NCBI GenBank assembly: GCA_963790025.1
Contig: CAWBMP010000005.1
Coordinates: forward strand, 224,001 to 288,000
Source: Nitrospirota bacterium
GTDB lineage: Bacteria > Nitrospirota > Thermodesulfovibrionia > Thermodesulfovibrionales > Dissulfurispiraceae
Length of the DNA stretch: 64,000 nt
Direction of reading: 5' to 3'
Shown here: in pieces, positions 1 through 64,000 of the stretch
Layout: the number at the start of each line of letters is the position of its first letter
Position numbering within the stretch: position 1 is the first letter of the stretch
The notes under the pieces: model-generated
The model's database searches: none
The model's input: only the letters and a program-made list of their open reading frames with translations
What the model was told of the DNA's origin: nothing
Made by a program: the position numbers and the translations under genes

Positions 1-1
1 C

Positions 2-1519
2 CAGCACGGTTACTGGGCAGGTGAAGTAGGAACCAGCATAGCCGGCACAGTGCCGGTAGTCGGAGACCTGCAAAAACAATTGCTGCGCGGAGGTGAGGGC
101 ATGGGACAGTTGACACTTTCCCGTTTTTTTGTCTTGCACACCTCTGTCCTGCCGCTGATGCTCCTCGGTATGTTTGGAATACATTTTATTGCCTTCAAGT
201 TCCGTGGGGCCACGGGTCCATGGGATGCGCGGAAAAGGAAGGTGAATGGACCCTTCTGGCCGGACCAGGCATTTAAGGACGTAATTACCGGAACCGGTAT
301 CTTTGTTCTGCTCATCTTTCTTTCGGTATTTGTCCGGCCTGTTTTCTGGGGGCCTGTCGACATTCTGGACACGAGTTATGTGCCAAAACCTGATTGGAAT
401 TTTCTCTTTCTATACCAGTCGCTGAAGTATTTTCAGGGACCGCTCGAACCTGTCGGCACCGTGGGGGTGCCTCAAGTCATAGTAACGCTTCTCGTCTTGT
501 TGCCTTTTATTGACCGCAATCCTGAAAAGAACCCATTCCGCCGGCCTTTTGTTATGTTATGTGGTCTTATTTTTGCCGCAACAATCACTACTCTGACGTT
601 TCTCGGCTATTACAGCCGGGGCTTTGCCGAGATGCCGGGCGCGAGTTCTGCAACGCCTGTAAAACAATCAGCGGCGGGGAACCTGCAGCAGGCACAAAGC
701 GGCGCCGATTTAAAAGTATTTCAATCTGCCGGATGCACGGCTTGCCATGCTGTGGAAGGCACGGGCGGCACCGCGGGTCCGGCATTGTCGAGGGCGTCAC
801 TCAGCGGGAAAGGCCGCGAATGGACTGTCCAGCAGATACGCAACCCAAGATCACATAATCCCAATACCATCATGCCTGCATTCACCTCTCTGTCCGGTCA
901 GCAGGTTGACACAATAGTTTCATTTCTCGTCGGTCCGGGTGAACGTCAAGGCAGTGCCGCGAAAACTGCCGCTACAGTGCAGCAGTCACCGCAGACTGAA
1001 AATCGGAAAAAACCGGGAGAAGAGCGTTCTGTCCCCGTACAAGCAGAGTCATGGGTCGTGGCTGGAGAAGCCGCGCACGTGATCGGTAATAGCGAACGAG
1101 GTGGCACAGCATTTAAAAATTATTGTTCCAGTTGCCATGGAATTAAAGGGACTGCCGGTATTCCGAATCCCGGTTCCGATCGAGGCAAGGTACCGCGGCT
1201 CACTCCTATAGAGCGTGAATTATACAGCAAAGACCCGAAGGTCTTCGCGCAAAATATAGACCGCTTTATACAGCACGGCTCGGTGCCTTCCGGCGACAGG
1301 CCTTCGCTCAGCATGCCTGCCTTCGGCGATACCCATGCGATTACACAGCAGGAGATCGCTAATATCGAGGCATATGTCATGAGCTTAAACGGCGTTGACC
1401 GTGCGCAGATTATCAATCCTGGAATGGAGCCGCGCAGTTTCTTTATTTTGGTCGCTGCCGTTTATGTTCTCATACTTTTCATTCAGGGTGGTTTGAGGGT
1501 AAAGAGGAATATTATCTAA
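2..1519 (+). CDS. Cytochrome b (bc-complex type) fused to two c-type heme domains; 5'-truncated by the window
   Basis: Frame open from base 2 (QHGYWAGEVG, like the cyt b QxSYWA motif); RFFVLH heme ligand; PKPDW (PEWY-like Qo motif); two CxxCH motifs (CTACH, CSSCH); C-terminal TM helix. Confidence 0.88.
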   Translation, partial: QHGYWAGEVGTSIAGTVPVVGDLQKQLLRGGEGMGQLTLSRFFVLHTSVLPLMLLGMFGIHFIAFKFRGATGPWDARKRKVNGPFWPDQAFKDVITGTGIFVLLIFLSVFVRPVFWGPVDILDTSYVPKPDWNFLFLYQSLKYFQGPLEPVGTVGVPQVIVTLLVLLPFIDRNPEKNPFRRPFVMLCGLIFAATITTLTFLGYYSRGFAEMPGASSATPVKQSAAGNLQQAQSGADLKVFQSAGCTACHAVEGTGGTAGPALSRASLSGKGREWTVQQIRNPRSHNPNTIMPAFTSLSGQQVDTIVSFLVGPGERQGSAAKTAATVQQSPQTENRKKPGEERSVPVQAESWVVAGEAAHVIGNSERGGTAFKNYCSSCHGIKGTAGIPNPGSDRGKVPRLTPIERELYSKDPKVFAQNIDRFIQHGSVPSGDRPSLSMPAFGDTHAITQQEIANIEAYVMSLNGVDRAQIINPGMEPRSFFILVAAVYVLILFIQGGLRVKRNII

Positions 1520-1618
1520 AACAGGCCATAGGAAAAGGTCAAAGGTTAACTGTCAGCGGTCAACTGGAAAAGGCCTGTCGCATATAGCGTGCAGCCGGAT
1601 TATTGAAAGGATAAAAAC

Positions 1619-2587
1619 ATGCAAATAGGAATGATCGGACTTGGGAAAATGGGGATGAATATGGCAAAACGCCTGCTCAAGGGCAGGCATGCGGTCATTT
1701 TGTACGACCAATCTCCTGGAATGGCCAAAAAGGCCGCGCAGAGGACACGGGGGGCCAGGGCCGCATCTTCGCTTGAGGAGACGGCTGCTCTTCTGAAACC
1801 GCCGCGCGTTGTATGGCTGATGATCCCGGCCGGCAAGCCTGTTGACGATACTATCGGGTATCTGAAAGGAGTGCTTGGCGATGGAGACCTTGTCATTGAC
1901 GGTGGGAACAGCTTTTACAAGGACGATATACGGCATGCGCAGCAACTGGGAGAACGCGGCATAAGGTATATGGATGTCGGTGTCAGCGGCGGTATATGGG
2001 GACTCAAAGAGGGATACTGTCTGATGGCAGGGGGAGACAAAAAAGATTATAAACATATAGAGCCGATATTGAAGACCCTTGCTCCAAAAGGGGGCTATCT
2101 GTACTGCGGTCCCGTCGGTGCAGGACATTTTGTGAAAATGGTGCACAACGGCATTGAGTACGGCCTCATGGCCGCTTATGGAGAAGGGTTCCAGATTTTA
2201 CATGGCTCGCCTTACTCTGCAGATCTGGAACTTGGAAATATTGCTCGTCTCTGGAACCGCGGCAGTGTGGTGAGGTCCTGGCTGCTCGAACTTGTGGAAG
2301 ACGTTTTCAAGCAGGATAAGGACCTTTCCCGGATCAAGGGATACGTGGAGGATTCAGGTGAAGGGCGGTGGACCGTAGAGCAGGCGATTGAGTCCGGCGT
2401 CCCTGCGCCGCTGACAGCGATAGCGCTGTTTGACAGATTTCGTTCCAGAGAGACCGAGTCCTTTTCGGATAAACTGCAGGCGGCCTTGCGAAAAGAATTC
2501 GGCGGCCACGCCGTTGTAACGGAAGGTCAAAAGCAAGCAGACGGACGGGCGAAAAAAACAGGGCGTTTAAGAGGCGGGAAGGCATGA
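1619..2587 (+). CDS. gnd: 6-phosphogluconate dehydrogenase, decarboxylating, short form
   Basis: GMIGLGKMG Rossmann motif, IDGGNS, DVGVSGG, GAGHFVKMVHNGIEYG, DSGEGRWT, FGGH. Confidence 0.95.
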   Translation: MQIGMIGLGKMGMNMAKRLLKGRHAVILYDQSPGMAKKAAQRTRGARAASSLEETAALLKPPRVVWLMIPAGKPVDDTIGYLKGVLGDGDLVIDGGNSFYKDDIRHAQQLGERGIRYMDVGVSGGIWGLKEGYCLMAGGDKKDYKHIEPILKTLAPKGGYLYCGPVGAGHFVKMVHNGIEYGLMAAYGEGFQILHGSPYSADLELGNIARLWNRGSVVRSWLLELVEDVFKQDKDLSRIKGYVEDSGEGRWTVEQAIESGVPAPLTAIALFDRFRSRETESFSDKLQAALRKEFGGHAVVTEGQKQADGRAKKTGRLRGGKA

Positions 2588-2994
2588 ATATGCAGCCGGC
2601 ACATACAGTTGCCCTCTGGCCTCTGGCAGTTTACTTTGCTGCTGTCATCGGTCTCATTGCATCCATGATCGTCATTTCCTACGTTCTGGGTCAGAGGCAT
2701 AAAGATCGGCTGACAGGAGAGCCGTATGAGTCGGGCATTATGCCGACGGGTTCTGCACATGTGCGCTTCGATATCAAGTTCTATCTCGTCTCCATGTTCT
2801 TTGTAATATTTGATCTCGAAGCCGTCTTTATCTATGCATGGGCTGTTTCTGTCCGTGAGGTCGGATGGGCCGGGTACGTTGAAATATTGATCTTCATCGG
2901 AATACTGATGTCCGGACTTGTCTATCTGTGGAGAATCGGCGCGCTGGACTGGGGCACGAGTAAGAGACTGGAAATAAAAACCAAAAAAAATTAA
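2584..2994 (+). CDS. nuoA: NADH-quinone oxidoreductase subunit A
   Basis: PYESG, FYLVSMFFVIFDLE, GALDW; ATGA overlap with gnd stop. Confidence 0.95.
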   Translation: MNMQPAHTVALWPLAVYFAAVIGLIASMIVISYVLGQRHKDRLTGEPYESGIMPTGSAHVRFDIKFYLVSMFFVIFDLEAVFIYAWAVSVREVGWAGYVEILIFIGILMSGLVYLWRIGALDWGTSKRLEIKTKKN

Positions 2995-3116
2995 ACCACA
3001 GAGGCTTGGAGACACGGAGAAAGATGCTGATAAGAAGAAAAGGATCAGAGGAAAACCTGGAATAATGCCTTTTCACTTTTTAAATATTGTCTCTGCGACT
3101 CTGTGTCTCTGTGGTT
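2994..3116. repeat. Intergenic palindromic element AACCACAGAG...CTCTGTGGTT
   Basis: Perfect 10-bp terminal inverted repeat (2994-3003 / 3107-3116) with periodic CACRGAG / CTCTGYG subunits. Confidence 0.75.
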
Positions 3117-3139
3117 GATTCTTAAAGGGGAAGTTCGGT

Positions 3140-3772
3140 ATGCAATGGTCACTACATAAGCCAGGGGACCCGGGGAGGCCCGATGCAGATCCTCACGTAG
3201 ACGCTGTCAGGGGCAACCTTGTTTTTACCCGTCTTCAGGACCTTATTGCATGGGGCAGGAAGAATTCGATCTGGCCTTTCAATTTCGGACTTTCCTGCTG
3301 TTTTGTTGAAATGGCTACAAGCCTTACAAGCAAGTATGATATTGCCAGGTTCGGCGCCGAGGTGCTTCGCGCCACTCCCAGAGAGGCAGATCTGATGGTT
3401 ATCGCCGGCACGGTCTTTATAAAGGCGGCGCCGATTGTTGAAAGGCTCTACCAGCAGATGATGCTGCCGAGGTGGGTGATCTCAATGGGATCGTGCGCCA
3501 ACTCGGGGGGGATGTACGACATCTACAGCGTAGTTCAGGGAGTGGATTCGTTTCTTCCCGTAGACGTTTATATACCGGGATGTCCTCCGCGCCCCGAGGC
3601 CTTTATGGATGGGCTCCTTCTGCTCAGAGATGCTGTGGGCAAGGAACGGAGGCCCCTGAGCTGGGTGATAGGACCGCAAGGTGTTGAGCGGCAGGAACGC
3701 CCCATAATGCGCGACCTCAAGAGGGACGCAAGGCGGCAAGTTACTGAATTGCCTTCCCCTGACAAGATATAA
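3140..3772 (+). CDS. nuoB: NADH-quinone oxidoreductase subunit B
   Basis: [29 protein letters not shown] (N2 cluster ligands). Confidence 0.96.
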
Positions 3773-3813
3773 GAACAGGCAAGAGGTTAAAGGTTAAAGG
3801 TAACAGAGTTAAG

Positions 3814-5571
3814 GTGAATGGCGAGGTCGATATCATACGGGAATTGCAGCGCAGGTACGGTGATCAATTTTTTACGGCGCAGACAACGTGCGACGGCGTG
3901 CCTACGCTATGGGTGCAGAAGGAAAAGGTGCGGGATGCGCTCCGATACCTTAATTGTGAAGCGGACCGCCCCTATCGCACATTATATGATCTGACCGCTA
4001 TAGATGAACGTGTCCGCAAGCACCGGCACGACCAGCCTGACAGCGATTTTACGGTAGTCTATCATTTGTTGTCTTATGAGCGTAATGAGGACATTCGAAT
4101 CAAAGTTGCGCTCAAGGGAGAAAATCCTTCTATCGCTACTGTTACGGATGTCTGGCCGTCGGCCGACTGGTATGAGCGTGAACTATGGGACATGTTCGGA
4201 GTAACGGTAGAAGGCCATCCCAACCTTCGCAGGATCCTGATGCCCCCGCTCTGGAAGGGCCATCCCCTTCGCAAAGAACATCCTGCCCGCGGCACCGAAC
4301 TGGGTCCTTTTCCCCTGACGGTGAAGAGGGAGGAGGCCGAAGAACAGGCGTTGAAATTCAGACCTGAGGATTTGGGTTTGGGAGGTGAAGGCGGGCTGCC
4401 CGACGGGACCGAGTTGATGTACCTCAACCTCGGGCCTCACCATGCCGGGACGCACGGCATACTCCGCATCATGCTCGCTCTCGATGGCGAGGAAATCACC
4501 GATGCGGTACTCGATATCGGTTATCACCATCGCGGGGCTGAGAAAATGGGTGAGCGGCAGTCCTGGCATACCTTTATACCTTATACTGACCGCATTGATT
4601 ATATGGCCGGGGTTTTGAATAACTTTCCCTATGTCCTGGCTGTGGAAAAACTTGCCGGCATTGAGGTGCCTGACAGGGCAAAAGTGATAAGGATCATGAT
4701 TGCCGAACTGTTCCGCATTATCAGCCATCTTGTCTTTTACGGCACTTTTGCGCAGGATGTGGGTCAGCTTTCTCCGGTATTTTTTACGTTCAGCGACCGC
4801 GAACGCGCCTTTGATATTATTCAGGCCATATGCGGAGGCCGTATGCATCCAAGCTGGTTCAGGATCGGCGGTGTGGCACAGGACCTGCCGGACGGCTGGG
4901 ACTCCATAATGCGCGATTTTCTCACGTATCTGCCCTCAAGACTTGACGAGTACGATAAGATGGTTATGCAGAACAGCATTATAAAAGGCCGCACTAAAGG
5001 TGTCGGGACTATCACCCTCGATGAAGCAATTCAATGGGGCGTCACCGGTCCCAACCTCCGCGCCTGCGGCTTTGAATGGGACTTCAGGAAAAAAAGGCCA
5101 TACTCGGGATATGAACAGTTTGAATTCGATGTCCCTACCGGTGTGAACGGGGACTGCTATGACAGGGTGGCAGTGCGCGTTCAGGAAATGCGCGAGAGTT
5201 TGCGCATTATCGGGCAGTGTATCGACAATATGCCGCCGGGCCCTTACAAATCGGACCATCCGCTGGCAACACCCCCGCTTAAGGAACACACGATGCACGA
5301 CATAGAAACGCTCATCACTCACTTTCTCAATGTAAGCTGGGGGCCTGTTGTTCCTCCTGGTGAGGCTGCGGCGGGCATAGAGGGTGCAAAAGGGAACAAT
5401 ACATATTATCTTATCAGCGACGGCAATACATCATCATATCGCACACGCATCCGCACCCCGTCCTTCCCCAATCTGCAGACCGTGCCTTTGATGGCCCGCG
5501 GTCTGGAGATTGCTGACCTGATAGCTATTATAGCTACCATCGATTACGTCCTGGGAGATGTGGACAGATGA
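3814..5571 (+). CDS. nuoCD: NADH-quinone oxidoreductase fused subunit C/D
   Basis: [11 protein letters not shown] and GHPLRKE (NuoC part); [20 protein letters not shown] and C-terminal DVDR (NuoD part). Confidence 0.95.
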
Positions 5572-5587
5572 AAAGTAAAAAATATGA

Positions 5588-5719
5588 AACCACAGGGAAC
5601 ACAGAGAACGCCTCTGTAAGAAAGATTAAAGAAAGGATAAAAAGACTATGAGGGCACAGAGAAGAGATTTTTTTAAATCTCTGTATACTTTAGGAAGTTT
5701 CTCTGTGTCCTCTGTGGTT
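5588..5719. repeat. Intergenic palindromic element AACCACAG...CTGTGGTT (second copy of family)
   Basis: 21-bp terminal inverted repeat with 2 mismatches (5588-5608 / 5699-5719); inner AGAGATTT/AAATCTCT hairpin. Confidence 0.75.
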
Positions 5720-5733
5720 AATTTTTTTGAATT

Positions 5734-6210
5734 ATGTTGACGGAAAAGGAAATAGAAGAGATCGAAAAGGAACTCCGGCAGTGCGAGCATAAACGGGCAG
5801 CTTGCGTTGAGGCTCTTAAGATCGTACAGCGTGACCGCGGATGGATTTCCGATGAAAGCATCTGTGAGATTGCCCGGCTCCTGGAGATGACTCCCGAAGA
5901 GCTCGACAGCGTGGCGACTTTTTACAACCTTATTTTCCGCCGGCAGGTGGGCAGCCATGTCATCCTGATTTGCACTACGATAAGCTGTTGGGTGATGGGA
6001 TACGAGGACCTCCTCGATTACTTGCAGGAGCGGCTGGGGATCAAACCCGGAGAAACTACCGCCGACGGCAGGTTCACCTTGCTGCCCGTACCCTGTCTCG
6101 GCGCCTGTGACGGAGCGCCCGCAATCATGATGGATGACCTGCTTTATACCAATGTAAGCCGCGCTATTATTGATGATATGCTCAGCGCCTGTTGCGGGGG
6201 GCAAAGATGA
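5734..6210 (+). CDS. nuoE: NADH-quinone oxidoreductase subunit E
   Basis: VATFYN, CTTISC and CLGAC 2Fe-2S ligands. Confidence 0.95.
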   Translation: MLTEKEIEEIEKELRQCEHKRAACVEALKIVQRDRGWISDESICEIARLLEMTPEELDSVATFYNLIFRRQVGSHVILICTTISCWVMGYEDLLDYLQERLGIKPGETTADGRFTLLPVPCLGACDGAPAIMMDDLLYTNVSRAIIDDMLSACCGGQR

Positions 6211-7490
6211 TGGAATGTCCGCTTACCGGAAACATGAGGTCCGACGGCTTACCTCTGAGCATAAAGGAATACGAAGAGAAGGGCGGTTATCAGGCGGCGA
6301 AGAAGGCAGTGCAGGGCATGGCGCCGAAGGCGGTGCAGGAACTGGTAATGAATGCCAACCTGAGGGGCCGCGGCGGTGCGGGCTTCAACACCGGACAGAA
6401 GTGGAGCTTTGTTCCAATGGGCGATGCAGCGCCGCGTCCGAAGTACCTCATCGTTAATGCCGATGAGATGGAACCCGGAACCTTCAAGGACCGCATGCTG
6501 ATGGAGAAAAACCCGCATCAGCTGATAGAGGGAATGATTATCGGCGCCTTTGCAATACAGGCGGATATCTCTTATATATTCCTGAGGTGCGAATATAAGC
6601 TCGCTGAAAAGCGCCTGGGAGCCGCTATAGCAGAGGCATACGGCCGTCATTATCTAGGGAAGAATGTTTTCGGCTCCGGGTACAGTCTGCAGATGCGTCT
6701 GCATTCCAGCGCTGGCCGGTATATATGCGGCGAGGAAACGGCACTGCTGAATGCGCTGGAAGGGAAGCGGCCTACGCCGAGGGCGAAACCGCCTTTTCCG
6801 CAGGTGAGCGGCTTGTGGGGCAAACCTACGGTCGTTAATAATGTCGAGACACTTTGCAATGTGCCGCATATTGTAGATAAGGGTGCGGAGTGGTACAAGG
6901 GTCTCAGCCGCAGCCAGGACAGTGGGACCAAGATATACGGCGTCAGCGGGAGGGTAAGAAAGCCGGGTTTGTGGGAACTGCCGATGGGAACGACCATGAG
7001 AGAAATAATCGAGGAGCACGCGCGTGGCATGCGGGAAGGGTACCGGTTCCGCAGCGTTATCCCTGGCGGGGCCTCTACGGAGTTTCTCACTGAAGAGCAT
7101 CTGGACCTGAAAATGGATTTCGACTCGGTGCAGAAAGCCGGGAGCCGCCTGGGAACAGGCACAATGATTGTTATCGATGATCATACCTGTCCGGTAGGCG
7201 CCGTGCACAATATAGAGCAATTTTTTGCCCAGGAGTCCTGCGGATGGTGTACGCCATGCAGGGAAGGCTTGCCGTGGGTGGCAAGCATCCTCGGCGCTAT
7301 CGAAAACGGTCAGGGCAGGCCCGAAGATATGGAATTACTGGAACAGCACACAGACACTTTATGGCTGAACAAAACCTATTGTGCACTGGCGCCCGGTGCG
7401 ATGGAGCCCCTTAAGAGTGCGCTGAAAATATTCAGGGACGATTTTATGAGGCATATCACGGAAAAACGCTGTCCGTATAAAGACAGGTAA
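6207..7490 (+). CDS. nuoF: NADH-quinone oxidoreductase subunit F
   Basis: LRGRGGAGF, NADEMEPG, YICGEETAL, ESCGWCTPCREG; ATG at 6207 overlaps nuoE stop. Confidence 0.96.
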   Translation: MMECPLTGNMRSDGLPLSIKEYEEKGGYQAAKKAVQGMAPKAVQELVMNANLRGRGGAGFNTGQKWSFVPMGDAAPRPKYLIVNADEMEPGTFKDRMLMEKNPHQLIEGMIIGAFAIQADISYIFLRCEYKLAEKRLGAAIAEAYGRHYLGKNVFGSGYSLQMRLHSSAGRYICGEETALLNALEGKRPTPRAKPPFPQVSGLWGKPTVVNNVETLCNVPHIVDKGAEWYKGLSRSQDSGTKIYGVSGRVRKPGLWELPMGTTMREIIEEHARGMREGYRFRSVIPGGASTEFLTEEHLDLKMDFDSVQKAGSRLGTGTMIVIDDHTCPVGAVHNIEQFFAQESCGWCTPCREGLPWVASILGAIENGQGRPEDMELLEQHTDTLWLNKTYCALAPGAMEPLKSALKIFRDDFMRHITEKRCPYKDR

Positions 7491-7550
7491 AGGTAGAGGT
7501 AAAGGTTGAGGGTAAGGTCGATAAATGAAGGGACCCGGATTTAATTAGCA

Positions 7551-10289
7551 ATGGCTACTATTTTTATAGACAACAAACCTTATAAGGTTAAAGAGGGGGA
7601 CAACCTGCTCCATGCATGCCTGTCCCTGGGCTTCAATATACCGTATTTCTGCTGGCATCCTGCCATGCATTCGGTAGGGGCCTGCAGGCAGTGTGCGGTA
7701 AAACAATTTAAAGACGAGCACGATACGCGCGGCAGGATAGTAATGTCCTGCATGACACCTGCAGCGGACGGCACGCGCATATCGATTGACGATGATGAAG
7801 TCCGGGCCTTCAGAAAAAGCGTTATCGAGTGGCTGATGACCAATCATCCGCATGACTGTCCTGTCTGCGATGAAGGTGGAGAGTGCCACCTGCAGGATAT
7901 GACTGTAATGACAGGACACAGTTACCGCCGTTTCCGGTTCAAAAAGCGCACTTACCGAAATCAATACCTGGGTCCGTTCGTTAACCACGAAATGAACCGC
8001 TGTATTCAGTGTTACCGTTGCGTCAGGTTTTACCGGGACCATGCAGGGGGACGGGACTTCGATGTTTTTGCAGCGCATAATCATGTATATTTCGGCAGGC
8101 ATGAGGATGGCGTCCTGGGAAATGAGTTCAGCGGCAACCTTGTTGAGATATGTCCTACAGGCGTTTTTACCGACAAGACGCTTAAGCGCCATTACTCCCG
8201 CAAATGGGATTTGCAGACCGCTCCATCCATATGTGTGCATTGCGGAATTGGTTGCAACACTATTCCCGGAGAGCGGTATGGACACCTGAGGCGGATACAA
8301 AACCGTTATAACGGCGCTGTAAATGGATATTTTCTGTGCGACCGGGGACGCTATGGGTATGAGTTTGTTAACGATGAGCGCCGAATAAGGGAGCCCCTGA
8401 TCAAACGCCTGCCCCAGCATGCATTAAGCGGCGGTCCCGGCCTTCCTGTTCCAAAGGGAGAGGTCATGCAGCACCTGTCGCGGTTTTTCTATTTCGGCGC
8501 ACGGGTAATCGGCATCGGTTCTCCCCGTGCTTCGCTTGAAGCAAATTTTGCCCTTCGCTCGCTCGTCGGAGAAGAACATTTTTATCCGGGACTATCTGAA
8601 ATGGATGCTCTCCTGCTGGCCAAAATCATAAAGATACTCGAAGAAGGGCCTGCCCGTTCCCCTTCACTGCATGAGGCCGGGGCAGCCGACGCGGTTTTTG
8701 TTCTCGGTGAGGATGTGACCAATTCAGCGCCCATGCTGGCCCTTGCATTGCGCCAGTCAGTAAGGCGCGGGCCGATGGAAATTGCGAGGCGGCTGCATAT
8801 CCCGGAATGGGATGACGCTGCAGTGCGCGGGGCAGTTCAGCAGGAAAGAGGGCCGCTTTTCCTTGCGACGCCTTACAGTACAAAGCTCGATGACGTGTCC
8901 ACTCACGCATATCATGCAGCCCCTGATGACCTGGCGCGGCTTGGATTCGCAGTGGCCCATGAGCTGGATAGCAGTTCTCCGGCAGTGAAAGGTTTGCCGA
9001 AAAAGCTTCATATACTCGCTGTTGACATCGCACAGGCCTTAAGTCGGGCCCAACAGCCGCTTATAGTTTCGGGCACCGGCAGCGGCAGCGGGGCTGTAAT
9101 TGAGGCTGCTGCCAATATTGCGTGGGCGCTTTGCAAGGAGGGCCGTGCAGCAGGCCTCTCATTTGCCGCACCAGAATGCAACAGCCTCGGACTGGCGCTT
9201 ATGGGAAAAGGAAGTGTGAACGATGCATTCAAGGCAGTGCATGACGGCGCAGTGGATACGGCAATTGTTCTTGAAAATGATCTGTACCGGAGGGCGGAGA
9301 CAGAAGAGGTGAACAGGTTTTTCGACCGCTTGCGCCACGTGATTGTTATAGACCATAACGCTACTGAAACAGTTTCAAGGGCCGATATTGTGGTTCCAGC
9401 CGCCACCTTTGCAGAAGGGGATGGAACACTGGTGAATAACGAGGGTCGGGCACAGCGGTTCTATCAGGTTTTTGTGCCTGACGGAGACATACAGGAGAGC
9501 TGGCGCTGGCTGCGGGATGTCATGACTGCTGCCGGACGCCCGGGCGCAAAGGAATGGACGGGTCTGGATGATGTTGGACAATCCATGTCACTGGCGATGA
9601 CTAAAGCCATGCCTGCTTTCCGGGAGATAGCAAAGGCATCACCTCCCTCAGGATTCCGCATAGTGGGACAGAAAATTCCTCGTCAGCCTCACCGGTACAG
9701 CGGGCGAACAGCCATGCGTGCAGATATTTCCGTACATGAGCCGAAGCCTCCTGCGGACCCGGATTCGCCTCTTTCCTTTTCCATGGAAGGATTCGCGGGG
9801 GAACCGCCTGCCGCACTCATTTCCCGATTCTGGGCGCCGGGCTGGAACTCGGTGCAGGCGGTGAACAAATTTCAGAGTGAGATAGGAGGCCCGCTGCATG
9901 ACGGAGATCCGGGGCAGCGGCTTTTGGAACCGAACAAGGAAAGCGTGGTCCCCTATTTCAGCACGGCGCCGGAGGCCTTTTCAGTACGCGAAAATGCTTT
10001 GTTCTTTGTGAGAATGTCCCATATATTCGGTTCAGAGGAACTGAGTGCCGTTAGTCCCGCTATCAAGGAGCGCTCCCCTGCGCCGTACCTAGGGATCAGG
10101 CCGGGGGATGCCGCACTTTTACAGATAGGTGAAGGAGAAGAGACGCAGCTCAATATAAACGGCACGGATTATGTTCTGCCGGTCAAGTACCTGCATGAAC
10201 TGCCGGCCGGAGTAGGCGCGCTGCCTGCGGGGTTGCGAGGGCTCGAAGGAGTTTCACTGCCTGCATGGGGGAGCATAAAGAAACCATGA
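7551..10289 (+). CDS. nuoG: NADH-quinone oxidoreductase subunit G (long form with N7 cluster motif)
   Basis: [44 protein letters not shown]...CDRGR. Confidence 0.95.
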
Positions 10290-11230
10290 ATATACTGATA
10301 CCGCTTGCAATTATCATAGGTGTACTTTTTGTCCTGACAACTATCAGCGCCGGACTTATCTGGCTTGAGCGCAGATTGCTGGCCTTATGGCAGGACCGTT
10401 ATGGACCGAACCGGGTCGGTCCTTTCGGCTTGTTGCAGGTGGCAGCCGATATGGTCAAAATTTTCTTCAAGGAGGATTGGACCCCGCCGTTTGCCGATAA
10501 GACGGTATTTATACTGGCGCCTGCCATTATTATGATCAGTGTCTTCATGTCTTTTGCCGTCATCCCCTTTGCTCCGGGTATCGTCATTGCCGATATGAAT
10601 ATAGGCGTGCTCTTCTTTCTTGCCATGTCTTCATTGGGTGTCTACAGCGTTGTGCTGGCTGGATGGGCCTCGGACAGCAAATACTCGCTTCTTGGCGGCG
10701 TTCGTGCCGCTGCCCAGATGGTCAGTTATGAAGTTTTCATGGGCTTGTCGCTTATGGGAGTAGTGATACTGACCGGATCATTTAGTATCGGCGAAATTGT
10801 CGAGGCGCAGCGGGGGATGTGGTTTGTTGTTCCCCAGTTTGCCGGGTTCGTGATCTTCTTCATTGCCGGAGTCGCCGAAACTCACCGCTTGCCTTTTGAC
10901 CTGCCTGAATCTGAGAACGAGCTTGTGGCTGGATATCATACGGAGTATTCGGGGATGAAATTCGGCATGTTCTTTGTCGGCGAGTACCTGGGGATAACGC
11001 TCATTTCAGCGCTTGTTACTGTATTGTTTTTCGGCGGATGGCTCGGCCCGGTATTGCCGCCGGTAGTATGGTTTTTTCTTAAAACATTTATTTTCATCTG
11101 TTTGTTCATACTTTTAAGGGCGTCATTTCCGAGACCGCGCTATGATCAACTGATGTTCCTGGCGTGGAAGGTAATGCTGCCGCTGGCGTTATTGAATGTT
11201 GTCATTACAGGAGCACTAGTGCTCCTGTAA
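10286..11230 (+). CDS. nuoH: NADH-quinone oxidoreductase subunit H
   Basis: ERR...[38 protein letters not shown] overlaps nuoG stop. Confidence 0.96.
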
Positions 11231-11235
11231 TGACA
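11200..11235. repeat. Perfect 36-bp spacerless palindrome spanning the nuoH stop
   Basis: TGTCATTACAGGAGCACTAGTGCTCCTGTAATGACA equals its own reverse complement. Confidence 0.95.
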
Positions 11236-11349
11236 GGTAAAAGTAAAGGTAGAGGCAGGTAGAGGTAGAGGTAGAGGTAAAAAAAGTATGAGTAATAGTA
11301 AACAGACTTGGAAGTTGCTTTGGCTATACCTTTACCTGTGCCTATGCCT
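11235..11349. repeat. Hexamer-periodic inverted repeat element (AGGTAR)n...(YTACCT)n
   Basis: Tandem AGGTAG/AGGTAA units at 11235-11278 and complementary units at 11324-11349. Confidence 0.75.
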
Positions 11350-11366
11350 GATTTCAGGGGGGAGCG

Positions 11367-11882
11367 ATGTTTAGTCTGATTAAAGGCGCATGGACCGTTT
11401 TGCTCCATATGTTCAGTCCGAGAGTGACAGTCCAGTATCCGGATGCGAAACCATATGTGCCGCCCAGATGGAGAGGCCGCATCATTCTTTCCCGGGACCC
11501 TGATGGCGGAGAGCGCTGCGTGGCATGCTATCTGTGCGCTGCCGCGTGTCCTGTAGACTGCATTGCGCTGCAGGCCGCAGAGGACGACAAGGGCAGGCGC
11601 TATCCTGAATTTTTCCGGATCAACTTTTCGCGGTGTATCTTTTGCGGTTTTTGCGAGGAGGCGTGCCCTACTTATGCCATCCAGCTCACTACCGATTATG
11701 AGATGAGCGAATACAAGCGTGCTTCTCTTGTATACGAGAAAGAAGATTTGCTCATAAGTGGGACGGGGAAATACCCCGGCTATAACTTTTACCGGGTCGC
11801 AGGACCGGCAATAGGCGGCAAGGACAAAGGCGAAGCCGAGCATGAGGGGCCGCCGGTGGATGTGAAAAGTCTTCTGCCGTAG
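11367..11882 (+). CDS. nuoI: NADH-quinone oxidoreductase subunit I
   Basis: Two CxxCxxCxxxCP motifs ([24 protein letters not shown]). Confidence 0.96.
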
Positions 11883-11967
11883 GCAAAGACTAAGGTATAG
11901 GTAAAGGTAAAGGTAAAGAAAGGCATGGAAATTTTGTTTGGCTAAAACTTTACCTCTGCCTATACCT
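11881..11967. repeat. Hexamer-periodic inverted repeat element, homologous to the nuoH-nuoI copy
   Basis: AGGTAAAGGTAAAGGTAAAG arm and CTTTACCTCTGCCTATACCT arm; about 55 nt align with 11309-11364. Confidence 0.75.
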
Positions 11968-11985
11968 GCTTTTGAGGGGGGTTTC

Positions 11986-12540
11986 ATGAACGATCTGTTT
12001 TACGTATCCGCTGCGGTGGCGGTCATTGCGACAGCTATGGCAATTACAAAACTTAATGCCGTGCATGCATTGCTATATCTGATCATTTCGCTGCTGGCAG
12101 TGGCGCTGGTCTTTCTTTCACTCGGAGCGCCTTTTGTAGCTGCGCTCGAAGTGATTATTTATGCAGGCGCCATAATGGTGCTTTTCGTATTTGTCATCAT
12201 GATGCTTAATCTTGGCCCGGAACAAGTTGCACGTGAAAGGAAATACTTCGGCTCCTCGGCCCGGCCTTCAGTGTGGCCCACAGCCACAGCCTGGATAGGC
12301 CCTATGGTTATGGCAGGTATACTAATTGCCGAACTCTTCTTTGCGTTTGTACGCGGCGGAGGGCAGGTGGCCGGTGCTGTCATTATCGGGCCGAAGCAGA
12401 CCGGCATAGCCCTTTACAGCACCTACCTGATCGGCGTCGAATTGGCATCGATGCTTTTGCTCTCCGGCCTGATCGGGGCCTGCCATCTGGGACGACGCGA
12501 TAGTAATAGCAACACCGTACAGAGCAGGGGAGGACAATAA
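11986..12540 (+). CDS. nuoJ: NADH-quinone oxidoreductase subunit J
   Basis: [31 protein letters not shown] after GAGGGGG RBS. Confidence 0.93.
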
Positions 12541-12544
12541 CATA

Positions 12545-12853
12545 ATGACTGCTGTTCCTATGGAACATGGCCTCATCCTTGCGGGAGTGCTTTTTGTACT
12601 GGGCCTTTTAGGGGTGCTGGTACGGCGTTCAATCATTTTTATGCTGCTTTCCATAGAAATCATGTTGAATGCCGCCGGTCTCGCCTTTGTAGTTGCCGGG
12701 TCGCGGTGGCGGCAGCCTGACGGACAGGTGATGTTTATCTTTATCCTCGCAATGGCGGCAGCTGAAGTATCTGTGGGACTGGCCCTTACGCTGCAGATGC
12801 ACCACAAACTTAAGACGCTGGATACCGATGCGGCCGACCGGATGAAAGGATGA
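12545..12853 (+). CDS. nuoK: NADH-quinone oxidoreductase subunit K
   Basis: [22 protein letters not shown]. Confidence 0.95.
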
Positions 12854-12862
12854 GAGACTGAT

Positions 12863-14767
12863 ATGAATGTAACACTCTGGCCGATATTATGGTTGGTCCC
12901 GGCACTGCCCTTCGCAGGGTTTTTACTCCTCGCGTTGGCAGGCAGAAACCTCCCGCGCAATGCAATTGCGGTGATCGGCGCAGGTTCGGTCGGGCTTTCG
13001 ATGGCAACTGTTTTTTTCACCGGCTTCTCATTCATCACTGGTCCACCCTGGACACATGTTTATGTGCAAGTGCTCTGGACGTGGCTTGACGTGGCGGGTT
13101 TCAGCCCGGGGATTGCCTTTTACCTCGATGCATTATCGCTTGTCATGGTGGTTGTCATAACCTTCATCGGTTTTCTTATACATATCTATTCAGCCGCATT
13201 TATGAGAGAAGAAGAAGGGTACGCGCGTTTTTTTGCATACATGAATCTTTTTGTCGGCTCTATGCTGACCCTTGTGCTCGCGGATAATCTGCTGCTGCTC
13301 TATCTTGGATGGGAGGGAGTGGGCCTTTGCAGTTATCTCCTTATAGGGTTCTGGTACAAAGACGGGGCCAATGGTTATGCCGCGCGCAAGGCGTTTGTGG
13401 TGACACGTGTGGGCGATTCATCTTTCGCAATAGGCCTTTTCCTGCTTTTTTCCAATCTGGGGACCTTGCAGATACAGGAACTCATGTATCGCGCGGGGCA
13501 GCAGTGGGCGCCCGGCTCAGTTCTCGCCGTTGCTGCAGCCGCCCTGCTTCTCGGCGGCGCAGTGGGAAAATCAGCCCAGCTTCCGCTCCAGACATGGCTC
13601 CCCGATGCGATGGCCGGGCCGACCCCGGTGAGCGCACTTATCCATGCAGCAACGATGGTTACAGCGGGAGTGTATCTGATTGCCCGGACCCATACGCTGT
13701 TTGCGCTCGCTCCTGTCGTGCAAACGGCAGTCGCCGTAATCGGCGCCGTGACGTTGCTGCTTGCCGGTTTCAGCGCACTTGTTCAGAGTGACCTAAAGCG
13801 GGTGCTCGCATATTCGACTATGAGCCAGATCGGCTATATGTTCCTTGCGCTCGGAGTCGGGGCCTGGTCGGCAGCCATTTTCCACTTCATGACTCACGCC
13901 TTCTTCAAGGCCCTTCTCTTCCTGGGTGCAGGCATGGTCATCATAAGCCTTCGCGATGAACACAATATGTTCAAAATGGGCGGGCTCCGAGTTCAGCTCC
14001 CCCTCGTATTCTGGACCTTCCTGATGGGCGCTTTGTCGCTATCGGCTCTGCCGCTTGTCACCGCGGGTTTCTACAGCAAGGATTTGATCTTATGGGAGGT
14101 ATGGTCTTCAAAGGCAGGGGGGCCCTGGTTGTGGGCCGCCGGCGTGGCAGGGGCACTGTTGACTTCTCTATATAGCTTCCGGATGGTGTTCCTTACTTTC
14201 TACGGTGAGGCTAAAACCTTGGTGAGCGGCAAACCGGGAATGCTTATGTCCGTGCCGGTTATTATACTTGCCGTTCTCTCTGCGGCAGGAGGTTTTGTCG
14301 AGCTGCCTTCCGGTATGGGTGGACTGCATTTTTTTACCGGGTTTATGAACTCGGCACTGCCGGCAGTGCAAAGTGTCGGCAATAGGATGGCGGGTGAATC
14401 AATTCTGCAGATAATTACAGGCATGGTGTCTGTTGCAGGCATTGTGCTGGCATGGTTTCTTTTTTTGAGATCGCCACGTTACTTGGCGATACTTGCACAG
14501 TCCAGGTTCGGAACGCTTGTGCACCGTCTATGGTACGCAGGGTGGGGCTTTGACTGGATATACGATACATTTATTGTAAGGCCATTTGTATGGGCGGCAA
14601 AAGTGAACAGGGACGATTTTATCGATCTTATTTACCTCGGGGTCATCTGGACCAGCAGGGGCCTCAACCGGTCCCTCACAGTCACACAGTCCGGGAAGGT
14701 GAGGTGGTATGTGGCGGGCATTGCCGGAGGAGCAATAGTGATTTTGGGAATTGTGGTGTTCTCATGA
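12863..14767 (+). CDS. nuoL: NADH-quinone oxidoreductase subunit L
   Basis: WEGVGLCSYLLIGFW, GKSAQLPLQTWLPDAMAGPTPVSALIH, HAFFKALLF. Confidence 0.96.
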   Translation: MNVTLWPILWLVPALPFAGFLLLALAGRNLPRNAIAVIGAGSVGLSMATVFFTGFSFITGPPWTHVYVQVLWTWLDVAGFSPGIAFYLDALSLVMVVVITFIGFLIHIYSAAFMREEEGYARFFAYMNLFVGSMLTLVLADNLLLLYLGWEGVGLCSYLLIGFWYKDGANGYAARKAFVVTRVGDSSFAIGLFLLFSNLGTLQIQELMYRAGQQWAPGSVLAVAAAALLLGGAVGKSAQLPLQTWLPDAMAGPTPVSALIHAATMVTAGVYLIARTHTLFALAPVVQTAVAVIGAVTLLLAGFSALVQSDLKRVLAYSTMSQIGYMFLALGVGAWSAAIFHFMTHAFFKALLFLGAGMVIISLRDEHNMFKMGGLRVQLPLVFWTFLMGALSLSALPLVTAGFYSKDLILWEVWSSKAGGPWLWAAGVAGALLTSLYSFRMVFLTFYGEAKTLVSGKPGMLMSVPVIILAVLSAAGGFVELPSGMGGLHFFTGFMNSALPAVQSVGNRMAGESILQIITGMVSVAGIVLAWFLFLRSPRYLAILAQSRFGTLVHRLWYAGWGFDWIYDTFIVRPFVWAAKVNRDDFIDLIYLGVIWTSRGLNRSLTVTQSGKVRWYVAGIAGGAIVILGIVVFS

Positions 14768-16341
14768 TACTGATATGGTTTATTCTGCTTCCCCTTACAG
14801 GTGGCGTGGCAGCCTGGTTAACAGGGCGCCTTAATCCCGTGCTATCACGCTGGGTGGCGCTTATCGCTCTTATGTCGACCTTTGCTCTTGCGTCCGTAAT
14901 ATGTGTGCAAAGTGCAGGCATCATCGATATCATAGGCGGGGGTGCAGGCGGGGCCCCCGGAAAATCGGAGATTTTTTGGGGCGGAGGAACCTGGCTTTAT
15001 GATCTGCACTACGAATGGATACCCCAGTTGGGTATAAGTTTCCATCTGGCAATGGATGGACTGAGCCTTTTGCTTCTGCTGCTCAGTTCTTTTTTAGGCA
15101 TCATGTCGGTGGCGGCTTCATGGACCGAGATTAAGGACAGGACCGGGTTTTTTCACTTGCAATTGCTGCTGGTACTTGCCGGTATAAACGGAGTTTTTCT
15201 TGCAATTGACCTCTTTGTTTTTTATTTTTTCTGGGAGCTGATGCTGGTGCCGATGTACTTTCTGATTGACCTGTGGGGGCATGAGAACCGGCATTATGCG
15301 GCAGTCAAATTTTTTGTGTTCACACAGGTCAGCGGCTTATTGATGCTGATTTCCATACTCGGGCTTTATTTTATTCATGGAGCGGCCACCGGCATATATA
15401 CTTTTGACTATATGGAACTGCTCCGCCACCAGTTGAAAGGAGGCGCTTCATTATGGCTGATGCTCGGTTTCTTTATTGCCTTCGCAGTGAAGCTCCCTGT
15501 GGCTGGTGTTCACACCTGGCTTCCGGATGCGCACACTGAGGCCCCTACCGCCGGAAGCGTTATACTTGCCGGGTTGCTTTTAAAAACCGGGGCTTATGGA
15601 TTGCTCCGCTTTGTTATTCCCTTATTTCCGGCAGCCTCTTACGATTTTGCCCCGGTTGCGATGATACTGGCAGTTGTCGGCATCCTCTATGGAGCAGTCA
15701 TGGCATTTGCACAAGTCGATCTCAAACGCCTTGTAGCTTATACCAGCGTCAGTCATATGGGATTCGTGCTTCTCGGTATATATGCGGGGAATGTGCTCTC
15801 AATGCAGGGCGCGGTGATGCAGATCATCTGCCACGGAGTCAGTACCGGTGCACTATTCATTATCGTGGGTGCCCTCCAGGAGCGCATCCATACCCGTGAT
15901 ATGAGCGCCATGGGGGCACTGTGGTCAACGGTGCCTCGCATGGGTGCTGTCGCCCTTTTCTTTGCCCTGGCGTCCCTGGGGCTCCCCGGTCTCGGAAATT
16001 TCATCGGCGAATTTCTCGTGCTTCTCGGGGCCTACCCTGTTAACAGCGTCATTACCTGTATTGCCTCGACCGGGTTTGTCGGCGCAGTAGTATATTCATT
16101 GTGGATGATTCAGTGTGTCTTTCAGGGGCCGGCGAATGCAACACATAAGTGGCAGCCGCCTGACTTTGCCTTTCGTGAAATGGCAGTAATGGGAGTGATG
16201 ATGTTTGTGCTCTTATGGCTCGGACTTTATCCGCAGCCTGTGTTTGATATCGCAAAGAGGCCCATAGAGAATATACGGCTTACCGGTCAGCTAAAAAATC
16301 CTCCTGCGCTGGTGGATGTCCGCAATGGAGGCAGACAATGA
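14764..16341 (+). CDS. nuoM: NADH-quinone oxidoreductase subunit M
   Basis: FFWELMLVPMY, HTWLPDAHTEAP, KRLVAYTSVSHMG, GLPGLGNFIGE; ATG overlaps nuoL stop. Confidence 0.95.
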   Translation: MILIWFILLPLTGGVAAWLTGRLNPVLSRWVALIALMSTFALASVICVQSAGIIDIIGGGAGGAPGKSEIFWGGGTWLYDLHYEWIPQLGISFHLAMDGLSLLLLLLSSFLGIMSVAASWTEIKDRTGFFHLQLLLVLAGINGVFLAIDLFVFYFFWELMLVPMYFLIDLWGHENRHYAAVKFFVFTQVSGLLMLISILGLYFIHGAATGIYTFDYMELLRHQLKGGASLWLMLGFFIAFAVKLPVAGVHTWLPDAHTEAPTAGSVILAGLLLKTGAYGLLRFVIPLFPAASYDFAPVAMILAVVGILYGAVMAFAQVDLKRLVAYTSVSHMGFVLLGIYAGNVLSMQGAVMQIICHGVSTGALFIIVGALQERIHTRDMSAMGALWSTVPRMGAVALFFALASLGLPGLGNFIGEFLVLLGAYPVNSVITCIASTGFVGAVVYSLWMIQCVFQGPANATHKWQPPDFAFREMAVMGVMMFVLLWLGLYPQPVFDIAKRPIENIRLTGQLKNPPALVDVRNGGRQ

Positions 16342-17807
16342 GTCCTGCCGATCTTACAGCCTTATTGCCGCTCATAGCATTGGCTGCTGCTTCGGTTATT
16401 GTTATGATGGTCATAGCATTCTATCGGGACCATAGGATGACTGCTGCATTGACAATGGCGGGCCTGGTCATTGCATTTTTAATGCTGTGGAAAACGTCAT
16501 CGATGCTGCCGCGCCAGGCAACGCCGCTTATTCTTCTCGACCGTTACGCCTTTTTCTATATGGGACTGATTTTCATAGCGAGTTTTTTTGTGGCCGCACT
16601 TTCATACGGATACTTCGAGCACCGTCCCGGAAGACACGAAGAGTTTTATGTTCTCCTGCTCTTCGCAACCCTGGGTTCAGCAGTGCTTGCTGCGAGCAGC
16701 CATTTCATCTCCTTTTTTCTGGGACTGGAACTGCTCGGCATATCTCTTTATTCCCTGATCGCCTATCAGCGCACCGATGAGTGCGGTAATGAGGCAGGCA
16801 TGAAGTATCTCATTCTTGCCGCTGTCTCGTCATCTTTTTTGCTTTTCGGCATGGCGCTGGTTTATGCACAAATGGGAACTATGCAGTTTGCCCGAATTGC
16901 AGAGGAGTCTGCCGTATATATAGCATCATCGACATCATCGTTGCCGCTACTTGCCGGCTTCGCGTTTATAATCGTAGGGGTGGGCTTCAAACTTGCGGTG
17001 GTCCCCTTTCACATGTGGTCACCGGATGTTTACGAAGGCGCCCCTGCACCGGTCAGCGCGTTTATAGCAACTGTCTCAAAGGGCGCCGTGTTCGCATTGA
17101 TGCTGCGCTATTTTACTGTGGTAACCCTTCATCAATTCCCGGCTATTGTTAGTGTGATAACCGCTGTTGCAGTGGCATCCATGCTGATCGGCAATCTTCT
17201 GGCATTGGTCCAGGACAATATCAAACGCATTCTTGCCTATTCGTCCATTGCACATTTGGGATATGTACTGGTAGCCTTACTTGCGGGTGGAGCGGAGTCG
17301 GTGACTGCGGTATGTTACTATTTGGCCGCTTACTTTGTGACCATTATGGGTGCTTTTGGGATTGTTTCCGTAATTTCCTCATCCCCGGGCAGCAGGAGGG
17401 ACAGGGATGCAGATTCACTCGACGAGTACCGTGGCATGGCATGGCGCAGGCCGTGGGTGGCCGGAATGTTCACACTGGTACTGCTTTCGCTGGCAGGCAT
17501 TCCGCTGACCGCCGGATTCATCGGTAAGTTTTATGTAATCGCAGCCGGAGCCCACTCAACTTTATGGCTGCTGCTGGTAGTGCTTGCTATTAGCAGTTCC
17601 ATAGGACTCTATTATTATCTGCGCATCATTACTGTTTTGTATGCGGAAATGCCCGAAAGGCAGGGGACGCCCGCTGCGGTAGCGCGATTATCTGCAAGCG
17701 GGGGGACGGCCCTGGCCGTGCTTGCACTGCTGCTGATCTGGCTGGGGGTATATCCTTCGCCGCTTATACAGCTCATAAAAGCAACGGCAGCTCATCTTAT
17801 TCACTAA
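16338..17807 (+). CDS. nuoN: NADH-quinone oxidoreductase subunit N
   Basis: EAGMKY, FKLAVVPFHMWSPDVYEGAP, KRILAYSSIAH, SLAGIPLTAGFIGK. Confidence 0.95.
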   Translation: MSPADLTALLPLIALAAASVIVMMVIAFYRDHRMTAALTMAGLVIAFLMLWKTSSMLPRQATPLILLDRYAFFYMGLIFIASFFVAALSYGYFEHRPGRHEEFYVLLLFATLGSAVLAASSHFISFFLGLELLGISLYSLIAYQRTDECGNEAGMKYLILAAVSSSFLLFGMALVYAQMGTMQFARIAEESAVYIASSTSSLPLLAGFAFIIVGVGFKLAVVPFHMWSPDVYEGAPAPVSAFIATVSKGAVFALMLRYFTVVTLHQFPAIVSVITAVAVASMLIGNLLALVQDNIKRILAYSSIAHLGYVLVALLAGGAESVTAVCYYLAAYFVTIMGAFGIVSVISSSPGSRRDRDADSLDEYRGMAWRRPWVAGMFTLVLLSLAGIPLTAGFIGKFYVIAAGAHSTLWLLLVVLAISSSIGLYYYLRIITVLYAEMPERQGTPAAVARLSASGGTALAVLALLLIWLGVYPSPLIQLIKATAAHLIH

Positions 17808-17846
17808 GAGCAGCAAATAGCATTTTGCTATTTCTAACCGACATCT

Positions 17847-18809
17847 TCAGGGGATGAGTACTATTTTACCGTAGGCGGTTGTTTCCATAATTTCGTGATG
17901 TGCACGGGCGGCTTCGGCTAAAGGGATTTCCCTTCCCACGACCGGGCGCAGGGTGTTGTTTTGCAGTCCGGCCGCGAGTGCCGCATGAATACTGGTCAAC
18001 TGGTGTTCCCCGGCATTCAGGATACTCATTCCCAGAATCGCGGCATTGGACCTCATGGCATAGCGGGGGTCTATCTCTACTGTGCCCCGGCTGCCAATTA
18101 TAACAACCCTGCCGCCGAATGCCAGAGTACCAAGGTCTTTTGCGAGGTTGACATCGGCAAGCATTTCCAGTATGACATCGACGCCTCTGCCGCCGGTTAT
18201 TGCGCGTACCTGCTCCATATGGCCGGGGGCCTTGTGATCGACAACGTGATGTGCCCCTTGCTTTGCCGCGAGTTCCCGTCCCTGCACGGAACTGCTAGTC
18301 CCTATGACGGTCATTCCGGCATTATGTGCAAGCTGCACTGCGGCGAGGCCGACAGCGCCGCTGGCCCCGTGGACAAGAACGGTCTCGCCTGCGAGGGCAT
18401 GGGCCCTGAAGAAAAGGGCATAATATGCCGTGGCATACGGTATGTTTACTCCAGCGCCCTGAGTGAACGACACATTAGAAGGAAGCCTGTGCACCCGGGA
18501 CTCCATGCATAGTGTTTTTTCAGAATACGTCCCGCTGAGCGATCCTGCAACATAAACCCTTTCCCCCACTGTTACGCCGGTTACTTTTTCGCCTATAGAT
18601 TCGATAACGCCGGATGCATCCATACCTGGAGTGTACGGGAGGTCCGGCTTTAAAGCATACTGCCCCGATCTTATATACGTATCGACGGGGTTGACCCCGG
18701 CAGCATGCACTTTCACAATAACCTGAGAGGGCCCCGGTACAGGTTCGGGAATTTTCTCCATTCGCATGACTTCCGGACTGCCGAAAACATGGACCCTGAT
18801 CGCTTGCAT
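17847..18809 (-). CDS. qor: NADPH:quinone reductase (zeta-crystallin/MDR family)
   Basis: GVNPVD, PYTPG, VLVHGASGAVG, C-terminal GKIVL. Confidence 0.88.
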   Translation of the reverse strand: MQAIRVHVFGSPEVMRMEKIPEPVPGPSQVIVKVHAAGVNPVDTYIRSGQYALKPDLPYTPGMDASGVIESIGEKVTGVTVGERVYVAGSLSGTYSEKTLCMESRVHRLPSNVSFTQGAGVNIPYATAYYALFFRAHALAGETVLVHGASGAVGLAAVQLAHNAGMTVIGTSSSVQGRELAAKQGAHHVVDHKAPGHMEQVRAITGGRGVDVILEMLADVNLAKDLGTLAFGGRVVIIGSRGTVEIDPRYAMRSNAAILGMSILNAGEHQLTSIHAALAAGLQNNTLRPVVGREIPLAEAARAHHEIMETTAYGKIVLIP

Positions 18810-18841
18810 ATGGCCCTCCTATAACCCACCGTCTGTGCTTA

Positions 18842-18876
18842 TTGACAAAATGTCTGAGGCTGATATAATTATATCA
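18842..18876 (+). promoter_or_regulatory. Sigma70 promoter for the tkt operon with an overlapping 16-bp palindrome
   Basis: TTGACA (18842-18847), 16 bp, TATAAT (18864-18869) preceded by TGn; TGATATAATTATATCA at 18861-18876. Confidence 0.7.
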
Positions 18877-18942
18877 CCACAATGGGTATTTCGCATCTGA
18901 TACTCTGAATCTTTGACAATTAAAGACATAATGAGGTGTCCA

Positions 18943-20808
18943 ATGAAAGTCGACGGGAAAAGCATTCAAGGTTTTGAGGCTGAAACAATTCAGCTTGAAA
19001 AGCTTGCCAAACTGGTCCGCTACTTTATACTTACTTCTACTACAGAAGCCGGCTCCGGCCATCCGACTTCCTCATTGTCGGCTGCTGATTTGATCACGGG
19101 CCTTATGTTCCGGGGATTTTTCAGGTACGATAGCGAAAGCCCTGATCATCCCAACAACGACCGGCTGATCTTCTCGAAAGGCCACGCATCACCGCTTCTT
19201 TATTCCTTATGGACTGTGGCGGGAAAAATAAGCGAACAGGAATTGATGACGTACAGGAAATTCGGCAGCACGCTGGAGGGTCATCCTACCGTCAGTTTCC
19301 GGTATGCTGAGGCGGCAACGGGCTCGTTGGGACAAGGACTCTCTATCGGAGCGGGCATGGCATTGAACGCCAAATATCTTGACAAGCTTCCCTATCGGAC
19401 TTACGTACTTCTCGGCGACAGCGAGATGGCGGAAGGCTCGCAATGGGAGGCAATGCAGTTAGCCGCTCATTACGGGCTCAATAATCTTACCGGCATTCTT
19501 GATGTTAACCGGTTGGGACAGCGCGGTGAAACGATGTACGGCCATGATCTGGAGGCTTATGCATCGAGAATTGCTTCATTCGGCTGGGAAACGATTATTA
19601 TAGACGGTCATAATTTCGATGAGATACTGCTGGCTTATGACAGGGCCCTGAAGAGCATGGATAAGCCGGTGATGATCATTGCCAGGACTATCAAAGGGAA
19701 GGGTGTGCCTTTCGTGGAAGATAAAAACGGATGGCATGGGAAAACATTGAGCAGGGAACAGCTCGATCAGGCACTCAAGGATTTAGGGCCCATAGATACC
19801 TCATTGAGGGGTGAAATATCCAAACCCGAAGACCTCCATCCCGAAAGCCGCTCCTCAGGTAACGCCGGACTGCTCTCATACGAGGATGGAAAGCCCGTTG
19901 CAACTAGAAGGGCTTACGGAAATGCGCTGAAGAGGATATTCCCCCAGTTCCCGGATATAGTAGTGCTCGACGCGGAAGTGAGCAATTCAACATATTCTGA
20001 ATTTTTCAGGGATGCATACCCAGATCGTTTTTTCGAGATGTACATTGCCGAGCAGAATATGGTCGGCGCGGCATTGGGTCTCACTTGCAGGGGGAAAATC
20101 CCCTTTGTATCAACCTTCGCTGCGTTCTTCACCCGTGCCTTTGACCAGATCAGAATGATACAGTATTCTGAGTCGAACATAAAATTCAGCGGGTCCCATG
20201 CCGGTGTATCCATTGGACAGGACGGGCCTTCCCAAATGGGTCTCGAGGATATCGCCATGTTCAGGTCGGTGCTGAACAGTGTAGTGCTGTATCCTTGTGA
20301 TGCGATCTCCACCGAGAAGCTGGTGGAAGAGGCCGCGCGGCATAAAGGAATGGTCTATATACGCACCACAAGAGAAAATACCCCTCTTGTATATGGCCCT
20401 CATGAGGAATTCCCCATCGGAAAGTGCAAGGTGCTGAGGCCCTGCGTCAATAGTTGTATCGTTGTCATCGCTGCAGGTGTGACGGTATTTGAAGCGCTTC
20501 GCGCCTATGAGGAACTTGCAAAAGAAGGCATTTTTATCGGGGTCATCGATCTTTACTGCATAAAGCCCATCGACAGCGGGGAGCTTAAACGGGCAATAGG
20601 CGGGTGCAGGACAGTCATAACCGTAGAAGACCATCACGAGGAGGGCGGTATCGGCGAGGCTGTCAGAAGCGCTCTTGCCGGTGAACCGACACCGGTATAT
20701 TCTCTGGCTGTGCGTAAGATACCCAAAAGCGGAAAGCCGGAAGAGTTGCTTGAATACGAAGAAATTTCGAAGAACGCTATTGTAAAAAAAATAAGGGAGG
20801 TCATATGA
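18943..20808 (+). CDS. tkt: Transketolase
   Basis: SGHPTSS, FSKGHA, LEGHP, GSLGQG, GDSEMAEG...N ThDP motif, IAEQNMV; ATG after GAGGTG. Confidence 0.94.
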   Translation: MKVDGKSIQGFEAETIQLEKLAKLVRYFILTSTTEAGSGHPTSSLSAADLITGLMFRGFFRYDSESPDHPNNDRLIFSKGHASPLLYSLWTVAGKISEQELMTYRKFGSTLEGHPTVSFRYAEAATGSLGQGLSIGAGMALNAKYLDKLPYRTYVLLGDSEMAEGSQWEAMQLAAHYGLNNLTGILDVNRLGQRGETMYGHDLEAYASRIASFGWETIIIDGHNFDEILLAYDRALKSMDKPVMIIARTIKGKGVPFVEDKNGWHGKTLSREQLDQALKDLGPIDTSLRGEISKPEDLHPESRSSGNAGLLSYEDGKPVATRRAYGNALKRIFPQFPDIVVLDAEVSNSTYSEFFRDAYPDRFFEMYIAEQNMVGAALGLTCRGKIPFVSTFAAFFTRAFDQIRMIQYSESNIKFSGSHAGVSIGQDGPSQMGLEDIAMFRSVLNSVVLYPCDAISTEKLVEEAARHKGMVYIRTTRENTPLVYGPHEEFPIGKCKVLRPCVNSCIVVIAAGVTVFEALRAYEELAKEGIFIGVIDLYCIKPIDSGELKRAIGGCRTVITVEDHHEEGGIGEAVRSALAGEPTPVYSLAVRKIPKSGKPEELLEYEEISKNAIVKKIREVI

Positions 20809-21698
20809 GACCCCGGAATCTTAGGTCAAGAATATTTCTGGATGGCGGCGATGCCGGCGAGACCAAGGAAATTATAGGCATGCTCGGTTTTCTTGACGGG
20901 CAGACGACAAATCCGACCCTCATCTCTAAAAACCCGGGGGCCAAAGAGCGTCTTAAGAATGGGAGCAAATTCAGTGAACAAGAGATTTTCGATTTTTACA
21001 GGGGTGTTGTAAAGAATGTTTCCGCGTTGGTCCCCGAAGGGTCCGTCTCTGTTGAAGTGTATGCCGATCCGTCGACTGCCGCGGAAAAAATGCTGGCGAT
21101 GGGGAGAGAGATGTTTTCCTGGATACCCAATGCGCATATAAAGTTCCCCTCGTCGAAGGAAGGGCTTAAGGCCGCCGGGCAGGCGGTCAAAGAGGGACTC
21201 CGCGTCAATATGACGCTTTGCTTCACTCAGGAGCAGGCTGCCGCTGTTTATGCCGCAACGCTGGGCGCCAAAAGAGGCCAGGTGTTTGTGTCACCCTTTA
21301 TAGGAAGGCTTGATGATAGGGGCGAAAACGGAATGGACCTGATCGACAATATTTTAAAGATGTACCGCGGGGGCGACGGCCATGTGGAGGTCTTGACTGC
21401 AAGTGTGCGAAACATGGACCACTTTCTCTATGCGTTGAAACTCGGCTCCGACATCATTACGGCTCCGTATGAGATATTGAAGGAATGGGGGAAGGGCGGC
21501 CTGACTTTTCCTGATGACAGCTATAGATATAAAAGTGGAGGACTTAAAAGTATACCTTATAAAGATATAGATCTGTCGGCTGATTGGCATGAGTATGACA
21601 TTGCCGATGACCTGACGGTAAAGGGTATGGAAAAGTTCTCGAAAGACTGGAATGACCTCATAGCACAGCCTGCTGTAGCGCCGAAGCAGCCGGTATGA
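20805..21698 (+). CDS. tal: Transaldolase family protein
   Basis: FLDG, TTNPTL, catalytic IKFP, NMTLCF, SPFIGRLDD, ASVR. Confidence 0.9.
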   Translation: MRPRNLRSRIFLDGGDAGETKEIIGMLGFLDGQTTNPTLISKNPGAKERLKNGSKFSEQEIFDFYRGVVKNVSALVPEGSVSVEVYADPSTAAEKMLAMGREMFSWIPNAHIKFPSSKEGLKAAGQAVKEGLRVNMTLCFTQEQAAAVYAATLGAKRGQVFVSPFIGRLDDRGENGMDLIDNILKMYRGGDGHVEVLTASVRNMDHFLYALKLGSDIITAPYEILKEWGKGGLTFPDDSYRYKSGGLKSIPYKDIDLSADWHEYDIADDLTVKGMEKFSKDWNDLIAQPAVAPKQPV

Positions 21699-22150
21699 AG
21701 GTGGCTCTCGGAGCGGACCATGGAGGGTTTCTTTTTAAGAATATGATAGCCGCATTACTGGCTGAAAAGGGACACGAGGTGCTTGATTTTGGAGCGTCTT
21801 CGCCCGAACCCTCGGATTATCCCGATTATGCAAAGCTTGTTGCCGCGGCTATTCGGGAGGGTAAGGCGGAAAGGGGCATTCTTTTTTGCGGCAGCGGAGT
21901 GGGCATCTGTGTTGCTGCAAATAAATTTCCGGGTATAAGGGCCTGTTTATGCCATGATTCCTATTCCGCACACCAGGGAGTGGAGCACGACGATATGAAC
22001 GTGCTCTGTTTGGGTGAGCGGGTCATCGGACCCGAATTGGCGAAGGAAATAGTGCAGATCTTCCTTGCCGCACGATTTTCCGGTGCCGAGCGGCATGTGC
22101 GGAGGCTCGAAAAAGTCAGGGAGATAGAGCGGACTATTATGCACGTATGA
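21695..22150 (+). CDS. rpiB: Ribose 5-phosphate isomerase B
   Basis: ADHGG, DYPD, CGSGVG, ANK, RHVRR. Confidence 0.94.
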   Translation: MKVALGADHGGFLFKNMIAALLAEKGHEVLDFGASSPEPSDYPDYAKLVAAAIREGKAERGILFCGSGVGICVAANKFPGIRACLCHDSYSAHQGVEHDDMNVLCLGERVIGPELAKEIVQIFLAARFSGAERHVRRLEKVREIERTIMHV

Positions 22151-22180
22151 ACGCCATTTTCGGTGTACCTGGAGGCTGCC

Positions 22181-23737
22181 ATGGCCGACGACACAGATAA
22201 AGACATCCTATACAGCAAGTTCTTGCAGACATGCGATATACCGGTTGAGCAGACCGTGATCGAACCCTTTACTATAGTTATCTTTGGCGGGACCGGGGAC
22301 CTGAGCCAAAGGAAACTCCTGCCTTCAATTTTTAATCTATTCTGCGACGATATAGTGCCCGACCAAAAATTCTCGGTACTCGGCTTCGGCCGGAATGACA
22401 TTACCGATGAAGGCTACCGGGCGCTTGCGAAGGATGCAGTCATGAAGTTTAGTGAAGTGCAATTTGACGAGGAGAAATGGGACCGCTTCAGCAAGCATCT
22501 TTATTTTCTTTCGGGAGTTTTCGAAAACGATGAAAATTATGTGAGGCTGCATGATAAAACCAGCCGGATCACTCTGCCTGATTCAAAAGGAGACAAGGAA
22601 GTCATTTACTATATGGCGGTCCCGCCGCAGGTGGTACCGACTGTCGTTCAGAAATTAAAGAAACACAATCTCCGCCAGGGAACCATGACGGCCAAAATAA
22701 TAGTCGAGAAACCGTTCGGGAGAGACCGCCGGTCAGCAGTTGAACTGAACAATATATTGACGGATGCCTTTAAAGAAAACCAGATATACCGTATCGATCA
22801 TTATCTGGGAAAAGATCCCATACAGAATATTATATTCCTGCGTTTTATCAATTCAGTTTTCGCTGAGATGTGGAACCGGCATTATGTGGACAATGTGCAG
22901 ATAACGGTTGCCGAAGAGGTAGGCGTCGAGCACCGGGGCGCGTTTTATGAACAGGCTGGGGTAGTAAGAGATATAGTGCAGAACCACCTCCTGCAGCTTT
23001 TAGGCCTCATCGCGATGGAGCCCCCGGTCGGGTTTCAGGCCGATTTTATCCGCGATGAAAAATTAAAAATACTCAGGGCCATCCATTCGATAGATGCAAA
23101 GTATGTAGATCATTACATCGTGAGGGGCCAGTACGGCAAGGGAATTATAGGAGGCAGTGAGGCGCCGGGCTACCGTGATGAAGACCGGGTGGCGCCTGAT
23201 TCAAACACGCCGACTTTTTTTGCCGGCAAATTTTACATTGATAATTTGCGATGGGCAGGGGTACCGTTTTATATCCGTACCGGGAAGCGCATGCCGAGGC
23301 GAGTCACCGATATCTGTATACAGCTTAAACATGTTCCGGTCAAACTGTTTGGCCGGACCTGTGACGTACTGGAGCCGAACATTCTTATTCTGACTATTCA
23401 GCCCGATGAGAAGATTTCGCTGCGCTTCAGTGTCAAATACCCTTATTCCGAGAACCAGGTATATCCGGTGGATATGGTTTTCAACTATAGCGAAGTATTT
23501 AAGATGCAGAAACGTCCGGCTTATGAGCGGTTGCTTATCGACATGCTGAAAGGCGATTTGACCCTTTTTGTCAGGGAAGATGCGGTAGAGGAGATGTGGG
23601 ACATAGTGGAAGAGATCAACAGTCGATGGGAAAACACTCCCGATGCAGAGTTCCCTAATTACGCGGCAGGCACCTGGGGACCGGAGGAGGCGCATCAACT
23701 TCTTGAGAGGGACGGGCGTCACTGGATAACAAAGTAA
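22181..23737 (+). CDS. zwf: Glucose-6-phosphate 1-dehydrogenase
   Basis: GGTGDL, EKPFG, RIDHYLGK, RDIVQNH, RWAGVPFYIRTGK, AYERL. Confidence 0.95.
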   Translation: MADDTDKDILYSKFLQTCDIPVEQTVIEPFTIVIFGGTGDLSQRKLLPSIFNLFCDDIVPDQKFSVLGFGRNDITDEGYRALAKDAVMKFSEVQFDEEKWDRFSKHLYFLSGVFENDENYVRLHDKTSRITLPDSKGDKEVIYYMAVPPQVVPTVVQKLKKHNLRQGTMTAKIIVEKPFGRDRRSAVELNNILTDAFKENQIYRIDHYLGKDPIQNIIFLRFINSVFAEMWNRHYVDNVQITVAEEVGVEHRGAFYEQAGVVRDIVQNHLLQLLGLIAMEPPVGFQADFIRDEKLKILRAIHSIDAKYVDHYIVRGQYGKGIIGGSEAPGYRDEDRVAPDSNTPTFFAGKFYIDNLRWAGVPFYIRTGKRMPRRVTDICIQLKHVPVKLFGRTCDVLEPNILILTIQPDEKISLRFSVKYPYSENQVYPVDMVFNYSEVFKMQKRPAYERLLIDMLKGDLTLFVREDAVEEMWDIVEEINSRWENTPDAEFPNYAAGTWGPEEAHQLLERDGRHWITK

Positions 23738-23739
23738 GG

Positions 23740-23900
23740 GACGGTCTCGTAAAAAGTCCATATGCTGCGTTGCACTGCATCCTTCGTCACTCGCACCCCA
23801 AAAGACTTCGGCTTTTGGGGACCCCGTGCGGCGTACGAAAAAGTACGCCTCATTCCTCAGGATTTGCGCGCCTTGCCTATGAACTTTTTACGAAACCGTC
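23740..23900. mobile_element. 161-bp MITE-like element with nested hairpin
   Basis: 23-bp terminal inverted repeats with 2 mismatches (GACGGTCTCGTAAAAAGTCCATA / TATGAACTTTTTACGAAACCGTC); inner hairpins CCCCAAAAG/CTTTTGGGG and GGCGTAC/GTACGCC. Confidence 0.75.
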
Positions 23901-23914
23901 AGGTATAGTTGGTA

Positions 23915-24667
23915 ATGGATAATTCGCGACGGGTATTGGTTTTCGGAAGTGGCGACGAGATGGCGGATTTTATGGTGGAGCGGTGGAGTGAACTCTCCAG
24001 TTCTGCCATCGAAAGCAGGGGGTATTTTGCTGCGGCCCTTTCGGGAGGAGAAACACCGGTCCGTTTTTACCGCAAACTTGCTGCGCGGGGAGCAGGTTTT
24101 CAGTGGAACAAGATACATCTGTTCCTCGCCGACGAGCGCTTTGTCCACCCGGACCATACTGACAGCAATTACCATTTGCTCCGTGAGACACTCTTAAAGG
24201 ACCTGCCGGTCCCCGGCAGTAATATCCATGCGGTGACTACCGATGGACCGGACGCGCAGTTATCGGCGAGAAAATATGAAGAGGAAATGAAAAAGTTTTT
24301 TAAGACCACGGGGGAAGGCCTTCCCGAATTTGACCTTATTATGCTGGGCCTTGGTACGGACGGACATACCGCATCGCTTTTTCCAGGGGATAAGGCACTC
24401 GATGATACACGGCATCTTGCTTGTGCAGTGGACCTTGACAATGTCCGGCACGACCGGATTACGCTGACACTTCCGGTGATCAACAATGCCCGTATGGTGG
24501 TATTTCTCGTTAGCGGAAAGACCAAGGCATCGGTGTTCCGCGATGTTGTGGAGAGTAGGGACCACCATTTTCCCGCCTCACTGGTGGACCCTGAGAAGGG
24601 GAGCTTGTTGTTTCTCGCCGATACGGAGGCCGCACAGTATTTGACTGAAACTCACATCCGGCGATAA
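23915..24667 (+). CDS. pgl: 6-phosphogluconolactonase
   Basis: ALSGGETP, DERFV, SNY, LGLGTDGHTASLFP, RITLT. Confidence 0.94.
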   Translation: MDNSRRVLVFGSGDEMADFMVERWSELSSSAIESRGYFAAALSGGETPVRFYRKLAARGAGFQWNKIHLFLADERFVHPDHTDSNYHLLRETLLKDLPVPGSNIHAVTTDGPDAQLSARKYEEEMKKFFKTTGEGLPEFDLIMLGLGTDGHTASLFPGDKALDDTRHLACAVDLDNVRHDRITLTLPVINNARMVVFLVSGKTKASVFRDVVESRDHHFPASLVDPEKGSLLFLADTEAAQYLTETHIRR

Positions 24668-24880
24668 GGAGTTGTCATTCGCACTCTGACTTACTTTGCC
24701 ATAACGGCAATCAACTTTAGTAGACACTATTTGATCTGGTAGTATACAACCAAGTATAGCTTGCACCTGATACTTGACACCGGAGATTCTTTTTCAGGAC
24801 TCTCGATTTTCGTTACTAACCCTCGGACTTATGCTGATGAGCAGGATTGTGAAAGCTTAGATATGTCGTCCATGAGAAAG

Positions 24881-24907
24881 CTAAATGCACGAACGCAAGC
24901 CTGACCC
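24881..24907 (-). repeat. REP-like repeat, copy 1
   Basis: CTAAATGCACGAACGCAAGCCTGACCC, near reverse complement of the copy at 25363. Confidence 0.75.
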
Positions 24908-25128
24908 TCAAGCCTTCCCAGTATCTTTTCCCCAAGTGCGAGGATGTGTTTGTTTGCTTCTGGGTTGGGGAGTCCAGGCTTGTTTTCTGATAAGATTTTA
25001 CGGATACTTTCTGCGGACTTTAAGATAACATCGTGATCAAAGCTGTATCAGCTAAAACTGATCGGAAAGGGAGCGCTGGAAGGAGTATAATAAATCATAA
25101 ATAAAAAACAATTTAATTCGGAGGAAAT

Positions 25129-25293
25129 ATGATTATGACTGTAGAAGAAGCTAAAAAGAAATGGTGTCCTTTATTCAGTATTATGAAAGATAGTCACACA
25201 TACTGCGAGGCATCTGACTGCATGATGTGGAAAGCGGTCAGGATGGGTGACGTTATGGAAGGATGCTGCAGTCTTGCGGGGAGGGAAGCATAA
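25129..25293 (+). CDS. 54-aa Cys-rich small protein (absent from the ORF track)
   Basis: GGAGG RBS; my translation MIMTVEEAKKKWCPLFSIMKDSHTYCEASDCMMWKAVRMGDVMEGCCSLAGREA*. Confidence 0.65.
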   Translation: MIMTVEEAKKKWCPLFSIMKDSHTYCEASDCMMWKAVRMGDVMEGCCSLAGREA

Positions 25294-25362
25294 AGATTAA
25301 AGAATCAAGGGGAATCACGAACACAAATGAAAGGAGGATTGAGCCCATGAAAAGGAAACAAT

Positions 25363-25390
25363 GGGGTCAGGCTTGCATACGTGCATTTAA
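25363..25390 (+). repeat. REP-like repeat, copy 2 (left of RAYT)
   Basis: GGGGTCAGGCTTGCATACGTGCATTTAA with internal TGCA...TGCA dyad. Confidence 0.75.
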
Positions 25391-25410
25391 GTGTACTATA
25401 TTTTGGCATC

Positions 25411-26331
25411 ATGGCAAGGCCGCCACGCATAGAATTTCCCGGAGCGTTTTATCATGTAATAGTCCGTGGCAATCTGAAGCAGGACATTTTTATAGATGAA
25501 CAAGATAGGCTTGAGTATCTTGAGCGCATAAAACGTTATAAAGAAAAATGCGGATTTATTTTTTATGCATACATCCTTATGACAAACCATGTACATTTAC
25601 TCATTGAGACCCCCAAAGCGCCTTTATCAAAGATAATGCAACTTATAAATTTCACATACACACAGTATTTTAATAAGAAATACAATAAGGTCGGGCATCT
25701 TTTTCAGGGCAGGTATAAGTCTTTTCTGTGTGACCGGGACGAATATCTTTTAGGGCTGCTCAGATATATACATCTGAATCCGGTACGTGCAGGAATAGTA
25801 AGCAGACCGGAGGCTTACAAATGGAGCAGTCATAATCAATACTTAAAGGAAGGTAATGGGATAGTTGACGCTGAGAGGGTTTTAAGGCTTTTTTCGGAGA
25901 AAGTATCAGAAGCTCGGAAGCGATACAGAGGTTTTGTAAAAGAGGCGATAGGCGCTGAAAGAGACGACTCGTTTTACAAGGCTGTAGATCAGCAGATAGT
26001 AGGAGGGGATAAGTTTTTAGAAATAATAGAAGATAAAATTGATGAATTGGACAGGCCGATAAGAAAGCTTACGTTGAAAAAGGCCATAAAGGCAGTTGAG
26101 GAAGTGACAGGCGTACTTTGGGATGAGATAAGCTCCCGAAGCAGGAGCAAGGAAGTAATATTTGCGCGAGGATTATTAGTTGGGGTATGGAGAGAGGCGG
26201 GGCATCGGATGGTGAACTTACAGCCCCAACTGAGGAGGGACTTATCAGTGCTTTCAAGATTGTCAAAAATCTCAGAGAGTGAAAGAGGACGAAAAGCCAT
26301 GAAACAAATATTTCACATGCTAAATGCATGA
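25411..26331 (+). CDS. Y1/HUH REP-associated tyrosine transposase (RAYT-like) with C-terminal helical extension
   Basis: MARPPR start, YHVIVRGN, MTNHVHLL (HUH), GHLFQGRY, YIHLNP, WSS; lower GC than flanks. Confidence 0.88.
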   Translation: MARPPRIEFPGAFYHVIVRGNLKQDIFIDEQDRLEYLERIKRYKEKCGFIFYAYILMTNHVHLLIETPKAPLSKIMQLINFTYTQYFNKKYNKVGHLFQGRYKSFLCDRDEYLLGLLRYIHLNPVRAGIVSRPEAYKWSSHNQYLKEGNGIVDAERVLRLFSEKVSEARKRYRGFVKEAIGAERDDSFYKAVDQQIVGGDKFLEIIEDKIDELDRPIRKLTLKKAIKAVEEVTGVLWDEISSRSRSKEVIFARGLLVGVWREAGHRMVNLQPQLRRDLSVLSRLSKISESERGRKAMKQIFHMLNA

Positions 26332-26345
26332 ACGCAAGCCTGAAC
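26320..26345 (-). repeat. REP-like repeat, copy 3 (right of RAYT), interrupted by IS110
   Basis: CTAAATGCATGAACGCAAGCCTGAAC; the missing CCC resumes at 27807. Confidence 0.7.
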
Positions 26346-26375
26346 ATCCCGCTGGAATTTTCAATATATTTTTTC

Positions 26376-27574
26376 TTATTTAGATAAGATGTACCCTCTG
26401 TTCTCCTTCAGCATCTTGAAAATAACACGGCAAAGATGACGACCAAGCGCACGTAGTGCCTGGTTATGTTTCTTGCCTTCAGCTCTTTTTTTCTCATAAT
26501 ATTGTTGAGACTGCGGAACTTGTTTTCGGTGCCGATCTACGGCAACCATCATTGCGGCCTTAGCCCGAGTATTAACCTGCGTTGGTGGTTTTGATCCTTT
26601 TTGCTTGCCTGAACTATTGTCAAGATTCGCCATCCCAATATACAGAGCCAGACTTGCTTCGCTGCCAAAGCGCTCGATAGTTCCAATCTCTCCGGCGAGT
26701 TCAGATGTACAAATGGAACCGAATCCTGGAATGGTTGCGAGCGTTTGCGCAATATCCGAGCCGTGTGCAACACCCTCCATCTTTGCTTCAAGTGATTTTA
26801 TCTTGGCATGGAGTTCCATCACGCGGATTGCATCTTCCTGGATCATTTCACCGACCCACTCGACGTCGTGACTAAACTGTGCTGTTTTCTGCCATTCAAC
26901 AATAACAGAGGCATATTTCTTACCAATGCCCGGATCTTGCGGATAGTTGTTTCCCGCATGCGTGCAAGCGTGCGAAGGTCATCCGTGCTGGTCAGAAATC
27001 CAAGAAACCACATATTGTCGGCCTCACCGGTAATCTCCAGAAGTCCCGGACATACAGCGTGAAGATCGGCCTGTAGGTTGTTTACTACCCGTACTCGCTC
27101 ATCGACCAAACGACGCCGGCGCCGTGATAGCCGCTTTAGAATGTCGTTGTCCCGCGGCGTTTTGCGTACCTCCTGCAGCACATCCTTGGCTATCGGCAGA
27201 TGATCTCGAAGCTGAAAAAGCTCCAGTCCTTTCCTTGCGTCGATTGCATCGGTCTTCGCGGCACCGGGGAATATCTCCTTGAATCGAGCAAGCTTGAGAT
27301 TGTTGATATTGAAGAGGCGATAATTGCGGGCTCGAACGAGCGTGTCCAGCGGACGTGCGTAGCCGTTGAAGCCCTCCATTGCTACGGCAACGGGACAACT
27401 AAACCTTTGCTCCTGCTTCTCGATGCGACAGAAGAATTGCCGGAACCCTTCAGGTTCATGCACGATTGAGAATTCATCGAGGACTTCACCGCTGGATAGG
27501 CCGATTGCAACGTTGTGACTGCGGCAGCCAATATCGACGCTTACACGCAGTTCGAGGGGATCATCTTTTTTCAT
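26376..27574 (-). pseudogene. IS110 recombinase, single frameshift near 26930
   Basis: DEDD residues (VDIG, AMEG, KTDAID); C-terminal TIPGFG, NSSGK, RALGRHL; adding one G in CCGGGC gives KIRGIGKKYA and fuses the two ORFs. Confidence 0.88.
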
Positions 27575-27589
27575 GTAGTCTCCTTTGCA

Positions 27590-27795
27590 GACAAGATTAT
27601 CATCCTCAGGTCTCGTCTACTTACAGAGCCACATTTGGCACCATCCCGGTCGACCCTTTTGAGGATGATGCAGATGACGGAGGCGGCATTTCAGACTCAA
27701 GTGAGCCTGAATGAACAGGCCACTGACCCCACAAGCCACACCCCCGTTAAGCATATCTTACATGAATAAAGCTGCCATAGTCATCTGCATAAATC
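27590..27795 (-). ncRNA. Putative IS110 bridge RNA
   Basis: Two stem-closed domains (11-bp 27668-27678/27780-27790; 10-bp 27599-27608/27660-27669) whose loops match the IS ends and the REP target. Confidence 0.65.
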
Positions 27796-28070
27796 CTATG
27801 GTAGACCCCAGCACCAGCAATCTTTCGAGCTTTACAAAAAAGGTTACCCCGTGAAGCAGATACGGGATACTGTAGAAAAGGAATTCAAATAATAACTCCC
27901 ATATGGTGGCAGTTGATGTACAAAACCAACACTGCCGCTGAGATGGCCGGGACGTTTGTTCCTTAGTGAACATCCGTTTCTCGGCTATGCTCATCGATGC
28001 GTGTTATAGAAAAAGCACCTTGTAACCCCCTAATTCACAACGCAGACGACCGCCTGCCTTATGAGCAGTA

Positions 28071-28415
28071 TCAGGTGCAGCCAGCAGGTTGCGGAATCCC
28101 CGCATACCTGCAGATCCGTTGTAGAGGCTTTTCAGGGAATAGTGAGTACAGCACCTTTATCGAGTATCGCTCACTGCCCAACTGCCGGTTTAACCTTTTC
28201 ACAATCACTTTCGGCATCGGGCTAATGTTGAATGTTCGGTAATAATCGCGAGCAAAACGGATTACCTGCCAGTGTTCATCAGTCAGCAACATGCCGTCTG
28301 CCGCACTGTAATATTCGGCAACCTGCGGAGACCAGTCATCAGGGTTGGCAAGGAAGCCGTCGGCATCCAGCTCAATGGTTTTACCGCCTATCGTAATATG
28401 GTTGTTTGCATCCAT
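28071..28415 (-). CDS. dsrC: DsrC/TusE-family sulfur relay protein with C-X10-C terminus
   Basis: DADGFL...DDWS, LTDEHWQVI, LYSLFP, CRYAGIPQPAGC; family is clear, DsrC versus TusE function is less so. Confidence 0.82.
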   Translation of the reverse strand: MDANNHITIGGKTIELDADGFLANPDDWSPQVAEYYSAADGMLLTDEHWQVIRFARDYYRTFNISPMPKVIVKRLNRQLGSERYSIKVLYSLFPEKPLQRICRYAGIPQPAGCT

Positions 28416-28864
28416 TGCTGACTTGATTCCTCATCTTTCGCATCAGGACTGTCGGTTCCGCACATGAATTAGTTCATCTCATAACCTACATTATTCTTGA
28501 TAAATTGTCGAGTCTCGCGCTGTGACGCTACCAGCCCTGCCTGCCTGTTGCCTCAAGTAAAAATCCATTCGAAAATATTTCTTTTTAACGGGTTACATCA
28601 CGCTATAAGCAGCCTGGCTTTCACTGTTATTTTTGAAAACTAGCAATGTAGTTGAGATGTTCGGAGCGCCAGTTACTTGGTGGAACAAATAATCCATGAG
28701 GGAATAAGAGCAGAACATTTTGATATGATGCCGCATGGCGATACTGTATAAAAGCGTCCACAGCATGACGAAATTGCTCCCTCCTTTAACGAAATAATAA
28801 ATAAATATCTGGAAGCTCTTAGATTAGTGACTATTCCAGCTAACAGCGTTTGCATAGGGCATCA

Positions 28865-29314
28865 TCACCTAACCGGGATCGCGACAAAGTCCTGCCTCCT
28901 TCTGTCCCACAGGTACCCCTTGAAATCCCGCACATGTTTTGCGTAGACTGCGACCACGACTTGCACGGCGTCGGGGAACTCGGGTTCGCCGAAGGTCGTC
29001 TGAACGTCCTTGTCCATCCGGGAGAAATAGGCGTCGCAGTCGATGTGGGAGTGGTAAAAGGCAATGACCTTCTCTCCGGCTGCTGCCGCGTCCCTCATGA
29101 TCCGATCCGCTTCATCCCGGTTCATGACATAAGCCTCACGGCTTGTGCGCGGATAGCTTTCGGGGTCCTTTGCGTGACGTTCGTCCTGTATGTTCTCGCA
29201 TCGGTGGACGTTCTGCACTTCCGTTGTGCCTGTTACGATGCCGCAGCATTCCGCCGGATATTCGGCGATAGCATGCCTGGTGATAACATTGACAGCTTCA
29301 TCGGTTAGTCGCAT
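28865..29314 (-). CDS. mec: JAB/M67 metallopeptidase (Mec, CysO-cysteine peptidase-like)
   Basis: YPAECCG and YHSH...S..D JAMM motif; directly downstream of cysM. Confidence 0.85.
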   Translation of the reverse strand: MRLTDEAVNVITRHAIAEYPAECCGIVTGTTEVQNVHRCENIQDERHAKDPESYPRTSREAYVMNRDEADRIMRDAAAAGEKVIAFYHSHIDCDAYFSRMDKDVQTTFGEPEFPDAVQVVVAVYAKHVRDFKGYLWDRRRQDFVAIPVR

Positions 29315-29317
29315 GTC

Positions 29318-30247
29318 TTAGAATTCCATGCTCAAATACCTGTCCCCGCCATCCGGAAACATGACCACGATAACGCCCTCCGTCATTTTTTCAGCCATCC
29401 TTAGCGCCGCTGCCAGGGCAGCGCCAGAGGAGTAGCCTACGAAGAGCCCTTCCTCCCTGATAATCCTTTTTGTCATGTCGTAAGCGGTCTCCGTATCAAC
29501 GAACAGGGGTTCATCCGGAAAGCTCATATTGAAGATGCCGGGGATAATCGCGTCTTCTCCCAAAAACTTCATCCCCTCGATGCCGTGAAATGCGTCGTTG
29601 GGATGAACGGCTATGATCTTTACTGCCGGACGAAACTCCCTGAGCGCTCGTCCCGTTCCCATGATCGTGCCGCCGGTTCCGACGCAGGCTATGAAGTGGG
29701 TCATGCGGCCTTTAGTCTGGTGTATGATTTCGGGGCCGGTAGTCAGATAGTGAGCCATCACGTTTGACGGATTGTTGTACTGGTCCGGCTGATAGTATTG
29801 GTCGGGGTGCTCCCGTAGAATCTCTTTTGCCATCCTGATGGCACCGTCCGCACCTTCGAAGGGACTCGATAGTACCAGTTCAGCGCCGAAACCTGCTATG
29901 ATTTTCTTCCGTTCTGCGCTTGCGTTTTCCGGTATCACGATCCGGACGCGATATCCTTTCACGGCCCCGATCATTGCATACGCGATCCCGGTGTTGCCGG
30001 ACGTGGAATCGAGAATAATTTTGCCTGGAGTCAAAAGGCCCGCGGCTTCGGCATCGCTAATCATGCGGTAGGCCGCGCGGTCCTTCACCGAGCCTCCGGG
30101 GTTTCCGCGCTCCACTTTGGCAAAAATGGAAATCCGCGGACCGAGGTGCCGTGCAAGCCTCGTGATCTGGACCAGTGGTGTTTGGCCGATGGTATCGAGC
30201 GCTGATGCAGATGCCTGCGAAGCCGATTTTTCAGGAGGCTTTACCAT
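29318..30247 (-). CDS. cysM: Cysteine synthase (PLP-dependent)
   Basis: NPGGSVKDR, TSGNTG, QYNN, GTGGT, PDGGDRYLS. Confidence 0.9.
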   Translation of the reverse strand: MVKPPEKSASQASASALDTIGQTPLVQITRLARHLGPRISIFAKVERGNPGGSVKDRAAYRMISDAEAAGLLTPGKIILDSTSGNTGIAYAMIGAVKGYRVRIVIPENASAERKKIIAGFGAELVLSSPFEGADGAIRMAKEILREHPDQYYQPDQYNNPSNVMAHYLTTGPEIIHQTKGRMTHFIACVGTGGTIMGTGRALREFRPAVKIIAVHPNDAFHGIEGMKFLGEDAIIPGIFNMSFPDEPLFVDTETAYDMTKRIIREEGLFVGYSSGAALAAALRMAEKMTEGVIVVMFPDGGDRYLSMEF

Positions 30248-30739
30248 AGATTAATCATATTATAGCAGCAGTGAGGGAAATGATAAGAAGTCACCGGCGG
30301 ATTTGACTGTTGGGCGCAATTCAATAACTCAAGGTCGTAATTTCAGGAAAGATGCACAGCGTTTGTTTCTGGTATGTAACAAACAAACGATTTCTAACAT
30401 ATTCTCGAAAAAATCAACACTGTAGCTGAGATGTCTGTAGTGTGTAATTCTTGGTGAAGTGGCAACTATTACTGAAGATTCCGAATTACTTCTTTTCAGA
30501 CAATTGTCGATAAAGGTTTCTTTCGGCATTTCACATGGAGGCAAATCTAAGCTCGATCCTAACTCAATGGAGAAGTTCTTTCCGAGGTATGGCGGATGCC
30601 TAAAGTTATGTCCCGTACTCCGCAGGTATAAAAAAATAAGGCGGGTCACAGGTACTGTAGCAACCGTTTACGATCGCATTCTTATATCCGACTCGTTGGT
30701 CTATTCCTGCGTTTTCCAGAACGACCACGTTCAGACAGT

Positions 30740-30961
30740 TCATGTGAGTGAGATCAAGATTCTTGGGGAAGAATTCTTATTTTTTTTGACAATTACTGAC
30801 GGGCAATATTTGCTTATCCCTGCCGCGTTCCGCACCGGCTTTACAATCACGATATCATTTGCTACTTCGAAATAGACCGAGTTTGTCTTGAGTCTGTCCC
30901 GGATTTCTTTCGGAATGGTCACCTGCCCCTTCCGCGTGATCTTTATTGCTGCGGTTGTCAT
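30740..30961 (-). pseudogene. AbrB/MazE/SpoVT-type antitoxin remnant
   Basis: KITRKGQVTIPKEIRDRL signature; tail looks frameshifted and no intact toxin follows. Confidence 0.6.
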
Positions 30962-31113
30962 GCTGTATCACCTTACCTTTTTTATTGGTATTACTCTATT
31001 AAATAGAAATACTAAATTGATGATGGCGTCGATACCCGGCATGACTGCTGTACGAGGCAACGCCGGTGTGGAGGACCACGTCGCAGGCCAGGTCAAGGCC
31101 GGACTTTTATAAC

Positions 31114-31563
31114 TTATGACAGCTCAAGCGCTTTTTTTACCGCATCTTCGGCACTGCTTGCCCTGACTATACCTTTTATGTCCCAGGTGCCGATGCCGAT
31201 CACGGTTTTTCCGGTCTTGAGAGCGAAGGCTATTTCGGAAAGGGTGCCGTATTCTCCTCCGACAGCGATCAGGGCATCGGCGCAACGGACGATAATAACA
31301 TTCCTTCCTTCTCCTAATCCTGTGGCTACCGGCACATCTATATAGGGATTGGCGGCGCTCTTTTCGAGCCCGGGCAGTATGCCCACCGTCATACCGCCCC
31401 CGGACGTTGCTCCCCTGGCAGCGGCCTCCATCACCCCGCCGAGTCCGCCGCACACCAGGATAGCCCCGCTGAGAGCGATGAACCTTCCAACTTCTTCTGC
31501 AACAGTCAACAGAGCTTCACCTGCATTTCCGGCGCCTATGACTCCGATGATCTTTTTCTCCAT
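31114..31563 (-). CDS. TIGR00725-like LOG/Rossmann-fold protein
   Basis: IGVIG, CGGLGGVMEA, GILPG, RN, GGEYGTLSEIAFAL. Confidence 0.85.
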   Translation of the reverse strand: MEKKIIGVIGAGNAGEALLTVAEEVGRFIALSGAILVCGGLGGVMEAAARGATSGGGMTVGILPGLEKSAANPYIDVPVATGLGEGRNVIIVRCADALIAVGGEYGTLSEIAFALKTGKTVIGIGTWDIKGIVRASSAEDAVKKALELS

Positions 31564-31636
31564 AAGGATAATTATAATCCATCTGAACAGAAAACAGGCA
31601 CTCGATGCATTACGAACGAAAACTGTCCACATTGCA

Positions 31637-34063
31637 TTACAACTTGAATCTTCTGAATATATAGAACTTAGGGAAATCAATACCGAGCGTAACAACTGCC
31701 GAAAATACCAGAACGCTGAGAACCTGATAAGACGTGAGGGACGGAACAAAGATACCGTACACGCCCAACAATGCAAAACCGATTATGGTGCTCGCGCTCA
31801 GGATAAGCAACTCCCTCCCAGGCATGGAGGACCAGAAGTGCCTTCTCTCTCTAACTATCAGCACTCTGAACTGACTGTTGAATATCAGATTCAGCATGAC
31901 AAGGGTGCGCAGCTTTTCCCATTCGAGATTAAAATAATCCTTACCTATCAGGATGACCAGCATCCCTTCGATAACCAGGAGCATCCCGGGGACAAGCGAT
32001 GCGAGAGTGATATTCTTTACATTCCACATGTTTGGATTTGGCGTATGTTTTACATTGTCGGTAGCCAGAGACATAGTTACGAAATCGTTTGCAAACACGA
32101 GCAGCGACATCCCGAGCAGAGAGAGCACAATGCCATGGAGCCAGAAGAAACTCAGGGTCAGCAGACCGACGAACTCTATAACTTTCGTAACCTTATTTAT
32201 AACCCATGTCAGCATCCTCTGATAGGTCTGCCTGCTTATTGTTATCGCATTGATTATGACGCTTATACCAGGTTCGGTCAGGACTACGCTTGCAGACGCT
32301 TTTGCCACGTCGGTCGCATTGCTCACTGCTATCCCCATCTCCGACTGTTTGAGGGCCGGCGCGTCGTTGACACCGTCTCCGGTCATCCCTACCATATGAC
32401 CCCTGGACTGCAGGAGTGTCACAATTTTGTACTTCTCTTCCGGATAAATCTCTGCAAACCCGTCACCTTCTTCGACAACCTCCATCTGCCTATTCTCGCT
32501 CAAGCCCTCAATATCTGCCATCCGGACGATGTTTCCGCCGATCCCCGCCTGGAGGGCTATCTCTTTAGCTATGGCCATGCTGTCGCCGGTAAGCATTATC
32601 GGCTTTATTCCCAGCTTTCTTGCCTGTTCTATCATGCTTTTTGAGTCAGGCCTGAGAGGATCAGCCAGTGACAACAATCCTGCAAGTTCAAGATTATTCA
32701 GGTCGGAGCCTGCGGATCGGGCTACTGCTATTGTTCTGTACCCTTTCCGGGAAAATTCTTCTATTATCCCGTTGGCCTTCTCCATGTCTTCTTTTTGGAT
32801 ACCCCGGCACATGGATATAATTACCTGGACTGCGCCTTTAACAGCTCTAAAACGTTTTCCTTCGATTTCGATTATCGCCTCGGTCCTCTTAATCGATGGA
32901 TTAAATGGGGTATAGGAAATGCACTTGTAGGATTTTAAATCCACCCTCATACTTTCCGCGTATCCAATAACCGCAAGGTCTATAATGTCCATTCCTTCCT
33001 GTTGTGAGGCCAGGGCGGCTGTGGTGACAACATCCTCCTCCATATACCCGGAAAGCGGTATGCTTTCGGAAACCGATAATTTATTCTGTGTTATAGTGCC
33101 TGTCTTATCCAGGCAGAGGATATCGATCGAGGCGGCGTCTTCGATCGAATCGAGTCTGGTCACAAGTGCCCCTTTTTTGGCAAGCTCCATTGCTCCGACG
33201 GACTGGACTATCGTAAGCACGGCCGGAAGGGCCACGGGGACTGCGCCCATAAGAAAGATTACAGCCAGGGTCAGTACAGTAACAATATGTTCTTCCAATC
33301 TCATAGTCGCACCGTATATCAAAATTAACATCAGTGCGGCTATACCCAGATACATCATATATCTGACTATAGCCATCATTACTTCCCCCTGGTGGGACTT
33401 CGGCTTTGCCTTTTTTATAAGCTCAGCTGTTTTGCCGAAGTATGTGTTTGCGCCGGTATTGACAACCGCACACCTTGCCTCGCCGCGCCTTACTACGGAA
33501 CTCGAGTAAATTATGTCCGCCTGATGTGTCTGCATGGGGAGGGATTCTCCGGTCAGCGCCGATTGATCAATGGAAAGTTCTCCGCTAATAATTTTGGCAT
33601 CAGCCGGCACGATATCTCCGAGTTTAACGGCGATGACGTCTCCGGGCACAAGTTCTTTGGCCTCTTTCATGACCCACTTCCCATTACGCAATACTTTAGC
33701 TTTGATCGCCAGCTTCTTCTTGAGGAGTTCGACCGCTTTTTGCGAACCGCGTGAATGGACGTGGCCGATAACGGCATTCACGGTCAGCAGCACAAAAATT
33801 ATTATGCCCTCAAGATAATGTCTCAATATAAGCGAAAGCCCCATTCCAAGCTCCAGCAGCCATGGCATAGGTCCCCAATAGCGCAGCAGAAAATCAAGAA
33901 GGGCATTCTTCTTTTTCTCCACTATTTCGTTATACCCGAAAACCTCAAGGCGTTTCACGGCATCGGACCCTGCAAGCCCGTCTTTGGAAGTCCCAAGGAT
34001 ATTCAGAGACTCTTCAATCGAGACAGTCTTGTATTCAGATGTGTTTCTGACTCTTTGATCCAT
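31637..34063 (-). CDS. Plasma-membrane proton-efflux P-type ATPase (type IIIA)
   Basis: [36 protein letters not shown]...LATD; ATG after GAGGAG. Confidence 0.9.
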   Translation of the reverse strand: MDQRVRNTSEYKTVSIEESLNILGTSKDGLAGSDAVKRLEVFGYNEIVEKKKNALLDFLLRYWGPMPWLLELGMGLSLILRHYLEGIIIFVLLTVNAVIGHVHSRGSQKAVELLKKKLAIKAKVLRNGKWVMKEAKELVPGDVIAVKLGDIVPADAKIISGELSIDQSALTGESLPMQTHQADIIYSSSVVRRGEARCAVVNTGANTYFGKTAELIKKAKPKSHQGEVMMAIVRYMMYLGIAALMLILIYGATMRLEEHIVTVLTLAVIFLMGAVPVALPAVLTIVQSVGAMELAKKGALVTRLDSIEDAASIDILCLDKTGTITQNKLSVSESIPLSGYMEEDVVTTAALASQQEGMDIIDLAVIGYAESMRVDLKSYKCISYTPFNPSIKRTEAIIEIEGKRFRAVKGAVQVIISMCRGIQKEDMEKANGIIEEFSRKGYRTIAVARSAGSDLNNLELAGLLSLADPLRPDSKSMIEQARKLGIKPIMLTGDSMAIAKEIALQAGIGGNIVRMADIEGLSENRQMEVVEEGDGFAEIYPEEKYKIVTLLQSRGHMVGMTGDGVNDAPALKQSEMGIAVSNATDVAKASASVVLTEPGISVIINAITISRQTYQRMLTWVINKVTKVIEFVGLLTLSFFWLHGIVLSLLGMSLLVFANDFVTMSLATDNVKHTPNPNMWNVKNITLASLVPGMLLVIEGMLVILIGKDYFNLEWEKLRTLVMLNLIFNSQFRVLIVRERRHFWSSMPGRELLILSASTIIGFALLGVYGIFVPSLTSYQVLSVLVFSAVVTLGIDFPKFYIFRRFKL

Positions 34064-34371
34064 TAAAGGCTCCTCGTTCAACAATGCTCCAAAGCATTTT
34101 ATTCATCTCCTTATATTCAGAGTGTACCACCGCTACGCTAATTTTTACAGTCATCGGACAAAATTACCGGCGCGGCACAAAAAGGCCGGTGATATCACAT
34201 TTCCGGGCTGTCAGACTTGACATTGGCTTTTAAGCTGATAACATTTATTAATGGCAAGGCGGGCGGCAGAAATCGCTGATAACTGCGCGAGATGTCACCG
34301 GCAGTTTCAAATATAGTCAACCGCAGCGGCTTCTTTTTGAAAATTATATTTTAACATTGGAGGAGGTATTT

Positions 34372-35802
34372 ATGAAAAGAGTAAGCGGAGCAAAGACTGT
34401 CTTAACCATTTTATCGGTAATGATTATCGGCAGTTTTTTGATTTCTCTTACAGCCTGTGAAAAAAATCACGGTGGTGATAAGGTAATTGGCTTTCCGCAA
34501 TCGTTTGCGGACCTCGCACAGCGGGTAGAACCGGCGGTTGTAAATATCAGCACTACATCCACTGTAAAAGTCCCGGGCAACCCATTCAGACAATTTTTCG
34601 GACCTGACCAGGGAAGCCCTTTTGGAGATTTTTTTCACAACTATTTCGGCGATATTCCCGACAGGACCCTGAAGCAGCAGAGCCTGGGTTCGGGGTTTAT
34701 AATCGATAAGGAAGGCTATATCATAACAAACAATCATGTTGTGGAGGATGCAGAGGAAATAAAGGTCAAACTCACCGATGGAAGGGAATTCAAGGCAAAG
34801 GTCATTGGGAAGGACCGTAAGACAGATCTTGCCTTGATCAAGATTTCATCTATATTCAAGGAACTCCCGACTATTTCTCTTGGAGATTCGGACGCGATTA
34901 GAGTTGGTGACTGGGTGCTTGCAGTAGGAAATCCTTTTGGACTCGAACACACTGTTACTCAGGGGATAATCAGCGCTACCGGCAGAGTAATAGGTGCAGG
35001 TCCATATGACAATTTTCTCCAGACTGATGCCCCTATCAACCCGGGAAACAGCGGAGGACCCCTGATCAACCTGAGGGGGGAAGTTATCGGAATCAATACC
35101 GCTATAATACAGAGCGGGCAGGGTATAGGCTTTTCCATCCCCGCCAAGATGGCCAGGGAGATAATCCCCCAGCTTAAAGCAAAAGGAAAGGTGGTAAGGG
35201 GATGGATAGGGGTATCAGTCCAAACTATAACGCCTGATTTATCACAGTCATTAGGTTTGCCGAGTACAAACGGTGCGCTCGTTGCAGATGTGGTGCCTGG
35301 CGGTCCCGCCGATTCTGCCGGCATCAAACAAGGTGATGTCATTGTCACCTTTGACGGGAAAGAGATCAAAAACAATTCAGATCTTTCTTTTGACGTTGCC
35401 GCAACGGAGATTGGAAAAACTGTCCCGGTGACGGTGCGAAGGAACTTAAAAGAGGTGACACTCAAGCTGACTGTAGCCGAAATGTCGGCCCAACAGGTCG
35501 CTTCTCAGATCCCTGTTCCACAGCGGATCGGGATGGCAGTAAATAATATAACTCCGGAATTAAAGAAAGAATTCGACATTAGAGAATCTAAAGGCGTTGT
35601 TGTAGTGTCCGTTGATCCAGGAAGTCCCGCAGACGATGCGGGCATTCAACCTGGTGATGTAATCAGGGAAGTGAACCGCATGCCGGTCAAGGATAATAGA
35701 GATTACGAAAGGGCAATGACCAAAACGGCGAAAGGCAACCAAAGCCTTTTACTAATTAAAAGAGGGGGACAGAATTTTTATGTTTCGCTTAGTGTCTCGT
35801 GA
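34372..35802 (+). CDS. Do/DegQ-family HtrA serine endoprotease with two PDZ domains
   Basis: TNNHV, DLAL, QTDAPINPGNSGG; signal peptide with lipobox-like LTAC. Confidence 0.93.
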   Translation: MKRVSGAKTVLTILSVMIIGSFLISLTACEKNHGGDKVIGFPQSFADLAQRVEPAVVNISTTSTVKVPGNPFRQFFGPDQGSPFGDFFHNYFGDIPDRTLKQQSLGSGFIIDKEGYIITNNHVVEDAEEIKVKLTDGREFKAKVIGKDRKTDLALIKISSIFKELPTISLGDSDAIRVGDWVLAVGNPFGLEHTVTQGIISATGRVIGAGPYDNFLQTDAPINPGNSGGPLINLRGEVIGINTAIIQSGQGIGFSIPAKMAREIIPQLKAKGKVVRGWIGVSVQTITPDLSQSLGLPSTNGALVADVVPGGPADSAGIKQGDVIVTFDGKEIKNNSDLSFDVAATEIGKTVPVTVRRNLKEVTLKLTVAEMSAQQVASQIPVPQRIGMAVNNITPELKKEFDIRESKGVVVVSVDPGSPADDAGIQPGDVIREVNRMPVKDNRDYERAMTKTAKGNQSLLLIKRGGQNFYVSLSVS

Positions 35803-35829
35803 AACTGAGATCGCCGAAGGACAATAGTG

Positions 35830-35855
35830 AAAAGGCGCCGCAAACTCGCGGCGCC
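35830..35855 (-). terminator. Intrinsic terminator hairpin
   Basis: GGCGCCGC/GCGGCGCC stem, T-tract on the minus strand, between convergent genes. Confidence 0.55.
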
Positions 35856-35896
35856 CGCTCTTCAGGCTGAATCAATCTCCCCAACTATCTCTTGTT

Positions 35897-36460
35897 TCAC
35901 TGAAGATTGCAAGCGATAATGGGAGCTGAACTGTCAGCCAATTTGGCAATATACATGCCACCTCTCTCCTGGTACCTTATGTTCACCTGATCACCAACCT
36001 TAATGTGATGGAAATCAGTGTTCATATTGCACGCCAATACAGTTGATGATGAGAATCCGCCCTCACTTGCATATTGCATCATGGAATCATCTCGCACCAG
36101 CGATGGAGATACGGATGGTCCGAGAGCACTCAGAGTCAGCGTGTCTGCATGCTTGTTAATAGCCACGACCTCACCTGCAAATGAACCGCCGCTTTTCACA
36201 GCACCACTAAATGCCGGTGCCAAATTATCATCTCTTGCAATCAGTGGCGATACGGCCGGCGAAATTGAAGATACAGCTGTGCCTGTCTCTCCAAATGTCC
36301 CTTTCTGGAAAATCCCGATTGTGGGTGAAAAGTAATCATCGTTCACAATCTTTGGTGATACCAGGGGCCCGCCTCCCCACATGTAGTTTCCGGCAAAGGC
36401 GACACTCAGAAAAGACAGTGCGAAAAACACTGCTAGTACCACTGTAAACATCCTTCTCAT
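35897..36460 (-). CDS. Secreted hypothetical protein with three VSPxxxxDD repeats and an OB-fold-like region
   Basis: Signal peptide ending AFA; GGAGG RBS; GEVVAIN...TLTL and IKVGDQVNIRY. Confidence 0.7.
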   Translation of the reverse strand: MRRMFTVVLAVFFALSFLSVAFAGNYMWGGGPLVSPKIVNDDYFSPTIGIFQKGTFGETGTAVSSISPAVSPLIARDDNLAPAFSGAVKSGGSFAGEVVAINKHADTLTLSALGPSVSPSLVRDDSMMQYASEGGFSSSTVLACNMNTDFHHIKVGDQVNIRYQERGGMYIAKLADSSAPIIACNLQ

Positions 36461-36766
36461 TTAATCTCACCTCCCGATGAGGATTTACAACCACTTCCCC
36501 TTCCTCTTTCACAAAAGGTTTGGGTTACCGGTACTTCCTGTTTCTGATAATAGTATACCAATTTCATCCTGTTTCTGCAATTAGGATATTCCTAAAGGGA
36601 AAGATGCAACCGGCGGGGACAGTGCTATTTTCAATATTTCTTAGTGAAATTGACAAGAAAGATCGTATACTATAAGTTAAAACAATGTCGGCTACAGTCA
36701 GGCATAGTAAAACCTGATAAGGAGGCGTATTGGCAGGTATATGCAACATGCCAATATGATATAAAA

Positions 36767-38296
36767 ATGGGCCTTTACGATATGACGTTTTACGATGTGG
36801 TTTGCCGGAACGCGGTATGCCATAAAAACAGACCTGCCTGGTTCGAGGTTGATGATGGCAGGGAGCTGACGTTTGCCCAATATAAGGAACTGGTCGACTG
36901 CCTTGCATGCGGTCTTCAGAAACTCGGTGTCCGGCAGAATGACCGCATTGGTGTTCTGGCAAAAAATAGTCTGGAATTCTTTCTCCTGTACGGAGCAGCC
37001 GGAGCGATCGGGGCCATTATGCTGCCGGTCAATTGCAGACTTTCCGCCAACGAGATCGCATTCAACCTGAATGACTGCAAACCAGGGACCATTTTTGCCG
37101 ATCCCGAATACCAGGCCACTATAAATGAATGCCGGGACAAACTTCCGATGGTGAAGACGTTTTGCAGCCTCAAATCCGGATCGGAGGGTTTTGAGGATAT
37201 CAAGACCCTGCTGGCAAATGACGGTGTTTTTACCAGGGCAGATGTTTCTTCAACTGATGGGCTGGTGATTATTCATACCGCGGCCATTGCCGGAAGACCC
37301 AGAGGCGCTTTCCTCAGTCATGAGAACGTGCTGTGTTCGAACATGCACTTCAAAGACTGTCTGAAAATAACTCCCGCGGACGTGCATCTGAACCTTCTTC
37401 CCATGTTTCACGTCGCCGGACTTTTAACCGCGACCAGCGCGTTCCATGCAGGCGCCCTTAATGTGAACATGAGTAAATTCGATGCCGTGAAAGCTGTGGA
37501 CCTTATCGAGGAAAAGAAAGTCTCATTCCTTTTCGACTTCACGCCCATACTTTCCAACATTCTGGTCCAGCAGGCGAAATCGGGGAAAGACATTCGTGCG
37601 CTCAGGGCCGTGATCGGGCTGGATGTGCCCGAAACTATAGAGAAATACCAGGATATATCCGGCGGAACGTTTTACTGCTTCTACGGACAGACAGAGACAT
37701 CGTGCCTGGCAACAGTCGGTCCTTATAACGATCGCCCGGGCTCTGCAGGACAACCCATCCTGCTTGGAGACGTGCGTTTGGTGGATGATGATGACAACCC
37801 TGTCCCTTCAGGACAATCCGGGGAAATTATACTGCGGGGTCCCATGGTCTTTCGAGGTTATTGGAACCTGCCGGATGACAACGCTTATACCTTCCGCAAC
37901 GGATGGCACCATACCGGAGACATCGGCCGCTTTGATGAAGAAGGCTTTTTATGGTATGTGGGGCGCAAAGCCGAGAAAGAGCTTATCAAGCCGGGTGGAG
38001 AAAACGTCTATCCCGCTGAAGTGGAAAATGCCGTGCTGCAACATCCGGCTGTGGAGAAATGCGTGGTGATCGGAGTTCCCGATCCCAAATGGAAGGAAGG
38101 GATTAAGGCAGTGTGCCAGTTAAAAACGGGAATGGGCCTGACCGCTGAGGAATTGGTCAAATTCGTCGCTTCGAGAATTGCCAGCTATAAGAAGCCTCAG
38201 TATGTGCAGTTCATACCCGAAATTCCGCTGCTCAGCGACGGCACTCCGGACCGGCCCAAAGTAAAAGAATTATATGGCGGCGAGCAGAACAGATGA
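36767..38296 (+). CDS. AMP-binding acyl-CoA synthetase family protein
   Basis: LPMFH, YGQTE, GWHHTGD, IKPGGENVYPAEVE; atypical P-loop HTAAIAGRPRG. Confidence 0.88.
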   Translation: MGLYDMTFYDVVCRNAVCHKNRPAWFEVDDGRELTFAQYKELVDCLACGLQKLGVRQNDRIGVLAKNSLEFFLLYGAAGAIGAIMLPVNCRLSANEIAFNLNDCKPGTIFADPEYQATINECRDKLPMVKTFCSLKSGSEGFEDIKTLLANDGVFTRADVSSTDGLVIIHTAAIAGRPRGAFLSHENVLCSNMHFKDCLKITPADVHLNLLPMFHVAGLLTATSAFHAGALNVNMSKFDAVKAVDLIEEKKVSFLFDFTPILSNILVQQAKSGKDIRALRAVIGLDVPETIEKYQDISGGTFYCFYGQTETSCLATVGPYNDRPGSAGQPILLGDVRLVDDDDNPVPSGQSGEIILRGPMVFRGYWNLPDDNAYTFRNGWHHTGDIGRFDEEGFLWYVGRKAEKELIKPGGENVYPAEVENAVLQHPAVEKCVVIGVPDPKWKEGIKAVCQLKTGMGLTAEELVKFVASRIASYKKPQYVQFIPEIPLLSDGTPDRPKVKELYGGEQNR

Positions 38297-38320
38297 TATC
38301 AAATAGTAAAGGGGGGATAT

Positions 38321-39346
38321 ATGAATTTAGCTGAGCTAAGGGAAAACGCAAAAGAAAAGCTGAAAGGCTATTGCCGGGTGTGCCCTGTTTGTAATGGCAG
38401 GGTATGCGCAGGAGAAGTGCCGGGCATGGGAGGCGCAGGAACAGGGAGCGCCTTTATCGGTAACCTGGAGGCCCTGGCTAAATACCGTTTTAATATGCGG
38501 ACTATTCATGAGGTTAAAACAGTAGATACTTCAATAGACCTGTGGGGAAATAAACTCTCCATCCCTGTTTTAGCCGCGCCCATTACAGGGACAACCTATA
38601 ACATGGGCGGTAAAATCACAGAAGAAGATTTTATCGAGGCAATGATAGCAGGTTCCCTGGCGGCCGGCACTCTGGGTATGACAGGCGACGCTGCCGACCC
38701 TGCACTGTGGAAGAGTTCCATGCAGGCCATCGCATCAAACAAGGGTAAGGCAATTGCAATCATCAAGCCGAGAGAGCAGAAAGAAATTATCAGCCGCATC
38801 CGGGATGCGGAAAAGGCCGGGGCGTCAGCGGTTGGTATGGACATTGACGGGGCCGGATTAATCACAATGGCGTTAAAAGGCCAGCCGGTGAGTCCTAAAA
38901 CTCCCAAGGAAATAAGGGAAGTGATATCAGCAACGAAGTTACCCTTTATTCTGAAAGGCATCATGACACCCATCGAGGCTGAACTGGCCATGGAAGCCGG
39001 AGCAGCGGCTATCGTCGTCTCAAACCACGGAGGACGGGTGCTTGATCATACGCCGGGGACAGCAGATGTCCTGCCTGACATTGCGGAGCGGGTAAAAGGC
39101 AAGTTAATTATTTTTGTGGACGGGGGTGTGCGTACCGGTGCGGACGTGCTGAAACTTATGGCACTGGGGGCCGATGCCGTTCTCGTCGGCAGACCATTGG
39201 TAGTGGGAGCTTTTGGCCTCGGTCCGGACGGAGTGACATTTCTTATAAATAAAATGAAGGATGAGCTTGTCCAGGCCATGCTGCTGACAGGGACCTCCGA
39301 CGTAAAGCATGTCAAAAAAGATATTTTATATGGTAATAGCGCATAA
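38321..39346 (+). CDS. FMN-dependent alpha-hydroxy-acid oxidase/dehydrogenase
   Basis: ILKGI, VSNHGGR, DGGVRTG, VGRP; N-terminal CRVCPVC...C. Confidence 0.9.
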   Translation: MNLAELRENAKEKLKGYCRVCPVCNGRVCAGEVPGMGGAGTGSAFIGNLEALAKYRFNMRTIHEVKTVDTSIDLWGNKLSIPVLAAPITGTTYNMGGKITEEDFIEAMIAGSLAAGTLGMTGDAADPALWKSSMQAIASNKGKAIAIIKPREQKEIISRIRDAEKAGASAVGMDIDGAGLITMALKGQPVSPKTPKEIREVISATKLPFILKGIMTPIEAELAMEAGAAAIVVSNHGGRVLDHTPGTADVLPDIAERVKGKLIIFVDGGVRTGADVLKLMALGADAVLVGRPLVVGAFGLGPDGVTFLINKMKDELVQAMLLTGTSDVKHVKKDILYGNSA

Positions 39347-39354
39347 CAGCTTCC

Positions 39355-40281
39355 ATGCATGAGATATTTTTTTCGTTTACCCTCATTGTTTGCGCCGGAG
39401 TTCTTTTCCGGCGCTTGAGGGTGGGCGGTCCCGATGCCGACTCGGTGCGCCTTGCGATTAACGCCTCCGTATTCAACCTGTTCCTGCCTGCCCTGTGTAT
39501 AAAGACGGTCTATTCATCAGGGATAGATATTGATACCATGCTGGTGCCCGTAACTGCCGGGCTTACAACCATCATTATAATGCTGATTTCCCTCGCTGCT
39601 TATTCTGTCCTGGAGAAAAGAATGAATATAGCCAAACCGGAAAAGGGCGTCCTGGTAATCTCAGCCACATTCGGCAATGTGGTTTACCTCGGACTCCCTG
39701 TTATCACGGGGCTTTACGGAGACGGGGCGGCAAAATATGCGCTCTTTTACGACCTCTTTGCCGCAACCCCTTTGCTATGGCTTCTGGGCGCATCACTGGC
39801 TTCGAGATATGGGAGAAGCGAGAAAATTGCGACCAGGGACTCTCTTAAAATAATAGCGTCCCTGCCGCCTATATGGGGATTGCTTGCCGGGATGGCAATT
39901 AAAGCGGCAGGAATCGGGCTTCCTGCATTTATTGTAAAAACCCTCGATATGCTTGGCGGCCTTGTCATACCACTGATGGTTTTCAGTATCGGGCTGGCTC
40001 TCACCCTGCCGAAAGTTAAACATGCTTCTCTCATCGTTCCAGCCGTGATAATTAAACTTGCCGTGGCCCCGTTCATCGCTTTTACGATAGCGAACCTCCT
40101 CGGCATGAAAGGGGACGCCCTCTCATCCTGCCTTATCGAAGGGGCTATGCCCACCATGGTCTTGTCCCTTCTGATCGCATCGCGGTTCGGGCTCGACACA
40201 TCACTGGCAGGCTTTGTAATTGTCGTTACCACAGTGTTATCGTTCTTCACCCTGCCTGTAGCCGTATCCTTGACCAGATAA
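39355..40281 (+). CDS. AEC (auxin efflux carrier) family transporter
   Basis: FGNVVYLGLP, IKLAVAP, AMPT; about 10 TM helices. Confidence 0.85.
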   Translation: MHEIFFSFTLIVCAGVLFRRLRVGGPDADSVRLAINASVFNLFLPALCIKTVYSSGIDIDTMLVPVTAGLTTIIIMLISLAAYSVLEKRMNIAKPEKGVLVISATFGNVVYLGLPVITGLYGDGAAKYALFYDLFAATPLLWLLGASLASRYGRSEKIATRDSLKIIASLPPIWGLLAGMAIKAAGIGLPAFIVKTLDMLGGLVIPLMVFSIGLALTLPKVKHASLIVPAVIIKLAVAPFIAFTIANLLGMKGDALSSCLIEGAMPTMVLSLLIASRFGLDTSLAGFVIVVTTVLSFFTLPVAVSLTR

Positions 40282-40294
40282 GAAGATAAGAGCC

Positions 40295-40690
40295 TTACTT
40301 GACCCGGTTGTCTTCATCTCCGGCACCGGATTGTAAGTCGGATGGCGAGTGCCTGGCAACAAAGAAAAACCCAAAGGAAATGAAAATGCTGATACAGGCC
40401 ACTGTGTATGCGAGTGATTTCCCATGCCATAACCCGACAAACCATTCCCTTAACTCATCCGCAAGCACATTAGCCTTTCCGCCATAAAGTTCTAAATCAT
40501 GTTTATACATCTTGGAATTCTCAGGCATAATCTGATAAACATTTCCACCTTCTACTGCATAACCCAGAACACTGTCCGAACCATTCCCGGCTGTCAGATA
40601 AAGCAAGAGGGCACTGCCCAAGCCAACCAGCAGGATAATGAGGCTGAAAAGGTAAAGGCGTGTTTGCAGATTTGTGGTTTTCCATTTCAT
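40295..40690 (-). CDS. Hypothetical two-TM membrane protein
   Basis: Two hydrophobic helices flanking LELYGGKANVLA...WHG. Confidence 0.65.
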   Translation of the reverse strand: MKWKTTNLQTRLYLFSLIILLVGLGSALLLYLTAGNGSDSVLGYAVEGGNVYQIMPENSKMYKHDLELYGGKANVLADELREWFVGLWHGKSLAYTVACISIFISFGFFFVARHSPSDLQSGAGDEDNRVK

Positions 40691-40806
40691 GGTATGCCTT
40701 TTCCTCCCCGGGCTTCCGTCACCATATTCTTATTATATCCATAATAGAGCACGATCTGAATTAAAGTAAAGAAGCATCATTTTCCTGCGGTCCATTTTTG
40801 CAGTTA

Positions 40807-40900
40807 TGCAAAAGAAACGTCCCCTTTTGCAATTATGCCAAAGATTGATGGATTAAACCCTTTGAAAATCAACCCATTCATCATTGGCATGAGGAATGCA
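40807..40900 (+). promoter_or_regulatory. Sigma54 promoter with upstream dyad (candidate activator site)
   Basis: TGGCATGAGGAATGCA at 40885-40900 (-24 GG, -12 GC); TGCAAAAG/CTTTTGCA at 40807-40831; IHF-like AATCAA between them. Confidence 0.65.
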
Positions 40901-40949
40901 TATATAAAGGTAAGATGCAGACAAGAGTACAAGAAGGAGGTACAAAGAG

Positions 40950-41276
40950 ATGAAAAAGGGTGAGATGGCAAAAAAGGGATTATATACCGGAGCAGGAGCA
41001 GGATTGGTCTTATTTGCACTAATGGGGTTGCTGCCCGGGTCATTTATAGGCGGCGTCATCGGGATCAACATAGCGGGCAGTATTTTTGGGCTGCCACTGG
41101 AAGCAACGGTGCTGCCGAGGATCATAGTTGGAGCATCTATGGTAATGGGAGTGATGCTGGCCGGGGTGGTATTTGTTGTGGGCAGTGCATTGATCGCCTG
41201 GCTCGTAGGTCATGCTGTTGATGTTGTCAGGGAAGGCAGGACCGTTGTCGTGGAACATACAATTAAAAGCAAATAA
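40950..41276 (+). CDS. Gly-rich small membrane protein, paralogue 1
   Basis: AGGAGG RBS; GLLPGSFIGG and PRIIV; similar to the next gene. Confidence 0.8.
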   Translation: MKKGEMAKKGLYTGAGAGLVLFALMGLLPGSFIGGVIGINIAGSIFGLPLEATVLPRIIVGASMVMGVMLAGVVFVVGSALIAWLVGHAVDVVREGRTVVVEHTIKSK

Positions 41277-41308
41277 TAAAATACAATACAATAAAGGAGG
41301 AAAATAAA

Positions 41309-41656
41309 ATGTCAACCAACAGCAGGCACGGAAGCGAGAATGAGATGGCAAAAAAGGGATTGTATATAGGTACAGGAATGGGACTGATACTGTTTGTCCT
41401 GGTGGGGCTGCTTCCGGGAATATTTATCGGGGGCATGGGCGGATTGAAGATCGGGGAGATACTGTTCGGGGCCGTAACAGCCGGGGCGATAATGCCGAGA
41501 CTGATTGTTGCTTTTTCCATGATACTGGGGCTGCTTATGTCGGCGGTTGTTTTTATCGTCGGGTCCGGAGTGCTGGGCTGGACAGTGGGTTTTATAGCAG
41601 ATGCGGTCAAGACCAGCAAGGTTACGGTGACAGAGACTTCGGAAAAGAATGCCTGA
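41309..41656 (+). CDS. Gly-rich small membrane protein, paralogue 2
   Basis: AGGAGG RBS; GLLPGIFIGG and PRLIV; 21 identical nt shared with paralogue 1. Confidence 0.8.
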   Translation: MSTNSRHGSENEMAKKGLYIGTGMGLILFVLVGLLPGIFIGGMGGLKIGEILFGAVTAGAIMPRLIVAFSMILGLLMSAVVFIVGSGVLGWTVGFIADAVKTSKVTVTETSEKNA

Positions 41657-41717
41657 ATAGTATAAAGCAAAATAAAGTACTCGTTGCCATGAGCTTGAAA
41701 CGGGTATCTCCAACAGA

Positions 41718-41745
41718 GACCTTCCGGGCTGAAGCCCGGAAGGTC
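41718..41745. terminator. Hairpin between convergent genes
   Basis: GACCTTCCGGGC / GCCCGGAAGGTC 12-bp stem. Confidence 0.6.
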
Positions 41746-41750
41746 CATTA

Positions 41751-41942
41751 TTACATCCCTTTATCTTGACCCTTTTCAGTAAAGAAATGCATAAGAAATT
41801 CCGCGTCTTTCGGCGGCAAATCAAACTTCAGGCAAGCCTTCTCAATCAACTTGAGCAGGGTAGCTCCTGGATTATCAATACGCTGATCCGAAATCCACTT
41901 GATTGCCCTTCTAAGTGGTTCCCCCTCAGGAAGAATGCTCAT
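41751..41942 (-). CDS. Small hypothetical protein, 63 aa
   Basis: MSILPEGEPLRRAIKWIS...KFDLPPKDAEFL; helical and protein-like. Confidence 0.7.
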   Translation of the reverse strand: MSILPEGEPLRRAIKWISDQRIDNPGATLLKLIEKACLKFDLPPKDAEFLMHFFTEKGQDKGM

Positions 41943-42013
41943 AACGTTTCCCACCCCCAAAAAACTTTATTGATTATCCACATGATTATATCATGATCTA
42001 ACGGTATCGGGTA

Positions 42014-42079
42014 AAGCCCGGCAGCGGGTCAGTCTGTTTTTCCTCTGGATCACAAACAAACTGACCCACTGCCGGGCTT
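42014..42079. repeat. 66-bp REP-like hairpin
   Basis: AAGCCCGGCAGCGGGTCAGTCTGTTT / AAACAAACTGACCCACTGCCGGGCTT, 26-bp arms with 2 mismatches. Confidence 0.75.
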
Positions 42080-42107
42080 GACAGTGAACAATCGTTCACC
42101 TTATAAT
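42078..42107 (+). promoter_or_regulatory. Consensus sigma70 promoter enclosing a GAAC-N4-GTTC SOS box
   Basis: TTGACA (42078), 18 bp, TATAAT (42102); GTGAACAATCGTTCAC at 42084-42099. Confidence 0.85.
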
Positions 42108-42113
42108 GCAGAT

Positions 42114-42707
42114 ATGCCGGGAAATGCAGAGGAAGACAAGGTGCGGGGCAGGATCAGAGATATAGCTGTTTTCTTGGACAAAAACGGCAGGATGCCGAGT
42201 TTCTCTGAAATCGGGGTGATAGTAGGGCTGCGCTCAAAAAACGCGGTTTTTAAACTTGTGAACACGCTGGAACAAAAGGGAGTGATAAAAAGAGATCCCA
42301 AAGGGCGTCTCATACCACGCTCTATTGGTGAGCCGGTAAGGGTACTCGGCACGGTGGAAGCAGGGTTCCCGAGTCCTGCCGAAGAGGAGCTTGCAGATAC
42401 CCTGTCGCTCGATGCACTCCTGATACAAAACCCCCAGGCCACTTTTCTGCTCAAGGTATCCGGAGACTCCATGTCCGGGGCAGGCATACTCCCCGGCGAT
42501 ATGGTGATCGTTGATAAGGGACAGGTCCCCAGGAGTGGAGATATCGTTATTGCGGAAGTTGACGGCCAATGGACCATGAAGTATCTTAAAAAAAGGGGAG
42601 ACAACGTGAGCCTTATACCGGCAAATCCCGACTATAAACCCATAAAGCCAAAAAGTGAATTGAAAATAGCTGGTGTCGTAACAGCGGTAGTTAGAAAATA
42701 TAGGTAG
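42114..42707 (+). CDS. lexA: LexA-family repressor with UmuD-like S24 peptidase domain
   Basis: HTH PSFSEIG...SKNAV; AGFPSP cleavage site; GDSM catalytic Ser; TMKY catalytic Lys. Confidence 0.85.
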   Translation: MPGNAEEDKVRGRIRDIAVFLDKNGRMPSFSEIGVIVGLRSKNAVFKLVNTLEQKGVIKRDPKGRLIPRSIGEPVRVLGTVEAGFPSPAEEELADTLSLDALLIQNPQATFLLKVSGDSMSGAGILPGDMVIVDKGQVPRSGDIVIAEVDGQWTMKYLKKRGDNVSLIPANPDYKPIKPKSELKIAGVVTAVVRKYR

Positions 42708-42713
42708 ATAATG

Positions 42714-42893
42714 AGTGTAATGAGGATATGTCTCTTCCGCTCAGGCGCTGCGTCTTGACAGTTCTAACGGCTCATTCGCTACAGTCGCAAAACTCGCCTT
42801 CGGCTCAGACACTGCGACTGCTTAACGCTCATTTCGCCGAGAACTGTTACCAAGACTCCGCGATTCGCTCCAGAGACATATCCTCATTACACT
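42714..42893. mobile_element. 180-bp MITE-like fold-back element
   Basis: Perfect 22-bp TIR AGTGTAATGAGGATATGTCTCT; nested stems GTCTTG/CAAGAC, ACAGTTCT/AGAACTGT, CAGTCGCA/TGCGACTG. Confidence 0.8.
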
Positions 42894-42914
42894 GTCTGAA
42901 TTGGAGATAACGCG

Positions 42915-44231
42915 ATGAACCCTATAACAATACGTTCATGGCCGAGGGCAATTCTTCATCTGGATGCCGATGCTTTTTTTGCATCCTGTGAGCAGGCGAT
43001 ACATCCTGAACTTAAGGGAATGCCTGTAATCACCGGCAAAGAGCGCGGCATCGTTGCCGCAGCAAGTTACGAAGCAAAAAAGCGGGGAGTAACAAGAGCG
43101 ATGAGGCTCTTCGAGGTCAAGAAAGTCTGCCCTGATGCCGTTATCCTTCCAAGTGATTATGAGACCTACAGCCTGTTTTCTCTCAGGATGTTCGAAATAC
43201 TCAGACGCTTTTCTCCTGATGTCGAGGAATACTCAATAGACGAAGCATTTGTTGACCTTACGGGTCTCAGGAGGAGCTTTCATGGCCCTTATGAAATGAT
43301 TGCAAAACGGATGCAGGAGACTATCGAGACGGAACTGGGTATTACCGTATCGATCGGCGTAAGTCTCTCAAAGGTCCTGGCAAAGATAGGTTCGAAGCAC
43401 ATGAAACCCCACGGGTTGACCATGATACCGGGCAGGGATATCCACCTTTATCTATCCAAACTGCCGGTAGGAAGCGTATGGGGAATAGGGCCTAATACTG
43501 CGGCTTTCCTGGGGAAGTTTGGAATAATCACTGCCCTTCAGTTTGCGCGGGAGGACGAACAGTTCATTAAAAAGCACCTCTCCAAACCGTATCAGGAAAT
43601 ATGGCATGAACTCAATGGAAGAAGCGTTTATCCTGTTACCCCAGAATCAAAGCGCAGCTATCAATCCATAAGCAAGACAAAGACCTTCACCCCGCCTTCC
43701 TGCGACAAGACTTTTATCTTTGCCCAACTGTCAAAAAACCTGGAGAATGCCTGCATCAAGGCCAGACGTTACAAGTTGGCGGCGACGAGACTCATTATCT
43801 TTCTCAGGACACAGGAATTCAGGGACACCGGTATTGAAATGAAGTTGAGTTGCCCTTCAGCCTACCCATCCGACCTCTTCGGTTTATTAAAAGATGGATT
43901 TAACCATATCTACCGGTCAGGCAATTCTTGTAGTCCCTACCGGCAGACAGGCGTTGTCCTTGCCGGACTTGTCCGTGATGACAGCATACAGCACACGCTA
44001 TTCGATGATCCTGCAAGGATCGAGAAGATGGCCAGGATTTACAGCGCGGTCGATCAACTTTCTGAAAAGTTCGGGAAGTACACCGTCCATCATGCAGCAA
44101 GCCTGCCGACGAAACTGCAGGCACAGCATGAGGGACAACGGGGTGATGTGCCGCATAGGGCAATGGAACTGTTCAAGGGAGAAAACAAAAGGCAGAGGCT
44201 CGGGTTGCCGGTGCTGAACATAAAAGTTTGA
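42915..44231 (+). CDS. dinB: Y-family DNA polymerase (DinB/UmuC)
   Basis: HLDADAFFASCE, AASYEAK, YSIDEAF, LAKIGS...KP, VWGIG. Confidence 0.92.
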   Translation: MNPITIRSWPRAILHLDADAFFASCEQAIHPELKGMPVITGKERGIVAAASYEAKKRGVTRAMRLFEVKKVCPDAVILPSDYETYSLFSLRMFEILRRFSPDVEEYSIDEAFVDLTGLRRSFHGPYEMIAKRMQETIETELGITVSIGVSLSKVLAKIGSKHMKPHGLTMIPGRDIHLYLSKLPVGSVWGIGPNTAAFLGKFGIITALQFAREDEQFIKKHLSKPYQEIWHELNGRSVYPVTPESKRSYQSISKTKTFTPPSCDKTFIFAQLSKNLENACIKARRYKLAATRLIIFLRTQEFRDTGIEMKLSCPSAYPSDLFGLLKDGFNHIYRSGNSCSPYRQTGVVLAGLVRDDSIQHTLFDDPARIEKMARIYSAVDQLSEKFGKYTVHHAASLPTKLQAQHEGQRGDVPHRAMELFKGENKRQRLGLPVLNIKV

Positions 44232-44304
44232 CATCTCCATCAGGCTGAGTGTCAGTTTGGGCCGAGATATGGTAACATAAACGCCATATCGGAAATGCCT
44301 AAGG

Positions 44305-46173
44305 ATGAGTAATAAACATAAGGATAAGCTTAGTGTTTTAGTTATCGGATCGCTCGGGGTTGTTTTCGGCGACCTTGGTACAAGCCCCTTATACACGTTG
44401 CGCGTCTGTTTTGGGGGTTTTTTTGCCATTGTCCCCTCTACGGAGAACGTATTAGGCATAGCCTCTCTTATTTTCTGGGCCTTGACCCTTGTCGTCAGTA
44501 TCAAATACTGCCTGTTCATTCTCCGTGCCGATGACGATGGCGAAGGCGGAATTTTTGCGATGCTGGGGCTGCTGCACAGCAAGATGGGGGCCAAGCTGAA
44601 TCGGAACATGATTTTATTTGCGTGTTTTGGCTCTGCACTGCTTTATGGCGATGGTCTTATCACCCCTGTCATATCCGTACTTTCTGCCCTGGAAGGACTG
44701 GAAGTGGCGACAACAAGGGCCAGGCCCCTGATTCTGCCCATGACCTGTTTCGTACTCTATTGGCTTTTCTTTCTGCAGCGCCATGGCACAGGACGTATCG
44801 GCAAATACTTCGGTCCGATCATTTGCTTATGGTTTGTCTCTATCGCTGCACTGGGAATCAACGCGATCATTGCCAGACCGGAGGTTCTTTCCGCGGTTAA
44901 TCCCGCTTACGCGGTCAGTTTTATGGTCAGAAATGGATGGCACGGATTTGTGGTCCTTGGAGCAGTGGTCCTGTGCATCACCGGCTGCGAAGCCCTGTAT
45001 CTCGACATGGGCCATTTTGGGAGAAAGGCTATTCGTATCTCATGGTATGGATTGGCACTGCCCGCCCTGTTATGTAATTATTTCGGCCAGGCCGCGCTGG
45101 TCCTTGCTGATCCGAGACAGATCGCAGACCCCTTTTATGGGTTGGTACCCGGCGCTTTGCTCTACCCGATGGTGGGTTTGGCCACGGCTGCTACGATCAT
45201 CGCTTCTCAGGCCATCGTTTCGGGTGTTTTTTCCATGACCAGGCAGGCCATGCAGTTAGGCTACATACCGCGCATGCGTGTCCTGCACACCTCTGAGATG
45301 GCCGAAGGCCAGATTTATATCCCTGTGGTGAATTTCATGATGCTCTGTGCTGCGATTTCGTTGGCCGTGGGATTTAAACAGTCAGAGAACCTGGCCGATG
45401 CTTATGGCATAGCTGTCACCGGTAACATGTTTATAACGTCCGCGCTCTTTTTTATTATCAGCAGGAAAATATGGGGGTGGAGTCTATGGAAAGCCTTGCC
45501 GCTCGTTTCGGTCTTTTGGGTGCTTGACGGTTCTTTCCTGAGCTCATGCCTGCTTAAGTTCCTGACCGGCGGCTGGTTCCCGGTGGGGACCGCACTTTGC
45601 ATAATGCTCCTGATGATAACGTGGCGGGATGGCTGGGACATTCTCGCGGAAAAGATATATGCCAAGCAGATGCGTATGGACAGTTTCGTGCAGATTGTCT
45701 CCGCTACCAAGCCTCTGCGTCTGCCAGGCACGGCCGTGTTTCTCTCCACATTTCAGACCGAAGTGCCGCCAATGCTCCAGTATCATCTGAACCATATAGG
45801 GGCCTTGCACGAGAAAGTCCTGATTCTGTCCATACTCACAATTGAGGTCCCCGAGGTCCCCGATGGGAAAAAGCTGGACATTCGAAATCTCGGTGAAGGC
45901 ATATACCGCGTGACTGCCCATACAGGATTCATGGAGACGCCTAACGTGCCTGATTTACTGGCCCTTGCCAGGTTCCATATCTGGGATATGGACCCGGCCA
46001 GCACCGTATATTATCTTGGAAAGATTTCACTGGTCCCCGGCAAACAAAAGGTCATGGACCCTGTCCGCAGGTTTTTATTCTTCTTTATGCAGCGCAATGC
46101 GCTGAGTCCGGTCGTGTACTACAGTATCCCGCCGGACCGGGTCCTGGAACTGGGCGTGCAGCTCGACTTTTAA
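44305..46173 (+). CDS. kup: KUP/HAK/KT potassium uptake transporter
   Basis: GVVFGDLGTSPLY, DGEGGIFA, GDGLITP, TGCEALYLDMGHFG, GQIYIP. Confidence 0.95.
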   Translation: MSNKHKDKLSVLVIGSLGVVFGDLGTSPLYTLRVCFGGFFAIVPSTENVLGIASLIFWALTLVVSIKYCLFILRADDDGEGGIFAMLGLLHSKMGAKLNRNMILFACFGSALLYGDGLITPVISVLSALEGLEVATTRARPLILPMTCFVLYWLFFLQRHGTGRIGKYFGPIICLWFVSIAALGINAIIARPEVLSAVNPAYAVSFMVRNGWHGFVVLGAVVLCITGCEALYLDMGHFGRKAIRISWYGLALPALLCNYFGQAALVLADPRQIADPFYGLVPGALLYPMVGLATAATIIASQAIVSGVFSMTRQAMQLGYIPRMRVLHTSEMAEGQIYIPVVNFMMLCAAISLAVGFKQSENLADAYGIAVTGNMFITSALFFIISRKIWGWSLWKALPLVSVFWVLDGSFLSSCLLKFLTGGWFPVGTALCIMLLMITWRDGWDILAEKIYAKQMRMDSFVQIVSATKPLRLPGTAVFLSTFQTEVPPMLQYHLNHIGALHEKVLILSILTIEVPEVPDGKKLDIRNLGEGIYRVTAHTGFMETPNVPDLLALARFHIWDMDPASTVYYLGKISLVPGKQKVMDPVRRFLFFFMQRNALSPVVYYSIPPDRVLELGVQLDF

Positions 46174-46183
46174 TAAACGCTTA

Positions 46184-48784
46184 TTACAGTGTGTAATTAC
46201 TTTCCAGGAAACGGCCGGCATAATACTTGACCTTGGCATCATCGTGCAGGATCGCATCGAGTTGCCTTGTATAAGAAATCAACCGGCCCAGCTTGTCAAG
46301 TTTATTTTCCTGCTCAGAACGTTCTATATTGGCGAGCCTTCCAATAATCAGATCTCCCTTCGTTTTTATATTAAAACCGTACTCTTTCAAAATAATAGAA
46401 ATAAGCTCTATCCTCCTGGACCTTTTTACGATTTCGGTAGCTCCTCCGGCAAACCGGAAGTATATATGATTGTTTCTTGCCTTTTCGCTGCAATAGCAAT
46501 CTATTGTGCTGAAATGATATCCGAACTTGAGATTCATGTTGAGGTATTCCTGGGAGATAACGGCAATATTGCTTCCTGGATACCTGGCGTTACCTGAAGC
46601 AATATCAGGCATTCGCATCATGCTTGCCATAAAATCGTTTGCCGTCAAAGCAACCGGTGATGATTGCCATGCCCCCGGGTACATCATCCCCTGTAGAATA
46701 GCTTTAAAGGGAATTGAAACAACCTGTTCGAAAGTAACGCTTTCGCTCCTGTCATAGTGACCCGCGCTGCTATCCAACCCTCCGCCGATATCCACTACGA
46801 TTATTCCGGCAGGTATAGGCAGGTCCAATTTCCTTGCCGCTTGTCCTTTGAGTCCCCGCACGGCATTGTCTATGAGTTCCATCACTGCTTTCTCATGTAT
46901 GAACCTCAGGATATCATGCATGGTCTTACACCCTTCAGGCGCAAACTTTTCCATTAACGGGTCAATGAGATTAAGAGGAGTTATATACCTCAGCACATAT
47001 CTTTTCTTGCGAAATTCAAAGATATTTCCCATTGCCGGTTGGCCGGAGCGCGCGTATTCAACCATTTCGCGCAGTATCCCGTCATATACAGTCATACCAT
47101 CTTCATCATCAATAATTACCGTAACCTCTTGTCCGTGCCTAAGCAGCTGTGTTGCGTTTCCAGAATTAACAAAAGCCGGGACCATGAATTCACGACAAAG
47201 GGAAGACATGTGGCTTGTAAGCGACCCCGTATCGGTAATAATTGCGGACGCATAAGGCATGATCCGTATAAAATCAGAGGAATCATTTTTTGCCACAAGG
47301 ATGTCGCCCTTTAAAAAGCCCTCGATTCCTTCCTTGTGTTTAAATATAAAAACCCTGCCGGCGCCCACACCTTTTTGAACAACCTGACTACGCGCTTTCA
47401 TCAGGATTCCGGCCCTTTCTTCCGGCCATTCCGGAGAAAGGGCCGGTGCAGGGGTCTTGTCAACAGATGCAATATTTAATGGCCTCGCCTGAAGTATAAA
47501 TATTTTCCCTTCCCTGTCAATGGCCCATTCAATATCCTGAGGTTGCCGGAAATAGTTTTCAATTTCCGAGGCCTGTCTCGCAAGTTCCGATACCTGTTCC
47601 GAAGATAATGAACTTTCATCAACCATCCCGGCAGGGACCCCCGTTATGGTTGTACCACCCTGGTTGCCGCCCACGACCATCGAGGTCTTTTTACCCGGTC
47701 TTTTATCTATTATTTCAGGGAACAAACCTTTTCTTACAACGTAAAAGTCCGCATCTGTCCGGCCTTCAACTACTGACGTGCCCAGTCCCCATGTTGAATT
47801 TACAATGATCGTACCTTCATCCCCATTCGGGTTCGTCGAATAAATAACCCCGCTCACAGCCGCATCGACCATGACCATGCAACCAACCGCCATCTTTATG
47901 CTTCCTATCTCACTTCCCAGTTGCTGAAGATATGCAGCGGCTTTATCCGAAAACAGGCTTGCGATGACGCGCTTATACGCGTCCTGTACTGCACTGCCGT
48001 CCAAAGGCACATTCAGGACAGTTTCAAACTGTCCGGCAAACGAAAATTCGCCGTCCTCCAGCTGACCGCTGCTCCTGACAGCAAGAAAACATGTATTTCC
48101 GTGGGTCGCCCTGAGCACTGACAGGGCACTATCAAGAACGTGTTCAAGGACAGGCGGAAAACTGCCGTTAATGATCGAAGTGTATATTTCATTTAATAAC
48201 GGCGCAGGCGTGTCGCTTCCGCCCAATGCCGAAATCTTTTTGTCGATGCCATTATGCCTTATAAACTCATTGTAAGCGGAGCATGTTATGGCAAAGGCAT
48301 CAGGGATGTTGAGGGAAGTATTATTTTTCAGTTCAGCGAGATTGGCATTTTTGCCGCCGACCTCATGCGCCATGCTATGGGCAAGCTCACTATAAGGCAG
48401 CACCAATTCCCTTCTCAAGACTTCCTCATCGTAAACATGCAGCCTGATTTCTTTATCGATGGCACTCAATACATTTTTGAGATGAGGATACTTATTCTGT
48501 GTGAGGGCATTGAAGCTTGAGAGAGAATCCGAGAGCTTATCATACAGCAAGGAGTAGGTGTCCCTTATATAAATCACATCGAATATGTAGTCGCCCCCGA
48601 GTTTGTCGCCCATATCAGCGATAATCTCAATCGCCTTATTATGGGATTCGAGGACCTGCCGGAAACGGTCGAACATGACCTTGAACGGGATAGGGCGGGC
48701 GGGGAATAGTTTCCGTAGTGAATCTGTAAATGAGTGTATTAGCGAATGAGTTAACTTCAGGTCAGCGTTTTGTTTCTCACTCAT
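46184..48784 (-). CDS. PEP-synthase/PPDK-like protein (ATP-grasp plus phospho-His domain, non-canonical C-terminus)
   Basis: VGGKNANL, AVRSS...ED..SFAGQF, PQDIEWA, LQARP, GSLTSHM; no pyruvate-binding barrel recognised. Confidence 0.85.
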   Translation of the reverse strand: MSEKQNADLKLTHSLIHSFTDSLRKLFPARPIPFKVMFDRFRQVLESHNKAIEIIADMGDKLGGDYIFDVIYIRDTYSLLYDKLSDSLSSFNALTQNKYPHLKNVLSAIDKEIRLHVYDEEVLRRELVLPYSELAHSMAHEVGGKNANLAELKNNTSLNIPDAFAITCSAYNEFIRHNGIDKKISALGGSDTPAPLLNEIYTSIINGSFPPVLEHVLDSALSVLRATHGNTCFLAVRSSGQLEDGEFSFAGQFETVLNVPLDGSAVQDAYKRVIASLFSDKAAAYLQQLGSEIGSIKMAVGCMVMVDAAVSGVIYSTNPNGDEGTIIVNSTWGLGTSVVEGRTDADFYVVRKGLFPEIIDKRPGKKTSMVVGGNQGGTTITGVPAGMVDESSLSSEQVSELARQASEIENYFRQPQDIEWAIDREGKIFILQARPLNIASVDKTPAPALSPEWPEERAGILMKARSQVVQKGVGAGRVFIFKHKEGIEGFLKGDILVAKNDSSDFIRIMPYASAIITDTGSLTSHMSSLCREFMVPAFVNSGNATQLLRHGQEVTVIIDDEDGMTVYDGILREMVEYARSGQPAMGNIFEFRKKRYVLRYITPLNLIDPLMEKFAPEGCKTMHDILRFIHEKAVMELIDNAVRGLKGQAARKLDLPIPAGIIVVDIGGGLDSSAGHYDRSESVTFEQVVSIPFKAILQGMMYPGAWQSSPVALTANDFMASMMRMPDIASGNARYPGSNIAVISQEYLNMNLKFGYHFSTIDCYCSEKARNNHIYFRFAGGATEIVKRSRRIELISIILKEYGFNIKTKGDLIIGRLANIERSEQENKLDKLGRLISYTRQLDAILHDDAKVKYYAGRFLESNYTL

Positions 48785-48840
48785 TTACCCGTTCACCCAT
48801 TTACCCGTTCACCCATTTACCCATTCACTCATTAACTCAT
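48718..48840. repeat. Octamer-periodic inverted repeat overlapping the dikinase start
   Basis: About 7 tandem TTYACCCR-type units at 48777-48840 and complementary degenerate units at 48718-48756. Confidence 0.75.
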
Positions 48841-49202
48841 CAGCTCAGGGCGCGCTGTATCGATGCCTTCAGTTCTTTTATCTTTACCGGCTTTGGGAAA
48901 AAATCGTGGACGTCTCCCCTCAATGCCTCTATGGCGGTATCAAGGTTTGCAAATGCAGTAATCATTATAACCTTAATGTCAGGGTAAAGACGTTTTATGG
49001 TCCTCAGAATTTCCATACCGTCTATCCCCTTCATTTTAAAGTCGGTAACTACCACATCGAACTTCTGTTCGCCTAATCGCGCCAGTGCCGGCTCTCCATT
49101 TAAAAAAGTCTCGACTGTATAGCCTTCCTGTTCAAGAGAGAGCTTCGCCATGTCGCCAACAATTTTCTCGTCATCGATAATCATGATTCTGTGATTGCTC
49201 AT
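48840..49202 (-). CDS. Stand-alone response regulator receiver protein
   Basis: IIDDE, VTDFKM (phospho-Asp), ITAF, KP. Confidence 0.92.
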   Translation of the reverse strand: MSNHRIMIIDDEKIVGDMAKLSLEQEGYTVETFLNGEPALARLGEQKFDVVVTDFKMKGIDGMEILRTIKRLYPDIKVIMITAFANLDTAIEALRGDVHDFFPKPVKIKELKASIQRALS

Positions 49203-49270
49203 TTGGTCCTCCTCTAATGCGTCGAGCGTTGTGCTGAGAGCATCAAACGACTTTCGACGGCAGTTGGCGC

Positions 49271-50689
49271 TTAACGCTCAGCGCTCGACGCCTGACACTC
49301 TTTATGTACAGGCAATTCTATAGTAAAGGTGGTGCCTACTCCAACTTTGCTTTCCACCCTGATATCTCCCTGATGGTTCTTGATGATTCCGTAGCTGACC
49401 GAGAGCCCGAGGCCTGTTCCGCCTTCTCCTTTTGTGCTGAAAAAAGGGTCGAATATATGAAGCAGAAATTCGGAAGGTATGCCTTTTCCGGTATCCATCA
49501 CCGTAATCTCCACGGACCCTCCGGCGCTTCCGCATCTGGTCGACATAAAAAGCTTCCCGCCATCATGCATGGCCTGGACTGCATTGGTCACAAGATTTAC
49601 CAGCACCTGCTGTATCTGGTACTGATCAATAAATACATGTGGAAGGTCCTCGGCAAGGGTCAGTTTTGTCTCGATGTTTGAGATGTCGAGCATATTTTGC
49701 ACAAGTTTGAGCGTTTTTTGAACAACTTTATTGATGTCGCTCTCTTTCAGGTTCGCCTCTTTGGGTTTTGAGAAATCGAGGAGGTTTTTTATGATCTCTT
49801 TTATCCTTTCGGTTTCATTCTCCACCTTGGCCATGAATTCAATCCTCTGAGTCTCATCCAGACTATCGTAAAGTTCCATATAGGTCTGTGCTATCATGGA
49901 AATGTTATTCACCGGATTAGTCAATTCGTGTGCCACCCCGGCGGTCAGGATGCCCAGGGATGCAAGCTTTTTTGCCTGGATCAGCGCTTCTTCACGGTTC
50001 TGCAGTTCGTAAGACATGGCATTTATTGCAGCCATAACCAGACCGAATTCATCATCGGGAAGCGCACTCTCGATTCTGCTGAAATTCCCGTCGGATATCG
50101 ATTTTGCGATTTTCTCGATTTCTCTTAGTGAGACGCGAATTTGCCGCGATATAAAATGGCTCACAAAAACAGCGCCTATAAGCACCGCGCAAAAAGAGAA
50201 AATAAGTATGCTCTTCGATTTCGATATGATTTTGTTTACGCCTTCCCGCTCAAGGCGGGTAGTGGCGCTCGAAAATTCCCGCAGCCTCTGGCCTTCCGCC
50301 CTGAATTTTGCGTCAAGAGAGGTATCGCCATGAGGGTTTTTTTCCTCTTCTTCCACAAGATCGGAATAATTTTTCAGGTCTGATTTAAGCTTTGCAAAGT
50401 TCTCTGCCCCGATAGCACGGATGATATCCGGCCTCTCACTCTCCAGAAGCAGCCCGGCGCTCTCTATTTTTTCTTTAATGTCGAGAAGAAAACTTTCTTT
50501 ATGATAAAGGAAATAGTTTTTTTCGGAAAGGCGCATTTCGAGAAAAGATGCATTCAGATCGTCCGCTATCTCAACAAATCTCAGCTTCGTCAAAATGAGA
50601 TTGAGGTTCTGCAAGGCAAAAAGACCGATCCCTAAAATCAGCCCGAAAATGAATATATTGGTAAGTATGTTTTTATTTTTTATCTTCAT
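49271..50689 (-). CDS. Membrane sensor histidine kinase (two TM, HAMP, HisKA, HATPase)
   Basis: GVAHELTNP, NLVTNAVQA, DTGKGI, FDPFFSTK, GTGLGL. Confidence 0.93.
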   Translation of the reverse strand: MKIKNKNILTNIFIFGLILGIGLFALQNLNLILTKLRFVEIADDLNASFLEMRLSEKNYFLYHKESFLLDIKEKIESAGLLLESERPDIIRAIGAENFAKLKSDLKNYSDLVEEEEKNPHGDTSLDAKFRAEGQRLREFSSATTRLEREGVNKIISKSKSILIFSFCAVLIGAVFVSHFISRQIRVSLREIEKIAKSISDGNFSRIESALPDDEFGLVMAAINAMSYELQNREEALIQAKKLASLGILTAGVAHELTNPVNNISMIAQTYMELYDSLDETQRIEFMAKVENETERIKEIIKNLLDFSKPKEANLKESDINKVVQKTLKLVQNMLDISNIETKLTLAEDLPHVFIDQYQIQQVLVNLVTNAVQAMHDGGKLFMSTRCGSAGGSVEITVMDTGKGIPSEFLLHIFDPFFSTKGEGGTGLGLSVSYGIIKNHQGDIRVESKVGVGTTFTIELPVHKECQASSAER

Positions 50690-50743
50690 ATCTTCGAAAA
50701 ACCTCTATCTTTCCCTCTGCCTGTCTTATCTCTTTTACCTGTC

Positions 50744-51949
50744 TTATTGTGGTACAGGGCAGCGTGGGATTTCTGCCTGCTCCTTTCTTACCGGCATATA
50801 CCACAGCCAGCCGTCCACTATCATCAGTATACCTGCAGCAATTAAAAAAGCGTCGATGGCTGTCAGAATGCTGAAGCCGAAATAGTGCATGAGACCCAAC
50901 CCCAGGCTGGCAAAGGAAACTCCGGTCCTGATAAAGGCGAGTCCGGTCCTCGCCCTGGCATATAAAGTACGATAGCATGCGGCAACTGTACGTTGTGCGG
51001 CCAGAACGTTTCTTTCCCGCGCAAGATGGGTCCGTTCCCTGCTGGAAGGCGACGGATACAAAATAGTGCAGTGATCCGCAAGAAAATCGCCGAGACGGGC
51101 AAGCATAGTCTGCCCTGCCGGCAGATGAGTTCCGGGTTGGTCAATAAAATGATAGTTCTCAAGAAACTGGATCGTTGCCGCCGTTACTTCGACAAGCGTC
51201 TGGTCTCCGGGCGGCTTCATCCTTGACTTCCTTATTTTCAAATAACCGGTCAACCCGAAAAGAGCAAGAAAAAACCCTCCGGCCATAACACCATATAAAT
51301 AAAAAACACGACTCGATTTAAAAGAACGAATCAGTATATCAGATACAGCAATAAGCCGCAATCCCCATCTGAGGAAAGAAAAGTCAGTCCTGGCCATTGC
51401 CAGGTCGGTCCTGTAGCACGCCAGCCGCGTCCTCCATTGCGCCATAGTATTGCGCCAAAATGCAAGTCCTGTCCTTTCGGTCCCGATAAGATAACCTGGT
51501 TTTTCATGCAGAAAGTCCTGGATGAACCATTGTATGTCCTCTCCAAGCGCCACCCAGAATTCATATTTTTCAGCTTTAATAAACTTTTTTACCTCATCAT
51601 GCACTGTGGGGTCTGACGGATTATTCGCAGCCACAACCACCGTATTGCCGTCTCTAATGATCGGAAACCACTGATTTATCGACAGTCGTTCACCATCCAA
51701 ACCTGCGAGCAGTTCCGGCGGTATCGGCATTCGCTCATCATATTCCACAAAAGGGCACTGGTAATAATTTGAAAGTGCCTGCAGCAGAATATGCTTTGGG
51801 ATGCGATACTCCGCGATAAGTACACTTTCCAGATCGATACCTCTGGCGGAAGCGGCACGCTCGGCTTCACAAAGTCTGTCCCGGGTCAGTACGCCCCAAC
51901 TGATCAGGTCATTAAACTTATTGGAAGCGATACTATCAACGCTCATCAT
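50744..51949 (-). CDS. MshEN-like domain plus two DUF202-like membrane modules
   Basis: N-terminal LISWGVLT...L...CPFVEY...WFP; two ERTxLAxxR heptad runs, each followed by a TM hairpin; start overlaps the upstream stop. Confidence 0.72.
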   Translation of the reverse strand: MMSVDSIASNKFNDLISWGVLTRDRLCEAERAASARGIDLESVLIAEYRIPKHILLQALSNYYQCPFVEYDERMPIPPELLAGLDGERLSINQWFPIIRDGNTVVVAANNPSDPTVHDEVKKFIKAEKYEFWVALGEDIQWFIQDFLHEKPGYLIGTERTGLAFWRNTMAQWRTRLACYRTDLAMARTDFSFLRWGLRLIAVSDILIRSFKSSRVFYLYGVMAGGFFLALFGLTGYLKIRKSRMKPPGDQTLVEVTAATIQFLENYHFIDQPGTHLPAGQTMLARLGDFLADHCTILYPSPSSRERTHLARERNVLAAQRTVAACYRTLYARARTGLAFIRTGVSFASLGLGLMHYFGFSILTAIDAFLIAAGILMIVDGWLWYMPVRKEQAEIPRCPVPQ

Positions 51950-53642
51950 TACTGAAGACCACCTTTTTCCACGAACGGGCCGGTATGCCGTAATCAGGGA
52001 TAATAAGCTCCATCTGTCCATAACAATACGGGTACTGCTTTCTTATTTTTTCTGCCGGAAAATGCCAGTAAAACCCATCGGCAATCAGTGTCAATCCAAC
52101 CACTATCAGCAACATGTTAAATATAGACCATGCAGCATTGCCCGCACCAAAGAAAACCATGAGTTCCATGCCGACGGCAGTTATGCCTACTCCTGTTCTG
52201 ATAAAAGCCAGTCCGGTCCTTGACCGTGCCATTACTGTCCGCAGTCGCGCCATCACATTTCTCCGGTCGGCGAGCATGGTCCTTTCGAGAGCAAGCCCTG
52301 TAGTAGCCCATATACCCGGTGCATGGGACGGCCTGACAGGCGGAACACACTTGTAATCCGAAGCGGGATGTTTTAACGCCGGAGGAAAAACAAAATCCCA
52401 AATAGTCTGTTTAGTCTGCGTATTCCTGACTGCATTAAAACTTATAGAACCGGCACGGCGGCCCGGGAGATACCAGTAAAAACCCTCTGCAGCCATGGCA
52501 ATACCGCTAATAATAAGAGCGACATCAAAGAAAGTCCACGGTCCTGGACGGAACTGACGCAATAACCCAATACCGAATCCTATAAAGGCAACACCTGTCC
52601 TCGAAAAAGCCAATCCGGTGCGCGCCCTTGCCATTTTTGTTCTGTAGCATGCCAGCACAGTCCTCTCCTCGGCAAAGTCCGTTCTATCGCTGGCAAGGAA
52701 CCTGCGTCTCATAACCGGGGAGAGGTTGTTCCAGTACGAACGCAGGACTGCCGCATCTTGCACATAGCCGGTACGTTCAAAGAGAGGATTGTCACCAGGA
52801 TTCACGACTTTAAGAACAGTGGTCCCCCATGTCGCTTCAGTACCTCCGAAATCATATAATTTTCTCCCTGATTTTCGGGTAGGGATATACCACCGCAGGC
52901 CGTCGACGGTCATAACCACGCCTGAAATGAACAGTGCCGCTTCAAATACCGTTAATAGCCCTATACCTAAAATTCTGAAAAGCACGATAGCGACCGCCAT
53001 AAAAGATATCCCGGTCCGGAGAAAGGCCAGTCCGGTCCTTCCTTTTGCCAGGGACGTTCTGGTACATGCCAGCAAAGAGCGCCTGTCCGCCAGAAATGTT
53101 CTCACTTTTGCAAGGGGCGTCCTGCCTGCCGCTGGGGGGAAATGAGGATTGACATCAAAGTTGTGTTCTATGATCCTTACAACGTCTGAAGGCAGAGCAA
53201 TAACGAAATGGATATTCTCAACTCGAAGTTTATCTTTAATGTCCTGAATTACATCAGGGTCGGAAGGATCATATACAATCACTTCGGCCTGCATTCCCCC
53301 GACGTAATAGGGAAACCAGAGTTTGCGTTTCAGGTCCTCCATATTCAGACGCATGGTAATAAAATAGGAAGACAAGCCGCTCTCATCATATTCTATAAAA
53401 GGGAAATCGAGATGCCTGGTGAATGCCATCCGGGAAGGTATCACAGTCTCGTCGTATTCGACAAAAGGACACATGTAAAATTCGGAAAGGCAGAACAATA
53501 TCTCGTGTTTGGGAACTCCCTTTTCAATCAAACATTCCTCAGGATACTTTCCCGCAGCAAATGAATCCCTTATGCAGTTATCCAGTTCATTTTCGGTGAG
53601 GATGCCTCTTCTTATAAGCCGTTCAAATTTATTGTTTAACAT
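51936..53642 (-). CDS. MshEN-like domain plus three DUF202-like membrane modules
   Basis: LIRRGILTENEL; three RTxLAxx heptad runs ending RTG plus TM hairpins; close paralogue of 53731-55374. Confidence 0.75.
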   Translation of the reverse strand: MLNNKFERLIRRGILTENELDNCIRDSFAAGKYPEECLIEKGVPKHEILFCLSEFYMCPFVEYDETVIPSRMAFTRHLDFPFIEYDESGLSSYFITMRLNMEDLKRKLWFPYYVGGMQAEVIVYDPSDPDVIQDIKDKLRVENIHFVIALPSDVVRIIEHNFDVNPHFPPAAGRTPLAKVRTFLADRRSLLACTRTSLAKGRTGLAFLRTGISFMAVAIVLFRILGIGLLTVFEAALFISGVVMTVDGLRWYIPTRKSGRKLYDFGGTEATWGTTVLKVVNPGDNPLFERTGYVQDAAVLRSYWNNLSPVMRRRFLASDRTDFAEERTVLACYRTKMARARTGLAFSRTGVAFIGFGIGLLRQFRPGPWTFFDVALIISGIAMAAEGFYWYLPGRRAGSISFNAVRNTQTKQTIWDFVFPPALKHPASDYKCVPPVRPSHAPGIWATTGLALERTMLADRRNVMARLRTVMARSRTGLAFIRTGVGITAVGMELMVFFGAGNAAWSIFNMLLIVVGLTLIADGFYWHFPAEKIRKQYPYCYGQMELIIPDYGIPARSWKKVVFSNDER

Positions 53643-53730
53643 AGTATATAAAGCCCAGAAACTTCATTATTATAAATTATAGCCATATTAATAATAAAAT
53701 TTTTTCTCTTCCGGGCAAGGCTCCATATTT

Positions 53731-55374
53731 TTAGCCGCTCTCATCGGTCCTGAACACCACCTTTTTCCATAAACGGGCCGGTTTGCCATAATCAGGTATT
53801 ATAAGTTCCATGTCTCCATAGCAGTAGGGGTACTGCTTTCTTATTTTCTCGGCTGGGATGTGCCAATAGAAACCATCAGCAATAAGAGCCAATCCAACCA
53901 CTATCAATAATATGTTGAATATCGTCCACGCGATATTGCCGGCACCGAAATAAACAAGGAGTTCCGTTCCTACCGCAGATACGCCTACCCCGGTTCTGAC
54001 CAGCGCCAGACCGGTCCTTGACCGGGTCATTACCGTTCGCAGCCTTAACATTACGTTTCTCCTGTCGGCAAGCATAGTCCTCTCAAGAGCAAGGCCCGTA
54101 GTAGCCCAGATCCCCGGCTCACTGGACGGCCTGACGTTCAGAACGCACTTGTAGTCAGAACCTGGTTGCTTTAGCGCATGAGGAAAGGCAAGGTCCCATA
54201 TATTCTGTTTACCCTCTGATTTGCGGACCGACTTGAAGCTCATCGAACCGGCACGGCGGCCCGGAAAATACCAGTAAAAGCCCTCTGCCGCCATTGCGAG
54301 GCCCACAGCGACAAGCGCTGCATCAAAAAAAGTCCAGGGACCGGGACGGAACTGGCGTAATAGCGCAATGCCGAACCCGATAAAGACAATTCCAGTCCTT
54401 GCAAATGCCAACCCTGTGCGCGCCCTCGCCATTGTTGTCCATAAGCACACGTGCGTCGTCCTTTCCTCGGCAAAATCGGTCCTGTCGCTCGAAAAAAACC
54501 TGCGCCGCATTACCGGAGACAGATTGTTCCATCGGGAACGCAACAACGCCGCACCTTCCACGTGACCTGTTCGTGTAAAAAGAGGGTCGTCACCGGGGTC
54601 CGTCATTTTAAGGACAGTAGTTCCCCAAGTCGGTTCAGTTGCAGTAAAATCAAAAACTCTTCTCCCTGTTTTTCGTGCGGGGATATACCATAAAAGGCCG
54701 TCATAAATCATGAGTATGCCCGAAATGAACAATGCCCCTTCAAAAAAAACCGAAAGCCCCATACCGAAAACCCTGAAAAGAACAACCGCGATGGCCATAA
54801 AAGCCATACCGGTGCGTATAAAGGCCAGTCCGGTCCTCCCTTTTGCCAGGGACGTCCTGGTACAAGTCATCAAAGAGCGCCTGTCAGCCAGAAATGTCCT
54901 CACTTTCGCCAGAGGCGTCCTGCCGGCTGAGAATGGGAAATGAGGATTCACATCAAAGTTGTGTTCGATAATCCGAATAAGGTCCGAAGGCAGAGCAACA
55001 ATAAAATTGACCTCCCGAACTCCAAGTGTGGCTTCGACATCCTCCATGACATCAGGGTCGAAAGGATGACACGCAATAACCTCGGCACGGCCTTTGCTGA
55101 CGGCGAGAGGAAACCAGAGATTTCGTTTGAGTTTCTCCATATTGAGACGCCTGGTGAGAAAAAAAGAGGCGATGACGCTCTCATCATATTCGACAAAAGG
55201 ACAACTATAGAACTCAGTCAGCGAGAACAATATCTCGTGTTTCGGGACACCCCTTTCAATCAGCCATTCTTCAAGAAGCCTACCTGCCGCTGCGGACTCT
55301 CTGATATTTTCATCCAATTCCTTTTCGGTGAGAATACCATTTTTTAAAAGTCTCTCGAATTTGTTTTTTAACAT
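53731..55374 (-). CDS. MshEN-like domain plus three DUF202-like membrane modules
   Basis: LLKNGILTEKEL; three heptad runs plus TM hairpins; no ATPase motifs. Confidence 0.75.
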   Translation of the reverse strand: MLKNKFERLLKNGILTEKELDENIRESAAAGRLLEEWLIERGVPKHEILFSLTEFYSCPFVEYDESVIASFFLTRRLNMEKLKRNLWFPLAVSKGRAEVIACHPFDPDVMEDVEATLGVREVNFIVALPSDLIRIIEHNFDVNPHFPFSAGRTPLAKVRTFLADRRSLMTCTRTSLAKGRTGLAFIRTGMAFMAIAVVLFRVFGMGLSVFFEGALFISGILMIYDGLLWYIPARKTGRRVFDFTATEPTWGTTVLKMTDPGDDPLFTRTGHVEGAALLRSRWNNLSPVMRRRFFSSDRTDFAEERTTHVCLWTTMARARTGLAFARTGIVFIGFGIALLRQFRPGPWTFFDAALVAVGLAMAAEGFYWYFPGRRAGSMSFKSVRKSEGKQNIWDLAFPHALKQPGSDYKCVLNVRPSSEPGIWATTGLALERTMLADRRNVMLRLRTVMTRSRTGLALVRTGVGVSAVGTELLVYFGAGNIAWTIFNILLIVVGLALIADGFYWHIPAEKIRKQYPYCYGDMELIIPDYGKPARLWKKVVFRTDESG

Positions 55375-55512
55375 AATAATTAATGATTAATGATAATTAA
55401 TGCGTCAGGCAGCGCGCGTTGAATGTCGCGCGCTGCGGTACTTGACAACAACCTGTAATATGTTTTATACAAATTATATAGTTTAAGAGCTTAATAAAGA
55501 AAATTGATATAT

Positions 55513-55911
55513 ATGGATTTTAGCAAAAAACGTATTTTTTGTCTGCTTTTCCTCGCCTGCTTCATTATTTATGCGTTATCAACCGCTGTCTGTTATATTT
55601 ACAGCGGCAAGACCGTTGTACCTGTTCCCCTTCCCTGCAGTTTTGCCAGGAAGTTTGTCGGCCATGGGACCGTCAATCCGTTTGAAAAAAACAACCGCGG
55701 CGTTGACATTATTGTGCACATTGTGCGAACTCTTGTTCCGGAAGACAGCATTGCAAAATTATCGTATTTAAAAAAGACACCTGTGTCCAAAAGCTGTTTT
55801 TCGATGCGTTCAATGCAGTCTTCTTTTTATTCTGGAATTTCACCATTTGGGAAAGTCCCGGCCACCGGTTTCCGGTTCTTATGTTCGGGACTCTCTCCTC
55901 CATCAGTTTAG
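55513..55911 (+). CDS. Hypothetical protein with N-terminal TM/signal and C-terminal SGLSPP
   Basis: Basic N-terminus plus hydrophobic helix; co-oriented upstream of HtrA. Confidence 0.55.
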   Translation: MDFSKKRIFCLLFLACFIIYALSTAVCYIYSGKTVVPVPLPCSFARKFVGHGTVNPFEKNNRGVDIIVHIVRTLVPEDSIAKLSYLKKTPVSKSCFSMRSMQSSFYSGISPFGKVPATGFRFLCSGLSPPSV

Positions 55912-56069
55912 TTTTCCTTTCGAAAACATTTATGCCTGCATAGTCTGATCCCCGAACGGAGTGGGATCGGTCTTTGCTCTTTCAGCGTTGAAAAAACGAC
56001 AATCCGTGTCCTTGTTGAAAGAAATGACACTGTCCGACTTTTCACATGGGCACTTAAAGAGGAGGTAAT

Positions 56070-57533
56070 ATGTGCAGATCAAAAAAAGATATGACTAAGA
56101 TGTGTCCGACTGTGCTTGTCGTATGGGCGACCGTTGCGGCGGTCCTGTGTTTTCAGGTGAATACATACGCGGACGGACCGGCAATATCGCGGCAATCCAT
56201 TGACTTGCTTTCGAGAGAGAGCCATGCCAGGGCGGAAGTGGCCGCTGCCGTGAAGCCCGCAGTTGTGAATGTCTCGACTACGAAGACCGTGAAATCGGGG
56301 CAGACGATCAATCCTTTTCTGAACGACCCATTCTTCAGACAGTTCTTCGGCAACGGGCCTTTCGAGCATCCAAAGGAGCACAAGCAGGCGAGTCTCGGCT
56401 CGGGCGTCATTGTGGATGCCGACGGATATATATTGACGAATAATCATGTGATAAAGGACGCTGACCAGATAAAAATAAAACTTGCGGATAAGCGGGAATT
56501 CAACGGCAGGGTCATAGGGACTGACCCTAAAACCGACCTTGCCGTGGTCAAGATTAATGCGACGCATCTTCCTTTCCTGAAGTGGGGTGACTCGGACAAA
56601 CTGGAGGTTGGCGATACCGTACTGGCAGTCGGCAATCCTTACGGTCTGAACCAGACGGTAACGTCCGGGATTGTCAGCGCGACGGGCAGGGCCAATGTCG
56701 GCATAGCTGATTACGAAGACTTCATACAGACAGACGCGCCTATTAATCCCGGGAATTCAGGGGGCGCTCTGGTCAATGTGAGGGGCGAACTCGTCGGGAT
56801 CAACACCGCCATATTCAGTACATCCGGCGGCTACCAGGGGATTGGATTTGCGATCCCGGGAAGCATGGCAAAAGTAGTGATGAGAGGTCTGATCAGGAAC
56901 GGAAAGATTGTCAGGGGATGGTTGGGTGTCTCCATTCAGGCTGTTACCCCTGAACTGGCCGGGCAGTTCGGACTTAAGGATGAAAAAGGCGCGCTCGTAG
57001 CTGATATTGCAGAGAAAAGCCCGGCAGAAATGGCTGGAATTAAGCGGGCGGACTTGATCATTAAATATGACGGGAAAGAGGTGAGCGACCCGTCGAACCT
57101 GAGAAATATGGTTGCAAGCACTCCCCCGAACAAAGACGTTGCGATACAGCTTATCCGGGCAGGCAAGGTCCTGACGGTGAGGGCCGTGATTCTTGAGATG
57201 CCGGCTGAGATGCAAAAACCCTTGCAGTCATCCTCTGCTGCGTCCAATAACGTTTTCAAAGGAGTCCAGGTACAGGATATCACGCCTGAATTAAGGAAGG
57301 AGCTTAATATCCCGAACCGGATAACCGGCGTAATCGTCTCGGACGCGCAAGAAGGAAGCCTTGCGGGAAATGTCCTGATGCGCAAAGATATCATCCTTGA
57401 AATCAACAGGAACAGGATAGAGAGCGTCAGGGATTACGAGGCAATGGCATCGAAGATCGAACACGGCCGGAATGTTCTCTTACTGGTTTACAGGAACGGG
57501 TCAACTTTTTATGTTGCCTTGCCTGCAAAATAA
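56070..57533 (+). CDS. Do/DegP-family HtrA serine endoprotease with two PDZ domains
   Basis: TNNHV, DLAV, QTDAPINPGNSGG; GAGGAGG RBS; signal peptide. Confidence 0.93.
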   Translation: MCRSKKDMTKMCPTVLVVWATVAAVLCFQVNTYADGPAISRQSIDLLSRESHARAEVAAAVKPAVVNVSTTKTVKSGQTINPFLNDPFFRQFFGNGPFEHPKEHKQASLGSGVIVDADGYILTNNHVIKDADQIKIKLADKREFNGRVIGTDPKTDLAVVKINATHLPFLKWGDSDKLEVGDTVLAVGNPYGLNQTVTSGIVSATGRANVGIADYEDFIQTDAPINPGNSGGALVNVRGELVGINTAIFSTSGGYQGIGFAIPGSMAKVVMRGLIRNGKIVRGWLGVSIQAVTPELAGQFGLKDEKGALVADIAEKSPAEMAGIKRADLIIKYDGKEVSDPSNLRNMVASTPPNKDVAIQLIRAGKVLTVRAVILEMPAEMQKPLQSSSAASNNVFKGVQVQDITPELRKELNIPNRITGVIVSDAQEGSLAGNVLMRKDIILEINRNRIESVRDYEAMASKIEHGRNVLLLVYRNGSTFYVALPAK

Positions 57534-57575
57534 CATAGGATATTGCAGCACTTATCGTGTTTACGGCCCAAATCC

Positions 57576-57611
57576 TCCTCGCTCCTTTCCTCATTTAAGG
57601 GGGAGCGAGGA
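57576..57611. repeat. REP-like or terminator hairpin
   Basis: TCCTCGCTCC / GGAGCGAGGA 10-bp stem. Confidence 0.5.
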
Positions 57612-57704
57612 TGGGTTGTGGATGAAGTTTTTTAAAAAGCGCGGTAAAATATATTAAGAAGTTGCGAATATTTGAAACGTATATATGTTTGAGGCTGCAA
57701 GATA

Positions 57705-59258
57705 ATGAAAGATAACTTTAGTTTTTTGCGGGCAAATCTTTCCTCAAGTCCGAACTTGAAATGGTTCATTTTATCAACCGTCCTGATGGGCGCTGCCATG
57801 TCGGCCCTGGATGTAAGCATCGTTAACATAGCAATGCCCACCCTGAAAACCACTTTTAACGTATCAATGGCGGTAATAGAGTGGATAGCTATCGCTTACA
57901 CGCTTGCGCTGACTGTTTTCCTGCCTCTGTTTGGCAGGCTGGCTGACATGTTCGGCAGGTCAAAACTCTATAACATCGGTTTTGTAGTCTTTTCAGCTGG
58001 TTCTTTACTCTGCGGAATGTCACCCACCGCGAGCTTTATGATAGCATCCCGGGTCATCCAGGCAATAGGGGCAGGACTTCTACAGGCCAACTCTGTTGCA
58101 CTTATCACGCATGCCTTTCCAGCCTACGAGCGGGGCAGGGCAATCGGCATTCAGGGAGCTGTTCAGGCAATTTCAATGGCTTTGGGTCCGTTTGTAGGGG
58201 GCATTCTGATAGCAACAGTGGGCTGGCGCGCCATTTTCTATATAAATATTCCGATTGGTTTGCTTGGTACCATGGCGGCCCTACTGGTCTTGCCTGCTGA
58301 CCAGCCGATCAAAGAGAAGCAGAAGATAGATTATCCGGGGGCCGTTTTTTTTGCCTCCGGGCTTGCTCTGCTGATGCTGGCTCTCAACGAGGCCGTCAGA
58401 CTTGGCTGGACCTCGCACACTATTATTACATACTTCTTTTCCGGCATCATTTTATTTTTCCTTTTCGTCATTACTGAGTTGAAGGTTGAGCAGCCGCTGA
58501 TCAATCTCGGTCTCTTCAGGCATCCCACTTTTCTCATAGGGAACCTGACAGGCATGCTGTCCTATTTCGTATTGTTCACCGTTTTGTTCCTGATGCCCTT
58601 TTATTTGGAAAAGGTATTGGGTTTCAACGCCGTTCTCACCGGCAGTCTGCTAACCCCTATTCCGCTTGCCATGATGGTGGTGGCCCCATTCTCCGGTCAT
58701 ATTTCCGATAAATATGGGCCGAGGATAATGACTACAACGGGGATGTTCATATCGGCCCTTGCCTGCCTGTCGCTTGTATTCACCGGGCAATCGGTCAGCA
58801 TGCCTCTGCTGATAGCCGAATTGATATGCCTCGGAATCGGAATAGGATTGTTCACGCCGTCGAACAACAGCGCCATAATGAGCTCGGCCCCTAAAGATAA
58901 ATGGGGTGTGGCCGGCGGTCTTCTGAACATGATGCGCTCCCTGGGACTTATCCTGGGAGTGAACATCTCCGGTCTCATATTTACCTCAATGGAGCACCGC
59001 TATCTGGCAGAAAAAGGATACCCTAACGTGCAGCACGTGTTCAGCAATAGCAGCATTCCTTTGCTGATTAAAGACAATGCCTTCATGCACGGTTTCATCT
59101 TCGTCATGGTAGTTCTTCTTCTCCTCAATCTCTTTTCGCTCTTCTTTGCGGCGACTAACAAGAACTGGGTTGTGCTCGTTCGGAAGCGGGCTGTGTTGCA
59201 AAGTAAAAGGGATAAGTGGAGGAGACATAAAACAGGCCGACCCGACATAGAGGAATAG
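57705..59258 (+). CDS. MFS transporter, DHA2 family
   Basis: LDVSIVNIAMP, GRLADMFGR, GPFVGG, WRAIFYINIPIG. Confidence 0.92.
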   Translation: MKDNFSFLRANLSSSPNLKWFILSTVLMGAAMSALDVSIVNIAMPTLKTTFNVSMAVIEWIAIAYTLALTVFLPLFGRLADMFGRSKLYNIGFVVFSAGSLLCGMSPTASFMIASRVIQAIGAGLLQANSVALITHAFPAYERGRAIGIQGAVQAISMALGPFVGGILIATVGWRAIFYINIPIGLLGTMAALLVLPADQPIKEKQKIDYPGAVFFASGLALLMLALNEAVRLGWTSHTIITYFFSGIILFFLFVITELKVEQPLINLGLFRHPTFLIGNLTGMLSYFVLFTVLFLMPFYLEKVLGFNAVLTGSLLTPIPLAMMVVAPFSGHISDKYGPRIMTTTGMFISALACLSLVFTGQSVSMPLLIAELICLGIGIGLFTPSNNSAIMSSAPKDKWGVAGGLLNMMRSLGLILGVNISGLIFTSMEHRYLAEKGYPNVQHVFSNSSIPLLIKDNAFMHGFIFVMVVLLLLNLFSLFFAATNKNWVVLVRKRAVLQSKRDKWRRHKTGRPDIEE

Positions 59259-59374
59259 CCGGAAGAAAAGGCGCAGGCGTTCCGGTCCCGGAAAAATGAA
59301 AAGACGCAAGCGGTGTGGTAGAATGATCTGACACACCGGCAACTTTACACGGACACTTGAGTTTTAGGAATGCC

Positions 59375-60094
59375 ATGAAGATAGCATGCAGAACAGATAA
59401 AGGCAGAAAGCGCGAGATGAACCAGGATATGGTATTGGCAGACACGGAAAGAGGGCTGGTCCTTCTTGCCGACGGTATAGGGGGTTGCCATATTGGAGGT
59501 GAGGTGGCCAGTGAACTTGCAGTAAAAGAGGCCTATGCCTATCTCGAAGACAAGGTTGATCATACTCCATGTGAGACTGCAGACCCTGTGCTTCTTTCTG
59601 AAGCAGTTGTCCATGCACACAAGATTATACGGGAAAAAGCCCGGTCGGAAAAGGAATGCGCAGGCATGGGGACAACTCTTGTCATCCTGCTGATGAGGGG
59701 CAGAACGGCATACATCTGCCACGTCGGCGACAGCCGCGCTTATGTTATACGACAAAAAATATGTCAGATTACGGAGGACCAGACCTTCCAGAATTCCATT
59801 GATGAGGACCCGATAATCCGCAGTCTGTTCTTCCGGAAAAAGGCCCGTACACTTATGCAGGCAGTGGGGATATCGGGAGATCTGACTCCGGAATCGGTCC
59901 AGGTGGAACTCAAGTGTGGAGCTGTTCTTCTTCTCTGTTCCGACGGGCTTACGGATATGCTCTCCGATCAGGAGATTTTGGGGATCATTCACAGCAACAA
60001 CTTTGATCCCGACGCATCCGCGGACGCTCTTGTCTCTGAAGCAAATGAAAAGGGCGGTATTGACAACATCACCGTTGCACTGGTCTCGCTATAG
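59375..60094 (+). CDS. PP2C-family Ser/Thr protein phosphatase
   Basis: REMNQD, ADGIGG, MGTT, HVGDSRAY, CSDGL, DNIT. Confidence 0.92.
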   Translation: MKIACRTDKGRKREMNQDMVLADTERGLVLLADGIGGCHIGGEVASELAVKEAYAYLEDKVDHTPCETADPVLLSEAVVHAHKIIREKARSEKECAGMGTTLVILLMRGRTAYICHVGDSRAYVIRQKICQITEDQTFQNSIDEDPIIRSLFFRKKARTLMQAVGISGDLTPESVQVELKCGAVLLLCSDGLTDMLSDQEILGIIHSNNFDPDASADALVSEANEKGGIDNITVALVSL

Positions 60095-60105
60095 GACAAG
60101 GTTGA

Positions 60106-62556
60106 ATGACTGATAAAATAGATATTCCTGTAACCGGCATGACCTGTGCTGCCTGTGCCGCTGCTATAGAAAGGACCTTGCCTCGCATCAACGGTGTAAA
60201 AACAGCGGCTGTAAATTTTCCGGCCGAAAGGGCCACTGTTGAATTTACCGACCAAAAGGAACCCGTTCCTCTGCAGGTCATCATTGAAGCCATAAAGGGC
60301 GAAGGATATGGGGTTGCGTCGGTAAAAATGAATTTCGCAGTCAGGGGAATGACCTGTGCTGCATGCGTCGGAGCCGTTGAAAGCGCACTGAAGGCACTTT
60401 ACGGCGTTTTGAATGTTTCGGTAAACCTTGCGGCTGAAAAGGCTGCTGTTGAATATATACCTACTATCGTCGGGTTCGAGGAATTTAAACGTGTTGTCAA
60501 AGAAGCGGGATATGCTGCAGAACAGCTGACCGATGAGTTTGTCGACACTGAACGCGAGCGCAGGGAAAGGGAATACCTGACGCTGCGCAAGCAATTTATT
60601 ATCAGCGCTGCAATGACCGTACCTATTTTCATCGGCAATATGCTGTCTGTTCCATTGCTTTCAAGCTGGTATCTGCTCTTTGCTCTTGCAACGCCGGTCC
60701 AATTCTGGAGCGGCATGCGCTTCCACCGTGCGGCCTTGTCTGCCCTAAAACACGGCACGACAAATATGAATACACTTATCAGTGTCGGGACCAATGCCGC
60801 ATTTATTTACAGCTCAGTGGCAACCTTTGCACCGGGATTGTTTATTGCAGGAGGCGTAGCCCCACAGGTATATTTTGATACCTCCGCTGCCATAATAACG
60901 CTGATCCTTCTCGGCAGGCTGCTCGAAGCAAGGGCAAAAGGGAAGACCTCGGAGGCCATAAGGAAACTAATGGGACTTCAGGCAAAGACCGCTGCTGTTG
61001 TGCGTGACGGTGAGGAGGTCGAGATTTTGATCGAGGAACTGGCAGCCGGCGACATAGTGGTGGTCAGACCGGGTGGCAGGATACCGGTGGATGGGACAGT
61101 GGTAAGCGGCTATTCGACAGTTGATGAATCCATGCTTACCGGGGAAAGCCTGCCCGTAGATAAAATAGAGGGAGACAACGTATTCAGCGGTACAGTGAAC
61201 AAGGCAGGCAGTTTCAGGCTCCGGGCGCTGAAAATAGGCAAGGAGACGATGCTTGCGCAGATTATAAGGCTCGTGGAAGCTGCGCAGGGGAGCAAGGCGC
61301 CGATCCAGCGGCTCGCAGACAAGATTGCTTCGATCTTTGTCCCCGTTGTTATCAGCATCGCTGCCCTTACTTTCATAATATGGCTTATTGCGGGACCGGC
61401 CCCGTCATTTACGCTTGCCTTGATGAATTTCATAGCGGTGCTGATTATCGCGTGCCCCTGCTCGTTGGGACTTGCTACGCCTACGGCAATCATGGTCGGT
61501 ACAGGCAAAGGGGCTGAAAACGGCATACTGATAAGGGACGCCCAGGCATTGGAATTGTCCCATAAAATCGGGGTCGTTATAATGGATAAAACTGGTACTA
61601 TCACAAAAGGAGAGCCTGAAGTACTGGATATTGCTGCTGCGGTAGGCATGTCGCCTGATGCTGTCCTCAAGATTGCCGCAGCGGCGGAAAAACTGTCTGA
61701 ACATCCTCTCGGCAAGGCAATAGTAAAGAAGGCTGTTGAAAAGGGTTTGGTTATGGCCGCTCCCCTGGATTTTACGGCCTCGCCTGGTGGCGGCATAAGG
61801 GCAAAAGTCCTGGATGACGGAAGGGAAAAAGAGGTTTTTATCGGCAATGAGAGAATGCTCCGTAATGAGGGCATCGACTTAAGTCCTGTTATGGATATGG
61901 CCCGTCATACTGCATCCGGGGGCAGGACTCCGGTTTTCATTGCTGCTGATAAAAATGTGATTGGCGTTATCTCAATAGCCGATGCGATTAAGGAAGGGTC
62001 GTCAGATGCCATAAAGGATTTACAGTCTATGCGTATAGAGGTTATAATGATAACTGGCGATCATCTGGGCACGGCAGAAGCAATAGCAAAGGAAGTCGGG
62101 ATTAAAACATTCTTTGCCGATGTGCTGCCGGGGGAGAAAGTCGAAATCGTAAAGAGAATAAAGTCCGGTGGAAAAGTAACAGCTATGGTCGGAGACGGGA
62201 TTAATGATGCACCTGCGCTGGCTGAAGCCGATGTTGGTATTGCTATAGGCACCGGCACTGATATCGCAATCGAAGCCTCCGGTCTGACCCTGATTAAAGG
62301 GGACCTGAAAAGCGTAGCGGACGCCATAAGGTTGAGCAAACTTACCATCAGGACCATAAAGCAGAACCTTTTCTGGGCTTTTTTTTACAATGCCGTCGGC
62401 ATTCCAATTGCCGCAGGGGTGCTCTACCCGTTTGGAGGCCCGTTGCTTAATCCTATGTTTGCATCAGCAGCAATGGCGTTCAGTTCTGTTTCCGTAGTAA
62501 GCAACTCTTTGCGGCTGCGGGGAAAGAATCTGCAGAAAAGTTTTCCGGAGGACTGA
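60106..62556 (+). CDS. copA: Cu(I)-translocating P1B-type ATPase
   Basis: Two GMTCAAC metal-binding domains, CPC, DKTGT, SEHP, GDGIND, YN and MAFSS. Confidence 0.94.
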
Positions 62557-63674
62557 TGCAGAGAAAAGTATATGTTGCTGATGATGTCTCTATAAATATA
62601 GAGCTTGTAGAGTCCGTTTTCAGAAATGATCCCGACCTTTTGATAAGAAAGGCCGAGAACGGACAGGAACTCATGGCATGTATTGAAAGCCACGGCTTTC
62701 CCGACCTCCTCATCCTCGATCTGATGATGCCGGTAATGGACGGCTTCGATGTGCTAAGGAATTTGAAGAAGGCGAGGGAGGCGAGATACTTTCCTGTTAT
62801 AGTCCTTTCCGCGCTGTCCGACAAGCAGAGCATTGTCAAGGCCCTGTCCATGGGGGCGGACGACTATGTTACCAAACCGTTCTTTGTCGAGGAACTAAAG
62901 GCGCGGGTCAGCAATATGCTGAAGCTGAAGGAGAGGGATGAATATTTAAATACGTCGCTTGATGTAATGGAATCAAATCTCATCGAGAAGTTGCAGATGC
63001 TCGAGAGCACCCAATTGGAAGTTATTATCAAATTGGGCACGGCTGCTGAATTCAGGGATGATGAGACCGGAAGGCATATTGAGCGTATTGCTGCTTACGT
63101 TGACTTAATAAGCGATAAAATGAGCGTGAACCGCGAACTGCGTATCATGATGCAATACGCCGCTCCCATGCATGATGTCGGCAAAATAGGCATTCCGGAC
63201 GCGGTGCTCATGAAGCCGGGGAAACTCACCAGCGAGGAATTTAACATAATAAAGCTCCATACGCTGATCGGCGGCAAAATTTTGAGCGGAACAAACCTTC
63301 CGCTGCTTGAACTTGCGAAGGAAATAGCCATTACCCATCACGAACGTTGGGACGGGTCCGGCTATCCTTTGGGTCTTAAAGGTAATGATATACCTGTATC
63401 GGGCAGGGTGGTTGCCGTCACGGATGTTTTTGACGCGATTACCTCGGAAAGGGTGTACAAATCAGCATGGCCTATTGAAAGGGCGCTGGAATATATAAAT
63501 GATATGAGGGGTAAACAGTTCGATCCCGATGTCATCGATGCCTTTTTTGCAATAGAGACTGAAATAATAGAGGTGAGAAAGGTAAAAAAAGATCTGCCTG
63601 TGGCCAAACCTATGATTCATCAAATTATAGATGGCGATATCAGTTTTGAACAACTGATTCAGCAATGGAGATAA
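62556..63674 (+). CDS. Response regulator with HD-GYP c-di-GMP phosphodiesterase domain
   Basis: Receiver (ADD, LDLMMP, KP) plus HDVGKIG and HHERWDGSGYP. Confidence 0.92.
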   Translation: MQRKVYVADDVSINIELVESVFRNDPDLLIRKAENGQELMACIESHGFPDLLILDLMMPVMDGFDVLRNLKKAREARYFPVIVLSALSDKQSIVKALSMGADDYVTKPFFVEELKARVSNMLKLKERDEYLNTSLDVMESNLIEKLQMLESTQLEVIIKLGTAAEFRDDETGRHIERIAAYVDLISDKMSVNRELRIMMQYAAPMHDVGKIGIPDAVLMKPGKLTSEEFNIIKLHTLIGGKILSGTNLPLLELAKEIAITHHERWDGSGYPLGLKGNDIPVSGRVVAVTDVFDAITSERVYKSAWPIERALEYINDMRGKQFDPDVIDAFFAIETEIIEVRKVKKDLPVAKPMIHQIIDGDISFEQLIQQWR

Positions 63675-63680
63675 TTGACG

Positions 63681-64000
63681 TTGACCGTGAACTCTGAAGT
63701 TTTGGCTGTAAACGGAGAACGGTCAGCGACGGACCATGGTTCCCTCCTTGTCATCCCCCTGGGCGGCCTTGAAGAGATAGGCCTCAATATGACGGTTTTT
63801 CAATATGCCGGTGAACTTATAATTGTGGACGCCGGTCTTATGTTTCCGGAAGAGGACATGCTGGGTGTGGATTTCGTCATCCCTGATTTCTCATACGTTA
63901 TGGAGAACAGGGAGAAATTAAAGGGGATAGTCATTACCCATGGCCATGAAGACCACACCGGCGCCTTGCCTTTCCTGTTGAAGGAATTCAATGTACCCGT
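63681..64000 (+). CDS. rnj: Ribonuclease J, 3'-truncated by the window (start approximate)
   Basis: My translation: IPLGGLEEIGLNM...VDAGLMFP...GVDFVIPD...THGHEDHTG. Confidence 0.92.
   Translation, partial: MTVNSEVLAVNGERSATDHGSLLVIPLGGLEEIGLNMTVFQYAGELIIVDAGLMFPEEDMLGVDFVIPDFSYVMENREKLKGIVITHGHEDHTGALPFLLKEFNVP

Follow-up and report, generated by a model that had tools for sequence, protein, structure and literature searches.

The window analysed here is a stretch of 64,000 nucleotides from a Nitrospirota bacterium, in which a gene for a Y1 (HUH) tyrosine transposase is flanked by inverted copies of a short repeat. The 3' copy is split by an IS110-family element of 1,462 bp, inserted exactly within the repeat. 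The features of the locus are as follows.

24882-24908, minus strand: third copy of the repeat, sharing 24 of 28 positions with the 5' repeat; its head, AGGGTCAGGCTTGC, is at the 24908 end
24970-24982, plus strand: degenerate repeat head GAGTCCAGGCTTG, facing the copy at 24882-24908, with 3 mismatches to the 13-nt head
25362-25389, plus strand: 5' terminal inverted repeat of the Y1 gene, with the head TGGGG-TC-AGGCTTGC (TC at 25367-25368)
25411-26331, plus strand: gene for the Y1 transposase, RAYT-like/TIRYT in type, whose C-terminal part has a weak DnaA-type HTH
26321-26343, minus strand: inner part of the 3' terminal inverted repeat, with the right target AGGCT at 26341-26337 and the RE-side TC core at 26343-26342
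26344-27805, minus strand: IS110-family element, its length counting one core copy (TC at 27805-27804)
26344-26375, minus strand: right end (RE) of the element, terminus ..AGCGGGATGT, conserved in relatives
26376-26846, minus strand: C-terminal piece of the transposase, 156 aa, Transposase_20 domain
26843-27574, minus strand: N-terminal piece of the transposase, 243 aa, DEDD RuvC-like domain
27798-27803, minus strand: start of the left end (LE), TACCAT, a -10-like hexamer that doubles as the right donor sequence, with which the right donor guide pairs
27806-27810, minus strand: outer tip of the split 3' repeat, the left target TGGGG

The Y1 protein contains the domain PF01797 (E 3.8e-16). It scores 79.2 bits with the NCBIfam RAYT equivalog, against a cut-off of 80, and 19.9 with the IS200 model. 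Its C-terminal region gives 21.1 bits with Bac_DnaA_C, under the cut-off of 31.5; among Y1 homologues at related loci, the one in L014 reaches 36.7 bits with this model, and the one in L065 gives 23.5 bits with HTH_23 (cut-off 24.6). The 3' repeat overlaps the final codons of the gene, and GGGGTCAG heads both repeats that flank it. The sister repeats GCAAGCCTGACCC described in the earlier note are present at 24895-24907 (plus) and 25364-25376 (minus). All copies of the repeat within the 64 kb, three and one degenerate, lie no more than 1.5 kb from the Y1 gene.

The neighbour had been labelled a RAYT with its REP. The RAYT-like Y1 gene and its flanking inverted repeats stand, but the three copies in the window fold at only -2.7 to -4.6 kcal/mol (z -0.10 to -2.25), and the repeats of three relatives tested for hairpin folding did no better than shuffles. 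Because the repeats fold weakly, we have dropped the REP label. Their head corresponds to GGGGWSAS, the motif given for the terminal inverted repeats of TIRYT/TIRtron elements in the available text of PMC3733652 and PMC6006769. Judged by its sequence, the neighbour fits the TIRYT/TIRtron class better than that of the classical RAYTs, with their palindromic REPs.

The ends of the inserted element, TACCAT.. and ..GGGATGT, are not inverted repeats of one another. A TC core is duplicated at its two junctions (plus-strand GA at 26342-26343 and 27804-27805). Among the relatives, all 61 unique sites have TC at each junction, with variable positions around it; in multi-copy relatives the bases preceding TC vary and TC is constant. 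Excising 26344-27805, with one core copy, joins 26321-26343 to 27806-27810 and yields a repeat identical to the copy at 25362-25389 at 25 of 28 positions, including 15 of 15 in the head. Removal of the element had earlier been thought to restore a site one base longer than its sisters; this is incorrect, as the duplicated TC core accounts for the extra base. A GT core, the register adopted in that reading, was also considered and rejected: multi-copy relatives vary at the base before TC, and the right guide would mismatch the core.

The assignment of the element to IS110 is supported by its domains and by the bridge-RNA architecture described below. The IS110 domain PF01548 is found with E 3.9e-22 (79.1 bits, cut-off 29) and the C-terminal Tnp domain PF02371 with E 3.8e-15. 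Residues D14, E67, D109 and D112, which we infer to be the equivalents of the IS621 catalytic residues, are invariant in 16 relatives, as is the SSG motif of the C-terminal domain. A sequence search of the PDB with phmmer gave marginal matches only, to IS621 (E about 1e-3) and ISCro4. The locus holds no intact recombinase frame: the loss of one base near 26932-26936, where intact relatives of 399 aa read ..TIRKIPGIG.., separates the pieces of 243 and 156 aa. With the NCBIfam equivalog NF033542 (IS110 family RNA-guided transposase), these score 67.8 and 92.9 bits, each under the cut-off of 140; the intact homologue P0004, 81% identical to the N-terminal piece, scores 169.9 bits. A programmed frameshift was rejected, since other truncated relatives break at different places. 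Either the copy is dead or the assembly has an error at a C/G run; the copy is probably defective.

A non-coding region lies upstream of the transposase gene in the window and in 78 of 80 related loci. Its comparative structure, derived from 47 relatives, comprises 7 helices with 41 pairs, of which 24 show compensatory change; 94.1% of cells are paired, a value reached by 0 of 500 shuffles, and slid controls gave 35-49%. Two internal loops closed by stems make up the architecture of a bridge RNA. A scan of 24500-28500 against Rfam, with E up to 1, matched no family. The single-sequence minimum free energy fold of the region paired the guides with each other, and the comparative structure was preferred to it. 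The elements of the RNA that concern targeting are listed below.

27599-27669, minus strand: donor-binding loop (loop 2)
27676-27748, minus strand: region of the target-binding loop (loop 1), with an outer stem of 27748-27735 with 27687-27676 and an inner hairpin at 27723-27701
27691-27697, minus strand: right target guide AGUCUGA, pairing with top-strand TC-AGGCT via one U:G wobble
27711-27704, minus strand: UUCAGGCU, the second match of the earlier note (TTCAGGCT), in the loop and 3' strand of the inner hairpin, which is kept by compensatory changes (helix 3)
27725-27731, minus strand: left target guide UGGGGUC, the same sequence as the left flank and core, so that it pairs with the bottom strand

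In the donor loop, the left guide CGGGAUGGU lies at 27648-27640. It fits the RE terminus for 7 nt; mismatches follow at the last RE base and at the second base of the core. RNAalifold paired this guide with the upstream strand of the donor-loop stem; that pairing was replaced by the stem which this strand forms with its own downstream partner (helix 4). The right donor guide, GUAGA at 27620-27616, matches the left end, and a change from C:G to U:A is seen in 7 of 47 sequences. The base that follows it is C27615, whose partner is the final G in the left target. Likewise, A27690, next after the right target guide, can pair with the last RE base, the handshake position according to the rule set out in the available part of PMC11208158.

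The two target guides differ in how they relate to the local sequence. The left guide is not tuned to the present genome: of 78 related elements, drawn from many phyla, 69 have GGGGTC in its place. The right guide fits AGACT perfectly, and AGGCT of the present site only through its one wobble; the same right guide is found at a poorly matching site in the relative L002. Across the relatives, the right guide pairs with the right flank at Watson-Crick frequencies of 1, 1, 0.91, 0.86, 0.72, 0.63 and 0.69 at positions 8-14, then about 0.17. Taking one site per distinct guide (n=34), guide-flank pairing was 3.82, compared with 2.84 +/- 0.15 in permutations, of which 0 of 5000 reached the observed value; in the same set, no signal was found at positions 15-19. 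The covariation spans exactly the core and 5 nt of the right flank.

The observation had started from two short matches between the RNA and the site. The first, TGGGGTCAG, occurs only twice in the 64 kb, at 25362-25370 (plus) and 27723-27731 (minus), with 0.55 copies expected by chance and at least two in 7 of 100 shuffles. It was linked to targeting correctly, as it overlaps the left guide. The second, TTCAGGCT, is present at 26337-26344 (minus) and 27704-27711 (minus), as proposed, but it belongs to a structural hairpin and is not a guide. The window has 6 copies where 2.43 would be expected, and 4 of 100 shuffles contain 6 or more; taken alone, this match is weak. As bare string matches, both are unconvincing; the observation goes beyond chance because the matches sit at the exact junctions and because of how 80 homologous loci behave.

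What the element occupies is the GGGGWSAS-type head of the repeat. The earlier claim that the element is programmed for its neighbour's repeat holds in that the target loop matches the head of the inverted repeat flanking the Y1 gene and the insertion lies exactly there. The 5' repeat is an unoccupied site that suits the guides as well as the occupied one. We assign a probability of roughly 85% to the reading that the outer tip of the 3' terminal inverted repeat in a TIRtron-like Y1 unit was the integration site of an IS110-family element, of the kind with a bridge-RNA-guided DEDD/serine recombinase.

The relatives comprise 80 of 244 confirmed homologous loci, with 61 unique sites and 34 distinct right guides. 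Their transposases are 55-87% identical to that of the window, and by record titles they come from Nitrospirota, Thermodesulfobacteriota, Pseudomonadota, Acidobacteriota, Verrucomicrobiota, Binatia and others. The exact element is known here from one copy, and its source genome is not among the loci compared. In the left flank, G is found at -1 in 61 of 61 sites and at -4 to -2 in 75-89%. GGGGWSAS is fitted exactly by 24 of the 61 sites. The earlier note had proposed tabulating the flanks of homologues for the repeat motif; in the relatives, 51 of 61 sites have at most one mismatch to GGGGTCAG, and some sites (L002, L020/22/24, L061, L070 and L071) are unlike the repeat.

Such sites, together with the shortness of the motif, could suggest that some 11 nucleotides merely happen to occur in the repeat, and that this clade has no special tie to the repeats of Y1 transposases. 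At 46 to 50 of 67 sites, furthermore, neither a partner repeat nor a Y1 gene is present in the DNA compared. We nevertheless consider a coincidence of this kind unlikely. In 10 of 63 loci, a homologous Y1 gene or its remnant is found no further than 250 nt from the RE side; on the LE side, 0 of 63 loci have one within 450 nt. At 7 of 67 sites, the window included, there is an inverted partner repeat, still intact, at a distance of 854-995 nt, and 10 more relatives are situated in short doublets, likewise inverted, of this type of repeat. The sites are also conserved beyond the footprint of the guides, with T at +7 in 84% and ATTT kept at +11 to +14. Finally, the head motif is the signature published in the available text of PMC3733652, and it recurs around homologues that were found independently: of six on plasmids, four lie between inverted repeats whose head is (G/A)GGGTCAG, and around a fifth the head is GGGGACAG. 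A small Cys-rich ORF was compared with the CPCC protein adjoining one plasmid homologue, and no similarity was found.

The geometry originally proposed took UGGGGUCAG and UUCAGGCU as two target guides, both in the sense of the flanks, with an original site one base longer than its sisters. Both strings do occur at the positions given, and the present RE junction is identical to the 8-mer. This geometry is nonetheless very improbable, and the covariation already contradicts it. UUCAGGCU lies in the hairpin of helix 3, in which 7 of 8 pairs are changed on both sides, and the 8-mer occurs regardless of the flank, in 15 sequences out of 79 (78 loci plus the window); the closest relative, L001, has the same hairpin and yet the flank AGACT. 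According to the available part of PMC11208160, complementarity to the top strand is required of the 3' guide, and it is AGUCUGA that has this property and covaries with the flank. The AG that follows UC varies, with A, C or G in the first place, whereas the target keeps A at 90%. The extra base is itself removed by the TC core.

The reverse order, with the Y1 unit or the repeat arriving beside a pre-existing IS110 element, as their direct adjacency and the mobilisation of such repeats by Y1 enzymes (thought to occur, according to the available text of PMC3733652) might suggest, has almost no probability left, since the repeat is split, with its tip TGGGG beyond the left end and the remainder beyond the right end, since the rejoined pieces match the intact sister, and since the same split is found in L004, L010, L011, L014 and L049, each with an intact partner.

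For the insertion of the IS110 element into the repeat tip, IS621 offers a model of the steps. By analogy, the element would excise as a circle, whose RE-LE junction would rebuild a promoter; the sequence contains a -35-like TTGAAA in the RE at 26364-26359, which would lie 17 nt from the TACCAT of the LE if the element were circularised (TTGAAA-N17-TACCAT). The idea of such a junction promoter comes from the available part of PMC11208158. Loop 2 of the bridge RNA would then hold the donor junction, and loop 1 the target, and the recombinase would exchange strands at the TC core. Throughout the clade, the left guide is fixed on GGGG-TC, the conserved tip of the repeat family, and between elements the 5-nt right guide alone is retuned.

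A broader interpretation, which we regard as somewhat favoured, is that the whole clade is a specialised hyper-parasite of TIRtron/TIRYT repeats. Its left guide and core would be hard-wired to GGGG-TC, presumably the part of the repeat needed by the Y1 enzyme itself. The right guide would be retuned to the local repeat variant, often via U:G wobbles, by which A as well as G variants are covered. If this is true, the clade follows another family of mobile elements from phylum to phylum, and the sites where it has inserted would provide a ready map of otherwise unannotated families of terminal inverted repeats.

The choice of repeats by IS110 elements via a bridge RNA is already known from IS621 and ISPpu9/ISPpu10, and the present locus is one more example. 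What the relatives add is a natural data set of 61 unique sites and 34 distinct right guides, which shows the fixed and the reprogrammed guide positions in a remote branch of IS110 that has a TC core and often pairs through U:G. They also connect this branch with the TIRYT/TIRtron elements, which have been little studied and in which it occupies the GGGGWSAS tip of the repeat. No published link between the two was found in the literature searched (RAYT, REPIN, TIRYT and IS110 topics).

Insertion of IS110 relatives into the ends of other mobile elements has a precedent in IS4321/IS5075 of the IS1111 group, which reportedly insert into terminal inverted repeats carried by transposons of the Tn21 family. 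Compared by description only, they belong to another subgroup, and their host element is a DDE transposon. The neighbour in the present locus resembles the TIRtron (Di Nocera 2013; subclass 2.1 of Quentin 2018) as portrayed in the available text of PMC3733652 and PMC6006769. Shared features are the RAYT-like Y1 gene with a C-terminal HTH, putative here and in subclass 2.1 of the Bac_DnaA_C, HTH_23 or HTH_28 type, the inverted repeats headed GGGGTCAG, one of them overlapping the 3' end of the gene, and the occurrence of repeats as singles and dimers. In that text, insertion of IS110 into TIRtron repeats is not mentioned (IS110 is named 0 times in PMC3733652 and once in PMC6006769, as a comparison family only).

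ISPpu9 and ISPpu10 of Pseudomonas putida are similar in that all copies occupy one position of a host repeat and are flanked by a repeated dinucleotide (PMC8450116, available part). For ISPpu10, the accessible portion of a preprint claims a second layer of target recognition beyond RNA pairing, and the sites studied here are likewise conserved outside the guide footprint. The systems differ in that the repeats of ISPpu9/ISPpu10 are GC-rich REP stem-loops in a single species, whereas here the repeat folds weakly and the same head recurs across many phyla.

The closest parallel in mechanism is IS621 of E. coli, compared here with what the available parts of PMC11208160 and PMC11208158 describe. 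Both elements have a recombinase with DEDD and Tnp domains and a 5' RNA with target and donor loops. In both, the 5' side of the loop reads as left flank and core, the 3' side is complementary to core and right flank, a handshake base follows each 3' guide, an identical dinucleotide stands at both ends, and the insertion lies in a host repeat (REP for IS621). The proteins are, however, barely alignable (E about 1e-3), the relationship being a distant one. The core is TC here and CT in IS621, in which the second core base T is nearly invariant. The left guide is 4-5 nt plus core here, compared with 7 plus 2, and the right guide here is 5 plus 2; the left donor guide here is imperfect at the core. 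Finally, the target here is the tip of a non-palindromic terminal inverted repeat and not a REP hairpin.

The IS110-family insertion sequence (IS) lies beside a tyrosine-transposase (Y1) gene and divides one of the 28-nt repeats that form the terminal repeats of that gene.

Features of the locus in plus-strand order, in window coordinates
23909-24667: 6-phosphogluconolactonase-type gene, leftmost
24882-24908: 28-nt repeat, first copy
24970-24982: degenerate repeat head
25129-25293: small Cys-rich ORF of 54 aa, between two repeat copies and upstream of the Y1 gene
25362-25389: 28-nt repeat, second copy, in the orientation opposite to the first
25411-26331, plus strand: Y1 tyrosine-transposase gene (PF01797, E 3.8e-16)
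26321-26343: third repeat copy, inner part
26344-27805, minus strand: IS110-family element, 1,462 bp counting one core copy
27806-27810: third repeat copy, missing tip
28071-28415: DsrC-like gene, right-hand flank

The whole 64 kb holds one IS and one Y1 gene, and its three repeat copies and one degenerate head all fall inside 1.5 kb. The 54-aa ORF has no Pfam or NCBIfam match and no sequence similarity to the 'CPCC family cysteine-rich protein' encoded upstream of a Pseudomonas plasmid Y1 homologue (locus L083, 77-319).

For comparison, 80 homologous loci (of 244 confirmed) were recovered by transposase from genomes other than that of the window, at 55-87% identity; the nearest IS relatives among them come from Nitrospirota and Thermodesulfovibrionales genome bins. 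All left ends begin TC|TACCAT and all right ends close ..GGGATGT|TC, and in multi-copy genomes the bases preceding TC vary from copy to copy. Because TC is invariant at both ends while the preceding bases are variable, it is the core common to donor and target, a role held by CT in IS621 (PMC11208158). In element orientation the junctions here read GCTGGGG-TC-TACCAT.. and ..GGGATGT-TC-AGGCTTGC. Removal of 26344-27805 leaves a repeat equal to the 25362-25389 copy at 25/28 positions and at 15/15 in the head; the extra base that the earlier note saw after excision was an error, corrected by the TC core. The two halves of the interrupted repeat join up, so it is clear that the repeat was there first and the IS inserted into it. 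One of seven copies of the related IS in a Methylococcales genome (L074, about 3640-7250) is 3,606 bp long from end to end, whereas its six sisters measure 1,577 bp; its transposase C-terminus is shifted by ~2 kb, which may reflect an insertion or cargo. At L001, a piece of a different IS110 transposase gene, covering residues 105-150, lies on the opposite strand immediately upstream of the left end (3619-3756).

The IS transposase gene of the window is broken into an N-terminal part of 243 aa, which carries the DEDD domain, and a C-terminal part of 156 aa, which carries Transposase_20. Relatives run to 399 aa; at the break they have ..TIRKIPGIG.. and the window has ..TIRKIRALV.., and the window DNA is one base shorter there, in a C/G run. 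A programmed frameshift is ruled out, since other truncated relatives break at different places; the window copy is either a dead element or an assembly error.

A 230-nt stretch leading from the left end to the start codon is conserved in 78/80 loci as well as in the window. An alignment of 47 distinct sequences was used to test a fold consisting of a closing helix, an internal loop 1 with a 12-bp stem and an inner hairpin, and an internal loop 2 of the same design. The fold has 41 pairs, with 94.1% of their cells paired and two-sided changes in 24 of them. None of 500 shuffles attains any of five measures, and sliding the partners lowers pairing to 35-49%. The region has no match in Rfam; its layout is that of the bridge RNA described for IS621.

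Loop 1, the target-binding loop, reads UUGUGGGGUCA on its 5' side, which gives UGGGGUC (27731-27725), equal to the left flank plus core. Its 3' side, UUGAGUCUGAAAU, gives AGUCUGA (27697-27691), which is complementary to TC-AGGCT, one of the pairs being U:G. The right flank could be read in 65 loci. There, the Watson-Crick frequency of the right guide over the core and the next five bases is 1, 1, 0.91, 0.86, 0.72, 0.63 and 0.69, and drops to ~0.17 beyond. When guides were shuffled among 63 unique pairs, the observed score was attained in 0/2000 trials; when each distinct guide was represented by a single site (n=34), it was 3.82 against 2.84 +/- 0.15 (0/5000), and the following five bases gave no guide-flank signal (2303/5000 shuffles). 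The closest relative, L001, carries the same guide as the window and sits in a perfectly matching TC-AGACT; L002 also shares this guide, and its site matches poorly. The left guide is nearly invariant, with GGGGTC in place in 69/78 elements, in accord with the G-rich left flanks. Upstream of the Y1 gene, the 5' repeat holds an unoccupied TGGGG-TC-AGGCT (25362-25376) whose fit to the guides equals that of the occupied 3' site.

The earlier note had named two strings in the first RNA domain, one identical to the REP and one to the flank. The first, TGGGGTCAG, has just two copies, at 25362-25370 and 27723-27731 (0.55 expected; two copies were reached in 7/100 shuffles). Its UGGGGUC part is indeed guide, but the 9-mer is two bases too long, because the position following UC may be A, C or G while the target is unchanged. 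The second, TTCAGGCT, is likewise present, with 6 copies against 2.43 expected, which is weak by itself. Read in the RNA as UUCAGGCU, it instead forms the loop and the 3' arm of the inner hairpin (helix 3), which is maintained by compensatory changes; the 8-mer is found in 15/79 sequences (78 loci plus the window) irrespective of the flank. The broader proposal, that the IS is programmed to target its neighbour's repeat, is largely borne out: the guides are complementary to the flanks, the right guide covaries with the right flank, and the target is the repeat tip.

In loop 2, the donor-binding loop, the 3' side behaves as expected, and the right donor guide and the left end show a joint C:G to U:A change in 7/47 sequences. 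The left donor guide (27640-27648) matches the right-end terminus (26342-26351) over its first 7 nt only; it is then mismatched at the last right-end base and the second core base, and this mismatch is conserved clade-wide. The A directly after AGUCUGA can pair with the last right-end base, and the last left-flank G, present in 61/61 sites, can be paired by the C that comes right after the right donor guide GUAGA (27620-27616). These pairings fit the 'handshake' rule given for IS621 by Hiraizumi et al. (PMC11208158).

The earlier note labelled the repeat as the REP of the neighbouring RAYT. The gene is RAYT-like (79.2 bits on the NCBI RAYT model, cut-off 80; IS200 model far lower) and has a weak DnaA-type HTH match at its C-terminus, but hairpin formation by the window repeats is unconvincing (-2.7 to -4.6 kcal/mol, z -0.1 to -2.25), and those of three relatives fold no better than shuffles. 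In Di Nocera et al. (PMC3733652), RAYT-like genes with terminal inverted repeats sharing GGGGWSAS are named TIRYTs or TIRtrons, and their repeats can make families as singles, dimers or clusters. Quentin et al. (PMC6006769) place most TIRYTs in subclass 2.1, with C-terminal HTH domains and repeats of consensus GGGG[AT][CG]A[CG] without REP-like structures. Because weak folding and the GGGGTCAG head of the window repeat match this class, the neighbour is filed as probably TIRtron-like. In Rhodospirillum rubrum (L086, 452-470 and 1216-1234) the head is a perfect palindrome, GGGGTC-A-GACCCC, so some members of the repeat family form hairpins.

We consider it somewhat probable (roughly 0.6) that the IS clade as a whole is specialised on TIRtron repeats. 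The earlier note proposed tabulating the flanks of genomic copies and close homologues for the repeat motif. GGGGWSAS is exact at 24/61 unique sites and 51/61 lie within one mismatch of GGGGTCAG, but L002, the L020/22/24 group, L061, L070 and L071 are unlike the repeat. Outside the guide footprint, sites conserve T at +7 (84%) and ATTT at +11 to +14. Of the 63 related loci whose sequence extends 700 nt or more past the right end, ten have a Y1 homologue (L004, L010, L011, L014, L033, L049, L065) or fragment (L032, L035, L058) within 250 nt of that end; on the left-end side, none of the 63 has one within 450 nt. At 7/67 sites, window included, the inverted partner repeat is intact and lies 854-995 nt off, across the gene. 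Ten more sites have a short inverted doublet (partner 22-206 nt off), four have weaker or more distant matches, and in 46 a partner is absent from the retrieved flanking DNA. The first repeat copy and the degenerate head of the window (24882-24908 and 24970-24982) stand head to head, ~60 nt apart, the opposite of the head-outward doublets at other sites.

Independently of the IS, plasmid Y1 homologues were searched (18 records, flanks of six read). Inverted repeats headed (G/A)GGGTCAG flank four of the six (Sporomusa, Legionella, Pseudoalteromonas, Rhodospirillum); the repeats flanking the Pseudomonas homologue are headed GGGGACAG, and the Skermanella homologue has direct copies upstream only. 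Repeat-head arrays adjoin plasmid Y1 genes at L084 383-440 and L085 1219-1340. L049 carries three Y1 homologue copies with repeats in 8.5 kb (50-754, 5104-5499, 7490-7912); the IS is in the 5' repeat of one, and the Y1 unit looks multi-copy in that genome. Additional direct GGGGTC(A) copies occur 10-20 nt upstream of the left junction in L017, L022, L033, L049, L059 and L065.

By analogy with IS621, the IS would excise as a circle, whose junction would rebuild a promoter (TTGAAA 26364-26359, 17-nt spacer, TACCAT 27803-27798); the RNA would then hold the synapsis, with strands exchanged at TC.

The entry of IS110 elements into host repeats is already established. Host repeats are entered by IS621, in E. 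coli REPs, and by others (PMC11208160), by ISPpu9 (PMC8450116) and by ISPpu10 (preprint). By their titles, Choi 2003 and Tobes and Pareja 2006 also deal with such insertions, and an IS1111-group pair reportedly targets Tn21 inverted repeats. No link between TIRtron repeats and IS110 was found in the literature searched. Compared with IS621, the window element belongs to a distant branch; its core is TC and its left guide is shorter.

Follow-up and report, generated by a model that had tools for sequence, protein, structure and literature searches.

A probable IS110-group insertion sequence with a two-loop bridge RNA, a TC dinucleotide shared by circle and target, and an inactivated recombinase gene

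The element and its broken recombinase gene

The window analysed here, a single stretch of 64,000 nucleotides, carries on its minus strand an element of 1,462 bp that runs from 27803 to 26344 and is counted with one TC dinucleotide; no second copy was found within the 64-kb window. Its layout is that of a long left non-coding end of 229 nt (27803-27575), a recombinase gene broken into two frames, and a right end of only 32 nt (26375-26344).

27798..27803, minus strand: TACCAT, start of the right donor half and putative -10 box, conserved as TACCAT or TATCAT
27575..27803, minus strand: left non-coding end with the bridge RNA gene (MFE z = -3.69; conserved in 53 of 79 related loci; structure covariation)
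26843..27574, minus strand: recombinase N-terminal frame, 243 aa, with the RuvC-like DEDD domain (PF01548, E = 3.9e-22)
26929..26934, minus strand: frameshift, one base missing relative to intact 399-aa orthologues (AAGAT-CCGGGC here, AAGATCCCCGGC in the orthologue L001)
26376..26936, minus strand: C-terminal frame of the recombinase, with the Tnp domain and its SG motif (PF02371, E = 3.8e-15)
26359..26364, minus strand: TTGAAA, right-end hexamer and putative -35 box; the right ends conserve it as TTG(A/T/C)A(A/T)
26344..26350, minus strand: right end, the left donor half GGGATGT (right-end comparison across homologues)

Both halves of the recombinase are readily recognized, the open reading frame 27574..26843 matching DEDD_Tnp_IS110 and that at 26846..26376 matching Transposase_20 in Pfam, with D14, E67, D109 and D112 present in the N-terminal frame and the invariant S322-G323 retained in the C-terminal frame as LDNSSGK. 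The assignment to the IS110 group made by the first-pass annotation is borne out by these domains and by the score of the intact orthologue L001 on the NCBIfam model NF033542, "IS110 family RNA-guided transposase" (159.3 bits, cut-off 140). The frameshift that it had reported is likewise real in this sequence, as a 1-nt deletion relative to L001. The same truncated 243-aa protein occurs in the protein collection (3 members from 2 contigs), and other truncated homologues (P0003, P0027 and P0014) are broken at different places. A programmed frameshift is ruled out, most homologues being intact at 399 aa. As read from the sequence, a full-length recombinase would not be makeable from the window copy unless the frameshift is an assembly error, and the copy is probably dead.

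The recombinase lineage is large, with 2,413 proteins at E <= 1e-20, and has been seen in at least 14 phyla. Among its intact members is a 74%-identical copy (P0096) from a cultured bacterium, Geotalea daltonii FRC-32. A single-sequence search (phmmer) of PDB chains, IS621 among them, with L001 returned no match; a profile of the family reached the ISCro4 transposase (9t56, E = 8.9e-11) and the IS621 transposase (8wt6, E = 1e-9), the match to the latter spanning residues 252-394 only, which is the C-terminal domain.

A structured left end and its guides

The left end folds into two successive domains, each with a basal stem and an apical hairpin, and the segments that lie unpaired between them resemble the DNA at the two junctions of the element.

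27670..27788, minus strand: helix 1 (7 pairs, 5 compensatory, 91% of cells paired)
27677..27747, minus strand: target-binding loop domain (loop 1), basal stem 27747-27735/27687-27677 and apical hairpin 27725-27698
27725..27734, minus strand: left target guide UUGUGGGGUC, equal to the top strand of the left target half plus TC, in the same sense as the left flank
27689..27697, minus strand: right target guide AGUCUGA (27697-27691) and handshake-position AA (27690-27689); GA pairs TC and the rest is complementary to the right flank
27599..27669, minus strand: donor-binding loop domain (loop 2), helices 4-7 of the alignment test
27642..27648, minus strand: left donor guide CGGGAUG, matching the right-end sequence 26351-26345 at 7 of 7 positions and nearly invariant in the family
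27615..27620, minus strand: right donor guide GUAGA (27620-27616) and handshake-position C (27615); GUAGA pairs TC plus TAC, and C27615 pairs flank G27806

None of 200 shuffled sequences folds as well as the left end of the window copy (z = -3.69). Across 49 distinct left ends from many phyla, a structure of 46 pairs has 90.2% of its cells paired, against 84.0% in shuffles, with compensatory change in 28 of the 46 pairs, against 16.2; not one of 500 shuffles reached any of the five measures, and slid controls had 34-47% of cells paired. The basal stems were also predicted independently by RNAalifold from homologous left ends. Over the same 49 left ends, helix 2 has 11 pairs (100% paired, 6 compensatory) and helix 3 has 10 pairs (6 compensatory). 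In the donor domain, ATCATCCTCA (27669-27660) pairs perfectly with TGAGGATGAT (27608-27599) on the minus strand, an inner helix joins GGUC (27655-27652) to GACC (27612-27609) with compensatory change in 3 of its 4 pairs, and the apical hairpin at 27639-27628 is built of GCCA (27639-27636) and TGGC (27631-27628), with 2 of 3 pairs compensatory. A few short in-loop pairs proposed by RNAalifold (columns 111-113/148-150, 195-197/203-205 and 234-237/243-246) were excluded from the tested structure; they are almost without compensatory change and would occupy the guides. The first-pass annotation had read a bridge RNA here and had suggested the folding of homologous left ends as a check, and the two-loop fold with its covariation over 49 left ends (0 of 500 shuffles) supports that reading. 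An open reading frame of 45 aa (27754..27617) also lies inside the left end, in a region with 1-2-nt indels and compensatory pair changes.

All motifs listed by the first-pass annotation were found where it had placed them, and its view that the domain closed by the 27599-27608/27660-27669 stem is the donor-binding loop, with CGGGAUG as left and GUAGA(C) as right guide, stands on the match of both guides to the element's own ends and on their covariation. On the minus strand, GTCTAC (27806-27801) has its reverse complement in GTAGAC (27620-27615). Across all 54 loci, right donor guide and left end vary in step (TAC with GUAGA in 45, TAT with AUAGA in 8, and TAT with AUGGA, through a G:T wobble, in 1), the very relation between guides and ends on which the first-pass annotation had staked its reading. 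On the tree these pairs amount to 4 changes, at least 2 of them independent and forced by well-supported branches. At the other end of the element, the nearly invariant left donor guide has changed in the locus L044 together with its partner (guide GGAAUG, end GGAATG). The Chlamydiota relatives have GUAGA-AG opposite a flank reading ..CT-TC-TAC.

The target-loop guides of the window copy fit their own flanks only moderately: the left guide matches at 5 of 7 non-core positions, and the right guide forms 4 Watson-Crick and 3 wobble pairs over the 8 scored positions. Permutation tests were run on the 32 of 54 loci for which both junctions and both guides are available, with relatedness ignored and multi-copy genomes included. 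The right target guide has a family mean of 5.78 of 8 against 4.92 permuted, which none of 10,000 permutations reached; among individual loci, the guide of L015 pairs at 8 of 8 positions and that of L013 at 7 of 8. The left target guide has a mean of 4.84 of 7 against 4.54, a value that 62 of 10,000 permutations reach; its signal is weaker because the GGGG part hardly varies. At L031 the search pattern picked out the left target guide wrongly, the effect of which is only to lower the observed score.

Could the left end instead be nothing but a 5′ UTR or regulatory leader, its likeness to the ends arising by coincidence or shared ancestry and serving no guide function? Single 6-7-mers are common, CGGGATG alone having 16 occurrences in the window where 10.6 are expected, and a scan of 26000-28200 against Rfam at E <= 10 gave no match, to a bridge-RNA family or any other. 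Coincidence would nevertheless have to account for guide bases that change with the partner DNA in at least two independent lineages and in the Chlamydiota relatives, for a variable right target guide that follows a variable right flank, and for a two-loop architecture with compensatory pairs that fits the published bridge RNA plan; we regard such a leader as hardly credible. The observation goes beyond chance because the fold beats its shuffles, because helices and motifs are conserved with compensatory change, and because the loop motifs covary with the ends. A 1,462-bp IS110-group insertion sequence that encodes a two-loop bridge RNA on the minus strand, shares TC between circle and target and has lost its recombinase to inactivation is the reading that we hold with good, though not full, confidence.

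Empty sites and the shared dinucleotide

The boundaries and the core were judged from three sources, namely the two junctions, the corresponding junctions of homologues, and copies of the target repeat that the element does not occupy.

27806..27812, minus strand: left target half (LT) GCTGGGG, host flank outside the element (homologue left flanks end in (A/T)TGGGG; empty sites read GGGG-TC-AGG)
27804..27805, minus strand: left copy of the proposed TC core (dinucleotide shared by junctions and empty sites)
26342..26343, minus strand: right copy of the proposed TC core (dinucleotide shared by junctions; right-end comparison)
26319..26341, minus strand: right target half, where the interrupted repeat continues (AGGCTTGCGTTCATGCATTTAGC); the unoccupied copy 24907-24880 is near-identical
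25411..26331, plus strand: Y1 (IS200-like / REP-associated-like) tyrosine transposase gene (PF01797, E = 3.8e-16)
25360..25391, plus strand: unoccupied target repeat (GGGGTCAGGCTTGC...), a short way upstream of the Y1 gene (repeat comparison)
24880..24907, minus strand: second unoccupied target repeat (repeat comparison)

As its natural target the element has the repeat GGGG-TC-AGGCTTGC..., inverted copies of which flank the REP-associated-like Y1 transposase gene, and the right target half overlaps that gene's stop codon on the opposite strand. The Y1 protein scores 79.2 bits on the NCBIfam model REP_Tyr_transpos, against a cut-off of 80, and Y1 transposase homologues are present in 10 of 79 loci, mostly adjoining the IS copy. 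IS110 elements that target REP sequences were reportedly described by Tobes and Pareja in 2006 (PMC1525189) and are reportedly treated in PMC12288879 as well.

The left junction reads GGGG-TC-TACC and the right junction GATGT-TC-AGGC, and TC is the only dinucleotide that both have in common with the empty sites. Among homologues it is constant at 57 of 58 right-end matches, the 58th being spurious, and is preceded by a variable base (T 42, A 7, G 8), the ends themselves reading GGGATGT-TC in 42, GGGATGA-TC in 7, GGGATGG-TC in 1 and GGGATG-TC in the 7 Chlamydiota copies. In the Chlamydiota relatives, 9 of 9 left and 7 readable right junctions (2 loci are without a right end) share only TC, and 14 empty copies of their repeat read CCCTTCGGGC. 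At L071, which is internally deleted, and at L074, CC replaces TC in the left junction; both are isolated cases. A search for empty sites, as the first-pass annotation had suggested, did find paralogous unoccupied sites, and they read GGGG-TC-AGGC: the two in the window (24907-24880 on the minus and 25360-25391 on the plus strand) read GGGGTCAGGC, with a single T, and others with extended right-flank homology were found at L050, L013, L016, L028, L011, L031 and L064.

These sites bear directly on the earlier proposal of an element spanning 27806..26344 with a GT core, a donor junction CGGGAT-GT-CTAC and a target TGGG-GT-TCAGGC. GT is indeed present at both junctions (GGG-GT-CTAC and GGGAT-GT-TCAG), GUAGAC would be fully complementary to GTCTAC, and a T at the second core position would suit the rule for IS621. 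A GT core, however, needs an extra T in the target (GGGGTTCAGGC at the empty site), and all flank-homologous unoccupied sites, including the two in the window, have one T. In 270,204 nt of flanks outside the elements, the predicted empty site GGGGTTCAGG occurs 0 times and GGGGTCAGG 13 times, and the looser patterns GGGTTCA[GA][GA] and GGGTCA[GA][GA] occur 2 and 68 times. With GT, moreover, the right target guide would mismatch the first core position, the handshake positions would be unpaired, and the spacing of the junction promoter would be 16 nt here against 17 nt in the Chlamydiota relatives. The dinucleotide that junctions and empty sites share is TC rather than GT because the empty sites carry a single T, and the GT core is very improbable. 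The boundaries given earlier are thus one base off, G27806 being target flank according to the empty sites; for the circle, a junction GGGATGT-TC-TACCAT is predicted, which has one T more than CGGGAT-GT-CTAC. That the specificity differs from that of IS621, as the first-pass annotation also held, is true, yet expected of any IS110 orthologue.

The text of Hiraizumi 2024 (PMC11208158) describes the T at the second core position of IS621 as almost invariant and as recognized through the protein backbone, a rule with which the C at the second position of a TC core conflicts. The left donor guide, CGGGAUGGU, also pairs poorly with a TC core; for a 7+2 register the exchange site would have to lie one base away. 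Both points would be met if the TC empty site and junction were kept and the exchange lay one base leftward, at non-identical xT cores (GGG-GT-CAGGC in the target and GGGATG-TT-CTACC in the donor), with the core-facing guide bases matching the incoming rather than the resident strand. The second core position would then remain T, in agreement with IS621 and ISPpu10; the left donor guide would stand in an exact 7+2 register (CGGGAUG+GU); the varying base before the right-end TC (T 42, A 7, G 8 of 57) would suit a first core base that is less conserved; and the right junction of L038, GGGATG-GT-C, would be accommodated. Non-identical cores should, however, leave a heteroduplex that segregates both ways, and by motif searches that are biased to common forms, left junctions of the type GGGTTCTA(C/T)CAT number 0 against 64 for GTCTA(C/T)CAT, and right ends GGGATGG-TC number 1 against 42 for GGGATGT-TC. 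The Chlamydiota relatives, furthermore, would need the opposite polarity (TT in the target, GT in the donor), again without segregants. Exchange at such shifted cores is accordingly unlikely, and exchange at TC remains the preferred reading.

Taking the two together, it is tentatively proposed, at a little short of even chances, that this lineage either exchanges strands at TC, with C where IS621-type enzymes have a near-invariant T and with a left donor guide that stops short of the core, or else uses non-identical xT cores with guide bases that match the incoming strand. In the running text of the papers found by searching for non-CT cores, only CT is given, for IS621 and ISPpu10, and nothing on TC. 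If the proposal is true, the core rule of IS621 and ISPpu10 would not be general under either alternative, and the family would provide a naturally occurring scaffold whose core requirement differs.

A proposed mechanism and its place among known systems

By analogy with IS621, an intact relative of the window copy would be excised as a circle, and the joining of right end, TC and left end would assemble a sigma-70 promoter (TTGAAA, 17 nt, TACCAT) that drives the bridge RNA. In the window copy the spacing between TTGAAA and TACCAT is 17 nt once the ends are joined through TC, and the Chlamydiota copies have the same 17-nt spacing despite their different right end. Loop 1 would then read the target, with UUGUGGGGUC in the sense of the left flank plus TC and AGUCUGA as the complement of TC plus the right flank, and loop 2 would read the donor, with CGGGAUG in the sense of the right end and GUAGA as the complement of TC plus the left-end TAC. 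The complex of recombinase and RNA would exchange strands at the TC common to circle and target. The base 3′ of each right-hand guide can in addition pair with position 7 of the other DNA in a handshake, C27615 with flank G27806 and A27690 with right-end T26344; the handshake-position A is unchanged in the 5 readable loci among the 7 with right end GGGATGA.

Bridge RNAs are a recently described route to programmed DNA recombination, and each well-annotated natural orthologue enlarges the catalogue of guide architectures and core requirements. The family described here is distant from the characterized enzymes and very widespread in environmental bacteria, with near-invariant donor ends and a conserved natural target, the repeat flanking a Y1 transposase gene. 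Primers, donor constructs and guides built on the GT junction would be one base off.

In its plan the element is an ordinary further member of the bridge-RNA system described in 2024, and its biology is otherwise as expected of an IS110 element. It shares with IS621, in the features that the text of the two principal papers describes, a DEDD RuvC-like domain, a coiled coil and a Tnp domain with catalytic Ser-Gly, a long left end whose RNA combines a 5′ stem-loop with a variable first and a conserved second internal loop, a 2-bp core at both junctions, and a repeated extragenic sequence as target (Durrant 2024, PMC11208160; Hiraizumi 2024, PMC11208158). A right-end -35 box and a left-end -10 box joined in the circle, putative here, and handshake positions 3′ of the right-hand guides are further points of likeness (PMC11208158). 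The kinship is distant nonetheless: single-sequence searching found no PDB match, and the profile match (E = 1e-9) covers the C-terminal domain only. The recombinase has 399 aa here and 326-328 in IS621, and the shared dinucleotide is TC here, with C in the second position, as against the CT core. The element differs further in a left donor guide that stops before the core, in a right donor guide formed by one uninterrupted run of 5 nt, and in an additional long-range helix, P1, within which the 5′ stem-loop and loop 1 are enclosed. The IS621-like subgroup is defined, in the methods of PMC11208160, by a recombinase with at least 30% identity to IS621 over 80% of its length. Among solved structures, the best relative of the family profile is the ISCro4 transposase (9t56), a likeness that lies mainly in the C-terminal domain and comes from a comparison of proteins only.

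The IS1111-group seekRNA elements, as presented in the text of Siddiquee 2024 (PMC11187229), likewise have a DEDD transposase guided by an RNA from a non-coding end. Their RNA, however, lies downstream of the transposase gene with the guide order reversed, and they have subterminal inverted repeats of 11-13 bp, of which none was seen here; with the structured RNA upstream of the gene and a right end of only 32 nt, membership of the IS1111 group is ruled out. ISPpu10 and ISPpu9 of Pseudomonas putida, in the text of the available preprint, also insert site-specifically into a repeated extragenic sequence, transcribe a bridge RNA from a junction promoter (putative here) and tolerate natural mismatches in the donor loop (bioRxiv 10.64898/2026.03.19.712850). 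ISPpu10 differs in having a CT core (same preprint), and the repeat targeted here is set apart from its own by flanking a Y1 transposase gene and recurring beside Y1 genes in several phyla.

Ends and core of the element

A single genome_contigs scan with the N-terminal reading frame as query yielded 79 related loci from metagenome-assembled and isolate genomes. In 53 of them the left-end motif precedes the start codon by 214-280 nt, and the distinct left ends number 49, the window included; no second copy of the element was found in the window. Homology to the element by blastn starts 3-4 nt before and stops 4-9 nt after the boundaries proposed in the first-pass annotation (26344-27806), and the immediate flanks are conserved too, with (A/T)TGGG followed by GTCTACCAT across the left junction and CTTGAAAATTCCAGCGGGATGT followed by TCAGGC(C/T)TG across the right one.

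Both GT and TC are present at each junction (GGG-GT-C-TACC and GAT-GT-TC-AGG), and the empty sites predicted by the two readings differ by one T. Both candidate sites were built from the flanks of each locus and searched for in all loci and the window, and the great majority of the matches had a single T. In the 270,204 nt lying outside the elements, GGGTCA[GA][GA] occurs 68 times versus twice for GGGTTCA[GA][GA], and GGGGTCAGG 13 times versus none for GGGGTTCAGG. Several unoccupied sites (in L050, L013, L016, L028, L011, L031, L064 and the window) are true paralogues, identical to the occupied site over a further 15-25 nt of right flank; in the window, the 13-mer GGGTCAGGCTTGC is intact at 24895-24907 (minus) and 25364-25376 (plus) and interrupted at the insertion. 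Because unoccupied sites carry one T, the empty site is GGGG-TC-AGGC. In the first-pass annotation, the core (GT), the donor (CGGGAT-GT-CTAC) and the element boundaries are thus each one base off: TC is the dinucleotide that is duplicated, and G27806 belongs to the host.

Element ends as read from the empty sites
27805-27804 and 26343-26342, minus strand: duplicated dinucleotide TC
27803..26344, minus strand: element proper

Among 58 right-end matches, one of them spurious, TC is constant, with T before it in 42, A in 7 and G in 8. A divergent Chlamydiota sub-family (one genome, nine loci analysed, 50-52% protein identity) points to the same core: its junctions, CCCT-TC-TACCAT and GCGGGATG-TC-GGGCC, have TC alone in common, and its target repeat, in 14 unoccupied copies, has the sequence CCCTTCGGGC. 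When the ends are joined through TC, the spacing from TTGAAA to TACCAT is 17 nt, and the GT junction would make it 16 nt; the Chlamydiota right end, one base shorter at its tip and one base longer upstream, also gives 17 nt.

Recombinase gene and protein family

Between the ends lie two overlapping reading frames, which match Pfam DEDD_Tnp_IS110 and Transposase_20.

27574..26843, minus strand: first reading frame
26846..26376, minus strand: second, overlapping reading frame

Jointly they span the whole protein, 399 aa in intact orthologues, and retain D14, E67, D109, D112 and the invariant Ser-Gly. One base is missing within 26934-26929 (AAGAT-CCGGGC, versus AAGATCCCCGGC in L001, a locus with an intact orthologue). 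Since other truncated homologues break at different places, a programmed frameshift is ruled out, and the lesion is best read as decay or assembly error. Directly upstream of the L001 copy lies an inverted 136-nt recombinase-gene fragment (L001:2618-2753, 87.5% identical), probably a remnant of another copy.

The intact orthologue scores 159.3 against a cut-off of 140 for the NCBIfam family 'IS110 family RNA-guided transposase'. A single-sequence search gave no match among solved structures; the family profile matched the transposases of ISCro4 (E = 8.9e-11) and IS621 (E = 1e-9) over the C-terminal domain, so the relation to the characterised bridge recombinases is a distant one. The family comprises 2,413 proteins at E <= 1e-20, mostly of 399 aa; its tree covers at least 14 phyla and sets the window copy beside copies from Nitrospirota genomes. 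Some members (L011/L012/L022, L030/L036/L037/L040/L041, L027, L039) are about 100-140 bp longer (1,558-1,602 versus ~1,460 bp), and encode recombinases extended at the C terminus, up to 427 aa.

Target repeat and neighbourhood

A Y1 transposase gene flanked by inverted copies of the target repeat ends, stop codon included, inside the interrupted copy; an intact inverted copy closely precedes the gene, with another ~450 bp further upstream.

25411-26331, plus strand: Y1 transposase gene (Pfam Y1_Tnp)
24880-24907 (minus), 25360-25391 (plus) and 26319-26343 (minus): copies of the ~30-bp repeat (GGGGTCAGGCTTGC..GTGCATTTA..)

The protein scores 79.2 bits, just below the cut-off of 80, for the NCBIfam REP-associated tyrosine transposase and shows, under the Pfam cut-off, a weak match to a DnaA_C-like helix-turn-helix; gene and repeats together resemble a REP/RAYT-type unit. 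Y1 homologues (37-51% identity, several phyla) occur in 10 of the 79 loci (L004, L009, L011, L025, L027, L039, L049, L050, L052, L064), adjoining the IS copy in most, often ~40 bp past its right end, and the IS family seems to track the repeat associated with Y1 from host to host. Insertion into repeated extragenic palindromes is described as already known for IS621 and ISPpu10 (bioRxiv 10.64898/2026.03.19.712850), and a 2006 survey is also listed (Tobes and Pareja, PMC1525189).

Short tandem arrays of target-like motifs lie just upstream of the insertions in the left flanks of L004, L014, L016 and L039, such as two copies of GAACTGGGGTCA in L016 and three of GTGGGGTCG in L014. The insertion's neighbours in the window are a glucose-6-phosphate dehydrogenase and a 6-phosphogluconolactonase-type gene (22163-24667, plus) and, on the other side, a DsrC-like protein (28071-28415, minus). 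Elsewhere in the window, two adjacent paralogous genes (50744-55374, minus; 568 and 547 aa, each an MshEN domain with DUF202 repeats) explain the 73-80% direct repeats D1-D3, and 11177-11258 is an 82-nt imperfect palindrome of two 41-nt arms, 73% complementary, without spacer.

Bridge RNA, guides and register of exchange

The first-pass annotation described an IS110 element with a bridge RNA whose guides match its own ends; that general interpretation is right, and every motif it listed is present.

Minus-strand motifs of the donor-binding loop (loop 2), read from the sequence
27669-27660 with 27608-27599: perfect 10-bp stem
GCCA/TGGC: apical hairpin
27648-27642, again at 26351-26345: CGGGATG
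27620-27615: GTAGAC, complementary to GTCTAC (27806-27801)

The 232 nt upstream of the start codon are more stably folded than any of 200 shuffles (z = -3.69), and the element region matches no Rfam family. The RNAalifold consensus of the 49 left ends contains the basal stems of both domains, and GC-to-AU exchanges in it are numerous. A structure drawn from the window sequence (P1, a long-range helix; in the target-binding loop 1, a basal stem and an apical hairpin; in loop 2, a basal stem, a 4-bp inner helix and an apical hairpin) was then counted on the alignment of these ends: 90.2% of cells pair versus 84.0% in shuffles, a percentage flattered because the structure derives from one of the aligned sequences, and 28 of 46 pairs change on both sides versus 16.2. 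None of 500 shuffles reached any measure, and with partners shifted by 1-3 columns only 34-47% of cells pair. Of the two counts, the compensatory one weighs more as evidence for the fold. In nearly all sequences, the left target guide GGG (columns 111-113 of A1, the left-end alignment) is pairable with the right target guide (C/U)CU (columns 148-150), which may be self-masking of the target loop or a mere consequence of the target sequence.

Four loop segments and four DNA half-sites were extracted from every locus. The right donor guide covaries with the left end: it is GUAGA with left ends starting (TC)TAC (45 loci), and AUAGA (8 loci) or AUGGA (one) with (TC)TAT, a state that entails four changes on the protein tree, at least two of them forced by well-supported branches. 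For the left donor guide, CGGGAUG, the match to the right end is exact and variation is slight; guide and end are both altered in L044 (GGAAUG, GGAATG), and L043 and L049 have one mismatch each. The right target guide is highly variable and tracks the right flank, pairing at 8/8 positions in L015 and 7/8 in L016, L017 and L013. Across the 32 of 54 loci in which the two junctions, the two guides and flanks no shorter than 10 nt were available, it pairs on average at 5.78 of 8 positions (Watson-Crick plus wobble) versus 4.92 in permutations that ignore relatedness (0/10,000); for the left target guide, the means are 4.84 of 7 versus 4.54 (62/10,000), where a mis-extracted guide in L031 only lowers the observed value. 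In the Chlamydiota copies, the right target guide GGCCCGA lies opposite TCGGGCC, and GUAGA is followed by an A that faces flank T, in place of C opposite flank G. The GTAGAC/GTCTAC complementarity is real, and its six nucleotides divide into a 5-nt right donor guide and one flank-reading handshake base.

Strand exchange one base to the left (target GGG-GT-CAGGC, donor GGGATG-TT-CTACC) is a live alternative, leaving the same empty site and circle junction as exchange at TC. TC is left unpaired by the left donor guide CGGGAUGGU, which takes a clean 7+2 register only with the shifted exchange; that exchange also keeps T at the second core position, reported as almost invariant in IS621 and relatives (PMC11208158); the ISPpu10 core is given as CT (bioRxiv 10.64898/2026.03.19.712850). 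The cores would, however, be non-identical, and the expected heteroduplex segregants are missing: left junctions GGGTTCTA(C/T)CAT were not found versus 64 of GTCTA(C/T)CAT, and right ends GGGATGG-TC number one versus 42 of GGGATGT-TC, in motif searches biased towards common forms. Exchange at TC is the more likely reading.

Computational prediction has already yielded thousands of bridge RNA orthologues (PMC11208160), and the plan described there, a 5' stem-loop, variable first loop and conserved second loop, is also that of the left-end RNA here; the apparent TC core and the donor loop's relation to it are the sole feature possibly of specialist interest. In IS621, each right-hand guide is followed on its 3' side by two nucleotides that act as 'handshake guides'; once the top strands have been exchanged, these pair with positions 6-7 of the other DNA, and pairing with their own DNA has to be avoided (PMC11208158; PMC13626964). 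The same logic applies here, given a TC core, to one base per side: C27615 pairs with target G, not donor T, and A27690 with donor T, not target G.

Follow-up and report, generated by a model that had tools for sequence, protein, structure and literature searches.

The described systems closest to the locus analyzed here are the VTC complex, the DUF202 protein YidH, the c-di-GMP receptor domains of MshE and PilF, and, for its phosphotransfer enzyme, PEP synthase and pyruvate phosphate dikinase. According to the accessible portions of the source texts, Vtc subunits are annotated as DUF202 (PMC7283521) and have three membrane helices each (PMC9911596; PMC7283521; bioRxiv 10.1101/2023.01.27.525886). 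Five TM1 helices line the polyphosphate channel of VTC, forming lysine and arginine rings 7 residues apart at the residue pairs K24/R31, K622/R629 and K698/R705 (PMC9911596; bioRxiv 10.1101/2023.01.27.525886). These sources (PMC7283521, PMC9911596, bioRxiv 10.1101/2023.01.27.525886) agree with an earlier, sequence-only reading of the locus, which had pointed to DUF202 as a domain of VTC subunits that form a cationic polyphosphate channel. For YidH, the accessible part of PMC10299036 describes a candidate from a D-alanine exporter screen that was not confirmed by transport assays, and gives it no established function. The c-di-GMP-binding motif comprises two tandem 24-residue units, RLGxx(L/V/I)(L/V/I)xxG(L/V/I)(L/V/I)xxxxLxxxLxxQ or a relaxed form (PMC5013675); small deviations from it abolish binding in PilF GSPII-A, as stated in the accessible text of PMC12002112.

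Organization of the gene cluster

ORF calling placed six co-oriented genes on the minus strand, spanning positions 46184-55374 of the window (the whole 64-kb stretch of DNA analyzed):

53731-55374, minus strand: gene A, ORF of 547 aa, MshEN/GSPII-fold domain (approximately residues 1-141) followed by three RT-heptad two-helix DUF202-like modules
51936-53642, minus strand: gene B, ORF of 568 aa, paralogue of A with the same architecture
50744-51949, minus strand: gene C, 401 aa with the ATG at 51949 as start, MshEN/GSPII-like domain and two modules
49271-50689, minus strand: HK, sensor histidine kinase, ORF of 472 aa
48840-49202, minus strand: RR, single-domain response regulator, ORF of 120 aa
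46184-48784, minus strand: DK, PEP-synthase-like (dikinase-like) phosphotransfer enzyme, ORF of 866 aa

The intergenic distances calculated from these coordinates are 88 (A/B), -14 (B/C), 54 (C/HK), 68 (HK/RR) and 55 nt (RR/DK). The longest ORF for C covers 50744-52021; judged from the sequence, its start is most likely the ATG at 51949, which has AGGTGG 11 nt upstream and gives C a 14-nt overlap with the end of B. A gene for a REC-HD-GYP protein lies 7 kb away, at 62556-63674.

The sequence-only reading had described three paralogues with an MshEN-like N-terminus, no ATPase and 3+3+2 modules, followed by a co-oriented HAMP histidine kinase and a lone receiver with gaps under 90 nt. Hydropathy and motif scans, an alignment of the eight modules and an AlphaFold2 model of A (pLDDT 83.3, pTM 0.74) confirm the 3+3+2 count; Pfam and the coordinates bear out the domains and the gaps. 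The features within A, B and C are:

54952-55374, minus strand: N-terminal MshEN/GSPII-like domain of A with a degenerate c-di-GMP motif (PDB phmmer, Foldseek)
54655-54933, minus strand: A module 1, residues 148-240, Arg 152/159/166/173/180/187, then TM1 and TM2 (hydropathy/motif scan, alignment, AlphaFold2)
54241-54516, minus strand: A module 2, residues 287-378, Arg 291/298/305/312/319/326 (same evidence)
53827-54114, minus strand: A module 3, residues 421-516, Arg 432/439/446/453/460 (same evidence)
approximately 52857-53135, 52443-52718 and 52029-52316, minus strand: B modules, placed by a 22-residue offset from A
53382-53471, minus strand: B-specific 22-codon insertion that repeats the MshEN-domain sequence PF(V/I)EYDE (protein alignment)
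51218-51490 and 50786-51049, minus strand: C modules C1 and C2 (alignment with A/B modules)

Pfam detected MshEN in all three proteins (A, 1.8e-11; B, 2.2e-7; C, 2.1e-11), while the T2SSE ATPase domain (PF00437) had no Pfam match in any of them. DUF202 (PF02656) was found in A (1.7e-8, two stretches, 35.2 bits) and B (3.8e-15, three stretches, 56.5 bits), both above the gathering cutoff of 23.4 bits; C alone falls below it (4.9e-4, 20.9 bits), although both of its modules can be aligned to those of A and B. With this exception, the proposed MshEN and DUF202 similarity holds on the combined evidence of Pfam, phmmer against PDB sequences and Foldseek. The assignment of the modules to the DUF202 type holds at the level of the Pfam family, but each module has two helices instead of the three of VTC-type proteins. 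A and B are 74% identical, while either shares 34-36% identity with C in protein alignments. At the DNA level the insertion in B is a direct repeat with copies 66 nt apart. B is a recent copy of A, a second three-module gene that arose by duplication.

Distribution and conserved gene unit

Relatives are encoded at 435 species-representative genome loci, and 1078 of the 8000 candidate proteins scored match at E<=1e-3; the architecture is therefore not due to chance. The cluster represents a conserved module of five genes, here with one gene duplicated, whose hosts are anaerobic Nitrospirota (Thermodesulfovibrionia, Dissulfurispiraceae) and Desulfobacterota. Of 80 related loci, 78 have the two-module gene immediately behind the three-module one, and in the remaining two the contig ends there; two three-module genes occur in only 4/80. 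The conserved unit is accordingly 3+2, five modules in total, and not the 3+3+2 set seen here. The three- and two-module genes overlap by 4-17 nt in 62/76 loci, a count that uses heuristic start choices. Where at least 4600 nt were available beyond gene C (58 loci), a kinase was present in 50, a receiver in 50, a dikinase-like gene in 43 and all three in 42, which upholds the suggested co-occurrence of these genes with the membrane genes; at least one of them is missing in 16/58, and five of the 58 keep the membrane pair without any of the three. Related loci also place the pair among Usp stress-protein genes, a second kinase and a sigma-54 activator.

Many homologues carry the JGI label 'uncharacterized membrane protein YidH (DUF202 family)'. 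Our literature search found no paper naming MshEN and DUF202 together and none on this architecture, in line with the earlier statement that no characterized protein has it: the operon is conserved in anaerobic sulfur-cycling bacteria but unstudied.

Signaling genes and the dikinase-like enzyme

Pfam identified HAMP, HisKA and HATPase_c in HK, whose N-terminal part consists of two hydrophobic segments around a helical region of ~130 aa, followed by HAMP. Residues 1-175 match no Pfam family, and NCBIfam models matched the catalytic core only, below every cutoff. RR contains Response_reg alone (Pfam, 3.6e-29), with D10, D11, D54, T82 and K104 read from the translation and D54 as the phospho-acceptor aspartate. 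HK and RR have the composition of a two-component system, a HisKA and HATPase_c kinase and a receiver with a phospho-acceptor Asp, and phosphotransfer between them is predicted.

DK comprises a conserved N-terminal region of ~125 aa, a PPDK_N ATP-grasp domain (residues 141-440; PF01326, 1.4e-76), a mobile phospho-histidine domain (492-556; PEP-utilizers, PF00391, 5.3e-16) and a C-terminal domain (565-866). In 42 sequences, H525 in the TSH of the phospho-histidine domain is invariant, as are many Arg, His and Asp residues of the C-terminal domain. PDB sequence matches are confined to residues 124-591, and residues 565-866 have no Pfam match at E<=10. In the AlphaFold2 model (pLDDT 73.8), the C-terminal domain found nothing in the PDB by Foldseek at E<=1e-3, the best match being 8.9e-3 with TM scores of 0.23-0.38. 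The enzyme scores 317 bits against the NCBIfam PEP synthase model NF005057 (cutoff 598), below this and all other equivalog cutoffs. Its earlier description as a PEP-synthase-like dikinase is correct for the ATP-grasp and phospho-histidine domains, but the PEP/pyruvate TIM barrel is missing. Relatives of PEP synthase and pyruvate phosphate dikinase with swapped acceptor domains include rifampin phosphotransferase and PigC/RedH.

Arginine-striped membrane modules

Hydropathy and the model of A describe each module as a two-helix hairpin. The first helix is ~50 residues long, carries six arginines at an exact 7-residue spacing (RTxLAxx) and continues into the first membrane helix; a (D/E)GxxWY motif marks the end of the second. 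Across 145 modules (five positions in 29 genomes), Arg occupies columns 5/12/19/26/33/40 in 115/144, 144/144, 145/145, 144/145, 145/145 and 143/145 rows. Thr at +1 and Ala at +4 of the heptad are also conserved in this set; positions c, f and g vary. Both membrane helices contain conserved acidic and basic residues, and the predicted periplasmic loops are short (4-7 residues). A maximum-likelihood tree resolves the five module positions as five separate groups of 29, with supports of 97/58, 100/99, 100/99, 100/99 and 99/92. A look at longer proteins revealed none with all five modules fused, which is weak evidence against the conduit proposed below.

By analogy with VTC, we tentatively propose, at a confidence clearly short of even, that the cluster encodes a heteromeric, two-component-regulated conduit lined by arginines for an oxyanion or polyanion. 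The N-terminal domains, Arg helices and inter-module linkers would all be cytoplasmic, and the three-module and two-module proteins would assemble 1:1 into a heteromer whose five modules are non-equivalent. The Arg-bearing helices may then bundle like the five VTC TM1 helices, producing stacked Arg rings that run from a cytoplasmic vestibule into the membrane; a phosphate-type oxyanion or polyanion could be conducted through this stack or bound within it as in a tube. A docking role would be left to the MshEN/GSPII-fold domains, their c-di-GMP site lost. HK would phosphorylate the lone RR, which would then act directly on the membrane complex, and DK may transfer phosphoryl from ATP through its phospho-histidine to an anionic acceptor held by the Arg/His-rich C-terminal domain. 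In favor of this proposal are the Arg heptads, the VTC precedent, the pairing of the two membrane genes and their link to signaling and phosphotransfer genes, including the receiver fused to the one-module relative P0179; against it are the missing VTC matches, the two rather than three helices per module, the very long heptad runs of some relatives, the absence of polyphosphate enzymes from the window and the 16/58 loci that lack a kinase, receiver or dikinase-like gene.

A non-conducting alternative, only slightly less probable than the conduit, is a membrane-anchored signaling or scaffold assembly in which the RT-heptad helices act as coiled-coil stalks for transmission or positioning, the GSPII-like domains recruit cytoplasmic partners such as RR or DK, and the complex would control the activity or location of DK upon a membrane or envelope cue. 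In the relatives P0205, P0226 and P0243, 15-25 RT-heptads in a row precede the only module, far beyond the need of a membrane pore; such helices resemble the long stalk of a coiled coil rather than the wall of a pore. Foldseek matched PilB-PilZ and XpsE structures, in which GSPII/N1E-type domains serve protein docking, and P0179, a relative with one DUF202 module, is fused to a receiver 47% identical to RR (pairwise E 3e-33); the Usp, second-kinase and sigma-54 activator surroundings of related loci also fit such an assembly. It accounts less well for core-heptad arginines that are invariant over two phyla and all five module types, which a merely structural coiled coil would not normally show, for the match between the module Arg positions and the pore-lining positions of VTC, and for the conserved charges within both membrane helices.

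The N-terminal domain and c-di-GMP

Residues 7-130 of A match PilF 6f8l at 9.5e-7 (PDB phmmer), and Foldseek matches of the A model include PilF GSPII-B and MshE (8pdk, 3.6e-5; 5htl, 2.7e-4), with TM scores, normalized to the target, of 0.65-0.74 (0.74 for 5htl). The MshEN/GSPII fold of the modeled N-terminal domain is confirmed by these sequence and structure comparisons. The sequence-only reading had mentioned c-di-GMP binding by MshEN domains, and a receptor that switches the membrane part on or off, like MshE or PilF GSPII-B, would agree with c-di-GMP-bound GSPII-B and MshEN domains being the top PDB matches in sequence and fold, with the NCBIfam model of the motif (a weak 17.8 bits, cutoff 38) and with the REC-HD-GYP gene 7 kb off. 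We consider it improbable: neither the strict nor the relaxed motif occurs in any of 133 family members checked (0/67 three-module, 0/66 two-module proteins), which makes the c-di-GMP-gated reading weak. At motif position 3, a conserved Phe (motif I) or a conserved Glu (motif II) takes the place of Gly, the first 55 residues are entirely missing from some distant members, and small deviations already abolish binding in PilF GSPII-A (accessible text of PMC12002112). With both 24-residue motifs degenerate, the domain is more like this non-binding GSPII-A.

Very improbable is a stator-like machine of the 5:2 type that is driven by ions (ExbB/MotA/TolQ-like), with five modules and their long cytoplasmic helices around a central partner: the five modules of the conserved pair, the helices that reach from the membrane into the cytoplasm in the A model and the conserved Asp/Glu and Arg in the membrane helices would suit it, but the cluster has no conserved ExbD/MotB-like single-pass partner gene, and Pfam, Foldseek and Atlas gave no MotA/ExbB family match. 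A remnant or accessory of type II secretion or type IV pili, built of membrane-tethered, ATPase-less GspE/PilB N-domains, is hardly credible, since the MshEN domain and the GAF-MshEN-T2SSE ATPases as its nearest relatives outside the family are set against an architecture stable over two phyla and a lack of genes for pili or secretion, both in the window and among conserved neighbors (80 loci).

Comparison with known systems

Overall, the observations of the sequence-only reading were confirmed, and its interpretation, a regulated pore or polyanion-handling complex linked to phosphotransfer, is partly supported. DK resembles PEP synthase and pyruvate phosphate dikinase in its PPDK_N ATP-grasp domain and swivelling phospho-histidine domain with a catalytic His, but its C-terminal 300 residues are not a TIM barrel and it has an extra 125 conserved residues at the N-terminus. 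The N-terminal domain of A has the fold of the c-di-GMP receptors MshE and PilF GSPII-B and of non-binding PilF GSPII-A; unlike in MshE and PilF, no ATPase follows it in A, B or C, and both motif units have decayed. YidH-type proteins share the Pfam family but are small and single-domain, whereas the modules here are multiplied, extended by heptads and placed after a GSPII-like domain.

Compared with VTC (Vtc1/Vtc3/Vtc4), the modules have two helices against three per Vtc subunit, are strung together on two chains where VTC has five separate subunits, and carry six Arg heptads as a long cytoplasmic extension rather than two rings. The profile of the 145 modules retrieved no VTC chain from PDB sequences at E<=10, no VTC entry was among the 46 best Foldseek matches listed for A (ranks to 50), and Pfam found no TTM/CYTH polymerase, SPX domain or PPK anywhere in the window, the six genes included. 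Both systems share Pfam DUF202 and an (E)RTxLAxxRT stretch where the first membrane helix begins, with basic residues at a 7-residue spacing along that helix, near-invariant in the 145 modules. Each has a phosphotransfer enzyme linked to it, and each comprises five non-identical units, as subunits in a 3:1:1 ratio in VTC and as 3+2 modules here. The 3+2 composition is consistent with a pentamer, without proving pentameric packing.

Organization of the operon and its surroundings

ORF calling resolves 46184-55374 into six co-oriented minus-strand genes, separated in order by 88, -14, 54, 68 and 55 nt: three membrane-protein genes (A and B with three modules each, C with two), followed by a kinase, a receiver and a dikinase-like enzyme. 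Together with Pfam, these ORFs bear out the six-gene architecture noted in the sequence-only reading and refine one coordinate, the start of gene C, which is most likely the ATG at 51949, preceded 11 nt 5′ by AGGTGG and overlapping the end of gene B by 14 nt. The genes, with their Pfam assignments, and their neighbors are as follows.

Within 46184-55374, minus strand: gene A, 547 aa, MshEN (1.8e-11) and DUF202 (1.7e-8)
Within 46184-55374, minus strand: gene B, 568 aa, DUF202 in three stretches (3.8e-15) and MshEN (2.2e-7)
From 51949, minus strand: gene C, MshEN (2.1e-11) and DUF202 (4.9e-4; 20.9 bits against a cutoff of 23.4)
49271-50689, minus strand: kinase, HAMP-HisKA-HATPase_c
48840-49202, minus strand: receiver, 120 aa, receiver-only
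46184-48784, minus strand: dikinase-like enzyme, 866 aa, PPDK_N (1.4e-76) and mobile PEP-utilizers domain (5.3e-16)
44305-46173, convergent with the operon: Kup potassium transporter, bounding one side
55504-55911, plus strand: small ORF, 135 aa with a hydrophobic N-terminus, divergent from gene A
56070-57533, plus strand: HtrA/DegP protease (Trypsin_2 + PDZ), divergent, bounding the other side

The MshEN and DUF202 domains previously read from sequence alone were both recovered by Pfam, DUF202 in C falling below the cutoff, and the T2SSE ATPase domain is absent from A, B and C, in agreement with the earlier claim that no ATPase accompanies MshEN here. The 135-aa ORF matches no Pfam or NCBIfam family; weak homologues adjoin the three-module gene in three related loci of other genomes (L002, L058 and L061) and lie about 5 kb off in a fourth (L034), and the ORF may encode a real small membrane or secreted protein, or be noise. 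The sigma-54 promoter pattern occurs 36 times in the window against 34.6 expected, with no match 5′ of gene A on the minus strand; the scan for sigma-70 promoters and terminators gave no decisive signal, and no Rfam family was found anywhere in the window.

Elsewhere in the window, a second HtrA/DegP-type paralogue (Trypsin_2 + PDZ) lies at 34357-35802 (+), within 22 kb of the copy at 56070-57533. Just upstream of Kup, at 42078-44231 (+), a LexA-like repressor (Peptidase_S24 with a LexA DNA-binding domain) and, behind it, a Y-family DNA polymerase (IMS) resemble an SOS mutagenesis cassette. A copper-type P-type ATPase gene (60106-62556) is directly followed by a gene for a receiver fused to an HD-GYP-type domain (Pfam HD_5; 62556-63674, +), located 7 kb from the MshEN-like genes, whose product is likely a c-di-GMP phosphodiesterase. 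A mobile-element patch (25381-27574) includes a Y1 transposase ORF of IS200-like type (25381-26331) and an IS110-family transposase in two overlapping ORFs (26376-26846, Transposase_20; 26843-27574, DEDD domain), a split that suggests a frameshift; GC falls to 0.45 at 24-26 kb. The regions 1-24667 and 28071-28415 encode a cytochrome b/c fusion, a complex I (Nuo) operon, a DsrC-like protein and a pentose-phosphate operon (transketolase, transaldolase, RpiB, G6PD, 6PGL), and are the housekeeping context of a sulfur-metabolizing anaerobe.

Anatomy of the membrane modules

In protein alignment, A and B are 74% identical, and either shares 34-36% identity with C; the MshEN domain of B carries a 22-residue insertion that is a second copy of its PF(V/I)EYDE stretch, mirrored at the DNA level by repeat copies 66 nt apart. 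The eight modules, compared by hydropathy, motif scans and alignment, share a unit of ~90 residues, in which six RTxLAxx heptads (arginine every seven residues) run uninterrupted into hydrophobic helix 1, followed by a 4-7-residue loop and hydrophobic helix 2, which terminates in (D/E)GxxWYxP. In A, the heptad arginines occupy positions 152/159/166/173/180/187 (module 1), 291/298/305/312/319/326 (module 2) and 432/439/446/453/460 (module 3); alignments of 22 and of 67 family members show almost all of them to be invariant. In a set of 145 modules (29 genomes, five positions each), the six successive heptad columns contain arginine in 115/144, 144/144, 145/145, 144/145, 145/145 and 143/145 cases; Thr at +1, Leu/Met at +3 and Ala at +4 are also conserved, while the remaining three positions are variable. 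The conserved L-R-A-T face covers roughly 160 degrees of the helix, a width that would favor packing against two neighbors, as in a multi-helix barrel, over a simple two- or three-stranded coiled coil.

Structurally, the AlphaFold2 model of A (67-sequence alignment; pLDDT 83.3, pTM 0.74) shows long helices at 152-203, 287-341 and 424-476, each paired with a second helix (208-237, 348-388 and 481-514), so that each module is predicted to be a two-helix hairpin. The N-terminal domain, the arginine helices and the inter-module linkers are probably cytoplasmic, given the absence of a signal peptide and the positive-inside rule.

The N-terminal GSPII/MshEN domain

Searching PDB sequences with the N-terminal domain retrieved the c-di-GMP-binding GSPII-B domain of Thermus PilF (6f8l, 9.5e-7). 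Foldseek with the A model returned PilF GSPII-B (8pdk, 3.6e-5), MshE (5htl, target-normalized TM 0.74), PilB-N and XpsE-N, its strong matches being confined to this domain. From these sequence and model comparisons, the GSPII/MshEN fold can be assigned securely.

The c-di-GMP-binding element of MshEN is described in PMC5013675 as two tandem 24-residue motifs. With the pattern as given there, in its strict or its authors' relaxed form, the motif occurs in 0 of 67 three-module and 0 of 66 two-module proteins, and at motif position 3, in place of glycine, the family conserves Phe in motif I and Glu in motif II. Moreover, some distant family members lack the first 55 residues entirely, and small motif deviations in PilF GSPII-A are reported to go with loss of binding (PMC12002112). 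On these grounds, the N-terminal domains may act as docking or regulatory modules, and the c-di-GMP binding previously suggested via MshEN is not a secure assignment; gating of the complex by c-di-GMP, which kinship to PilF GSPII-B might suggest, is very unlikely. A GSPII/MshEN fold outside secretion ATPases and without the c-di-GMP motif represents a new use of this domain.

Distribution of relatives and the conserved gene pair

A word-indexed search found 1078 related proteins at E<=1e-3 among 8000 scored candidates; at 50% clustering, 339 clusters match at E<=1e-3 and 44 at E<=1e-30. All of the 120 matches listed carry DUF202 and 118 also carry MshEN; the named ones come from MAGs of Nitrospirota, Thermodesulfovibrionales, Dissulfurispiraceae and Desulfobacteraceae, under the names hypothetical, 'DUF202 domain-containing' or 'YidH'. 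One-genome-per-species contigs contain 435 loci encoding a relative, and neighborhoods were counted in the best 80 of these. The two-module gene immediately follows the three-module gene in 78/80 loci, the contig ending there in the other two, while two three-module genes are present in only 4/80 (L001, L002, L003 and L070), which are the window's closest relatives. The 3+3+2 set noted earlier is present in the window, but the unit conserved elsewhere is therefore 3+2, that is, five modules, and the window's A/B pair is a recent duplication. With heuristically chosen starts, the three- and two-module genes share 4-17 nt in 62 of 76 loci, an arrangement suggestive of translational coupling. A maximum-likelihood tree places the modules in five separate groups of 29, one for each position (supports 97/58 to 100/99); the positions are of long standing and do not interchange. 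Among proteins of 959-2735 aa, none proved to be a five-module fusion, which is weak evidence.

Signaling genes were counted in the 58 loci whose sequence extends 4600 nt or more past gene C. The kinase is present in 50, the receiver in 50, the dikinase-like gene in 43 and all three in 42, consistent with the co-occurrence of membrane, kinase and dikinase genes expected from the window. At least one of the three is missing in 16/58, and the membrane pair stands alone in five (L012, L018, L044, L067 and L071); L009, which has a shorter flank beyond gene C, shows none of them. By Pfam family and locus count, many relatives also have a co-oriented block, not present in the window, directly 5′ of the three-module gene; it comprises TauE/SafE, an anion permease (40 loci), Alph_Pro_TM, equivalent to TIGR02186 (38), tandem Usp (36), single Usp (30) and an unknown 165-aa protein (29), as in L004:5752-9342. 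A sigma-54 activator is often found downstream (28 loci), in L004 after a Tll0287-like kinase.

The receiver fusion and the dikinase-like enzyme

One related protein, P0179, joins a single RT-heptad module to a C-terminal receiver that is 47% identical to the window's receiver over 115 residues (pairwise E 3e-33), and of all the evidence it speaks most strongly for a direct action of the lone receiver on the membrane protein. Further relatives consist of one module standing alone (108-128 aa), or place 15-25 uninterrupted RTxLAxx heptads ahead of one two-helix module (P0205, P0226, P0229 and P0243). Because stand-alone and single-module forms exist, the two-helix RT-heptad module is presumably a self-associating unit. 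The invariant heptad puts arginine at a core position, and up to about 25 repeats is an unusual length.

PDB matches of the dikinase-like enzyme span residues 124-591 only and comprise PEP synthases (2ols, 8a8e, 9dae) and rifampin-phosphotransferase-type entries deposited as PEP synthase. The protein falls below every NCBIfam equivalog cutoff, and identity as a PEP synthase was rejected on its score (317 bits against 598) and on the end of the PDB matches at residue 591. All 42 orthologues compared retain the catalytic histidine of the mobile domain (TSH, H525) and many Arg, His and Asp residues of the C-terminal 300 residues, and the protein is predicted to be a phospho-histidine enzyme. Pfam assigns no family to its C-terminal domain at E<=10; the AlphaFold2 model of this domain is mixed alpha/beta (pLDDT 73.8, pTM 0.71), and Foldseek against the PDB found nothing at E<=1e-3 (best 8.9e-3, TM 0.23-0.38). 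An Atlas search with this domain returned only uncharacterized or 'PEP-utilizing enzyme family' clusters. The domain is common to 713 proteins with generic source labels (pyruvate, water dikinase or PEP-utilizing enzyme), one homologue being labeled 'phosphoenolpyruvate synthase [Dissulfurispira thermophila]'. The enzyme represents a new dikinase-like branch, with an acceptor domain that has no known relative. In two loci (L020:15191-20474 and L046:4944-10227), the dikinase-like gene occurs in two tandem copies, the second only about 30% identical to the window's enzyme.

Proposed mechanism and alternatives

By analogy with the eukaryotic VTC complex, we tentatively propose, at clearly less than even odds, a five-module, arginine-lined conduit that would pass an oxyanion or polyanion. 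A (or B) and C would assemble into a five-module heteromer, in pentameric packing, whose arginine helices would create a stacked-arginine conduit; the phosphorylated receiver would regulate it, and the dikinase-like enzyme would work beside it. Observed are the domains, the heptads, the gene pairing, the synteny and the receiver fusion; heteromer, packing, conduction, substrate and the enzyme's role belong to the proposal. Counted against this conduit are the lack of a VTC match, the two-helix modules, the absence of a polyphosphate enzyme and of a fused five-module protein, the long heptad arrays of relatives, and the 16/58 loci without at least one signaling or dikinase-like gene. The main rival, a non-conducting signaling or scaffold complex, draws on the same arrays, whose great length suits a stalk rather than a pore wall; we consider it only slightly less likely than the conduit. 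An elaborated form of the conduit, improbable as a whole, would be a bacterial VTC counterpart made from different parts: a 3+2 pseudo-pentameric Arg-ring tube would guide a linear polyanion, phosphate-based or of another kind, through the inner membrane, a dikinase-type phospho-histidine enzyme with a previously unseen acceptor domain would phosphorylate the polymer or a primer, and the phosphorylated receiver, docked on degenerate GSPII domains, would open or close the tube. The lesser rivals, a 5:2 stator-like machine and a secretion or pilus accessory, are highly improbable and scarcely credible, respectively.

Comparison with known DUF202 systems

The literature search found no paper joining MshEN and DUF202 and none on this architecture, in line with the sequence-only reading, which knew of no such characterized protein. 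An Atlas search with the membrane part of A returned DUF202 clusters only, one of them auto-named 'DUF202/MshEN domain-containing protein', so the architecture is already visible to automatic annotation. To our knowledge, no bacterial DUF202 protein has an established function, and the only members characterized are those that make up the polyphosphate channel of eukaryotes. For YidH, a bacterial DUF202 protein, PMC10299036 describes no confirmed function.

VTC is described as a 3:1:1 pentamer of DUF202 subunits, whose polyphosphate pore is lined by five TM1 helices bearing two K/R rings seven residues apart, and mutation of these pore residues abolishes polyphosphate storage (PMC9911596; bioRxiv 10.1101/2023.01.27.525886). 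Vtc subunits, annotated as DUF202, have three TM helices (PMC7283521), whereas the window's modules have two each. A profile of the 145 modules matched no VTC chain among PDB sequences, giving only a chance TetR match (E 0.26), and no VTC appeared among the best 46 Foldseek matches listed (ranks to 50) for the whole A model. The likeness of the membrane part of A to ABC exporters was rejected as meaningless (TM 0.1-0.18, rmsd around 20 Å). No polyphosphate enzyme is encoded in the operon or the rest of the window.

The hosts are sulfur-cycling anaerobes, and Dissulfurispira thermophila is in culture. By combining concatenated modules with a two-component system of its own and an ATP-dependent phosphotransfer enzyme, the operon offers a first way into the function of bacterial DUF202. 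The chance of something categorically new is modest; we rate the finding as DUF202/VTC-like membrane modules in a new concatenated, regulated form, through which VTC-like anion or polyanion conduits in bacteria become directly testable.
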